Source: Scyliorhinus canicula | Taxonomy: Eukaryota | DNA: 38,810 nucleotides | Direction of reading: 5' to 3' | Assembly (NCBI RefSeq): GCF_902713615.1 | Contig: NW_024055452.1 | Span: forward strand, 1-38,810 | In this document: positions 1 through 38,810 of the stretch, one piece after another | Layout of the letters: each line of letters starts with the position of its first letter | Numbering within the stretch: the first letter of the stretch is position 1 | The notes under the pieces: generated by a model | Databases searched by the model: none | What the model was told of the DNA's origin: nothing | What the model saw: only the letters and a program-made list of their open reading frames with translations | Position numbers and translations under genes: made by a program

Positions 1-10
1 GTTAGAAACC

Positions 11-205
11 ATGGAAATGTGGGGACTGTGGCCATCTGACCTGCAACCCAGGTGCTCCGACTGTGGTTCTGGGTTCAGACGACCATCTCAACTCACTCTC
101 CAGCAGCGGATTCACACTGGGGAGAGACCACGCACCTGCTCCCAGTGTGGAAAGGAATTAATTTATTCAGGCAACTTGCTGAGACACCAGCGGGTTCACA
201 AGTAA
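11..205 (+). pseudogene. C2H2 zinc-finger gene fragment (2 partly degenerate fingers)
   Basis: ORF reads [49 protein letters not shown]; TGERP linker present; first finger lacks the first His. Confidence 0.75.
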
Positions 206-629
206 CTGATGTGATTGGATTTTGCTGTTAATCACATCCAGGACTGAACCATGTTTATCGGACCCGGGTTTGACTCATTTATAAACGCTAATCCAGCTAT
301 AAGGGATAATATTCTGGATAAAAGTCAATTATTTAACACAAGTGTGTTTCGAATCTTTTAACATCCCATCACTAGTTTGTTCCATTTGAAGGTCTCTCCA
401 TCTCCCCGTCTCCTCCATCCTCACCTCAAGTGTGTGGAGTTCATGAAGTTTCTTTCTCACTATGATTGAGATAATCTGATCAGCTGCCCCTGGTGCTTTC
501 CTCTCTTCCACTGGGCCAAACTGTCTCTAAAATTCCACCTGGTCTGAGCTCTGAACTCATCTTTCTCCATTTTCTCTCCGACCCTCTATCTTCCTCAGAG
601 CTCATCTTGTCCATTAGACCTGCCTCCTG

Positions 630-895
630 CGCCAGGGACCTGAGTTTGGTTCCGGCTTGGGTCAGTGTCTGTGCGGAGTCTGCACGTTCTCCCCGTGTCT
701 GTGTGGGTTTCCTCCGGGTGCTCCTGTTTCCTCCCACAAGCCGTGTTTATTGGGTGAATTGGACATTCTGAATTCTCCCTCTGTGTACCTGAACAGGCGC
801 CGGAATGTGGCGACTAGGGGATTTTCAGGGTAACTTCATTGCAGTGTTAATGTAAACCTACTTGTGACAATAATAAAGATTGTTTGATTATTATT
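630..895 (+). mobile_element. tRNA-derived SINE (V-SINE/HE1-like), 5'-truncated, with ...CTACTTGTGACAATAATAAAGATT tail
   Basis: Shares core GTCxGTGTCTGTGCGGAGTCTGCACGTTCTCCCCGTGTCTG with other SINE copies here; same tail as the copy at 9775-10050. Confidence 0.7.
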
Positions 896-929
896 TAACC
901 AGATTCTTACAAAACTGCTGACTATTCAA

Positions 930-1760
930 CTTTTCCATGTTGTGAGATAGTGTTAATAGTTCTGTCTCTTGGTCCGATCATCATTGCAAACTACCACATT
1001 AAAACCTCCCTTTCCTCACCAAAGTCCGTGTACTCGGTGTTCCCCAAGGATCCATCCTATTTCCCATCTATACGCTGCCACTAGGTGACATCATCCAAAA
1101 GCACCGTGTTAGTTTTCACAGGTACACTGACAACATCCAGCTCTACCTCACCCCCATCCCTCTCCACTCCTCCAGTTACTAAATTATCAAACTGCTTATC
1201 CCACACCCAGTACTGAATGAGCAGAAATTTCCTACAAATAAAAATTAGGAAGGCCACAACCATTGTCTTCAGTCACCATTAGAAATTCCGTTCCCTAACT
1301 CCCGAGTCCATCCCTCTCCCTGGGAACTGTCTGAGGCTGAACCACACTCTGCACAATCTCCGGGTCAGATTTGACCCCAAGATGAGTTTCTGACCCCATA
1401 TCCACTCCATCACTAATACCAGATATTTCAATCTCCAGAATGTCCCGTCTCCCCCCCCACCCCCCCCACCCCCCCCCACCCCCCCCCCCACCCACCCCAC
1501 CCCCCCCACCCACCCCAGCTCATCTGCTGCTGAAACCCACACCCATGCCCCTGTTATCTTTAGACATGATTCCAACACATTCCTGTCCAGCCTCTCCCAT
1601 TCACCCCACACGGAAACGTGAGATCATCCAAAACTCTGCTGGCCGTGTGCTTTCTCACACCAAGTCCTGTTCACCCATCACCGCTGTGCTCACTGATTGA
1701 CACTGGCTCTGATTAAGCAATGCCTCCATTATAAAATTTGCATTCATGTTGTCAAATCCC
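930..1760 (+). mobile_element. Degenerate L2-like LINE reverse-transcriptase fragment
   Basis: 1030-1150 translates roughly as [36 protein letters not shown] (RT core, YADD-like motif decayed); interrupted by a poly-C tract at about 1450-1515. Confidence 0.65.
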
Positions 1761-1789
1761 TCCATGGCCAAGAACACTGTCAGCCTTTA

Positions 1790-2040
1790 ACCATGGAAGC
1801 AAAGAGCCCTGTTCAATGTGGGGAGAAACAGGTCACTTGTTATGAATGTGGATGATGTTTTACCGATGATCTGACCTTTCAAACAATATGTAGTCACGCT
1901 GGGAGAAGCTTTGGAAATCCTGGGATTTTGGAATAGATTTAATCAAACCTGGAAATTAATTGGTATTCACACTGAGGAGTAGCTGTTAATGTTCTCCGTG
2001 TGTGGGAAGAGATTCACTCAGCTAATCAGTCTCACTTCAT
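1790..2040 (+). pseudogene. Highly degenerate C2H2 zinc-finger relic
   Basis: Remnants such as IHTEE*LLMFSVCGKRFTQLISL and CYECG; contains stops and frameshifts. Confidence 0.5.
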
Positions 2041-2306
2041 CTTAGTCAATCTGTACGGGACTGTTGCCAAGTGCAATCTATCTTTTCTGAGGTTAGATGG
2101 CCAGTACGGAACACAGTTCATGCAGTAAGTGAGGAAAAGGCAGCAGGAATTTCTCTAATCTGTGATTTACAAGGACGCATTCTTGGTTCCCAGCAGTTAC
2201 TTTTCTTCATAATTTCCTCATTCTCCCTAAACTACCCTGCCTGTTAATTCTGATAGTAACACTATTGTCGCTATAAACATCACACATTAGAATTCAATCT
2301 GTTCCA

Positions 2307-2535
2307 AGGGCAGCGCGGTGGCACACTGGTTAGCACTGCTGCTTATGCACTGAAGACCCAGTTTGATCCCAGCTCTGGGTCACTGTCTGTGTGCATTTTC
2401 CGATTCTCCCCATGTCTGCGTGGGTTTCACCCCCACAACTCAAAGGTGTGCAGGGTAGCTGAATCGGCGATGCTAAATTGCCCCTTAATTTGAAAAAAAT
2501 AATTGGGGTCTCTAAATTTATTTTAATTTTTAAAA
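2307..2535 (+). mobile_element. Young tRNA-derived SINE, A-rich end, 11-bp TSD (AATCTGTTCCA)
   Basis: Head GGGCAGCGCGGTGGCACACTGGTTAGC (A-box-like); TSD at 2296-2306 and 2536-2546. Confidence 0.85.
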
Positions 2536-2573
2536 AATCTGTTCCATGATTCACTCTGGCTTAAGTTTATGTT

Positions 2574-2800
2574 TTTTTTTCCTAAAATTTAGATTACCCA
2601 ATTATTTTTTCCAATTAAGGGGCAATTTAGCGTGGCCAATCCACCTACTCTACACATTTTTGGATTGTGGGGGCGAAACCCACGCAGACACGGGAGAATA
2701 TGCAAACTCCACACGGATAGTGACCCAGAGCCGGGATCGAACCTGGGACCTCAGCGCCGTGAGGCGGTTGTGCTAACCACTAGGCCACCGTGCTGCCTGT
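2574..2800 (-). mobile_element. Young tRNA-derived SINE, poly(A) end, 15-bp TSD (GCTTAAGTTTATGTT)
   Basis: Reverse-complement head GGCAGCACGGTGGCCTAGTGGTTAGC and B-box GGTTCGATCCC; TSD at 2559-2573 and 2801-2815. Confidence 0.85.
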
Positions 2801-2887
2801 GCTTAAGTTTATGTTGAGGTTAGTAACAGACAAACTGTTTCCTCCCCCCTGATCTAATTAGTTTCTAATGAGTCAATTCTGTGGAAT

Positions 2888-3063
2888 GGAATGTCTGATC
2901 AGCGTTTCCACGGTGACCTGTCTGCAGTGGAGGAATGTCTGATCAGCGTTTCCACGGTGACCTGTCTACAGTGAAGGAATGTCTTATCCGCGTTTCCATG
3001 GTGACCGGTCTGCAGTGCAGGAATGTCTGATCAGTGTTTCCATGGTGACCTGTCTGCAGTGAA
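2888..3063. repeat. 44-bp tandem repeat, 4 copies
   Basis: Unit GGAATGTCTGATCAGCGTTTCCACGGTGACCTGTCTGCAGTGGA; first two starts at 2888 and 2932. Confidence 0.9.
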
Positions 3064-3194
3064 GCGCCTGCTTGAGTTTCTAACTCAGACTAAACTTCTC
3101 TGTCCCATAACACACAATATATCAGACATTGGATGTCAATATATTTCAGCCATGTTTTGTTAATATCTCCAAAACTCTAAAAAGAGTTCAGATA

Positions 3195-3505
3195 CACAAA
3201 TGTTTAACTGTAGGACAAGTTGATAAAGTGTTTCAAAAACACATGGGATCCAAGGTTTTTTAATTCTAAGTGTGGAGTACAAAAGGACAGAGGTCATATA
3301 AACCTGTACAAATCATTGGTTGGGCTGCAGTTGGAATATTTGATCAGGTTTTGGGGATCTTACACCAGGAACGATGTCAAGGCCATGGAGAGGGTGTAGA
3401 AGAGATTCACTGAGCTGATCCCAGGGAAGAGAGGCTTTAGTTATCAGGACAGATTGGAAAAACTGGGGCTCTTTTCATTCGAACAGAGGCTGACTGGAGA
3501 TCAGA
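3195..3505 (+). mobile_element. Degenerate CR1 LINE ORF2 C-terminal fragment
   Basis: Resembles the LYKTLVRPHLEYCVQFWSP...ALERVQRRFTR...YEERL region of the CR1 at 25670-25830. Confidence 0.65.
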
Positions 3506-3529
3506 GGGAGGGGGGTTTGATTCCAGCCT

Positions 3530-3790
3530 TGGGTGACTGTGTAGAATTTGCACTTTCTCCCTGTGTCTGCGTGGGTTCCTTCCGGGTGCTCCAGTTTCCT
3601 CCCACAGTCCAAAAACGTGCAGCCTAGGTGGATTGGCCATTCTAAAAGATTTCCCCTGAGTGTCCAAAGATTAGGTGGGTTTCTGGGGATAGGGTGGAGG
3701 AGTGGTCCTGAGTGGGGTGCCGCATTGGAGGGTCTGTGCAGACTCAATGGGCTGCATGGCTTCGTTCTGCACTTTACGGATTCTATGGAA
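3530..3790 (+). mobile_element. 5'-truncated HE1-like SINE with CR1-type 3' tail
   Basis: SINE core followed by ...ATGGGCTGCATGGCTTCGTTCTGCACTTTACGGATTCTATG tail. Confidence 0.65.
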
Positions 3791-4054
3791 CAGAAAAAGG
3801 CTCATATGAAATATCAATCAGACTGTACAACAATGTTCAGGATTCTCACTGTCCCTCTGGGCCTGCGGGAGGTGGGGGGGGGGGGGGGGGGTGGGGGGAG
3901 GGGGAGGGGGAGGGAGTGGTTGGGGAGGGCAGTGGAGGAACCAGTGATGGTTTCTCTGATCTCTGAAAGAAATTTTATTTTTAAAGTGAAGGGTGTCTGT
4001 ACTGGGGAATCCGAGTACCAAGTGCCGGCTTGAACCATTCTCCAATCAGTTACA

Positions 4055-4245
4055 GCACAGCTCCCTCTACACTGCCCCATGGAACACGCCCAAGGCTGAT
4101 ACAAAATGGTGTTAGATGCAGAGTAAATCTCCCTCGATGCTGTCCCCATCAAACATTCCCATGATCGGTATAGCACAAGGTTGGGTACAATGTAAATGCT
4201 CCTCTGCACTGTCCCCATCAAACAGTCCCAGGACAGGTACAGCAT
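4055..4245. repeat. About 70-bp degenerate tandem repeat, about 3 copies
   Basis: Recurring CTCC(C)TC..CACTG(T)CCCCAT..AAACA near 4060, 4128 and 4199; a related reverse-complement piece lies at about 27585-27635. Confidence 0.55.
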
Positions 4246-4450
4246 ACCTTCTGGAAATCCAGATGAAGCACATCTACAGGTTTCCCTTTATTGACATCCC
4301 TTGTTACTTCCTCAAAGAACCTTGCTAAATTAGTCAATCACAATTGATTCCCTGGATCCATTTTCAAACACTGTGTCAAAAGAAAATTCAAATCTCCTCT
4401 ACCCCTCTGGCTCCTTTGCCAATTACCTTAGACTGACTCACTTTCTGTTA
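4245..4450 (-). mobile_element. CR1 RT fragment
   Basis: Reverse complement reads ETCRCASSGFPE in one frame and (G)KPVDVLHLDFQK in another, matching the RT motif VDVVYMDFSKAF. Confidence 0.55.
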
Positions 4451-5319
4451 AAGAGCCTGTCAACCCCTCTCACCCACTTTCCCGAAAGTGAACAAATTTA
4501 ATCTGGAAAAGTCCAACAAATTCAAATATTTTCTTTCTAAAAGTTCATTGATGAAATAGAACATGGTTAAAAAAACTAACAGAACATTACTTGAGGTTCA
4601 AAGACAACCAGAGTAACAGGATGTTCACAATGTTCTGGTCCAAATGGTTTCCCTTCAGCTCCTCTGTACCCGGTTCCCATGACTCCTCGCTTTGGACACG
4701 GGGGCACTGAACCCTGGGGGTCACATCACCGTCAGCCCCAGTTACCCCCCCACCCTGCCCTGAACCCTGACTGGTTGGATGTCCAGTTCCCAGTCAGTCC
4801 CCCAGCACCTTCCTGTCTCTATTAGCGACGCCCATGGCAGTTCCCCAACTGGGGAACAGGTCCCGTTATTCTCAGCTAAATTCAGCCCTCAGCTCCATCA
4901 CCTGGCTGTCAGTGACACGAGCAATAGAGACAGAAAGGTGCCCGAGGCTCAAATAGGAAGACAAAACTTGTGGATTTAGACTCCCATAAAGGTCAGCAAC
5001 TTCTTCAAAAAAAATCAAATTCCCAGTCAACAAATTAAAGGATCACACGGCGGGACTTCAAGTTTTATGATTTTAATGCAACAAACAAACAAACTGGAAG
5101 CTACTTTAACTCGGAAACCTACACATTAAACTATAAACTAGAACTTTGCCCTTTTGCACAATCTAAAATCACACTCCACGATTATAGTTACTCTGTCCTA
5201 TAAGTCGAAACTTAATTGTCTCAGAACCTGTCAAAAGTGATGTTTCATTCCTGAGGATTTATGTCCGATCTTCGACCAAGACACCGAGAAACAAAGGGAG
5301 AATAGAATAGAATGTGAAC

Positions 5320-5905
5320 GAGCAAAATACATAAAAATGGACTGCAAAAGTTTCTATGGCTACGTAAAAAGGAAACGTTTGGCTCAGCCAAAGGTTTGTC
5401 CGTTCCAGATAGAGGCAGGAGAATTTAGAATGAGGAATAGCGATCTCTACAGCCACCTCGTTCAACACTCTGGGATGCAGATCATCAGCTTTTGGGGATT
5501 TATTCACTTACAACCCCATTAATTTCTCCAGTGCTACTTTTTCACCAATACTAATCTCAGTCCTTTGGTTCTCTGGTGTTTTGGGGACAGTTTCTGTATC
5601 TTCCTCTGTGAAGACAGACACACATTGTTTAGTTTCTCTGCCATTTCCTTACTCCCCATTATAAACTCTCCTGTCTCTGCCTGGAATGGACCCACATTGG
5701 TCTTTGCTAATCTTTTCCATTTCACATTCCTGTCGAAGCTTTTCCAGTTGGTTTTTATGTTTCTCGCCAGTTTGCTCTCATCAGTTTCTTGGTCCTCCTT
5801 TGCTGAATTTTAATGGATCTCATGGAATCTTTTAACTTTCCTTGATAGCCACGGTTACATCATTTTTCCTGTTAGATTTTTGTTCCTTAAAGGAATCTAT
5901 ATTTG
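5320..5905. mobile_element. Two CR1 ORF2 fragments in opposite orientation (about 5320-5440 plus; about 5441-5905 minus)
   Basis: Plus strand DCKSFYGYVKRKRLAQPKVCPFQIEAGEF; minus strand KRLAKTNVGPFQAETGEFIMG and KSPKADDLHPRVLNEVAVEIA. Confidence 0.75.
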
Positions 5906-5954
5906 TTGCATATGTGTGAAATAAAAGTTGCAAAAATCCCAGAGGACCATAGAC

Positions 5955-6150
5955 TGCTCTCCCCTTTGACAGAGAGAGAGCTGACTGGAGCTGATTTAAG
6001 CTGAGGGTCAGCACACCTCAGGCGAGGGGCCTGGTTGAGAAGGTCGGGCCTTCATGAATAAACCCAGCCAGTACGGGAGTTGAATCCTCTCTGTTGGCCT
6101 CGCTCTGCAACACAAACCAGCCGTCCAGCCAACTGAGCTAACCGACCCCC
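5955..6150 (-). mobile_element. Second tRNA-derived SINE family
   Basis: Reverse complement begins GGGGTCGGTTAGCTCAGTTGGCTGG (A-box) and has GGATTCAACTCCC (B-box-like); same family as about 10340-10390 and 32165-32258/34965-35040. Confidence 0.75.
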
Positions 6151-6311
6151 TGATAAATATGTAACAATTCCTTAAATATTAGGTATTCCCTGTACCAATC
6201 AGTTTCCCAGTCAACCTCAGACAACTTGCCCCTCATACACTGATAGTTTTCTTCTGTGAAGGACATCCAGATAAATTAAACAAAGGAACCATGTAACCAC
6301 CATTGTTGGTG

Positions 6312-7130
6312 TCACAGCAGTTGTGGTGAAACATGCAATCCTGTCTCACATTGAGAGGTGAATGGTCTCTCCCCAGTGTGAACTCGTTGATGTCTCCGCA
6401 GGGTGGATAACTGAGTAAATCCTTTCCCACACTGGGAGCAGGTGAATGGCCTCTCCCCAGTGTGAACTCGCTGGTGTGTCTGCAGGTGAGATAACTGACT
6501 GAATCCCTTCCCACACTGAGGGCAGGTGAATGGCCTCTCCCCAGAGTGAACTCGCTGGTGTGTCTGCAGGGTGGATAATTGAGTAAATCCTTTCCCACAC
6601 TTGGAGCAGGTGAATGGCCTCTCCCCAGTGTGAACTCGCTGGTGGCTCCGCAGGTGGGAAATGTGAGTAAATCCTTTCCCACACTGAGAGCAGGTGAATG
6701 GCCTCTCCCCAGTGTGAACTCGCTGGTGTGTCTGCAGGTTGAATAAATTACTGAATCCCTTCCCACATTGAGAGCAGGTGAACGGTCTCTCCCCAGTGTG
6801 AACTCGCTGGTGTGACTGCAGGTTGGATAACTGAGTGAATCCCTTCCCACACTGGGAGCAGGTGAACACCCTCTCCCCAGTGTGAACTCGCTGATGCTTC
6901 CACAGGCCGGATGAATCACTGAATCCCTTTCCACACTGAGAGCAAGTGAATGGCCTCTCCCCAGTGTGAACTCGCTGGTGTGTCTGCAGGCTGGATAACT
7001 GAGTGAATCCCTTCCCACACCGAGAGCAGGTGAACGGCCTCTCGCCAGTGTGACTGCGTTTGTGAATCTCCACCTGAGATGGGGCTTGGAATCCCTTCCC
7101 ACAGTCCTCACATTTCCACGGTTTCTCCAT
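6312..7130 (-). CDS. C2H2 zinc-finger protein, 272 aa, 9 intact fingers plus a degenerate 10th; no effector domain in the ORF
   Basis: Nine CxxC-x12-HxxxH fingers with TGERPF linkers; ATG at 7130; candidate splice acceptor TTTTTACAG with the exon starting at 7488; decayed fingers 5' of the ATG. Confidence 0.85.
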
Positions 7131-7729
7131 GTTTTGGGTCTCCTCGTCTCTCTCCAGGCCGGATGATCAGTTGAAGCCTCATCCACACACACAAGGGTAC
7201 GGTCTTTACACGCTGTGAATAGTGTGATGTTTTTTCAGGCTGTGTAACTGGTTAAAGCTTTTTCCACAGTCAGTTCACTGGAACACTCTCACTGGGGTGT
7301 GTGTTGTGTGGGTCTCGGTGTTTTTCCAGTCACACTGATGTTTGAAATCTTTAGCTGACAGTTCCAGTAAACATTTCACCTTCTTGATTCAAAGGCTGAT
7401 GATATTCAGGTTCTAAGGAATCGAGTGACTATCAGATCGAGACGTGACTTTTGAGATTTCTGTCTGTAATTCCTCCTTGTCTAATATCCTGTAAAAACAA
7501 TTTACAAACTTCATCACTGTCAGTACAGGATAGAAACTCAGAACAGACAATTCTAGTTTCTATGTCACATTTTTTCCTTTCTCTTATTCCGCGAAAGCTG
7601 CAAATCTCCATCCCACACACTCTCCCTCCATTCTCACTCTGCTGTATCTAATATTCACCCTCCCAATTCTCCCGAAGGTGCAGATTAATGTTGATTGACA
7701 GATCCAAACTCTCAGCCTCCCATCCAGGA

Positions 7730-7985
7730 GATCAGAACAAATATGAGCTGCAGTCAGCCATTCGGCCCATCAAACCTGAACCATTCAATGGGATCATTGG
7801 CCGATCTACCTCAGCAACATTTCACCACACTATCCCCATGTCCCTTGACCTGTTGAATATCTAGAAACCTATCAGTCTGTGTCTTAAAAATACTTGATGA
7901 CTAAATCTCCAGAATCCTCGGAGGTAGAGAATTCCAAACCTTCACCACATCCTCAAACAAAGAAATCCCTTCTCATCTCAGCTTT
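7730..7985 (-). mobile_element. CR1 3'-end fragment
   Basis: Reverse complement resembles the FF..RVV..WNSLP coding end plus the GGCCGAATGGC 3' UTR tail. Confidence 0.6.
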
Positions 7986-8239
7986 CTCTCCATTTACCTG
8001 CCAGTTCCCCATAACCCTCCACACCCTCAATCAGAAATCTGTCTGTGGCTGGGAATGGGGGAGGGGGGGGGGGTCAGGCATGTGATACGGGTGCGGGAGT
8101 AGCTGCCTTACCACAGGTTCTGGTGCCACTCACCTATAATCTGACAGTTATCCTGATTGCCTGGCACTCATCTACCTAATCCTTGAATTAATATTTGTTA
8201 TCGTGTCCCTGGAAGACTCAGAGTCGGATTGGTAGGATT

Positions 8240-9420
8240 ATGCCGGAAAAAGTGAAGAAATCATCGATAAACAGCGCAGGTGGATTCAGCGGGAATGGAG
8301 CCGCCTTTTCATCATGGCGGCCTGACCCTCGGGAGGTCTCGACCCCCCGCTCTCCGGGGCTCTCTGGGAGGCGCCGAAAATGATGACTGCCGACATTATC
8401 CATGGTTTTGACCAGAGGCTGAGTGTGCTGACTCAATATCTGTGAGCTCATGTGGCCCAGTTGCAAAACCCCATGAAGAGGCTCGATGATCCGGAGGAGA
8501 GAATCCTGAACATTCAGCAAGATGCCTCTTTGACGGAGGCAAGAATTCAATCCTTTGAAAACCAGCTGAGTGGCTGGCGGAGGTCCTGGAGGACCGAGGG
8601 TCAGAGAAAGAACATCTGAGCCGTTGGCCTGTCTGATGGTCATCACAGAATGTACAGCGCAGGAGGCCACTCGGCCCATCATGTCTGAGCCTTGGAAACA
8701 GCACCCCGCCCAAGCCCAAATCCCATCCCCGTAACACAGTAACCCCACCTAACCTTTTATTTGGGCACTAAGGGAAATTTATCATGGCCAATTCACCTAA
8801 CCTGCACAACTTAGGACTCTGGGAGGAAACCTACGCAGACATGGGGAGAACGTGCAGATTCCAGACAGACAGTGACCCAAGCCAGGAATCGAACCTGGGA
8901 CCTTGGAGCATTGGAGCAACTGTGCTAACCACTGTGCTACCATGCTGCCCAAAAATGATGTTATTTTCTGTCCATTTAATGTGGAGGGTAAGACTCCCGT
9001 TAGGTTCTTCAAGGACCGACTGCCACGTTTTCTCAAGCTGGATGTGAAGCCTGGGCGTTTCTAATTAGAAACGGTGCATCGGTCTGTGAGTCCGAGGGAT
9101 AGTTTTCATCCAGGCCAGTAATAATTCGCTTCCACAACTTGAAAGAAGGTCCTGGAGAGGGAACGGCGAGGTAGCACCTGGCTCCAGGAAGGAGTGAGGA
9201 TTTACTTCTTCCAGGACTTTTCGGCAGCAACACAAACAAATCGTCGAGACTTCGATGAAGTTCAAAGGCAGCTCAAGGCTGTGGGGAGTGAATTCCGTCA
9301 GGCTTTATCCTGAGACCCGAAAAATGGTATCCAACAACTCCGTCAAGTCTTTCAATAATCCAACTATTGCCTTGGTCTTCATTAAATCCATGAAGGACAA
9401 CGATCTCGAGGGATGGTTTG
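8240..9420 (+). mobile_element. L1/Tx1-clade ORF1p remnant (coiled coil, RRM, CTD), split by a SINE; no ORF2 follows
   Basis: Decayed translation ...RIQSFENQL..EGQRKNI*AVGLSDG / LETVHRS..PRPVIIRFHN..IYFFQDFS..RRDFDEV..LYP..F.NP..A..F matches L1 ORF1p motifs. Confidence 0.65.
8640..8950 (-). mobile_element. Full-length HE1-like SINE with CR1-type tail, inserted into the L1 ORF1 remnant
   Basis: Reverse-complement head GGGCAGCATGGTAGCACAGTGGTTAGC, B-box GGTTCGATTCC, tail GATGGGCCGAGTGGCCTCCTGCGCTGTACATTCTGTGATG. Confidence 0.8.
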
Positions 9421-9489
9421 CAGCTCGGGCTAACTCAAGTTCTAATCCAGACTCTTTCCCTATCATGGTATTGTCTGAATTTCAGAATC

Positions 9490-9740
9490 ACAGAAATACA
9501 CACAGGGACAGGAGTAGGCCATTCAGCCCTTCGAGTCTGTCCTGCCATTTAGTGGGATCAGACTGATCAGTGATCTAACCCCATATCCATTAATATCTTT
9601 GCTCAACAAAACTCAGATTTAAACTTAACAACTGTTCCAGCTTCACCTGCTGTTTGTGGGAAAGAGTTCCAAACCTCTCCCACCCTGTGTGTGAAGAAGT
9701 TCTTCCTAACATCTCTCCTGAATGGTCCAGCCCTGATTTT
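9490..9740 (-). mobile_element. CR1 3'-end fragment
   Basis: Minus ORF contains RRDVRKNFFTHRVGEVWNSFPQ, the CR1 ORF2 C-terminus, followed by the tail. Confidence 0.75.
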
Positions 9741-9774
9741 AATAATTTTAATAAGTAATCTAATAATCTTATGG

Positions 9775-10050
9775 GTGGTATGGTAGGTTAGCACCAGGGA
9801 CCTGGATTTGATTCTGCACTTGGTTCACTGTCTGTGGGGAGTCTGTATGTTCTCTCTGTGTTTGCGTGGGGTTTTTCCTGGAGCTCCGGTTTCCTCCCAC
9901 AAGATGAGCTTGTTAGGTGAATTGGACATTCTGAATTCTCACTCTGTGTACCCGAACAGGCTCCAGAGTGTGGCGACTGGGGGATTTTCAGCGTAACTTC
10001 ATTGCTGTGTTAATGTAAACCTACTTGTGGCAATAATAAAGATTATTATG
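9775..10050 (+). mobile_element. tRNA-derived SINE, same family as 630-895
   Basis: GGTTAGCACCAGGGACCTGG...CTACTTGTGGCAATAATAAAGATTATTA. Confidence 0.75.
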
Positions 10051-10409
10051 AATGGGCCAAAGGGCCTCTATCCGTGCTGTAAAGAGAGGGAATGAATGAG
10101 AAGGACTTTACAGAGAAACTGGCAAAGCCACAACATTCACCAGCTCTAAGGACACACCTTAGCTCCCTTTCCAATCTGAAAGCAGCCTGAGCTGGATTTA
10201 CATTCCCCTTAATTCATAATTGCTGGGTGATAATCCTGTACTTCCTTACCTCACACCACTGTGACAGCACCTTCACTACACAGACTGCAGCAACTGACCA
10301 AACATCACCTTCCCAGTTATTCCTGAAGGCACCGCCTTCCCAACCTGGCTCCTTGCCTGAGGTGTGGTGATCCTCAGGTCACATCTCTCTCCCGAGACCA
10401 AGCCCTGCT

Positions 10410-10480
10410 TCACAGCCGCCATCTTGGAGAACCAGAGCGCCTGCGCTGGCGTCTTGGGCTGCAACAGCTGGTGGGCGGGA
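10410..10480 (-). promoter_or_regulatory. Candidate ZNF promoter with YY1 (CAAGATGGCGGC, 10415-10426), NRF1-like (GCGCCTGCGC, 10437-10446) and GC box
   Basis: Motifs seen directly in a locally GC/CpG-richer patch about 3 kb upstream of the ZNF coding exon; function is inferred. Confidence 0.55.
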
Positions 10481-11516
10481 CCTGAAGGTTTCTGTTCCCA
10501 GCCGGGTCCTAGTGCCCTTATATCGACTATCACTGCAACAGGTTTTTTAAATGTTTCACCCACTCCCAGGCTGAAGCTGATGTTTGCAGGCTGGAGGCGC
10601 CTCTGTATCGCGGATACATTCAGTGCGAGAGGCTGCAGCCTCTATATAGCTACCTGAAGGGGGTTATACAACGGGTGATTACGTGGTCGTTTCCTGTCCA
10701 TTATCAGGATGTTTGTGTGATTTTTCTGACCCTCAGCGTGATATTTCTTTATTTAAAATACATTTGAGCAGCAGGCTTACTGGTGATTTTTAAAGGAATA
10801 AAGGATATTTATTTTCACAACCTTTCCCTGGATGTTTGAGCATCTAAGTCTCTCGGCTCTTTCACTCACTGACATACACAGAAATTAGGTACAGGTCAAG
10901 TTGAAGCTGTGATGATGAACATGGAATGTAGACTGCAATCTTTATATCGCTGCAGGTCTGTTATCCTCTTATTGAGGTGATTCTTTAGTTGGAGTGAAGG
11001 TTTTTAGACACAAATAATTCTCATGAGTCTCTGAAGCTTCTCATATGACCATAAGACATAGGAGCAGAATTAGGCCATTTGGTCCATCGAGTCTGTTCCT
11101 CCATTCAATCATGGCTGATAAGCCTACTTGTGGCAGTAAATATTATTATTATGGGGGGGGGGGGGGGGTTACTCTGGCAGCCGACTTCTGTTCTGTCGTC
11201 TTGTCTATTCCCAGTGGCCCTGCAGAGAGAGCATGCGGTATCCACTGGAATGCTTGACACCTTCCACAACCAGTGGATTCCTCAGCGGGCAGAGTGTTTC
11301 AGAGACACTGGGAACAATATTCTGGTTCAGTTAGGAAGGTTCCCTACACTTTTGTTGGGACTTCCAGCTGATTTTAGTATTTTATTTTGACTGGACCACA
11401 TGCTTGGGGAAAGCAAGAGAGGAAAGAAGGTTCGATATAAACTAGAATGATATGTTGTGAATTTCTATCCCATTCTTAGTGAGCACAGTGATCATTTTTG
11501 TAAACTTATTTTTCAG

Positions 11517-11765
11517 GCATTAGAACGGGAGGATTGGCAGCTGGACAACTTGATCCAAATTTAACATCAAGATCTGACAGTCACTCAATTCATTAGGATC
11601 TAAATATCACAAACTGTCAATGTACTTGTCTGTTCTGACGGTGGGAAGAGATTTCAAACATCAGTGTGACTGTAAAATCCCCTAGACACACACACCCGAG
11701 TGAGAGTGTTCCAGTGAACTGACTGTGGAAAGAGCTTTAACCAGTTACACAGCCTGAAAAATCAC
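11517..11765 (+). pseudogene. Truncated paralog of the ZNF 5' UTR/degenerate-finger exon
   Basis: Acceptor TTATTTTTCAG at 11506-11516; about 11650-11765 (ATTTCAAACATCAGTGTGACTG...GAGAGTGTTCCAGTGAACTGACTGTGGAAAGAGCTTTAACCAGTTACACAGCCTGAAAAA) closely matches the reverse complement of about 7230-7350. Confidence 0.7.
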
Positions 11766-11769
11766 CTTG

Positions 11770-11890
11770 TTTCCTCTTGTGGGACAGTCTGAGGGCATAA
11801 TCTCAGAGTAAGGAGTCTCAAATTTAGGACAGAGACGAGGAAGCATTCTTGCATCGGAGGGTAGTGAATCTGTGGAATTCTTCAGCTGTG
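11770..11890 (+). mobile_element. CR1 3' fragment
   Basis: GGGCATAATCTCAGAGTAAGG...AGGGTAGTGAATCTGTGGAATTC, matching the GH.L....FF..RVVNLWNS region. Confidence 0.6.
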
Positions 11891-12174
11891 CAATCATTCT
11901 GTCTCTGGAGTTTACCATAAAAAGGCAAAGGTGAAGGTGTCTTATCCCGGATGGGCCGCTTGGTGGCGCAGTCGCTCTTTCACTGAGGGGTTTTGAGTTC
12001 AGACATTACAGACAGGATAGGTGAGAAATTTCTGTCTGGGAAAGGGGAGAAAACTGTATAAAGGCGAAAAGGATCAGTGCCGATGGACCTGAGAGAAAGG
12101 AGTTCAGATTAGTCTTATTTTTTCATTTTTGATTCAATATTTATTAAAATTTCAGCGAAAATATTACACAAAAG

Positions 12175-12180
12175 TTTATT
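12175..12180 (-). terminator. Candidate poly(A) signal for the membrane IgM transcript (second AATAAA at 12140-12145)
   Basis: TTTATT on the plus strand about 400 bp past the TM2 stop. Confidence 0.5.
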
Positions 12181-12583
12181 TTGATGTTTACAAAAGGGAA
12201 CATAACGATTGAGGGTCACAGTGAGAACAGAACACATGCCCTCTGAGCTGCCAAATGTATGTACAACTGTAACAGACACAAGAGAGAACAGGAGCTCAAC
12301 ATAAAGGGAAGAAAACTGTTGTGAATAAGATCCGAGATAAGTTACTTATTTAGACATGACATTGAGGGAAATTATTAACTACAATTACATTACAGCCAAA
12401 ATTATCTCGTACATTTTAAACTGAAAAGCAGAAATACTGTCCATGATTGTCTCAGTTACAGATGCAGAATAATAAACTGAGATAATTTTACTGTTAGAGT
12501 CACCAAGAGGAGATATTGTATTTCTGTCACACAGATCATAATAAACAGCTGAGGAAAATCTACAGCGTCCGAACGTCAACCGA

Positions 12584-12592
12584 TCACTTGAT
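12584..12592 (-). CDS. IGHM: IgM TM2 exon, coding part (Ile-Lys-stop)
   Basis: Reverse complement TTTCTCTCTCTTTTACAG|ATC AAG TGA, 138 bp after the TM1 donor, phase 0. Confidence 0.85.
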   Translation of the reverse strand: MK

Positions 12593-12730
12593 CTGTAAAA
12601 GAGAGAGAAAATAATGAAGCAGATGTTTATGATCTGGGACATTGATGTTAGAGTTTTTAATCAATCAAACATTTAGTGTTTTTAAACGCCTTCTGTCAGT
12701 TTGAAGTGTGAGTGGATTGGATCTTCTCAC

Positions 12731-12858
12731 CTTCACCAGAGTGACTGCAGCGCTGTAGGACATGCTCAGGAAGAACAGGGTGATGAATGTGGAAGCGGTT
12801 GTCCAGATGTTCCCGTTATCATCCTCATTTTCTTCAGTCCAGGTGTGGTCTGTGGTAT
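12731..12858 (-). CDS. IGHM: IgM TM1 exon (DTTDHTWTEENEDDNGNIWTTASTFITLFFLSMSYSAAVTLVK)
   Basis: CGTAG| acceptor and AAG|GTGAGA donor; 128 bp plus 1 nt from CH4 gives 43 codons; acidic spacer and CART-type WTTASTF..LF.LS..YS..VTL motif. Not in the ORF track. Confidence 0.93.
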
Positions 12859-13017
12859 CTACGAGGATCGAGCCAAATATAATTAGTTTGTTTATTAATC
12901 CAGGATATGTTTTTTAATATTCTCGTTTCATTTTCTCCCGCTGCTAATTCATTCTTTAATATATTTGTCATTGCATATCTACTGTTGAGTTCATGACACT
13001 CGGAAATCGATCGCTGT

Positions 13018-13208
13018 AACTTTTTTCTTCCAATTAAGGGGCAATTTAACACGGGCAATCCACCTACCCTGCACATCTTTGGGTTGTCGGCGTGAGACCC
13101 GCAGGTCACTGGGAAAGTCCACTGGGACAGAGACCCAGGAGCGGGATCAACCCCAGGTCCATGGTGGCTGAGGCAGCAGTGCTAACCACTATGCCACCGT
13201 GCTGCCCT
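13018..13208 (-). mobile_element. Older copy of the short tRNA-derived SINE
   Basis: Reverse-complement head GGGCAGCACGGTGGCATAGTGGTTAGC; ends CCCCTTAATTGGAAGAAAAAA. Confidence 0.7.
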
Positions 13209-13636
13209 TGCCTGACGTTTGTGTTTGTTCTTTAGCTTTTGTGTCTGTGTGGATGCGAAATTCGTATTTCTTTACTCTTCTTTTGTGTGTCCCGATGTCT
13301 TTATAAGTGTCATTGTGTGTTCATGTGTCAATGAGTATTGATCTGTGTACCTGTGTGTCAGCGCCTGTGTGAACTTTGTTTATCTTCTGTTAATGTGTAT
13401 TTATGAGTGTTTTATTGTGTGTGTTTGTGTGTTGAAGTCTATGTTTATATATTAATGCCTGTGTTAATATAAGTTTATACTTCCCTGCCCAGTAATAAAA
13501 GTGTTAATGTGTCTTTATACGTTCAACATGCATGTCAATGTCTTAATGTTTGTGTCTGGATAAGTGCGTTTGTGTGTGTGTGAGTTTGTTGATGCGTGTA
13601 TTTCATCATAGAATCATCATTAAATATAATCCCTAT

Positions 13637-13860
13637 GGGCAGCACGGTGGCCTCGTGGTTAGCACAACCGCCTCACGACGCTGAGGTCCCAGGTTCGATC
13701 CCGGCTCTGGGTCACTGTCCGTGTGGAGTTTGCACATTCTCCCCGTGTCTGCGTGGGTTTCGCCCCCACAACCCAAAAATGTGCAGAGTAGGTGGATTGG
13801 CCATGCTAAATTGCCCCTTAATTGGAAAAAAATAATTGGGTAATCTAAATTTAAAAAAAT
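13637..13860 (+). mobile_element. Young short SINE with 13-bp TSD (ATATAATCCCTAT), nested in the tail of an older SINE
   Basis: TSD at 13624-13636 and 13861-13873; A-box and B-box (GGTTCGATCCC) present. Confidence 0.85.
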
Positions 13861-13873
13861 ATATAATCCCTAT

Positions 13874-14170
13874 TGTGCCGAACGAGGCCATTCGGCCCAT
13901 TGTGTCTGCACCGACCCTCCGAAAGAGCACTCTGCCTGGACGCATGCCCCTGCCCTGTCACCAGAACCCCGTAACCCCACCTAACGTTGTGGGCATTAAG
14001 CGGTAATATAGCCTGGCCAACCCACCGAACCCGCACATCTTTGGACTGTGGGAGGAAACTAGAGCACGCGGAGGAAACAGGAACAGACCTGGCAGAACAT
14101 GGGAACACCACACAGACAATCACCCAAGGCTGGAATTGAACCCGGGATTATGGCGCTGTGCGGCAGTGGT
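13874..14170 (-). mobile_element. Older HE1-like SINE with CR1-type tail
   Basis: GAGGCCATTCGGCCCATTGTGTCTGCACCG tail in reverse; its end continues left of the nested SINE (CATAGAATCATC, about 13606-13620). Confidence 0.7.
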
Positions 14171-14368
14171 GCTATTTATGCGTTGATGTTTGATTATAAC
14201 TATCTATTGATGTGTATTGATGACTCTATGTATATTCATATGTGTTCGTGTTAGCGTGTGTACGAGTCAGCTAATATGTATCTACGTGTGTCCGTTAGTG
14301 TGGATTATTGTCTCTGTTTGAATGGAAATATTTCTGTCATCGTGAAATTCTGCTAATTTACATGTTAT

Positions 14369-17300
14369 CCAGCAGAGGGCAGCAGAGCAGAGCTACTGAT
14401 CAGCTGTTCTGGGGGAATTTGCATACGTGCAGTGTGGTCAGCCTAAGTTGAAGGGGAACCGGCAAAGGAGACCCAAGGAGTTTGAGTGAAGACAAGCATC
14501 CAGCAGAGGGCAGCAGAGCAGAGCTACTGATCAGCTGTTCTGGGGGAATTTGCATACGTGCAGTGTGGTCAGCCTAAGTTGAAGGGGAACCGGCGAAGGA
14601 GACCCAAGGAGTTTGAGTGAAGACAAGCATCCAGCAGAGGGCAGCAGAGCAGAGCTACTGATCAGCTGTTCTGGGGGAATTTGCATACGTGCAGTGCGGT
14701 CAGCCTAAGTTGAAGGGGAACCGGCGAAGGAGACCCAAGGAGTTTGAGTGAAGACAAGCATCCAGCAGAGGGCAGCAGAGCAGAGCTACTGATCAGCTGT
14801 TCTGGGGGAATTTGCATACGTGCAGTGCGGTCAGCCTAAGTTGAAGGGGAACCGGCGAAGGAGACCCAAGGAGTTTGAGTGAAGACAAGCATCCAGCAGA
14901 GGGCAGCAGAGCAGAGCTACTGATCAGCTGTTCTGGGGGAATTTGCATACGTGCAGTGTGGTCAGCCTAAGTTGAAGGGGAACCGGCGAAGGAGACCCAA
15001 GGAGTTTGAGTGAAGACAAGCATCCAGCAGAGGGCAGCAGAGCAGAGCTACTGATCAGCTGTTCTGGGGGAATTTGCATACGTGCAGTGTGGTCAGCCTA
15101 AGTTGAAGGGGAACCGGCGAAGGAGACCCAAGGAGTTTGAGTGAAGACAAGCATCCAGCAGAGGGCAGCAGAGCAGAGCTACTGATCAGCTGTTCTGGGG
15201 GAATTTGCATACGTGCAGTGTGGTCAGCCTAGGTTGAAGGGGAACCGGCGAAGGAGACCCAAGGAGTTTGAGTGAAGACAAGCATCCAGCAGAGGGCAGC
15301 AGAGCAGAGCTACTGATCAGCTGTTCTGGGGGAATTTGCATACGTGCAGTGTGGTCAGCCTAAGTTGAAGGGGAACCAGCGAAGGAGACCCAAGGAGTTT
15401 GAGTGAAGACAAGCATCCAGCAGAGGGCAGCAGAGCAGAGCTACTGATCAGCTGTTCTGGGGGAATTTGCATACGTGCAGTGTGGTCAGCCTAAGTTGAA
15501 GGGGAACCGGCGAAGGAGACCCAAGGAGTTTGAGTGAAGACAAGCATCCAGCAGAGGGCAGCAGAGCAGAGCTACTGATCAGCTGTTCTGGGGGAATTTG
15601 CATACGTGCAGTGTGGTCAGCCTAAGTTGAAGGGGAACCGGCGAAGGAGACCCAAGGTGTTTGAGTGAAGACAAGCATCCAGCAGAGGGCAGCAGAGCAG
15701 AGCTACTGATCAGCTGTTCTGGGGGAATTTGCATACGTGCAGTGGGGTCAGCCTAAGTTGAAGGGGAACCGGCGAAGGAGACCCAAGGAGTTTGAGTGAA
15801 GACAAGCATCCAGCAGAGGGCAGCAGAGCAGAGCTACTGATCAGCTGTTCTGGGGGAATTTGCATACGTGCAGTGCGGTCAGCCTAAGTTGAAGGGGAAC
15901 CGGCGAAGGAGACCCAAGGAGTTTGAGTGAAGACAAGCATCCAGCAGAGGGCAGCAGAGCAGAGCTACTGATCAGCTGTTCTGGGGGAATTTGCATACGT
16001 GCAGTGTGGTCAGCCTAAGTTGAAGGGGAACCGGCGAAGGAGACCCAAGGAGTTTGAGTGAAGACAAGCATCCAACAGAGGGCAGCAGAGCAGAGCTACT
16101 GATCAGCTGTTCTGGGGGAATTTGCATACGTGCAGTGGGGTCAGCCTAAGTTGAAGGGGAACCGGCGAAGGAGACCCAAGGAGTTTGAGTGAAGACAAGC
16201 ATCCAGCAGAGGGCAGCAGAGCAGAGCTACTGATCAGCTGTTCTGGGGGAATTTGCATACGTGCAGTGTGGTCAGCCTACGTTGAAGGGGAACCGGCGAA
16301 GGAGACCCAAGGAGTTTGAGTGAAGACAAGCATCCAGCAGAGGGCAGCAGAGCAGAGCTACTGATCAGCTGTTCTGGGGGAATTTGCATACGTGCAGTGC
16401 GGTCAGCCTAAGTTGAAGGGGAACCGGCGAAGGAGACCCAAGGAGTTTGAGTGAAGACAAGCATCCAGCAGAGGGCAGCAGAGCAGAGCTACTGATCAGC
16501 TGTTCTGGGGGAATTTGCATACGTGCAGTGCGGTCAGCCTAAGTTGAAGGGGAACCGGCGAAGGAGACCCAAGGAGTTTGAGTGAAGACAAGCATCCAGC
16601 AGAGGGCAGCAGAGCAGAGCTACTGATCAGCTGTTCTGGGGGAATTTGCATACGTGCAGTGTGGTCAGCCTAAGTTGAAGGGGAACCGGCGAAGGAGACC
16701 CAAGGAGTTTGAGTGAAGACAAGCATCCAGCAGAGGGCAGCAGAGCAGAGCTACTGATCAGCTGTTCTGGGGGAATTTGCATACGTGCAGTGGGGTCAGC
16801 CTAAGTTGAAGGGGAACCGGCGAAGGAGACCCAAGGAGTTTGAGTGAAGACAAGCATCCAGCAGAGGGCAGCAGAGCAGAGCTACTGATCAGCTGTTCTG
16901 GGGGAATTTGCATACGTGCAGTGCGGTCAGCCTAAGTTGAAGGGGAACCGGCGAAGGAGACCCAAGGAGTTTGAGTGAAGACAAGCATCCAGCAGAGGGC
17001 AGCAGAGCAGAGCTACTGATCAGCTGTTCTGGGGGAATTTGCATACGTGCAGTGGGGTCAGCCTAAGTTGAAGGGGAACCGGCGAAGGAGACCCAAGGAG
17101 TTTGAGTGAAGACAAGCATCCAGCAGAGGGCAGCAGAGCAGAGCTACTCATCAGCTGTTCTGGGGGAATTTGCATACGTGCAGTGGGGTCAGCCTACGTT
17201 GAAGGGGAACCGGCGAAGGAGACCCAAGGAGTTTGAGTGAAGACAAGCATCCAGCAGAGGGCAGCAGAGCAGAGCTACTGATCAGCTGTTCTGGGGGAAT

Positions 17301-20300
17301 TTGCATACGTGCAGTGGGGTCAGCCTAAGTTGAAGGGGAACCGGCGAAGGAGACCCAAGGAGTTTGAGTGAAGACAAGCATCCAGCAGAGGGCAGCAGAG
17401 CAGAGCTACTGATCAGCTGTTCTGGGGGAATTTGCATACGTGCAGTGGGGTCAGCCTAAGTTGAAGGGGAACCGGCGAAGGAGACCCAAGGAGTTTGAGT
17501 GAAGACAAGCATCCAGCAGAGGGCAGCAGAGCAGAGCTACTGATCAGCTGTTCTGGGGGAATTTGCATACGTGCAGTGCGGTCAACCTAAGTTGAAGGGG
17601 AACCGGCGAAGGAGACCCAAGGAGTTTGAGTGAAGACAAGCATCCAGCAGAGGGCAGCAGAGCAGAGCTACTGATCAGCTGTTCTGGGGGAATTTGCATA
17701 CGTGCAGTGTGGTCAGCCTAAGTTGAAGGGGAACCGGCGAAGGAGACCCAAGGAGTTTGAGTGAAGACAAGCATCCAACAGAGGGCAGCAGAGCAGAGCT
17801 ACTGATCAGCTGTTCTGGGGGAATTTGCATACGTGCAGTGGGGTCAGCCTAAGTTGAAGGGGAACCGGCGAAGGAGACCCAAGGAGTTTGAGTGAAGACA
17901 AGCATCCAGCAGAGGGCAGCAGAGCAGAGCTACTGATCAGCTGTTCTGGGGGAATTTGCATACGTGCAGTGTGGTCAGCCTACGTTGAAGGGGAACCGGC
18001 GAAGGAGACCCAAGGAGTTTGAGTGAAGACAAGCATCCAGCAGAGGGCAGCAGAGCAGAGCTACTGATCAGCTGTTCTGGGGGAATTTGCATACGTGCAG
18101 TGCGGTCAGCCTAAGTTGAAGGGGAACCGGCGAAGGAGACCCAAGGAGTTTGAGTGAAGACAAGCATCCAGCAGAGGGCAGCAGAGCAGAGCTACTGATC
18201 AGCTGTTCTGGGGGAATTTGCATACGTGCAGTGCGGTCAGCCTAAGTTGAAGGGGAACCGGCGAAGGAGACCCAAGGAGTTTGAGTGAAGACAAGCATCC
18301 AGCAGAGGGCAGCAGAGCAGAGCTACTGATCAGCTGTTCTGGGGGAATTTGTATACGTGCAGTGTGGTCAGCCTAAGTTGAAGGGGAACCGGCGAAGGAG
18401 ACCCAAGGAGTTTGAGTGAAGACAAGCATCCAGCAGAGGGCAGCAGAGCAGAGCTACTGATCAGCTGTTCTGGGGGAATTTGCATACGTGCAGTGCGGTC
18501 AGCCTAAGTTGAACGGGAACCGGCGAAGGAGACCCAAGGAGTTTGAGTGAAGACAAGCATCCAGCAGAGGGCAGCAGAGCAGAGCTACTGATCAGCTGTT
18601 CTGGGGGAATTTGCATACGTGCAGTGTGGTCAGCCTAAGTTGAAGGGGAACCGGCGAAGGAGACCCAAGGAGTTTGAGTGAAGACAAGCATCCAGCAGAG
18701 GGCAGCAGAGCAGAGCTACTGATCAGCTGTTCTGGGGGAATTTGCATACGTGCAGTGGGGTCAGCCTAAGTTGAAGGGGAACCGGCGAAGGAGACCCAAG
18801 GAGTTTGAGTGAAGACAAGCATCCAGCAGAGGGCAGCAGAGCAGAGCTACTGATCAGCTGTTCTGGGGGAATTTGCATACGTGCAGTGCAGTCAGCCTAA
18901 GTTGAAGGGGAACCGGCGAAGGAGACCCAAGGAGTTTGAGTGAAGACAAGCATCCAGCAGAGGGCAGCAGAGCAGAGCTACTGATCAGCTGTTCTGGGGG
19001 AATTTGCATACGTGCAGTGGGGTCAGCCTAAGTTGAAGGGGAACCGGCGAAGGAGACCCAAGGAGTTTGAGTGAAGACAAGCATCCAGCAGAGGGCAGCA
19101 GAGCAGAGCTACTGATCAGTTGTTCTGGGGGAATTTGCATACGTGCAGTGGGGTCAGCCTACGTTGAAGGGGAACCGGCGAAGGAGACCCAAGGAGTTTG
19201 AGTGAAGACAAGCATCCAGCAGAGGGCAGCAGAGCAGAGCTACTGATCAGCTGTTCTGGGGGAATTTGCATACGTGCAGTGGGGTCAGCCTAAGTTGAAG
19301 GGGAACCGGCGAAGGAGACCCAAGGAGTTTGAGTGAAGACAAGCATCCAGCAGAGGGCAGCAGAGCAGAGCTACTGATCAGCTGTTCTGGGGGAATTTGC
19401 ATACGTGCAGTGGGGTCAGCCTACGTTGAAGGGGAACCGGCGAAGGAGACCCAAGGAGTTTGAGTGAAGACAAGCATCCAGCAGAGGGCAGCAGAGCAGA
19501 GCTACTGATCAGCTGTTCTGGGGGAATTTGCATACGTGCAGTGGGGTCAGCCTACGTTGAAGGGGAACCGGCGAAGGAGACCCAAGGAGTTTGATTGAAG
19601 ACAAGCATCCAGCAGAGGGCAGCAGAGCAGAGCTACTGATCAGCTGTTCTGGGGGAATTTGCATACGTGCAGTGGGGTCAGCCTAAGTTGAAGGGGAACC
19701 GGCGAAGGAGACCCAAGGAGTTTGAGTGAAGACAAGCATCCAGCAGAGGGCAGCAGAGCAGAGCTACTGATCAGCTGTTCTGGGGGAATTTGCATACGTG
19801 CAGTGGGGTCAGCCTAAGTTGAAGGGGAACCGGCGAAGGAGACCCAAGGAGTTTGAGTGAAGACAAGCATCCAGCAGAGGGCAGCAGAGCAGAGCTACTG
19901 ATCAGCTGTTCTGGGGGAATTTGCATACGTGCAGTGGGGTCAGCCTACGTTGAAGGGGAACCGGCGAAGGAGACCCAAGGAGTTTGAGTGAAGACAAGCA
20001 TCCAGCAGAGGGCAGCAGAGCAGAGCTACTGATCAGCTGTTCTGGGGGAATTTGCATACGTGCAGTGGGGTCAGCCTAAGTTGAAGGGGAACCGGCGAAG
20101 GAGACCCAAGGAGTTTGAGTGAAGACAAGCATCCAGCAGAGGGCAGCAGAGCAGAGCTACTGATCAGCTGTTCTGGGGGAATTTGCATACGTGCAGTGGG
20201 GTCAGCCTACGTTGAAGGGGAACCGGCGAAGGAGACCCAAGGAGTTTGAGTGAAGACAAGCATCCAGCAGAGGGCAGCAGAGCAGAGCTACTGATCAGCT

Positions 20301-22052
20301 GTTCTGGGGGAATTTGCATACGTGCAGTGGGGTCAGCCTACGTTGAAGGGGAACCGGCGAAGGAGACCCAAGGAGTTTGATTGAAGACAAGCATCCAGCA
20401 GAGGGCAGCAGAGCAGAGCTACTGATCAGCTGTTCTGGGGGAATTTGCATACGTGCAGTGGGGTCAGCCTAAGTTGAAGGGGAACCGGCGAAGGAGACCC
20501 AAGGAGTTTGAGTGAAGACAAGCATCCAGCAGAGGGCAGCAGAGCAGAGCTACTGATCAGCTGTTCTGGGGGAATTTGCATACGTGCAGTGGGGTCAGCC
20601 TAAGTTGAAGGGGAACCGGCGAAGGAGACCCAAGGAGTTTGAGTGAAGACAAGCATCCAGCAGAGGGCAGCAGAGCAGAGCTACTGATCAGCTGTTCTGG
20701 GGGAATTTGCATACGTGCAGTGGGGTCAGCCTACGTTGAAGGGGAACCGGCGAAGGAGACCCAAGGAGTTTGAGTGAAGACAAGCATCCAGCAGAGGGCA
20801 GCAGAGCAGAGCTACTGATCAGCTGTTCTGGGGGAATTTGCATACGTGCAGTGGGGTCAGCCTAAGTTGAAGGGGAACCGGCGAAGGAGACCCAAGGAGT
20901 TTGAGTGAAGACAAGCATCCAGCAGAGGGCAGCAGAGCAGAGCTACTGATCAGCTGTTCTGGGGGAATTTGCATACGTGCAGTGGGGTCAGCCTACGTTG
21001 AAGGGGAACCGGCGAAGGAGACCCAAGGAGTTTGAGTGAAGACAAGCATCCAGCAGAGGGCAGCAGAGCAGAGCTACTGATCAGCTGTTCTGGGGGAATT
21101 TGCATACGTGCAGTGGGGTCAGCCTACGTTGAAGGGGAACCGGCGAAGGAGACCCAAGGAGTTTGAGTGAAGACAAGCATCCAGCAGAGGGCAGCAGAGC
21201 AGAGCTACTGATCAGCTGTTCTGGGGGAATTTGCATACGTGCAGTGGGGTCAGCCTACGTTGAAGGGGAACCGGCGAAGGAGACCCAAGGAGTTTGAGTG
21301 AAGACAAGCATCCAGCAGAGGGCAGCAGAGCAGAGCTACTGATCAGCTGTTCTGGGGGAATTTGCATACGTGCAGTGGGGTCAGCCTACGTTGAAGGGGA
21401 ACCGGCGAAGGAGACCCAAGGAGTTTGAGTGAAGACAAGCATCCAGCAGAGGGCAGCAGAGCAGAGCTACTGATCAGCTGTTCTGGGGGAATTTGCATAC
21501 GTGCAGTGGGGTCAGCCTACGTTGAAGGGGAACCGGCGAAGGAGACCCAAGGAGTTTGAGTGAAGACAAGCATCCAGCAGAGGGCAGCAGAGCAGAGCTA
21601 CTGATCAGCTGTTCTGGGGGAATTTGCATACGTGCAGTGGGGTCAGCCTACGTTGAAGGGGAACCGGCGAAGGAGACCCAAGGAGTTTGAGTGAAGACAA
21701 GCATCCAGCAGAGGGCAGCAGAGCAGAGCTACTGATCAGCTGTTCTGGGGGAATTTGCATACGTGCAGTGGGGTCAGCCTACGTTGAAGGGGAACCGGCG
21801 AAGGAGACCCAAGGAGTTTGTGTGAAGACAAGCATCCAGCAGAGGGCAGCAGAGCAGAGCTACTGATCAGCTGTTCTGGGGGAATTTGCATACGTGCAGT
21901 GGGGTCAGCCTACGTTGAAGGGGAACCGGCGAAGGAGACCCAAGGAGTTTGAGTGAAGACAAGCATCCAGCAGAGGGCAGCAGAGCAGAGCTACTGATCA
22001 GCTGTTCTGGGGGAATTTACATACGTGCAGTGCGGTCAGCCTAAGTTGAAGG
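14369..22052 (+). repeat. 131-bp tandem array, 58 full units plus one 86-bp partial unit, forming the 5' end of the CR1 insertion
   Basis: Unit CCAGCAGAGGGCAGCAGAGCAGAGCTACTGATCAGCTGTTCTGGGGGAATTTGCATACGTGCAGTG(T/C/G)GGTCAGCCTA(A/C)GTTGAAGGGGAACCGGCGAAGGAGACCCAAGGAGTTTGAGTGAAGACAAGCAT; first and last starts are 7598 = 58 x 131 apart, so no net indel. Confidence 0.97.
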
Positions 22053-22305
22053 TGGTTTGTGGAGGGGCTGTTGGCAAGTGACAGTTAAACCCGAAACACT
22101 TCGTGAGTGTTTCCCACCCTACCTCCTCCTCTAACCAACCCCCCCCCCCACCCCACGGTGGTTGGGAAGCGGGAGCAGGGGCCTGTCGTGAAGGTGAGTG
22201 AGTGCCTTTAAATTTGCTTAACTTTCAGCGGGAGCAGGGTTTGAGGTAATATCAGGAAAGCTCTTCCTTTCTTTTTCTTTTTCTTGTTTTTATAATCTAG
22301 AGGTG

Positions 22306-23244
22306 ATGTCAGGGAAGGCAGTACAATGCTCCTCCTGCAGAATGTTTGAGGTGAGGGATGCCGTCAGTGTCCCTGCTGATTTCATCTGTGGGAAGTGCAC
22401 CCAACTCCAGCTCCTCAAAAACCGTGTTAGGGACCTGGAGCTTGAGCTGGATGAACTTCGGATCATTCGGGAGGCAGAGGGGGTCATAGATAGGAGCTTC
22501 AGGGAAGTAGTTACACCAAAGACTGGAGATAGATGGGTAACTGTAAGAGGGACTGGGAAGAAGCAGTCAGTGCAGGGATCCCCTGCGGTCGTTCCCCTGA
22601 GTAACAAGTATACCGTTTTGGATACTTGTGGGGGGGGGGGGACTTACCAGGGGTAAGCCATGGGGTACGGGCCTCTGGCACGGAGTCTGTCCCTGTTGCT
22701 CAGAAGGGAAGGGGGGAAAGGAGTAGAACATTAATAATTGGGGACTCAATAGTCAGGGGCACAGATAGGAGATTTTGTGGGAGCGAGAGAGACTCACGTT
22801 TGGTATGTTGCCTCTCAGGTGCAAGGGTAAGTGATGTCTCGGATCGTGTTTTCCGGGTCCTTAAGGGGGAGGGGGAGCAGCCCCAAGTCGTAGTCCACAT
22901 TGGCACTAACGACATAGGTAGGAAAGGGGACAAGGATGTCAGGCAGGCCTTTAGGGAGCTAGGATGGAAGCTCAGAGCGAGAACAAACAGTGTTGTTATC
23001 TCTGGGTTGTTGCCCGTGCCACGTGATGGTGAGATGAGGAATAGGGAGAGAGAGCAATTAAACACGTGGCTACAGGGATGGTGCAGGCGGGAGGGATTCA
23101 GATTTCTGGATAACTGGGGCTCTTTCTGGGGAAGGTGGGACCTCTATAGACAGGATGGTCTACATCTGAACCTGAGGGGCACCAATATCCTGGGGGGGGG
23201 GGGGGGGGGAGATTTGTTAGTGCTCTTTGGGGGGTTTAAACTAA
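22306..23244 (+). CDS. CR1 ORF1p (CxxC..CxxC zinc finger, leucine zipper, SGNH esterase), broken by two G-run frameshifts in this sequence
   Basis: QCSSC..ICGKC..LKNRVRDLELEL; GDS (IIGDSIV), GxND (HIGTND) and DxxH (DGLH); G12 at 22630-22641 and G18 at 23192-23209; expected end ..RFVSALWGGLN* at 23244. Confidence 0.8.
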
Positions 23245-23300
23245 TTCAGCAGGGGCATGGGAACCTGGATTGTAGTTTTGGGGTACGGGAGATTGAGAGT

Positions 23301-26129
23301 ATGGAGGTCAGGAGCACAGATTTGACTTCGCAGGAGGGTGCCAGTGTTCAGGTAGGTGGTTTGAAGTGTGTCTACTTCAATGCCAGGAGTATACGAAATA
23401 AGGTAGGGGAACTGGCAGCATGGGTTGGTACCTGGGACTTCGACGTCGTGGCCATTTCAGAGACATGGATAGAGCAGGGACAGGAATGGTTGTTGCAGGT
23501 TCCGGGGTTTAGGTGTTTTAGTAAGCTCAGAGAAGGGGGCAAAAGAGGGGGAAGTGTGGCGCTGCTAGTCAAGGACAGTATTACGGTGGCGGAAAGGATG
23601 CTAGATGGGGACTCTTCTTCTGAGGTAGTATGGGCTGAGCTTAGAAACAGGAAAGGAGAGGTCACCCTGTTGGGAGTTTTCTATAGGCCACCTAATAGTT
23701 CTAGGGATGTAGAGGAAAGGATGGCGAAGATGATTCTGGAAAAGAGCGAAAGTAACAGGGTAGTTGTTATGGGAGACTTTAACTTTCCAAATATTGACTG
23801 GAAAAGATATAGTTCGAGTACATTAGATGGGTCGTTCTTTGTACAATGTGTGCAGGAGGGTTTCCTGACACAATATGTTGACAGGCCAACAAGAGGCGAG
23901 GCCACATTGGATTTGGTTTTGGGTAATGAACCACGCCAGGTGTTAGATCTGGAGGTAGGTGAGCACTTTGGAAACAGTGACCACAATTCGGTGACCTTTA
24001 CGTTAGTGATGGAAAGGGATAAGTATACCCCGCAGGGCAAGAGTTATAGCTGGGGGAAGGGCAATTATGATGCCATTAGACATGACTTAGGATGTGTTGG
24101 TTGGAGAAGTAGGCTGCAAGGGTTGGGCACACTGGATATGTGGAGCTTGTTCAAGGAACAGCTATTGCATGTTCGTGATAAGTACGTACCAGTCAGGCAG
24201 GGAGGAAGGGGTCGAGCGAGGGAACCGTGGTTTACCAAAGAAGTGGAATCTCTTGTTAAGAGGAAGAAGGAGGCCTCTGTGAAGATGAGGCATGAAGTTT
24301 CAGTTGGGGCGCTTGATAGTTACAAGGAAGCGAGTAAGGATCTAAAGAGAGAGCTGAGACGAGCAAGGAGGAGCCATGAGAAGTCTTTGGCAGGTAGGAT
24401 CAAGGAAAACCCAAAAGCTTTCTATAGGTATGTCAGGAATAAAAGAATGACTAGGGTAAGAGTAGGGCCAGTCAAGGACAGTGGTGGGAAGTTGTGTGTG
24501 GAGGCTGAGGAGATAAGCGAGATACTAAATGAATACTTTTTGTCAGTATTCACTCAAGAAAAAGATAATATTGTGGAGGAGAATGCTGAGACCCAGGCTA
24601 TTAGAATAGATGGCATTGAGGTGCGTAGGGAAGAAGTGTTGGCAATTCTGGACAAGGTGAAAATAGATAAGTCCCCGGGGCCGGATGGGATTTATCCTAG
24701 GATTCTCTGGGAAGCCAGGGAAGAGATTGCTGAGCCTTTGGCTTTGATTTTTAGGTCATCATTGGCTACAGGAATAGTGCCAGAGGACTGGAGGATAGCA
24801 AATGTGGTCCCTTTGTTCAAGAAGGGGAGTAGAGATAACCCCGGTAACTATAGGCCGGTGAGCCTAACGTCTGTGGTGGGTAAGGTCTTGGAGAGGATTA
24901 TAAAAGATACGATTTATAATCATCTAGATAGGAATAATATGATTAGGGATAGTCAGCATGGTTTTGTGAAGGGTAAGTCATGCCTCACAAACCTTATCGA
25001 GTTCTTTGAGAAGGTGACTGATCAGGTAGACGAGGGTAGAGCAGTTGATGTGGTGTATATGGATTTCAGTAAAGCGTTTGATAAGGTTCCCCATGGTCGG
25101 CTATTGCAGAAAATACGGAGGCTGGGGATTGAGGGTGATTTAGAGATGTGGATCAGAAATTGGCTAGTTGAAAGAAGACAGAGAGTGGTAGTTGATGGGA
25201 AATGTTCAGAATGGAGTTCAGTTACGAGTGGCGTACCACAAGGATCTGTTCTGGGGCCGTTGCTGTTTGTCATTTTTATAAATGACCTAGAGGAGGGCGC
25301 AGAAGGATGGGTGAGTAAATTTGCAGACGACACTAAAGTTGGTGGAGTTGTAGACAGTGCGGAAGGATGTGGCAGGTTACAGAGGGACATAGATAAGCTG
25401 CAGAGCTGGGCTGAGAGGTGGCAAATGGAGTTTAATGTGGATAAGTGTGAGGTGATTCACTTTGGAAAGAATAACAGGAATGCGGAATATTTGGCTAATG
25501 GTAAAATTCTTGGTAGTGTGGATGAGCAGAGGGATCTCGGTGTCCATGTACATAGATCCCTGAAAGTTGCCACCCAGGTTGATAGGGTAGTGAAGAAGGC
25601 CTATGGTGTGTTGGCCTTTATTGGTAGAGGGATTGAGTTCCGGAGCCATGAGGTCATGTTGCAGTTGTACAAAACTCTAGTACGGCCGCATTTGGAGTAT
25701 TGCGTACAGTTCTGGTCGCCTCATTATAGGAAGGACGTGGAAGCTTTAGAACGGGTGCAGAGGAGATTTACCAGGATGTTGCCTGGTATGGAGGGAAAAT
25801 CTTATGAGGAAAGGCTGATGGACTTGAGGTTGTTTTCGTTAGAGAGAAGAAGGTTAAGAGGTGACTTAATAGAGGCATACAAAATGATCAGAGGGTCAGA
25901 TAGGGTGGACAGCGAGAGCCTTCTCCCGCGGATGGAGGTGGCTAGCACGAGGGGACATAGCCTTAAATTGAGGGGTAATAGATATAGGACAGAGGTCAGA
26001 GGTGGGTTTTTTACGCAAAGAGTGGTGAGGCCGTGGAATGCCCTAACTGCAACAGTAGTGAACTCGCCAACATTGAGGGCATTAAAAAATTTATTGGATA
26101 AGCATATGGATGATAAGGGCATAGTGTAG
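23301..26129 (+). CDS. CR1 ORF2p (APE endonuclease plus reverse transcriptase), about 942 aa from the ATG at 23301, uninterrupted
   Basis: APE motifs NARS, SETW, GVFYRPP, MGDFN, SDH; RT motifs PGPDG, YRPVSLTS, QHGF, DFSKAFD, GVPQGSVLGP, FADD. The true start codon is inferred. Confidence 0.93.
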   Translation: MEVRSTDLTSQEGASVQVGGLKCVYFNARSIRNKVGELAAWVGTWDFDVVAISETWIEQGQEWLLQVPGFRCFSKLREGGKRGGSVALLVKDSITVAERMLDGDSSSEVVWAELRNRKGEVTLLGVFYRPPNSSRDVEERMAKMILEKSESNRVVVMGDFNFPNIDWKRYSSSTLDGSFFVQCVQEGFLTQYVDRPTRGEATLDLVLGNEPRQVLDLEVGEHFGNSDHNSVTFTLVMERDKYTPQGKSYSWGKGNYDAIRHDLGCVGWRSRLQGLGTLDMWSLFKEQLLHVRDKYVPVRQGGRGRAREPWFTKEVESLVKRKKEASVKMRHEVSVGALDSYKEASKDLKRELRRARRSHEKSLAGRIKENPKAFYRYVRNKRMTRVRVGPVKDSGGKLCVEAEEISEILNEYFLSVFTQEKDNIVEENAETQAIRIDGIEVRREEVLAILDKVKIDKSPGPDGIYPRILWEAREEIAEPLALIFRSSLATGIVPEDWRIANVVPLFKKGSRDNPGNYRPVSLTSVVGKVLERIIKDTIYNHLDRNNMIRDSQHGFVKGKSCLTNLIEFFEKVTDQVDEGRAVDVVYMDFSKAFDKVPHGRLLQKIRRLGIEGDLEMWIRNWLVERRQRVVVDGKCSEWSSVTSGVPQGSVLGPLLFVIFINDLEEGAEGWVSKFADDTKVGGVVDSAEGCGRLQRDIDKLQSWAERWQMEFNVDKCEVIHFGKNNRNAEYLANGKILGSVDEQRDLGVHVHRSLKVATQVDRVVKKAYGVLAFIGRGIEFRSHEVMLQLYKTLVRPHLEYCVQFWSPHYRKDVEALERVQRRFTRMLPGMEGKSYEERLMDLRLFSLERRRLRGDLIEAYKMIRGSDRVDSESLLPRMEVASTRGHSLKLRGNRYRTEVRGGFFTQRVVRPWNALTATVVNSPTLRALKNLLDKHMDDKGIV

Positions 26130-26228
26130 GTTAGATGGCCTTTAGTTTTTTTTCCATGTCGGTGCAACATTGAGGGCCGAAGGGCCTGTACTGCGCTGTA
26201 TCGTTCTATGTTCTATGTTCTATGTTAT

Positions 26229-26590
26229 TGGTTACATTTGTGTTTCATATTCTTCAGTCAGTCTGCTTGTCTGGTTGTATATGTCTGTATACATGCATGT
26301 ACCCACTTGTGTGTGTGGAATTGTGTTTGTATGTGTGGATGCGCACGTGAGTCTGTGTGTTTCTAAACATGTGCTTTTTGTGTTTATGTGCATGCTTGTG
26401 AATTTTTGTGCACATTTGCGTGTGTTTTTGTGTCAAAATATGTGTGGTCCGTTGTGCCTGGGTGTATGTTTGTGCATGTGTTTCTATGTGTGTGTCCATG
26501 TGTGTGTTTGTGTCTACGTGCGAGCGTGTGTGTGTTTCTGGGTCTGTGTGCATGTGTAGTGTCTGTGTCTGTTTATCTGTCTGTGTATTT
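26229..26590. repeat. TG-rich low-complexity intron sequence (counterparts at about 13220-13600 and 14175-14365)
   Basis: Degenerate (TG)n and TGTA/TGTC runs on both sides of the LINE insertion. Confidence 0.7.
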
Positions 26591-26734
26591 GTATCAGCTG
26601 CCTGTAGCTTTGCCAGTTGTGGGTATTATTGATACCGATGTAGAATTGGTGGAGGTGGAGATACAGAGAGTTCACTCATCACCTTCCTCCTCTTGTGGTT
26701 GGGAAAGTGGAGGTAAAATGGGTTAGTATTGCCC

Positions 26735-27345
26735 CTTTGCTCTCTTTGTTGGGGAAGTGGGGAGGCAGTGCATTAAATAATGTCCTTCCACTCATTGTTG
26801 GAAGCGGGTGTCCAGTGGATTAACTCAGCCCCCCACTGTCTCTTTGTTGGGGAAGTGGGGGGGTACAGTGTGTTAAGTAATGCCCCAACCCCTCTCTTTG
26901 TTGGGGACGTGGGGAGACAATGGATTAACTAATGCCCCTCTCTTTGTTGGTGAAGTGGGGCTACAGTGGATTAACTAAATCCCCTCCCACTCTTTCTGTT
27001 GGTGAAGTGGGGGTACAGTAGATTAACTAAAGCCCCTCCCACTCTCTCTGTTGGGGAAGTGGGGGTACAGTGAATTAACTAAAGACCCTCCCCCTCCCTC
27101 TATTGGGGAAGTGGGGGTACAGTGGATTAACTAATGCCCCTCCCCTCTCTGTTGGGGAAGTGGGGGTACAGTGGATTAACTAATGCCCCTCCTCCTCTCT
27201 CTGTTGGGGAAGTGGGGATACAGTGGTTAACTAATGCCCTTCCCCATCTCTCTGTGGGGGAGGTGGGTGGGTGGGGAGACAGTGGAATAACTAATACCCC
27301 TCCCACTCTCTCTGTTGGGGAGGTAGGGGTACAGTAGATTAACAA
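26735..27345. repeat. About 49-bp G-rich minisatellite, about 12 diverged copies
   Basis: Unit approximately TGTTGGGGAAGTGGGGGTACAGTGGATTAACTAATGCCCCTCCCCTCTC; AGTGGATTAA recurs at 27121 and 27170. Confidence 0.88.
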
Positions 27346-27758
27346 TTTCACTTTCCCCTCTCTTTGACGGGGGATTGTTGGTCCATGTTTCTGTGTGACC
27401 CTCAATTCAGTTCCCAGTGGGTGTGATGCAGCAACTTAAAGCTGACATTAATTTTAAAGGGATGGACAATGAGAGCAGCAGGAACACCGAGATTTAAATG
27501 TGATGGGTTTGTTTGCCTGAAATGATTTCTCCTCAGTGGGAGGAAAGTCAATGAAGATATTTTGCTGAATCCTGGAATGAATGAGTTTTACTCTGTCTCT
27601 AACCCAGGGTGTATCTGAGCTGGGAGCTCTGGTTGTATCAGACTTGGGGCCGAGACCTGTAGAAACCCGGGTCTCATTGAACAGATCTAATATCAGCAAA
27701 GTGGAAGCACCATTAATTATGCGGCTGTGTATTTAAATCACAATTGGAGGAAAAAACC

Positions 27759-27774
27759 TTTATTATTTTTTATT
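27759..27774 (-). terminator. Secretory IgM poly(A) signals (two AATAAA)
   Basis: TTTATT at 27759-27764 and 27769-27774, 28-43 nt past the secretory stop. Confidence 0.75.
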
Positions 27775-27801
27775 TTAGTTGGAAATATAACAAATAGATT
27801 C

Positions 27802-28193
27802 TCATTGACATGAATTAACGGTGTCCATCAGAGCGAGGGAAATGTTCACAAAACTGGGTTTACCGCTGGATTTATCAACCGTTCTGTTGATGATCTTCAA
27901 GGGGATGGCTTCATGTCCCACCACACAGGAGTAAGAAGCGCCGCTAGCCCACTCCTCCGCTGCAATGGATAACAGGCTGTACATGAAGAAGGAGCTATTG
28001 CCGGTCTTCGCCATCACCTCGGTGTTCTTGTAGTTCCCGGGATTCACCGGCTTGTCATTGACGGTCCACTTGACGAAGATCTCTCGGGGGGAGAAACCTC
28101 TCACTAAGCAGCTGAGGGAGACGAATCTCTGAGCGGAGACGTCTTCCGCCGAGGGCAGGAGGACAGAGACGGACGGTTCCCGCGGATTGGGAT
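27802..28193 (-). CDS. IGHM: IgM CH4 exon plus secretory tailpiece; internal donor at 27864/27863 for the membrane form
   Basis: TCTGCAG| acceptor; [43 protein letters not shown]...[25 protein letters not shown]|GTAAAC; tail [20 protein letters not shown] with N-glycan site and penultimate Cys. Confidence 0.96.
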
Positions 28194-28489
28194 CTGCAGA
28201 AAATGTACAATAAATGTCAATAAAATGGGGAATTCCGGAGACAATGGAACCGCGGGTTAGATGTGAGAGAAATGTGTTTTGTGTTGGATTTTAAAGGTTT
28301 CCATTTTCCACTTTGGGATCTGTCCGGTTTCCCAGCTCGGAGCAGAGGTGGACACAATCCTTTTCCCTGAGAATTTACGGATATTGGATTCGAAAGTTTC
28401 AGAAAATGTACAGCAGGGAAACAGGCCATTCGGCCCAACTCTTCTGTGCTGGTGTATAAACTCCACATCAAACTCCCCCTACCTCAAGA

Positions 28490-29680
28490 GGATTGGAAAA
28501 CTGCCAATGTAACACCCTTATTCAAAAGGGAGGGAGACAAAAACAGGTAACTATAGGCCAGGAACCTCAGTAGCTGAGCATTTAGACATACAGAGTATAA
28601 TCAAGCAGGTTCTGCACGGCTTCGTGAAGGGTAAATCATGCCTGACAAATTTATTGCAATTGTTTGAGGTGATAAGGAGAAGGCGAGAGAGAGGGGGACC
28701 AGTAGATGTAATATACATGAATTTCAAAACTGTGTTTAATAAATGAATGCACTATTCCCATGGCTGCAGATGACAAAAATAGAAAGGCAAGTGGTGAGGT
28801 TACAGAAAATCTAGAGAGGGACAGAGACAGCTTCAGTCACTGAGTTAAAACTTGGCAGATGGGACATAATGTTGGAAAATGTGAGGTTAGACACTTTGGG
28901 AGGAGGAGGAACATAACGGAATATTATTTAGATGGAGAAAGACTGCAGAAAGCTGAAGTAACGGGGGAATTGGGGGTCCTCGTGCAGAAACCACAAAAAA
29001 GCAAATTCTGCAGGTAATATGGAGACAAATTGAATGTTGACATTTATTTCAAAGGGAATAGAATATAAACATGGGGAAGTCTGGCTAAAACTATACAAGG
29101 CATTAGTTAGTCTACACCTGATACACTTTGAATAGTTTTGTTGCCCTTATCTGAGGAAGACAGATTGGTTTTGAGGGCAGTCCAGAGAAGGATCACGAGG
29201 TTGATCCCGAGTATGGAGGGATTTTCTTATGGGGAGAGGTTAAGTATTTTGTGTTGTACATATTGGAGTTTAGAAGAATGAAGGCGGCCTAATCGAGACA
29301 TGAAATATTCTCCGGGAGCTTCTTAGGATAGACGCTAACAGATTGTTTTCCCTTGTAGGAGCGTCTAGGAGCAGCGTGCATGATCGCAAAGTGAGGGTTC
29401 GCCCATTTCAGACCGAGATGAGAAGGAATTTCCTCTCTCAGAGGGTAGTGAAGCTGTGGAATTATTTAACCTGTAGATTCTGGGTCGGTCGGTATTTTCA
29501 AGGTTGAGAGGGAAACATTTTCAATTAGTAAAAGCGTCAAGAGATATGGGGATAAGGTGGGAAAGAGGAGTTGAAGATTATCACAGCAGATCAGTCATGA
29601 CCTCACGGAAGGCTGGGCCTCTGTTGATGGGCCCAATGACCTTCATCTGCTCCTAAATCTTGTGGTCTATGGTCTCGCTC
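28490..29680 (+). mobile_element. Old, internally deleted CR1 ORF2/3' UTR fragment in the CH3-CH4 intron
   Basis: PQEDWK.ANVTPLFK...GNYRP, HGFVKGKSCLTNL and other ORF2 remnants with many stops; ends in a CTGCTCCTAAATCTTGTGGTCTATGG tail. Confidence 0.8.
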
Positions 29681-29837
29681 CGTCTAAACCCAATATCACT
29701 GTTTTCAATTCATTGTTCATTCTGCTACATATCAATTTCCCCCTTAAACTCTGAGGGCCCAGAGTATTTAGTTAGAGGAATTACCAATCAGAATGGACCA
29801 TAAATACACTGAATGCTAAATACTGACCGCTGCACTG

Positions 29838-29992
29838 TCTGTGTGGAGTTTGCACATTCTCCCCGTGCCTGCGTGGGTTTCACCCCCACAACCCAAAGAT
29901 GTGCAGGTTAGGTGGATTGGCCACGCTAAATTGCCCCTTAATTGGAAAAAAATAATTGGGTACGCTAAATTTGAAAAAAAAAGAAAAAAAAA
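29838..29992 (+). mobile_element. 5'-truncated young SINE with poly(A) tail and 20-bp TSD (AAATACTGACCGCTGCACTG)
   Basis: TSD at 29818-29837 and 29993-30012; 52 bp from the CH3 donor. Confidence 0.88.
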
Positions 29993-30064
29993 AAATACTG
30001 ACCGCTGCACTGACACCAGAAATAGACACAATGACTCACTTATTGCTTCAGTCTCACCGCTCAC

Positions 30065-30373
30065 CTATTTTTTTGTGTATTGAAATTCTTAAAGGAGTTG
30101 GCAGGTCCTGATGGCTCGCCACACAGTCAAACACAGCCCCACTCAGCCAGGCTTGTGTCGAGATGTTTAATTTGCTGACCACGCTCTCAGTATCTGCCCC
30201 AGGCTGGTCGGCAATCTGTGATTTCAGCGGCTTCTTCGCTTCACTCCAGGACACGTTGACTCCATAAGGAGCATTCGAAATGATGCAGGTTAAGGTTACA
30301 GTTACCTCCAGTAAGACCTGTTCTATTGGTGGTGGCAGTATTGTTCCTGAGGCTACAGTGCAAACGGAAGGAT
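30065..30373 (-). CDS. IGHM: IgM CH3 exon
   Basis: TTCACAG| acceptor and G|GTGAGC donor; 309 bp, phase 1; [43 protein letters not shown]...[22 protein letters not shown]. Confidence 0.95.
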
Positions 30374-30995
30374 CTGTGAATGAAAAAAGTGGAAATCAAC
30401 CCAAGTTTCATCTTCAGAATCAGGACAGCAGGATTCAGCCTTCACTCACTCAATGGGAATGAATCAACTTCGAGACTTCTAATGATCGCCATTAATCTTC
30501 TATACACGTTTGGTCAGTGTAAACTCTTCTCATTATGAAATACAGTCAGCCCCAATGCCATTCTAACGAATCAGTATTGCAGCATTCCCAATACAAATAC
30601 TCAAGTGCTGATCTCAGGAACGAAGTACTGAGGGCTTATTTATAAATAGATTGGATTGAACTTTCCAACACTTTCGTCCCGGAGCTGTTATCAGTAAAGT
30701 GTTTCAGACACCCACTGACTCTTAAATATACGCAGCGGTCTCAGGATAAAGCTGATATCAAGGCCACCTCACTCACTAAATGACTTCAAATTAGAGCGAA
30801 ACATGAATTTATATACTGATCAAATCCTGAATGGTGAGCAATCCTAATGCAGCTTTTCCATCAGAATGAAACACAAACTACATGGCAGTAAATTAGAAGT
30901 TATTCTGTGCTTTGTACTAACTTCAGTAAATTCCTGATTTGGATTAACATCAGAATGCAGGATGATTCATTCTTTCCTCTGTTTGTGTCTCTTAC

Positions 30996-31304
30996 CAGAC
31001 GCGGTGATGTTGTAACTTTGGGTGACCTCTTGATGAGTGACCTGGCAGGTATAGACCGCTCTGCTGAACCATTCCCCAGCGGAGAGTGTCAGCCGACTGC
31101 TCGCTGAGAAGTTCCCGTTCACTTCACAGGCGGGAGAGGTGACAATTCCTGACCCCATGGGTTGTCCATTCTTCAGCCACTTCACCGTGATTGAATTTGG
31201 CTGGAAATCGTTAATTGAACAGACGATGGTTGCAAATTTCTGTCTTGTGATTTCTTCACTGGAACTCACGGTGAGGAGAACATTTGGAGCATAAATTCTG
31301 GGAC
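30996..31304 (-). CDS. IGHM: IgM CH2 exon
   Basis: TTCTTGAAG| acceptor and G|GTAAGA donor; 309 bp; [47 protein letters not shown]...[19 protein letters not shown]. Confidence 0.95.
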
Positions 31305-31509
31305 CTTCAAGAAACACAATTAGATATTTCTTGCAGAAGAAATTGATGAAAAAAATGAGTTCATATGCTTTAAAACATGTTTGTGGTCAATAGACACAAA
31401 GCTTGATTTTCCAGGGAAGAAATATGCAGAGTATTAAAATTAGTTATATCCAAGACCCTATACAAGATAATCATAGGTTTCTGATTCTCACAGATTCCAC
31501 AACACTTAC

Positions 31510-31809
31510 ATGTCATTCCAATGCTCTTGGCTGAGCCGCTGTGTCGAACCGCACAGCTGATTTTGCTGCATGCCCCCTCTGACTCGGTGATGGTTAACTG
31601 GCTGCTCAGGGTGTAGGTTCCCTTCTTGTTTCTCACTGACGGGTATTTCTTAACTCCAGTGGCGATCAGCTGCCCATCTTTCTTCCAGGTAAGGCTGGTG
31701 ATTTCTGGGGAGTAGTCCATCGCCAAACAGCCGAAGGTCACGGAGCCGTCGGTGTTGTGTTGCTGGCAGGAGGAAACCAGGCTGTAGAGAGTGGGCGGAG
31801 ACGGTGTCG
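31510..31809 (-). CDS. IGHM: IgM CH1 exon
   Basis: TTCTCTCCCAG| acceptor and T|GTAAGT donor; 300 bp; [44 protein letters not shown]...[17 protein letters not shown]. Confidence 0.95.
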
Positions 31810-32164
31810 CTGGGAGAGAATGGCCCATTCAACAGGTTAGACTCTGGGATTGTATTTATTCAGTAACCAAACATTTCAAAATTTGACGAGAACTATGTGT
31901 TTATTCCAACATTTTCCTAACAAATGTTACATCCACATTTCAGCTTCTATTAGTTCTACCATTTGAGAACCAACACCTGTTTGCCCCTCATTAGAAACTC
32001 ACATCTTTCTCCGTCTCTATCACATAAAAACAACATGTTGATGTAATCTGAATGATGTAATTTGCATTGGATTGAAAGCGAAAGCGAAGAGCGGATGATT
32101 TTCCCCATTATGTCAGCCATCATGGAAAACAAAATGTAATGTCCCATAGACCCGGAGTCTGCTC

Positions 32165-32258
32165 TCTCCTTTTGAGAGCTGACTGGTGGTGATTTAACCT
32201 GAGGGTCACCACACCTCAGGCCAGGGCAAAGGTTGAGAATGGGAGTCTTTATCAATAA
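32165..32258 (-). mobile_element. 3' half of a tRNA-derived SINE split by the CR1 insertion (5' half at 34965-35040)
   Basis: Joining ...TCAATAA to TAACCTCAGCCGG... rebuilds the SINE seen intact at 5955-6150. Confidence 0.8.
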
Positions 32259-34964
32259 GGTGGTGTTGCTCTGTTATTTAAGGATGACATCCGGGCAATA
32301 GTAAGGGATGACATCGGTGCTATGGAAGATAAGGTTGAATCCATTTGGGTGGAAATCAGGAATAGTAAGGTGAAAAAGTCACTGATAGGAGTAGTCTATC
32401 GGCCACCAAATAGTAACGAGATGGTGGGGCAGGCAATAAACAAAGAAATAACTGATGCATGTAGAAATAGTACAGCAGTTATCATGGGGGATTTTAATCT
32501 ACATGTCGATTGGTTTAACCAGGTCGGCCAAGGCAACCGTGAGGAGGAGTTTATAGAATGTATCCGCGATAGTTTCCTAGAACAGTATGTAATGGAACCT
32601 ACGAGGGAACAAGCGGTCCTAGATCTTGTCCTGTGTAATGAGACAGGATTGATTCATGATCTCATAGTTAGGGATCCTCTCGGAAGGAGCGATCACAATA
32701 TGGTGGAATTTAAAATACAGATGGAGGGTGAGAAAGTAAAATCAAATACTAGTGTTTTGTGTTTAAACAAAGGAGATTACAAGGGGATGAGAGAAGAACT
32801 AGCTAAGGTAGACTGGGAGCTAAGACTTTATGGTGGAACAGTTGAGGAACAGTGGAGAACCTTCCAAGCAATTTTTCACAGTGCTCAGCAAAGGTATATA
32901 CCAACAAAAAGGAAGGACGGAAGAAAGAGGGAAAATCGACCGTGGATATCTAAGGAAATAAAGAGAGTATCAAATTGAAGGAAAAAGTGGCAAAGATTGC
33001 TGGGAGATTAGAGGACTGGGAAATTTTAGGGGACAACAGAAAGCTACTAAAAAAGCTATAAAGAAGAGTAAGATAGAGTATGAGAGTAAACTTGCTCAGA
33101 ATATAAAAACAGACAGTAAAAGTTTTTACAAATATATAAGACAAAAAAGAGTGGCTAAGGTAAATATTGGTCCTTTAGAGGATGAGAAGGGAGTTTTAAT
33201 AATGGGAAATGAGGAAATGGCTGAGGAACTGAAAGGTTTTTTGGGTCGGCCTTCACAGTGGAAGACACAAATAACATGCCAGCGACTGATAGAAATAAGG
33301 CTATGACAGGTGAGGACCTTGAGAGGATTGTTATCACTAAGGAGGGAGTGATGGGCAAGCTAATGGGGCTAAAGGTAGACAAGTCTCCTGGCCCTGATGG
33401 AATGCATCCCAGAGTGCTAAAAGAGATGGCTAGGGAAATTGCAGATGCACTAGTGATAATTTACCGAAATTCACTAGACTCTGGGGTGGTCCCGGTGGAT
33501 TGGAAATTAGCAAACGTGACGCCACTGTTTAAAAAAGGAGGTAGGCAGAAAGCAGGAAATTATAGGCCAGTGAGTTTAACTTCGGTAATAGGGAAGATGC
33601 TGGAATCTATCATCAAGGAAGAAATTGCGAGGCATCTGGATAGAAATTGTCCCATTGGGCAGACGCAGCATGGGTTCGTTAAAGGCAGGTCATGCCTAAC
33701 TAATTTAGTGGAATTTTTTGAGGACATTACCAGTGCAGTAGATAACGGGGAGCCGATGGATGTGGTATATCTGGATTTCCAGAAAGCCTTTGACAAGGTG
33801 CCACACAAAAGGTTGCTGCATAAGATAAAGATGCATGGCATTAAGGGTAAAGTAGTAGCATGGATAGAGGATTGGTTAATTAATAGAAAGCAAAGAGTGG
33901 GGATTAATGGGTGTTTCACTGGTTGGCAATCAGTAGCTAGTGGTGTCCCTCAGGGATCCGTGTTGGGCCCACAATTGTTCACAATTTACTTTGATGATTT
34001 GGAGTTGGGGACCAAGGGCAATGTGTCCAAGTTTGCAGATGACACTAAGATGAGTGGTAAAGCGAAAAGTGCAGAGGATACTGGAAGTCTGCAGAGGGAT
34101 TTGGATAGGTTAAGTGAATGGGCTCGGGTCTGGCAGATGGAATACAATGTTGACAAATGTGAGGTTATCCATTTTGGTAGGAATAACAGCAAACGGGATT
34201 ATTATTTAAACGATAAAATATTAAAGCATGCCGCTGTTCACAGAGACTTGGGTGTGCTAGTGCATGAGTCACAGAAGGTTGGTTTACAAGTGCAACAGGT
34301 GATTAAGAAGGCAAATGGAATTTTGTCCTTCATTGCTAGAGGGATGGAGTTTAAGACTAGGGAGGTTATGTTGCAATTGTATAAGGTGTTAGTGCGGCCA
34401 CACCTGGAGTATTGTGTTCAGTTTTGGTCTCCTTACTTGAGAAAGGACGTACTGGCGCTGGAGGGTGTGCAGAGGAGATTCACTAGGTTAATCCCAGAGC
34501 TGAAGGGGTTGGATTATGAGGAGAGGTTGAGTAGACTGGGACTGTACTCGTTGGAATTTAGAAGGATGAGGGGGGATCTTATAGAAACATTTAAAATTAT
34601 GAAGGGAACAGATAGGATAGATGCGGGCAGGTTGTTTCCACTGGCGGGTGACAGCAGAACTAGGGGGCATAGCTTCAAAATAAGGGGAAGTAGATTTAGG
34701 ACTGAGTTTAGGAGGAACTTCTTCACCCAAAGGGTTGTGAACCTATGGAATTCCTTGCCCAGTGAAGCAGTTGAGGCTCCTTCATTACATGTTTTTAAGG
34801 TAAAGATAGATAGTTTTTTGAAGAATAAAGGGATTAAGGGTTATGGTGTTCGGGCCGGAAAGTGGAGCTGAGTCCACAAAAGATCAGCCATGATCTAATT
34901 GAATGGTGGAGCAGGCTCGAGGGGCCAGATGGCCTACTCCTGCTCCTAGTTCTTATGTTCTTAT
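32259..34964 (+). mobile_element. 5'-truncated CR1 LINE in the presumed J-CH1 intron; ORF2 frameshifted near 32970 and 33230; RT region 33258-34871 open
   Basis: Starts at the GGVAL APE motif; YRPP, GDFN, SDH, PGPDG, FADD motifs; tail TTCTTATGTTCTTAT. Confidence 0.93.
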
Positions 34965-35045
34965 TAACCTCAGCCGGTGCAGCAATTGAACCCGCGCTGC
35001 TGGGATTGATCTTCATCACGAACCAGCCGCCCAGCTGACTGTGCC

Positions 35046-35506
35046 GTGTACGTCACAATCCAGCTAACTGAGCTGGGTACGTCACAATCCAGCAAACTGA
35101 GCTGTGTACGTCACAATCCAGCAAACTGAGCTGTGTATGTCACAATCCAGCTCACTGAGCTGTGTACGTCACAATCCAGCTAACTGAGCTGTGTACGTCA
35201 AAGTCCAGCTAACTGAGCTGTGTACGTCACAGTCCAGCTGACTGAGCTGTGAACGTCACAATCCAGCTGACTGAGTTGTGTACGTCACAATCCAGCTGAC
35301 TGAGTTGTGTACGTCACAATCCAGCTGACTGAGTTGTGTACGTCACAATCCAGCTGACTGAGCAGTGTACGTCACAATCCAGTTGACTGCGCTGTGTACG
35401 TCACAATCCATCTAACTGAGCTGTGTACGTCACAATCCAGCTGACTGAGTTGTGTACGTCACAATCCAGCTAACTGAGCTGTGGACGTCACAATCCAGCT
35501 AACTGA
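35046..35506. repeat. 29-bp minisatellite, about 16 copies, AGCT-rich
   Basis: Unit GTGTACGTCACAATCCAGCT(A/G)ACTGAGCT; TACGTC recurs at 35165 and 35194. Confidence 0.93.
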
Positions 35507-36039
35507 ATGCACATTTATATAATTACAATAAAACTCTACATTTGAGTAATTGCAACAGTCTCTAATTTTAGGATCCTGCACATTAACAGCAGGAGTCGGC
35601 CATTCGGTCTATCGAGTCTCCTCCCCATTCAGTAAGCTACTGCCTGTGTTGATTGTGCAGTTTCACATTCCGCCTGTCACTGAGACCGGGCTGTCTGCAA
35701 TCCCCCCGCACCCCGCCCCGCGCTCCCTGTGCGTTCCCCCATCTCTCTGCCGTTCCCGCTGGATTTCTGTACCTTTCTCCTGGTCCCTTCACTTTCTTTT
35801 AGCTCTCTGCTCTATTTCACGGCCCTCTGCGCTTTCCTCCGCACCTCTGCACTTTCTCTCGACTCGGCATTGTCATCCTGCTCTTTGTGTTTTGCCCATG
35901 TGTGCTGCACTTTTCCCAGTTCTTTATGCTTTTCCCGGTTCCTGGCACTTTGTGCGGGATTTCTGAGCTTTTCACCCGCACGATTCGCTTTACCCCGATT
36001 CTTATCGCTTATGACCCACTCCATGGATTTTCCTCCGGC

Positions 36040-36165
36040 TCTCTGCTACTCCACCGGCTCTCTGCACCTTCCCCCGGCTCTCTGCCCCTTCCCCCGGCTC
36101 TCTACTCCTCCCCCCGGCTCTCTGCGCCTTCCCCCGGCTCTCTGCACTTTCCTCCGGCTCCGGGC
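36040..36165. repeat. 20-bp pyrimidine-rich tandem repeat, about 6 copies
   Basis: Unit approximately CCCCCGGCTCTCTGCxCCTT within a C/T-rich tract at about 35700-36260. Confidence 0.8.
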
Positions 36166-36274
36166 AATCCTGTGTCATGCAGCGACATTCGGGCGCCACT
36201 CGTCATCACTTTCGCTCCAGTTCTCTATTCCTCCCCCGTTGCAGACGCTCCCTTGCCCATTTCCTAAGCATCAG

Positions 36275-38810
36275 TGAGAGAGGATGTGTGAGTAAGTGAG
36301 GAGGGTAGGAGAGTGAGTGTGGGTGAGTGAGTGAGGGTAGGAGAGTGAGTGTGGGTGAGTGAGTAACTGAGTGAGGGTAGGAGAGTGAGTGCGGGTGAGT
36401 GAGTAACTGAGTGAGTGTAGGAGAGTGAGTGAGTAACTGAGTGAGTGAAGGAGAGTGAGTGAGTAACTGAGTGAGGGTGGGAGAGTGATTGCGCGTGAGT
36501 GAGTAACTGGGTGAGGGTAGGAGAGTGAGTGCGTGTGAGTGAGTAACTGAGTGAGGATAGGAGAGTGAGTGCGGGTGAGTGAGTAACTGAGTGAGGGTAG
36601 GAGAGTGAGTGCGGGTGAGTGAGTAACTGAGTGAGGATAGGAGAGTGAGTGTGGGTGAGTGAGTAACTGAGTGAGGGTAGGGGAGTGAGTGTGGGCGAAT
36701 GAGTAACCGAGTGAGGGTAGGAGAGTGAGTACGGGCGAGTGAGTAACTGAGTGAGAGTAGGAGAGTGAGTGCCGTTGAGTGAGTAACTGAGTGAGGGTAG
36801 GAGAGTGAAGGTGGGTGAGTGAGTAACTGAGTGAGGGTAGGAGAGTGAGTGTGGGCGAATGAGTAACTGAGTGAGGGTAGGAGAGTGAGTGTGGGCGAAT
36901 GAGTAACTGAGTGAGGGTAGGAGAGTGAGTGTGGGCTGTGAGTAACTGAGTGAGGGTAGGAGAGTGAGTGTGGGCTGTGAGTAACTGAGTGAGGGTAGGA
37001 GAGTGAGTGTGGGTGAGTGGGTAACTGAGTGAGGGTAGGAGAGTGAGTGTGGGTGAGTGAGTAACTGAGTGAGGGTAGGGTAGTGACTGTGGGTGAGTGG
37101 GTAACTGAGTGAGGGTAGGGGAGTGAGTGTGGGTGAGTGAGTAACTTAGTGAGGGTAGGAGAATGAGTGTGGGTGAGTGAGTAACTGAGTGAGGGTAGGA
37201 GAGTGAGTGTGGGTGAGTGAGTAACTGAGTGAGGGTGGGAGAGTGAGTGCGGGTGAGTGAGTAACTGAGTGAGGGTAGGAGAGTGAGTGCAGGTGAGTGA
37301 GTAACTGAGTGAGGGTAGGAGAATGAGTGCGGGTGAGTGAGTAACTGAGTGAGGGTAGGAGAATGAGTGCGGGTGAGTGAGTAACTGAGTGAGGGTAGGA
37401 GAGTGAGTGTGGGTGAGTGAGTAACTGAATGAAGGTAGGAGAGTGAGTGTGGGTGGGTGAGTAACTGAGTGAGGGTAGAAGAGTGAGTGCGAGTGAGTGA
37501 GTAACTGAGTGAGAGTAGGAGAGTGAGTGTGGGTGAGTGAGTAACTGAGTAACGGTTGGAGTGTGGATGAGTGGGAGAGAATGGGTGGTTGATGGAGTGA
37601 GGGTAAATGGGTGAGGGTATGTCACTGAGGGTGGATGGGTCTGGATGGGTGAGGGGCAGAGAGTGAGAGGTGGAGAATAAATGAGGCTGGCTGAGTGAGG
37701 CTGGGAGGGTGAGTTTGTGAGTGAAGGTGTGCAGTGAACATGAGAGTGAAGGTGACTGAGTGAGGGAGGGTGAGGGAGTGTGAATGAATGAGAGTGCATT
37801 AGTGAGGGTGAATGAGTGAGGGTGAATGAGTGAGGGTAGGAGAGTGAGTGTGGGTGAGTGAGTAACTGAGTGAGGGTAGGAGAGTGAGTGCGGGTGAGTG
37901 AGTAACTGAGTGAGGGTAGGAGAGTGAGTGAGTAACTGAGTGAGGGTGGGAGAGTGAGTGCGCGTGAGTGAGTAACTGAGTGAAGATAGGAGAGTGAGTG
38001 CGGGTGAGTGAGTAACTGAGTGAGGATAGGAGAGTGAGTGCGGGTGAGTGAGTAACTGAGTGAGGGTAGGAGAGTGAGTGCGGGTGAGTGAGTAACTGAG
38101 TGAGGATAGGAGAGTGAGTGTGGGTGAGTGAGTAACTGAGTGAGGGTAGGGGAGTGAGTGTGGGCGAATGAGTAACCGAGTGAGGGTAGGAGAGTGAGTG
38201 CGGGTGAGTGAGTAACTGAGTGAGAGTAGGAGAGTGAGTGCGGTTGAGTGAGTAACTGAGTGAGGGTAGGAGAGTGAAGGTGGGTGAGTGAGTAACTGAG
38301 TGAGGGTAGGAGAGTGAGTTTGGGCGAATGAGTAACTGAGTGAGGGTAGGAGAGTGAGTGTGGGCGAATGAGTAACTGAGTGAGGGTAGGAGAGTGAGTG
38401 TGGGCTGTGAGTAACTGAGTGAGGGTAGGAGAGTGAGTGTGGGCTGTGAGTAACTGAGTGAGGGTAGGAGAGTGAGTGTGGGTGAGTGGGTAACTGAGTG
38501 AGGGTAGGAGAGTGAGTGTGGGTGAGTGAGTAACTGAGTGAGGGTAGGGGAGTGACTGTGGGTGAGTGGGTAACTGAGTGAGGGTAGGGGAGTGAGTGTG
38601 GGTGAGTGAGTAACGTAGTGAGGGTAGGAGAATGAGTGTTGGTGAGTGAGTAACTGAGTGAGGGTAGGAGAGTGAGTGTGGGTGAGTGAGTAACTGAGTG
38701 AGGGTGGGAGAGTGAGTGCGGGTGAGTGAGTAACTGAGTGAGGGTAGGAGAGTGAGTGCAGGTGAGTGAGTAACTGAGTGATGGTAGGAGAATGAGTGCG
38801 GGTGAGTGAG
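36275..38810. repeat. 40-bp minisatellite in two blocks separated by a degenerate spacer (about 37556-37824); runs off the window end
   Basis: Unit GAGTGAGTGTGGGTGAGTGAGTAACTGAGTGAGGGTAGGA; AGTAACTGAG recurs at 37861 and 37901. Confidence 0.95.

Follow-up and report, generated by a model that had tools for sequence, protein, structure and literature searches.

In the window, that is, the whole 38,810-nucleotide stretch of shark DNA that was analysed, a single LINE insertion carries at its 5' end a tandem array of 58.66 units that underwent DNA-level reshaping at its locus after the insertion had taken place. The majority of these units originated, or underwent turnover, at this site, and net growth of the array in place is likely. 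As judged from its sequence, the element belongs to a young and abundant LINE family in the CR1/L2 group, and the normal 5' end of this family is made up of N full 131-bp monomers, an 86-bp partial monomer and a 253-bp unique UTR. Textbooks treat the monomeric 5' end as a peculiarity of rodent L1.

Structure of the element and its insertion site

The element and its boundaries comprise the following features.

14362-14368, + strand: left boundary repeat ATGTTAT, 7 bp, read directly; present as a single copy at 60 empty paralogous sites
14369-22052, + strand: 5' monomer array, 58 units of 131 bp (A86+S45) plus a terminal 86-bp partial unit; from TRF and register reading
22053-22305, + strand: unique 5' UTR ("tether"), 253 bp, from the last partial monomer to ORF1; the same junction is found genome-wide
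22306-22656, + strand: N-terminal part of ORF1, 116 aa, with a Cys-rich zinc-finger-like motif and a coiled-coil-like stretch
22737-23180, + strand: ORF1 esterase (GDSL/SGNH) domain; Pfam Lipase_GDSL_2 E=5e-14, PDB 4c1b E=1.6e-24
23373-23993, + strand: ORF2 apurinic-type endonuclease (APE) domain; Pfam Exo_endo_phos E=1.4e-18, Exo_endo_phos_2 E=4.8e-11
24825-25493, + strand: ORF2 reverse transcriptase (RT) domain; Pfam RVT_1 E=1.7e-35, PDB LINE-1 ORF2p E about 1e-33
26130-26221, + strand: 3' UTR, closing with a (GTTCTAT)3 microsatellite tail from 26203, without poly(A)
26222-26228, + strand: right boundary repeat ATGTTAT, the initial 5 bases of which likewise fit the phase of the tail repeat

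The array is recovered by TRF as a single tandem repeat (14367-22052; period 131, 58.7 copies, 99% matches, zero indels), and a strict 131-bp register counted from 14369 places the final 86-bp partial unit at 21967-22052. This partial unit abuts unique sequence directly, and the ATG of ORF1 lies at 22306. The initial annotation had described both an unbroken passage from the partial unit into UTR and ORF1 and an overall order (A86-S45)58-A86-UTR-ORF1-ORF2; direct reading confirms the former, and the register, TRF, the ORFs and the domains uphold the latter. The array, with units about 99% alike and the LINE still attached, is about 7.7 kb long. Its + strand is rich in purines, and each unit contains, as read from the sequence, an octamer ATTTGCAT and an E-box CAGCTG, situated about 75-100 bp upstream of the start of the following unit.

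In the window copy, a private 2-bp insertion (22638-22639) ends ORF1 after 116 aa, whereas the modal ORF1 in other copies has 308 aa. The esterase domain lies in another frame and is joined to ORF2 via private indels (a 10-bp insertion at 23192-23201 and a 1-bp deletion at about 23231); the ORF2 stop codon is at 26127-26129. With ORF1 frameshifted and ORF1 and ORF2 fused by private indels, the window copy is therefore coding-dead. A (GTTCTAT)n tail closes 19 of 19 full copies (the window copy and 18 others) and is reminiscent of the avian CR1 octamer repeat. The combination of an N-terminal APE and an RT in ORF2, a Type IV ORF1, a microsatellite 3' end without poly(A), and target site duplications (TSDs) that are short or absent is as expected of the CR1 clade of the Jockey superfamily. 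An esterase-bearing Type IV ORF1 is found in both the CR1 and the L2 lineages, including L2 subgroup 9 (PMC4120745), so that the element may belong to either. Of the earlier designation as a "CR1 LINE," the identification of a LINE with an esterase ORF1, APE and RT stands, but the preference for CR1 over L2 is not supported, as the type of ORF1 fails to discriminate between them (PMC4120745).

The limits of the insertion are defined by paralogous loci from which it is missing. The predicted empty site (TTACATGTTAT joined to TGGTTACATTTG) has 60 matches at ≤2 mismatches, with 0 for the reversed control, and in flank searches the left and right matches overlap by exactly 7 bp in at least 25 paralogues. 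Since each of the 60 sites, all in paralogous IgM clusters, has a single ATGTTAT, one insertion accounts for the whole of 14369-26228 (11,860 bp). The initial annotation had claimed one 11.9-kb insertion of array plus LINE between ATGTTAT repeats and had proposed a search for its empty site; the sites found, with their junction at a single ATGTTAT, agree with this claim. The length of the duplication itself is ambiguous, from 0 to 7 bp, because the element normally begins with AT and the right-hand ATGTT is in phase with the tail. Other copies usually start at AT/CCAGCAG, and the closing AT of the left ATGTTAT may instead belong to the element as its opening dinucleotide. Thus, the true target duplication may have any length from 0 to 7 bp, and the insertion is clean regardless. 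A census of 18 other full copies gave just 0-7 bp ambiguous repeats, so that TSDs alone are no proof that the arrays transpose.

A monomeric 5' end throughout the family

A tabulation of monomer and UTR across the genome had been suggested. It shows that the array is no peculiarity of the window copy, as arrays of the N.66 pattern are the family norm. The monomer-to-UTR junction occurs at 3,598 places genome-wide (≤2 mismatches) and unit-to-unit junctions number 7,274, giving a mean of about 2.0 units. Each of 39 other full-length copies that were sampled (39/39; 96-98% identity overall, 95-98% across UTR 22053-22305) carries monomers in the N.66 pattern. Unit number is variable among independent insertions, ranging from 1.66 to 31.58 in these 39 copies and reaching 58.66 in the window copy, and in at least 19 further loci the UTR is directly preceded by 24 to 57.66 or more units. 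Chromosome-scale contigs carry arrays of 48 to 57.66 or more units; the long arrays on C12, C23, C11 and C3 are known from coordinates and identity alone. Two diverged arrays, C3:185803366-185807939 and C12:84529079-84534176 (with a twin), stop at unit phase 119, and no UTR was detected beside them.

The point at which the elements begin is also shared. Among determinable 5' ends, 37 of 38 fall within about 25 nt of a unit boundary, and most lie exactly at AT/CCAGCAG, adjoining unrelated flanks. The 5' end of the window array is in this same canonical phase.

Turnover and probable growth of the window array

The array has private unit variants, namely 67G, 67T and 78C. Units combining 67G and 78C give 16 exact matches in a search of the 4.2-Gb assembly, all of them in the window contig, and 67G alone is found in the window array plus only 2 units elsewhere in the assembly. 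The variants are graded along the array, with the ancestral 67C retained in the terminal partial unit. Larger blocks have been duplicated as well: a 6-unit repeat pattern extends across units 36-53 and a 13-unit duplication relates units about 13-19 to units about 26-32, both marked by 118T, 4A and a T-C haplotype. Unit-specific changes number 12 where 53.7 would be expected from the private divergence of the body (29/4148; P about 7e-12), a roughly 4-fold deficit. Private variants, nested duplications and the deficit of unit-specific changes together demonstrate turnover in place. That the number of units does change once an element has inserted is independently proven by three segmental-duplicate copies on C18, which share the same flank (98-99.9% identical) and have 4.66, 7.66 and 7.66 units.

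The reshaping probably involved blocks of 1, 6 and 13 units and came about by unequal exchange between sister chromatids or homologues, or by replication slippage. The array was most likely enlarged, about 30-fold, from a much shorter one, a direction favored because the family mean is about 2 units. We infer that the array is a by-product of tandem-promoter instability, not an adaptation of the dead element. The initial annotation had proposed expansion by unequal exchange after insertion from an A-S-A progenitor; the turnover in place is borne out by the private variants, the nested duplications and the deficit, but the A-S-A starting size is not, and net growth is only the likelier outcome.

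A competing account, which we consider unlikely, is that the RNA of a source element with a long array already contained about 59 units, that the 12-kb insertion was copied whole, and that homogenisation followed without net growth. Homogenising an already long inserted array would yield equal private variants and an equal deficit of changes, the canonical phase of the 5' end is as expected of such a copy, and the at least 19 other loci with long arrays on the LINE 5' UTR offer conceivable parallels. Also in favor of this account is a copy (L045) with 31.58 units, in which 7 unit-specific changes are seen against 7.6 predicted by the age of the insertion. The age of this array thus equals that of its insertion, which shows that RNA can deliver long arrays too and contradicts the earlier premise, under which reverse transcription of so long an element was improbable. 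Against such an origin for the window array stand the 67G/78C units, which are common to no other locus in the assembly, the nested local duplications with the 4-fold deficit, and the young-subfamily mean of about 2 units. In addition, the assembly contains no near-identical sibling or master of the window LINE, the best body matches being 98-99%, although a source element could be missing from this one assembly. Position-specific markers common to the arrays of one subfamily, sought as signs of nested inheritance, yielded nothing decisive.

Other explanations carry much less weight. That the unit count is an assembly artefact, with too many or too few units assembled into a small unplaced contig of a multi-copy region, gains some plausibility from the window being the whole of a 38.8-kb unplaced contig from a family of at least 61 near-identical clusters, and from the form in which the DNA runs were examined, as Logan contigs of 87-193 nt, shorter than the array. 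Yet the perfect 131-bp register without indels across 59 units, the ordered, non-random variants, and the arrays of similar length on chromosome-scale contigs leave it a slender chance. Multiplication during integration, by slippage or template switching of the reverse transcriptase between monomers or by out-of-register priming of the second strand, would retain the canonical 5' phase, and the same mechanisms have been proposed for the regain of monomers in mouse L1 (bioRxiv 10.1101/2022.08.06.500894). One RNA cannot, however, give three alleles at position 67 and two at position 78, frequent in graded blocks and at high frequency here while absent genome-wide, and the 6- and 13-unit duplications with their markers need mutation followed by DNA-level duplication; this very improbable route was rejected on the graded multi-allele blocks and the marked duplications. 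Least probable by far is an independent satellite beside which the LINE landed, or the reverse. Adjacency and the two diverged arrays that end at phase 119 without a detectable UTR are compatible with it, but it is refuted by empty sites that lack both array and LINE and by an identical A86-to-UTR junction repeated about 3,600 times, with monomers in every full-length copy sampled. Growth and turnover at the locus thus remain the preferred reading of the window array.

Putative promoter function and host context

Promoter activity and a start site within the monomers are inferred here solely from the anatomy of the element. The nearly constant 5' start base across independent insertions suggests a preferred start at the monomer boundary, and the shared start phase would then be the mark of such a transcription start. 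Each monomer may act as a promoter module, in which the octamer and E-box are positioned upstream of the start of the next unit. RNA reads over 21836-26500, which come from 3'-biased oligo-dT libraries and give a family-level signal, show no clear cluster of monomer starts. These reads occur on both strands with a 3' bias, and the private letters of the window copy are absent from them.

A 5- to 10-fold RNA strand bias is limited to 22148-22459, a pattern whose meaning would depend on the strandedness of the libraries.

Cartilaginous fishes typically have IgM genes in multiple clusters, and in one of these the CH4-TM1 intron harbors the element in antisense orientation. The insertion triples the length of this intron and adds 58 octamer motifs. 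It is a possibility that 58 antisense octamer/E-box units alter the expression of this IgM cluster or its secreted/membrane splicing.

Comparison with known systems

In its coding capacity, the element resembles vertebrate CR1 subgroup 7 and L2 subgroup 9, which have a Type IV ORF1 (zinc finger/leucine zipper plus esterase) and an ORF2 with APE and RT (PMC4120745, PMC3905857), as well as short or ambiguous TSDs and a microsatellite 3' end. The structure matched by its esterase domain, PDB 4c1b, is that of the ORF1 esterase of a zebrafish element with a Type IV ORF1 (PMC3905857). In the limited literature searched, no tandem 5' monomer array was described for CR1/L2-group elements, which is not proof of absence. 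The tandem A-modules of Dictyostelium TRE5-A were considered as a parallel and dropped, as the paper on that element does not support it.

Another point of comparison is provided by satellites derived from transposable elements. As in the chicken CR1-derived HinfI/centromeric repeats and pea PisTR-A (from the Ogre 3' UTR), a non-coding part has been amplified to a homogeneous array at the DNA level (PMC9659126, PMC6947457). The tabulated LINE-derived satellites come from ORF2 or 3' regions, and among the cases tabulated in these reviews none is assigned to a 5' UTR; the array here, in contrast, comes from the 5' UTR, is still attached, and measures only 7.7 kb. It has the long, homogeneous, head-to-tail organization of a satellite, with 59 units 99% alike and nested multi-unit duplications, and represents a satellite precursor state at most. 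The proposal of a LINE-promoter-to-satellite transition therefore holds insofar as a homogeneous array has been reshaped by duplication, but this array is still a LINE 5' end and has not become a free satellite; it may represent a first step from a putative promoter module towards satellite-like DNA.

The closest parallel in design is found in the mouse and rat LINE-1 types A, Tf and Gf, in which a unique tether of about 250 bp separates the 5' tandem monomers from ORF1 (PMC5381506). There too, monomer number varies by copy and monomers are homogeneous within subfamilies, and the question of how monomers are regained is shared (PMC5381506; bioRxiv 10.1101/2022.08.06.500894). Monomers tend to be lost at each L1 retrotransposition, and their regain has been attributed variously to unequal crossing-over, replication slippage and integration events (bioRxiv 10.1101/2022.08.06.500894). 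Differences are also considerable. The shark element belongs to the CR1/L2 group, with an esterase ORF1 and a microsatellite tail in place of poly(A); its unit is 131 bp rather than about 200 bp; its 5' ends share a single, fixed position within the monomer, where those of rodents are scattered; and its arrays reach 58 or more units, with a promoter role that is putative. The family thus presents a rodent-L1-like design in an unrelated LINE group, with thousands of young copies, a fixed start phase, and from 1 to 58 or more units.

Within this comparison, the window copy supports the "regain on extant copies" route, as a case, datable from the empty paralogous sites and the dead element, of DNA-level duplication alone rebuilding a tandem 5' region and probably lengthening it. 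More broadly, and only tentatively, a monomeric LINE promoter may have been invented independently outside L1, with two routes coexisting, long arrays borne by RNA and growth at the DNA level as in the window copy, the C18 duplicates and the arrays of at least 57 units. If so, the family would offer a natural system for the monomer-regain question raised by rodent L1 and a seed-bed of new satellites.

Anatomy of the element

The tandem array in the Scyliorhinus canicula window is real, and the central points of the initial annotation hold: the array belongs to a LINE, its boundaries are clean, and DNA-level duplication took place after insertion. That reading needs correction, as monomer arrays are the normal 5' end of this family, in which long ones are recurrent, and insertion can itself bring long arrays.

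Tandem Repeats Finder returns a single array at 14367-22052 (period 131, 58.7 copies, 99% matches, 0 indels). In strict register from 14369 it consists of 58 full units, each of 86 bp (A86) plus 45 bp (S45), and an 86-bp partial unit (21967-22052); past base 86 this final unit departs from the repeat into 253 bp of unique sequence, the UTR or "tether", which ends at an ATG at 22306. A frame change after the 116-aa N-terminal part leads into a 1167-aa frame with esterase, endonuclease, and reverse transcriptase (RT) domains. The structure originally proposed, (A86-S45)58-A86-UTR-ORF1-ORF2, is correct. The 3' end of the LINE is (GTTCTAT)3, without poly(A), and the ATGTTAT claimed for both ends can be read at each of them.

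Features of the LINE and its IgM host unit in the window
14362-14368 and 26222-26228: ATGTTAT boundary repeat
22306 (start): ORF1 N-terminus, Cys-rich/coiled-coil, 116 aa
1167-aa frame: GDSL esterase, E=5e-14 (PDB 4c1b LINE ORF1 esterase, E=1.6e-24)
1167-aa frame: APE endonuclease, E=1.4e-18
1167-aa frame: RT, E=1.7e-35
UTR: private 2-bp deletion
22638-22639: private 2-bp insertion, terminating ORF1 at 116 aa
23192-23201: private 10-bp insertion
about 23231: private 1-bp deletion
12668-12913, minus strand: TM1 exon, IgM heavy chain (…TTASTFITLFFLSMSYSAAVTLVKV)
27805-28290, minus strand: CH4 exon
within 30057-31828, minus strand: CH3, CH2, and CH1 exons
31373-31828, minus strand: CH1 exon

This copy is dead. 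Relative to other copies it carries four private indels, the last two of which join the esterase frame to ORF2, and 29 private substitutions in 4,148 bp (0.70%); family-wide reads carry the other letter at its private sites, and the closest genome matches to its body, the part outside the array, are just 98-99% identical.

A single insertion into an IgM cluster

The window is an entire 38.8-kb unplaced contig of the 4.22-Gb assembly. The sequences to the left (13700-14368) and right (26201-26800) of the LINE both have matches in dozens of paralogous units, located on other unplaced contigs; in at least 25 paralogues the two matches share exactly 7 bp where the left one ends and the right one starts (on contig C108, for example, left 20075-20581 and right 20575-21037). 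The predicted empty site joining at ATGTTAT, AATTTACATGTTAT|TGGTTACATTTGTG, was found at 60 places with ≤2 mismatches, among them the nearest paralogue, C54, and at 0 places with the reversed control. Thus 14369-26228 (11,860 bp) occurs a single time and is missing from 60 or more sister sites; it is one insertion with clean boundaries. Most other copies also have AT, the last two bases of the left repeat, ahead of CCAGCAG, and the ATGTT of the right repeat keeps the phase of the tail repeat; the true target-site duplication is therefore 0-7 bp, a normal length for LINEs of this type.

The host units proved to be IgM clusters, and the LINE sits in antisense orientation within the intron between CH4 and TM1, where it accounts for 11.86 kb of about 14.9 kb; in the 60 empty paralogues this intron would measure about 3 kb.

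The contig also holds a second LINE from a different family, whose frames for APE and RT lie at 32259-34868 (plus strand), and an RT fragment at 28513-28743 (plus strand), both between or beside the IgM constant exons. At 6356-7188 lies a coding-like repeat with 84-bp/252-bp periodicity, which matches that of C2H2 zinc fingers in tandem. Upstream of CH1, in the sense of the minus-strand IgM gene, are a 29-bp minisatellite (16 copies, 35031-35506) and a G-rich 40-bp repeat (59 copies, 36455-38810) that reaches the contig end.

Monomers as a family trait

When two units and the UTR were used as the query, 40 of 1,519 candidates were scored; among these are 39 other full-length copies, 96-98% identical, and once oriented all 39 run from full units through an 86-bp partial unit into the same UTR.

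Units per copy among the 40 candidates scored of 1,519 (.66 denotes the final 86-bp partial unit)
1.66: 6 copies
2.66: 7 copies
3.05 to 3.66: 7 copies
4.66: 5 copies
5.66: 2 copies
6.66: 3 copies
about 7.6: 4 copies
9.66: 1 copy
12.66: 1 copy
13 or more: 1 copy
18.66: 1 copy (L042)
31.58: 1 copy (L045)

The monomer array is the normal 5' end of this LINE family. Across the genome there are 3,598 A86-to-UTR junctions and 7,274 junctions between units (≤2 mismatches; controls 0), which corresponds to about 2.0 full units for each 5'-complete copy. That the array belongs to the LINE, as first claimed, follows from this family-wide junction and from the joint absence of both from the empty sites. 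In 37 of 38 determinable copies the 5' end falls within about 25 nt of a unit boundary, mostly exactly at AT|CCAGCAG, beside flanks that are unique and unrelated to one another; the remaining one is truncated at unit position 81. The family is young, as mean body identity among 18 full copies is 98.7% and the modal lengths of ORF1 (308 aa) and ORF2 (about 843 aa) are both intact in 4 of the 18. Some reads (run X6, at 21962) have a variant spacer ahead of the unit start, …GAGTTCGACGGAGGGTG versus …GAGTTTGAGTGAAGACAAGCAT, which indicates that the genome contains a second subtype of monomer.

Searches with the array alone, or with array, UTR, and ORF1, found at least 19 further loci with at least 24 units at 91-97% identity, continuing through the junction into ORF1. 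The window array is therefore among the largest without being unique.

Examples of long arrays elsewhere in the assembly
C23:21674715-21681219: 49.66 units
C11: about 48 units
C12:84020482-84028016: at least 57.66 units, with a twin exactly 3,977,437 bp away

This C12 twin (80043045-80050579) and a second C12 pair (80552722-80556739 and 84530159-84534176) have, within each pair, the same length and score, and the offset is exactly the same in both; this reflects either recent segmental duplication of a large region (>0.5 Mb) or an erroneous duplication in the assembly. Two further arrays, C3:185803366-185807939 (about 35 units) and C12:84529079-84534176 (about 39), at 91-93% identity, stop at phase 119 rather than 86 and match without the UTR. 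They could belong to an older subfamily that has a different tether, be rearranged copies, or be free arrays.

Turnover and the origin of array length

Marker mutations reveal block duplications in the window array. Position 67, in the family form a C inside a CpG, reads TTCCTTTTTTGCTGTCCTGCGGGGCTGTCCTCTGCGGG...G along the array, with C retained in the last partial unit, and position 78 alternates A/C in the 3' third. The exact 28-mer with 67G and 78C has 16 matches in 4.2 Gb, 16/16 in the window contig; 67G alone is confined to this array and two C7 units, and 67T outside the window is just scattered CpG decay. Units 40 and 46 share 118T within a repeated six-unit haplotype pattern (units 36-53), and 4A at units 14 and 27 with a T-C haplotype at units 15 and 28 marks a 13-unit duplication. 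Among 17 mutational events, 12 unit-specific changes are seen versus 53.7 expected (P about 7e-12) from the body's private rate if all units had been present since insertion. Private variants, the graded 67/78 pattern, block duplications, and this deficit prove turnover: the array was rebuilt at its locus after insertion. Change in unit number after insertion is also seen directly in three copies within about 190 kb of C18 (82356370-82542029), L006, L015, and L047, with 4.66, 7.66, and 7.66 units; their common flank, 98-99.9% identical, makes them one insertion copied by segmental duplication.

Of the post-insertion expansion first envisaged, the DNA-level duplication thus stands, but a short starting array is not proven by the turnover data; net growth from a much shorter array is probable. 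The supporting argument that 12 kb of reverse transcription is improbable is unsafe, as L045, with 31.58 units, has 7 unit-specific changes versus 7.6 expected, so that its array dates back to the insertion itself and long arrays can arrive with the RNA or at integration. The same copy lends weight to inheritance of a long array that was later homogenised, which is nevertheless unlikely for the window array; in L042 (18.66 units), 3 changes are seen versus 10.3 expected (P=0.008). An assembly error in the unit count and growth of the array at integration are both very improbable. Net growth in place from a much shorter array is the favored reading.

Transcription and a proposed mechanism

Each unit contains an E-box, CAGCTG, at positions 33-38 and an octamer, ATTTGCAT, at 48-55 (exceptions: ATTTACAT in the last partial unit and ATTTGTAT in unit 31), which places about 57 perfect octamers antisense within an IgM gene; both motifs are family-wide and not peculiar to this locus. 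The fixed phase of 5' ends at independent insertions would be expected from a preferred start at the monomer boundary. Because E-box and octamer lie about 75-100 bp upstream of where the following unit begins, each unit could promote initiation at the one downstream of it, by analogy with mouse L1. The plus strand of the array is 64% purines and contains CAG repeats, and such a tandem array would be prone to out-of-register exchange and slippage. In active copies this instability would restock promoter units; in a dead copy array size may merely drift, in the window to 59 units.

In raw RNA runs (3'-biased oligo-dT libraries), neither a start cluster in the monomers nor reads with this copy's private letters were seen. 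Two oligo-dT runs show a 3- to 10-fold strand bias over 22148-22459 (UTR and ORF1 start) and about equal reads on the two strands in the rest of the body; the bias may reflect true LINE-promoter transcripts over a read-through background.

Comparison with known systems

By descent, the element is in the CR1/L2 group with Type IV ORF1, an ORF1 type found in CR1 subgroup 7 and L2 subgroup 9 alike (PMC4120745); CR1 is a likely but provisional assignment. Two reviews of tandem repeats derived from transposable elements list cases in which the source was ORF2 or a 3' region of a LINE, chicken CR1 among them, and assign none of their tabulated repeats to a LINE 5' UTR (PMC9659126, PMC6947457). In the limited literature searched, no CR1/L2 element with 5' monomers is described. 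Monomer regain in L1 is still debated among unequal crossing-over, replication errors, and integration-time events (bioRxiv 10.1101/2022.08.06.500894). The nearest functional analogue is found in mouse and rat L1, whose 5' UTR is built of monomers plus a tether (PMC5381506).

What the first reader, a model, noticed from the sequence alone, without database searches (positions are those of the whole stretch)
14369..22052. About 57 perfect Ig octamers plus E-boxes and kB-like sites arrayed inside an IgM intron: a candidate retrotransposon-built B-cell enhancer
Seen: each 131-bp unit contains CAGCTG (E-box) followed by GGGGGAATTTGCAT. That is a perfect octamer ATTTGCAT overlapping GGGAATTTGC (1 mismatch to the kB site GGGAATTTCC) and a GGGAA Ikaros-type core. 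I found only 2 of 59 copies with a broken octamer (about 18350, and the last, LINE-proximal copy, ATTTACAT). Established: octamer (Oct1/Oct2/OBF1) plus E2A sites form the core of the mammalian E-mu and catfish E-mu-3' IgH enhancers. From memory, horn-shark VH promoters lack the octamer. Inference: a LINE promoter monomer amplified into a 7.7-kb Oct/E2A array within an IgH cluster could act as a strong enhancer. Among the many shark IgM clusters it could bias which one is activated, rearranged or mutated. Alternatively the octamer only serves the LINE's own germline or embryo (Pou5-type) expression.
Basis: partly seen in the sequence, partly recalled or inferred. Interest (0 to 1): 0.9.

Follow-up and report, generated by a model that had tools for sequence, protein, structure and literature searches.

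The report
LINE promoter-monomer array in IgM intron
The 7.7-kb run of 59 near-identical 131-bp units, each with a perfect octamer and an E-box, is real, but it is the repeated 5' end of a CR1-type jumping gene lying backwards in an intron of a shark IgM gene; the same units occur thousands of times elsewhere in the genome, so a B-cell enhancer role is possible but unsupported.

Summary
The array spans 14367-22052: 58 full units and one 88-bp unit of 131 bp, 99.2% identical, with no indels. It carries 57 exact GGGGGAATTTGCAT and 58 CAGCTG.

The array runs directly into a full-length CR1-group LINE on the + strand. The LINE has a zinc-finger/leucine-zipper plus esterase ORF1, an endonuclease, a reverse transcriptase and a (TTCTATG)n tail. 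The whole 11.9-kb element lies antisense in the 15.0-kb CH4-to-TM1 intron (12859-27863) of a minus-strand IgM gene.

Public DNA runs of the same species show the monomer at roughly 10^3-10^4 copies. That is about 4-7 per LINE copy that keeps its 5'UTR. Variant monomers and a second copy of the monomer/5'UTR junction come from other loci. So the octamer belongs to the LINE family, not to this IgM cluster.

This array is an outlier in length and grew at least partly by duplication of a 6-monomer block. It is not a CpG island, and its private mutations are enriched for CpG decay. The kB-like site fails the consensus, and no PU.1, IRF or MEF2 sites are present.

Enhancer function is untested and unlikely (about 7%). 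The closest analogue is the mouse L1 monomer promoter. The scan had already noted such monomers on other DNA of this genome (s1-246718).

The parts
14367..22052 (+). Array of 58 full and one 88-bp 131-bp monomers. Each has CAGCTG at unit positions 35-40 and GGGGGAATTTGCAT at 45-58. Position 69 is hypervariable (G/T/C) in the 5' half, and position 80 alternates A/C in the 3' half. Monomers 37-42 and 43-48 form a duplicated 6-monomer block.
22053..22302 (+). Non-repeated part of the LINE 5'UTR (a 'tether') between the last, truncated monomer and ORF1.
   Evidence: An RNA-run contig spans 22026-22193 with a 4-bp deletion, so it comes from another copy with the same junction.
22303..22656 (+). N-terminal part of LINE ORF1 (CxxC...CxxC zinc finger plus leucine-zipper-like stretch). 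In this copy the frame breaks at a run of 12 G (22630-22641), which is 2 bases longer than in the other copies seen in reads.
   Evidence: '22630 left out 2' in 513/513 and 1129.7/1129.7 of contig word depth, X1 and X15.
22626..26129 (+). 1167-aa open frame with a GDSL/SGNH esterase (aa 38-185), an APE-type endonuclease (250-453) and a reverse transcriptase (734-956).
26130..26228 (+). LINE 3'UTR ending in (TTCTATG)3 with no poly(A). ATGTTAT occurs at both ends of the insertion (14361 and 26222), as a possible short target duplication or microhomology.
27802..28194 (-). IgM CH4 exon with the secretory tailpiece ([20 protein letters not shown]). The internal G|GTAAA donor for TM splicing is at 27864/27863, and AATAAA signals lie at about 27770.
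12731..12858 (-). IgM TM1 exon (...NIWTTASTFITLFFLSMSYSAAVTLVK). The CH4-to-TM1 intron is therefore 12859-27863 (15,005 bp), and the LINE plus array (11,862 bp) makes up 79% of it.
30054..31828 (-). IgM CH1 (within 31370-31828), CH2 (30967-31317) and CH3 (about 30057-30380) exons, all C1-set domains with open frames.

Best explanation
The array is the tandem-monomer 5' end of a young CR1-group LINE, that is, the element's own upstream or internal promoter region. The LINE inserted antisense into the CH4-to-TM1 intron of an IgM cluster. The octamer and E-box are built into the family's monomer. They most likely serve LINE transcription through ubiquitous or germline/embryonic POU factors and bHLH factors; this step is inferred. 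Typical family members carry a handful of monomers. This copy was expanded to 59, at least partly by DNA-level duplication of multi-monomer blocks (unequal exchange). It is most likely CpG-methylated and silent in somatic cells, like other LINEs. Its main effect on the IgM gene is probably structural. It enlarges an intron of about 3 kb to 15 kb between the secretory poly(A) site and TM1, and it points an antisense promoter towards the C exons. It is probably not a dedicated B-cell enhancer.
For: Shown here:
(1) The array runs without a gap into a LINE 5'UTR, ORF1 and an esterase-EN-RT frame on the same strand, ending in (TTCTATG)n.
(2) In two DNA runs of the same species, summed word depth is 177,000/365,000 on the monomer. 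It is 25,000/84,000 on the adjacent 5'UTR, and single flank contigs have about 36-100. That means thousands of monomers genome-wide and about 4-7 per 5'UTR-bearing copy.
(3) Contigs that continue past 22054 into variant monomers (AACTGGCGAATGAG...) match no unit of this array. The junction contig with a 4-bp deletion also comes from another locus.
(4) At 22019 over 99.9% of the depth in species A (X25, X28) and all of it in species D (X37) reads G, which restores the octamer.
(5) Monomers 37-42 and 43-48 share the pattern C-A-C-C(+120T)-A-A, which shows block duplication.
(6) CpG observed/expected is 0.38, equal to the window background. Three of 12 private substitutions are CpG>CpA, p about 0.015.
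(7) In poly(A) RNA raw reads the monomer:5'UTR depth ratio is 0.5-0.56, against 4-7 in DNA. The 5'UTR shows a 3-4-fold strand bias that the monomers lack. This fits monomers lying mostly upstream of the transcription start.
From the literature: mouse L1 promoters are monomer arrays averaging about 3 units, with a maximum of 50 (PMC7778262). An ORF1 of zinc finger/leucine zipper plus esterase defines a vertebrate CR1 subgroup (PMC4120745). LINEs are hypermethylated in elephant shark (PMC5437953).
Against: No direct evidence places a transcription start in the monomers or shows promoter activity. In the two Logan-contig runs labelled 'RNA?' or '?' (X1, X15) the monomer:5'UTR ratio is DNA-like (8.1 and 4.7), so the under-representation in RNA is seen only in the two oligo-dT runs. 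Summed contig depths are only rough copy numbers. Methylation is inferred from mutation pattern and from another species, not measured. The monomer is not a CpG island, unlike mouse L1 monomers. Nothing here excludes that this copy is open in B cells because it sits in a very highly transcribed gene.
Confidence: 0.8

Rival explanations
1. Exapted B-cell enhancer. In B cells Oct2/OBF-1-type and E2A-type factors load on the 57 octamers and 58 E-boxes. The array then acts as a strong cluster-specific enhancer, or as a hypermutation-targeting element, for this IgM cluster.
For: The motif content is real. Octamer plus E-protein sites are the functional core of the catfish Emu3' enhancer, and a trimer of octamers drives an Oct2-responsive reporter (PMC1800861). 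Shark IgH genes are reported to lack the upstream octamer, so an octamer array would be a new input (PMC2435157). The 'broken' last octamer ATTTACAT is the reverse complement of ATGtAAAT, the variant that binds Oct factors in the catfish enhancer. E-boxes contribute to hypermutation targeting by Ig enhancers (PMC3972084).
Against: The same monomer occurs thousands of times elsewhere at LINE 5' ends, so nothing is Ig-specific. There are no PU.1/Ets-IRF, MEF2 or consensus NF-kB sites. In the hypermutation-targeting assay an octamer mutation in the human IgH intron enhancer had little effect. The array shows CpG-decay mutations and background CpG content. LINEs are hypermethylated in a cartilaginous fish. 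The octamer also serves ubiquitous genes such as H2B and snRNA genes. No read at 95% identity or better lay on this cluster's secretory 3' end in three RNA runs. That test was weak, covering only about 100 bp at the edge of the stretch.
Confidence: 0.07
2. The monomers are a 5'UTR repeat that turned into a satellite-like array with no promoter role. The tandem units are simply an unstable piece of LINE sequence that expands by unequal exchange, and the octamer is a passenger.
For: Block duplication inside the array. The unit is not a CpG island. There is no direct start-site evidence. The literature search turned up reviews of TE-to-tandem-repeat conversion, for example PMC6947457, seen as a title and abstract only.
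Against: The unit sits at the 5' end of hundreds or more copies of an otherwise 5'-truncation-prone family and is homogeneous across them. The octamer position is intact in over 99.9% of the depth, as expected if monomer-bearing masters are the ones that propagate. The poly(A) RNA ratio suggests the monomers lie upstream of most starts.
Confidence: 0.1
3. The length is an assembly artefact. The array exists, but the figure of 59 copies (and the 2-base excess in the G12 run of ORF1) is a mis-assembly or homopolymer error.
For: Short-read contigs cannot span a 7.7-kb array of 99% identical units. The best DNA runs hold only 0.45-0.48 of the flank words, so they are not the assembled individual. 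All other copies read 2 bases fewer at 22630.
Against: The array has an ordered, non-random variant structure: a gradient at position 69, the A/C pattern at position 80, and a 6-monomer block with a shared private 120T. This is expected of real sequence read through by long reads, not of a collapsed or inflated repeat.
Confidence: 0.07

Closest known systems
Monomeric promoters of mouse and rat L1 (A, Tf and Gf monomers plus tether)
   Same: Head-to-tail units are followed by a non-repeated tether and ORF1 on the same strand. Unit number varies between copies, with a small typical number and rare very long arrays: the mouse averages about 3 and reaches 50 (PMC7778262; PMC5381506). Here the estimate is about 4-7 on average, and this copy has 59.
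   Different: The LINE clade differs: CR1 group with an esterase ORF1 and a microsatellite tail, not L1 with poly(A). The unit is 131 bp, not about 200 bp. It is not a CpG island (observed/expected 0.38). Its motifs are a POU octamer plus CAGCTG, not YY1. Promoter activity is not shown here.
Catfish Emu3' and mammalian Emu IgH enhancers
   Same: They combine octamer and E-protein sites, and they lie in or next to the Cmu transcription unit.
   Different: Those enhancers are single-copy, a few hundred bp long, and combine several further sites (muA/muB Ets-PU.1, IRF, YY1). They were defined by function. This array is one 2-motif unit repeated 59 times, derives from a dispersed repeat, lies between CH4 and TM1, and has no functional data.
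CR1-H 5'UTR promoter driving the LL2R tandem array in chicken oocytes (bioRxiv 10.64898/2026.03.19.712899)
   Same: The 5'UTR of a full-length CR1-group LINE acts as a demethylated, germline-active promoter next to a tandem array.
   Different: In chicken the repeat is a separate 446-bp satellite 13 kb downstream of the LINE and is transcribed from it. Here the repeat is the LINE's own 5' end and lies upstream of its ORFs.

Membership tests
CR1-group LINE (subgroup with zinc-finger/leucine-zipper plus esterase ORF1) | APE-type endonuclease followed by reverse transcriptase in ORF2 | tested here: met
   Pfam Exo_endo_phos 1.4e-18 and RVT_1 1.7e-35 in 22626-26129
CR1-group LINE (subgroup with zinc-finger/leucine-zipper plus esterase ORF1) | Type IV ORF1: esterase (SGNH/GDSL) domain, optionally preceded by a zinc finger/leucine zipper | tested here: met
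   Lipase_GDSL_2 5e-14. A CxxC...CxxC motif plus a leucine-rich heptad stretch is read from 22303-22656. The family definition is taken from PMC4120745.
CR1-group LINE (subgroup with zinc-finger/leucine-zipper plus esterase ORF1) | 3' end with a short microsatellite, not poly(A), preceded by a hairpin | tested here: inconclusive
   (TTCTATG)3 at the 3' end is clear. A small GGGCC/GGCCU hairpin is predicted, but the fold is no better than shuffles (z = -0.22).
CR1-group LINE (subgroup with zinc-finger/leucine-zipper plus esterase ORF1) | RT groups with CR1 rather than L2, Rex1 or Zenon in a phylogeny | not tested
   No tree was built. The esterase ORF1 also occurs in one L2 subgroup, so 'CR1 group' is safe but 'canonical CR1' is provisional.
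Monomer-type LINE promoter (as in rodent L1) | Tandem units directly 5' of a unique tether and ORF1, on the same strand | tested here: met
Monomer-type LINE promoter (as in rodent L1) | The units are a feature of the family: present at the 5' ends of many copies | tested here: met
   Monomer depth is 177,000/365,000 and junction depth 25,000/84,000, against about 36-100 for flank contigs. Variant monomers and a junction contig with a 4-bp deletion come from other loci. Depths are rough.
Monomer-type LINE promoter (as in rodent L1) | Monomers initiate or drive transcription | not testable with these tools
   Only indirect: the poly(A) RNA monomer:5'UTR ratio is 0.5-0.56 against 4-7 in DNA.
Monomer-type LINE promoter (as in rodent L1) | Monomers form a CpG island | tested here: not met
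   3 CpG per 131 bp, observed/expected 0.38, equal to the window background of 0.40
Ig heavy-chain transcriptional enhancer | Octamer plus E-protein binding motifs | tested here: met
   57 ATTTGCAT and 58 CAGCTG
Ig heavy-chain transcriptional enhancer | Further lymphoid sites (Ets/PU.1-IRF, MEF2, NF-kB) | tested here: not met
   The motif scan of the circular consensus finds only the octamer, one E-box, GGGAA/GGAA cores and ACGTG. GGGAATTTGC fails GGGRNWYYCC.
Ig heavy-chain transcriptional enhancer | Sequence specific to, and conserved at, Ig loci | tested here: not met
   The unit is a dispersed repeat with thousands of copies.
Ig heavy-chain transcriptional enhancer | B-cell-specific open chromatin and enhancer activity | not testable with these tools
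   No chromatin or methylation data were available. RNA laying was uninformative for this cluster.

The most novel reading that the evidence does not exclude
Because it sits inside one of the most heavily transcribed genes of B and plasma cells, this hyper-expanded octamer/E-box array escapes LINE silencing there. It then acts either as an Oct2/E2A-driven enhancer or as an antisense promoter firing towards CH4-CH1. That would give this one IgM cluster a distinct expression level, secreted/membrane ratio or hypermutation load compared with clusters lacking the array.
Probability: 0.07. Interest if true: 0.75.

Novelty: new variant of a known kind. Interest (0 to 1): 0.3.

Why it matters
For immunology the result is mainly a caution. 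The octamer array in this IgM cluster is a retrotransposon's own 5' end, not evidence for a shark IgH enhancer, and cis-regulation of shark IgH clusters remains an open question.

For mobile-element biology it is a modest positive. A CR1-group LINE in an elasmobranch has independently taken on the mouse-L1-like architecture of tandem promoter monomers, built around a POU octamer and an E-box rather than a YY1-bearing CpG island. CR1-group elements make up 22-34% of elasmobranch genomes (PMC13343379). That 2026 survey of the group contains no occurrence of 'tandem', 'monomer', 'promoter' or '5 UTR'.

The insertion also enlarges the CH4-TM1 intron about five-fold. This gives a natural test case for how the distance between the poly(A) site and the splice acceptor affects secreted versus membrane IgM.

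Tried and rejected
(1) Rfam scan of the whole window at gathering thresholds found nothing, so there is no known RNA family in the array or flanks.

(2) The NF-kB reading was rejected. GGGAATTTGC does not fit GGGRNWYYCC, and no GGGAATTTCC exists in the window.

(3) I tried to use RNA runs to see whether this cluster is expressed. In X1, X21 and X22 nothing at 95% identity or better lay on 27650-27849, the secretory 3' end. X15's contig there differs at 3 bases and 2 indels, so it is a paralogue or allele. This is inconclusive, because only about 100 bp of exon and 3'UTR were inside the stretch.

(4) I looked for an empty insertion site or insertion polymorphism in other individuals and species. 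Flank contigs in X1, X15, X25 and X28 all stop at 26272, 44 bp short of the LINE end, and carry 3-4 differences. They may come from paralogous clusters, so no conclusion is possible.

(5) The CR1 3' hairpin fold is not better than shuffles.

(6) A coding reading of the array was rejected. No ORF of 100 aa or more lies in it, and 131 is not a multiple of 3.

(7) A switch-region or R-loop reading was considered and dropped. The G-rich strand of the array is the template strand for IgM transcription, so IgM transcripts through it are C-rich.

(8) Both calls allowed for finding runs and both for laying reads were used, so the left junction (14367) was never laid.
Full report
OBSERVATION

Tandem Repeats Finder reports a single array at 14367-22052 with period 131, 58.7 copies, 99% matches and no indels. 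Cutting it in register gives 58 full units and a final 88-bp unit. There are 59 differences from the consensus in 7598 positions, which is 99.2% identity.

Exact searches give 57 ATTTGCAT, each inside GGGGGAATTTGCAT. All are on the + strand and 131 bp apart, apart from one 262-bp gap. The array also holds 58 CAGCTG.
- Monomer 31 has 56C>T, at about 18352.
- The last unit has ATTTACAT at 22013-22020.

The rest of the window holds two octamers in 31 kb, about what chance gives. The 57 copies are one sequence amplified, though, not 57 independent occurrences.

The 'kB-like' site GGGAATTTGC fails the consensus GGGRNWYYCC. A scan of the circularised consensus finds only the octamer, one E-box, two GGGAA/GGAA cores and an ACGTG. 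It finds no PU.1, IRF, MEF2, YY1, SP1, AP-1, EBF, RUNX or SOX sites.

CONTEXT

The last unit is cut at its position 88 and runs straight into 250 bp of unique sequence. After that come:
- An ORF beginning at 22303, with a CxxC...CxxC motif and a leucine-rich coiled stretch.
- A 1167-aa frame at 22626-26129 carrying a GDSL-type esterase, an APE endonuclease and a reverse transcriptase.
- A tail of (TTCTATG)3 ending at about 26228, without poly(A).

A zinc finger/leucine zipper plus esterase is the 'type IVB' ORF1 reported for one vertebrate CR1 subgroup (PMC4120745). The esterase type also exists in one L2 subgroup and I built no RT tree, so 'CR1 group' is the safe label.

ATGTTAT occurs at both ends of the 11,862-bp element.

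In this copy the first ORF stops at a run of 12 G (22630-22641). Every other copy seen in reads is 2 bases shorter there. This copy is therefore either frameshifted in ORF1 or carries a homopolymer error.

A second, 5'-truncated CR1-type element at 32322-34871 is only 60% identical in its RT and has no monomers.

The IgM gene is on the minus strand:
- Four C1-set exons lie at 31.8-27.8 kb.
- CH4 ends in a mu-type tailpiece, [20 protein letters not shown]. It has the internal G|GTAAA donor at 27864/27863, and AATAAA follows just after the stop.
- TM1 (...NIWTTASTFITLFFLSMSYSAAVTLVK) is at about 12731-12858.

The CH4-to-TM1 intron is thus 12859-27863, or 15,005 bp. The LINE with its array fills 79% of it and lies antisense to IgM. 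This agrees with two earlier notes on the same stretch (s1-253613 and s1-253701), and I re-derived both here.

IS THE MONOMER A FAMILY FEATURE OR SPECIFIC TO THIS LOCUS?

I laid public runs on 21850-27849. This stretch holds the last 1.55 monomers, the whole LINE and 1.6 kb of unique intron.

In two DNA runs of the same species:

| Region | Summed word depth (X25 / X28) |
|---|---|
| Monomer | 177,000 / 365,000 |
| Adjacent 5'UTR | 25,000 / 84,000 |
| ORF1 region | 85,000-195,000 |
| LINE 3' end | 0.8-1.1 million |
| Single contigs of flanking intron | about 36-100 |

These sums are rough, but the order of magnitude is clear. There are thousands of monomers genome-wide, hundreds or more LINE copies that keep the monomer/5'UTR junction, and about 4-7 monomers per such copy. 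This array holds at most a few percent of the genome's monomers.

Three details show directly that other loci carry these units:
- Contigs that run past 22054 continue into a monomer variant (AACTGGCGAATGAG...) that no unit of this array has.
- A contig spanning the junction (22026-22193) has a 4-bp deletion relative to this copy.
- At 22019, where this copy's last unit has the A of ATTTACAT, over 99.9% of the depth in the two same-species runs and all of it in a run of a different species label reads G.

An earlier, unchecked note (s1-246718) describes an 868-bp stretch of octamer-bearing monomers on a CR1 LINE elsewhere in this genome. That fits the estimate of a few monomers per element.

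HOW THE ARRAY GREW AND WHAT STATE IT IS IN

Variants are ordered along the array. Position 69 alternates T/C/G in the 5' half and is G throughout the 3' half (apart from the truncated last unit, which has C), while position 80 alternates A/C in the 3' half. Monomers 37-42 and 43-48 share the pattern C, A, C, C+120T, A, A. At least part of the growth was therefore duplication of a 6-monomer (786-bp) block, a DNA-level process typical of unequal exchange.

The array has 3 CpG per unit and an observed/expected ratio of 0.38, the same as the window as a whole (0.40). It is not a CpG island.

Of 12 private substitution types outside positions 69 and 80, three are CpG>CpA, although CpG positions make up under 5% of the unit (binomial p about 0.015). 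This points to germline methylation since the expansion. [quoted passage not shown] That sets the prior, but it is another species and another tissue.

RNA

In two oligo-dT raw-read runs the LINE body is covered on both strands, with depth rising towards the 3' end. This is the usual picture of truncated copies embedded in other transcripts.

The monomer is covered at about half the depth of the adjacent 5'UTR: 1.6 against 3.3 in one run and 13.6 against 24.4 in the other. In DNA the monomer is 4-7 times more abundant than the 5'UTR. The 5'UTR also shows a 3-4-fold strand bias that the monomers lack. This fits starts near the last monomers, with most monomers untranscribed.

The two contig-only runs (X1, X15) show a DNA-like ratio instead, so the point is suggestive only. 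No run gave usable evidence on whether this IgM cluster is expressed.

INTERPRETATION

The best-supported reading is that the array is the monomeric 5' promoter region of a young CR1-group LINE, hyper-expanded in this copy. The octamer and E-box are then the LINE's own regulatory motifs (confidence 0.8).

The closest analogue is the rodent L1 promoter. That promoter consists of monomers plus a tether, averaging about 3 monomers in young mouse families, with 99% of promoters at 10 or fewer and a longest array of 50 (PMC7778262; PMC5381506).

This element works like the rodent promoter but is not a member of the same family. The clade, unit length, motif content and CpG status all differ.

A recent survey of CR1-group elements reports that they make up 22-34% of elasmobranch genomes. 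It contains no occurrence of 'tandem', 'monomer', 'promoter' or '5 UTR' (PMC13343379). Within what I could read, the architecture therefore looks undescribed for this group.

THE ENHANCER HYPOTHESIS

Its premises check out:
- Shark IgH genes are said to lack the upstream octamer (PMC2435157).
- The catfish Emu3' core is two variant octamers plus muE5, and it responds to Oct2 (PMC1800861).
- ATTTACAT, the 'broken' last copy, is the reverse complement of the catfish variant ATGtAAAT, which does bind Oct factors.

Several points count against a dedicated role:
- The motif block is a dispersed repeat.
- The other lymphoid sites are missing.
- The octamer also serves ubiquitous genes.
- In the hypermutation-targeting assay an octamer mutation in the human intron enhancer had little effect (PMC3972084).
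- The mutation pattern suggests methylation.

I put the hypothesis at about 7%. The proposed plasmid reporter tests would probably be positive whatever the native state, so chromatin and methylation assays anchored on unique flanks are the decisive ones.

Two effects on the IgM gene are more likely, and both are inferences. The first is a shift towards secreted mRNA, because the secretory poly(A) site now lies 15 kb rather than about 3 kb ahead of TM1. The second, if the LINE promoter is ever active in B cells, is antisense transcription converging on the C exons.

LIMITS

- The unit count rests on the assembly.
- Depth sums are not true copy numbers.
- The best DNA runs hold only 0.45-0.48 of the flank words, so they are not the assembled individual, and some 'flank' contigs may come from paralogous clusters.
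- The species was not identified.

Noticed in passing
window 22630-22641: A run of 12 G in LINE ORF1 is 2 bases longer than in every other copy seen in reads. It splits the zinc-finger/leucine-zipper part from the esterase part. This is either a real frameshift in this copy or a homopolymer assembly error. A second G-run at about 23228 varies by one G among genomic copies.
   Followed up: partly
window 6312-7130 (-): An open frame of 272 aa holds 9 tandem C2H2 zinc fingers (zf-C2H2 3.2e-61). It is the source of the 84-bp periodicity at 6356-7053, and lies downstream of the IgM TM exon on the same strand.
   Followed up: partly
window 36455-38810 (to the window end): A 40-bp repeat (GTGAGTGAGTAACTGAGTGAGGGTAGGAGAGTGAGTGTGG) of about 59 copies at 87% identity, with GC skew up to +0.85. 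It lies upstream of CH1 in gene orientation, in the presumed J-Cmu intron, and the G-rich strand is the IgM template strand.
   Followed up: no
window 35031-35506: A 29-bp minisatellite of 16.4 copies (CCAGCTAACTGAGCTGTGTACGTCACAAT), rich in AGCT and CAGCTG, between the second LINE and the 40-bp array. The scan already noted it (s1-253677).
   Followed up: no
window 32322-34871 (+): A second, 5'-truncated CR1-type LINE (part of the endonuclease plus RT, 60% aa identity to the first), antisense in the intron upstream of CH1.
   Followed up: partly
window 26698-27343: A 52/101-bp tandem repeat (12.6 copies at 76%) in the CH4-TM1 intron, just 3' of the LINE insertion. DNA depth there is several-fold above the neighbouring intron (763-1424 against about 100-200), so it is a multi-copy repeat.
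   Followed up: no
window about 12990-13110, 13720-13850, 13850-14120 and 29840-30085: Several copies, on both strands, of a short interspersed repeat that translates to ...WVSPPQPK(D/N)VQ.RWIGHAKLPLNWKK.... It is SINE-like, and Rfam gives no hit.
   Followed up: no
window 26272: Flank contigs from four runs (RNA and DNA) all end or diverge at 26272, 44 bp from the LINE's 3' end, and carry 3-4 differences. Other individuals or paralogous clusters may differ in structure right at the insertion site.
   Followed up: partly
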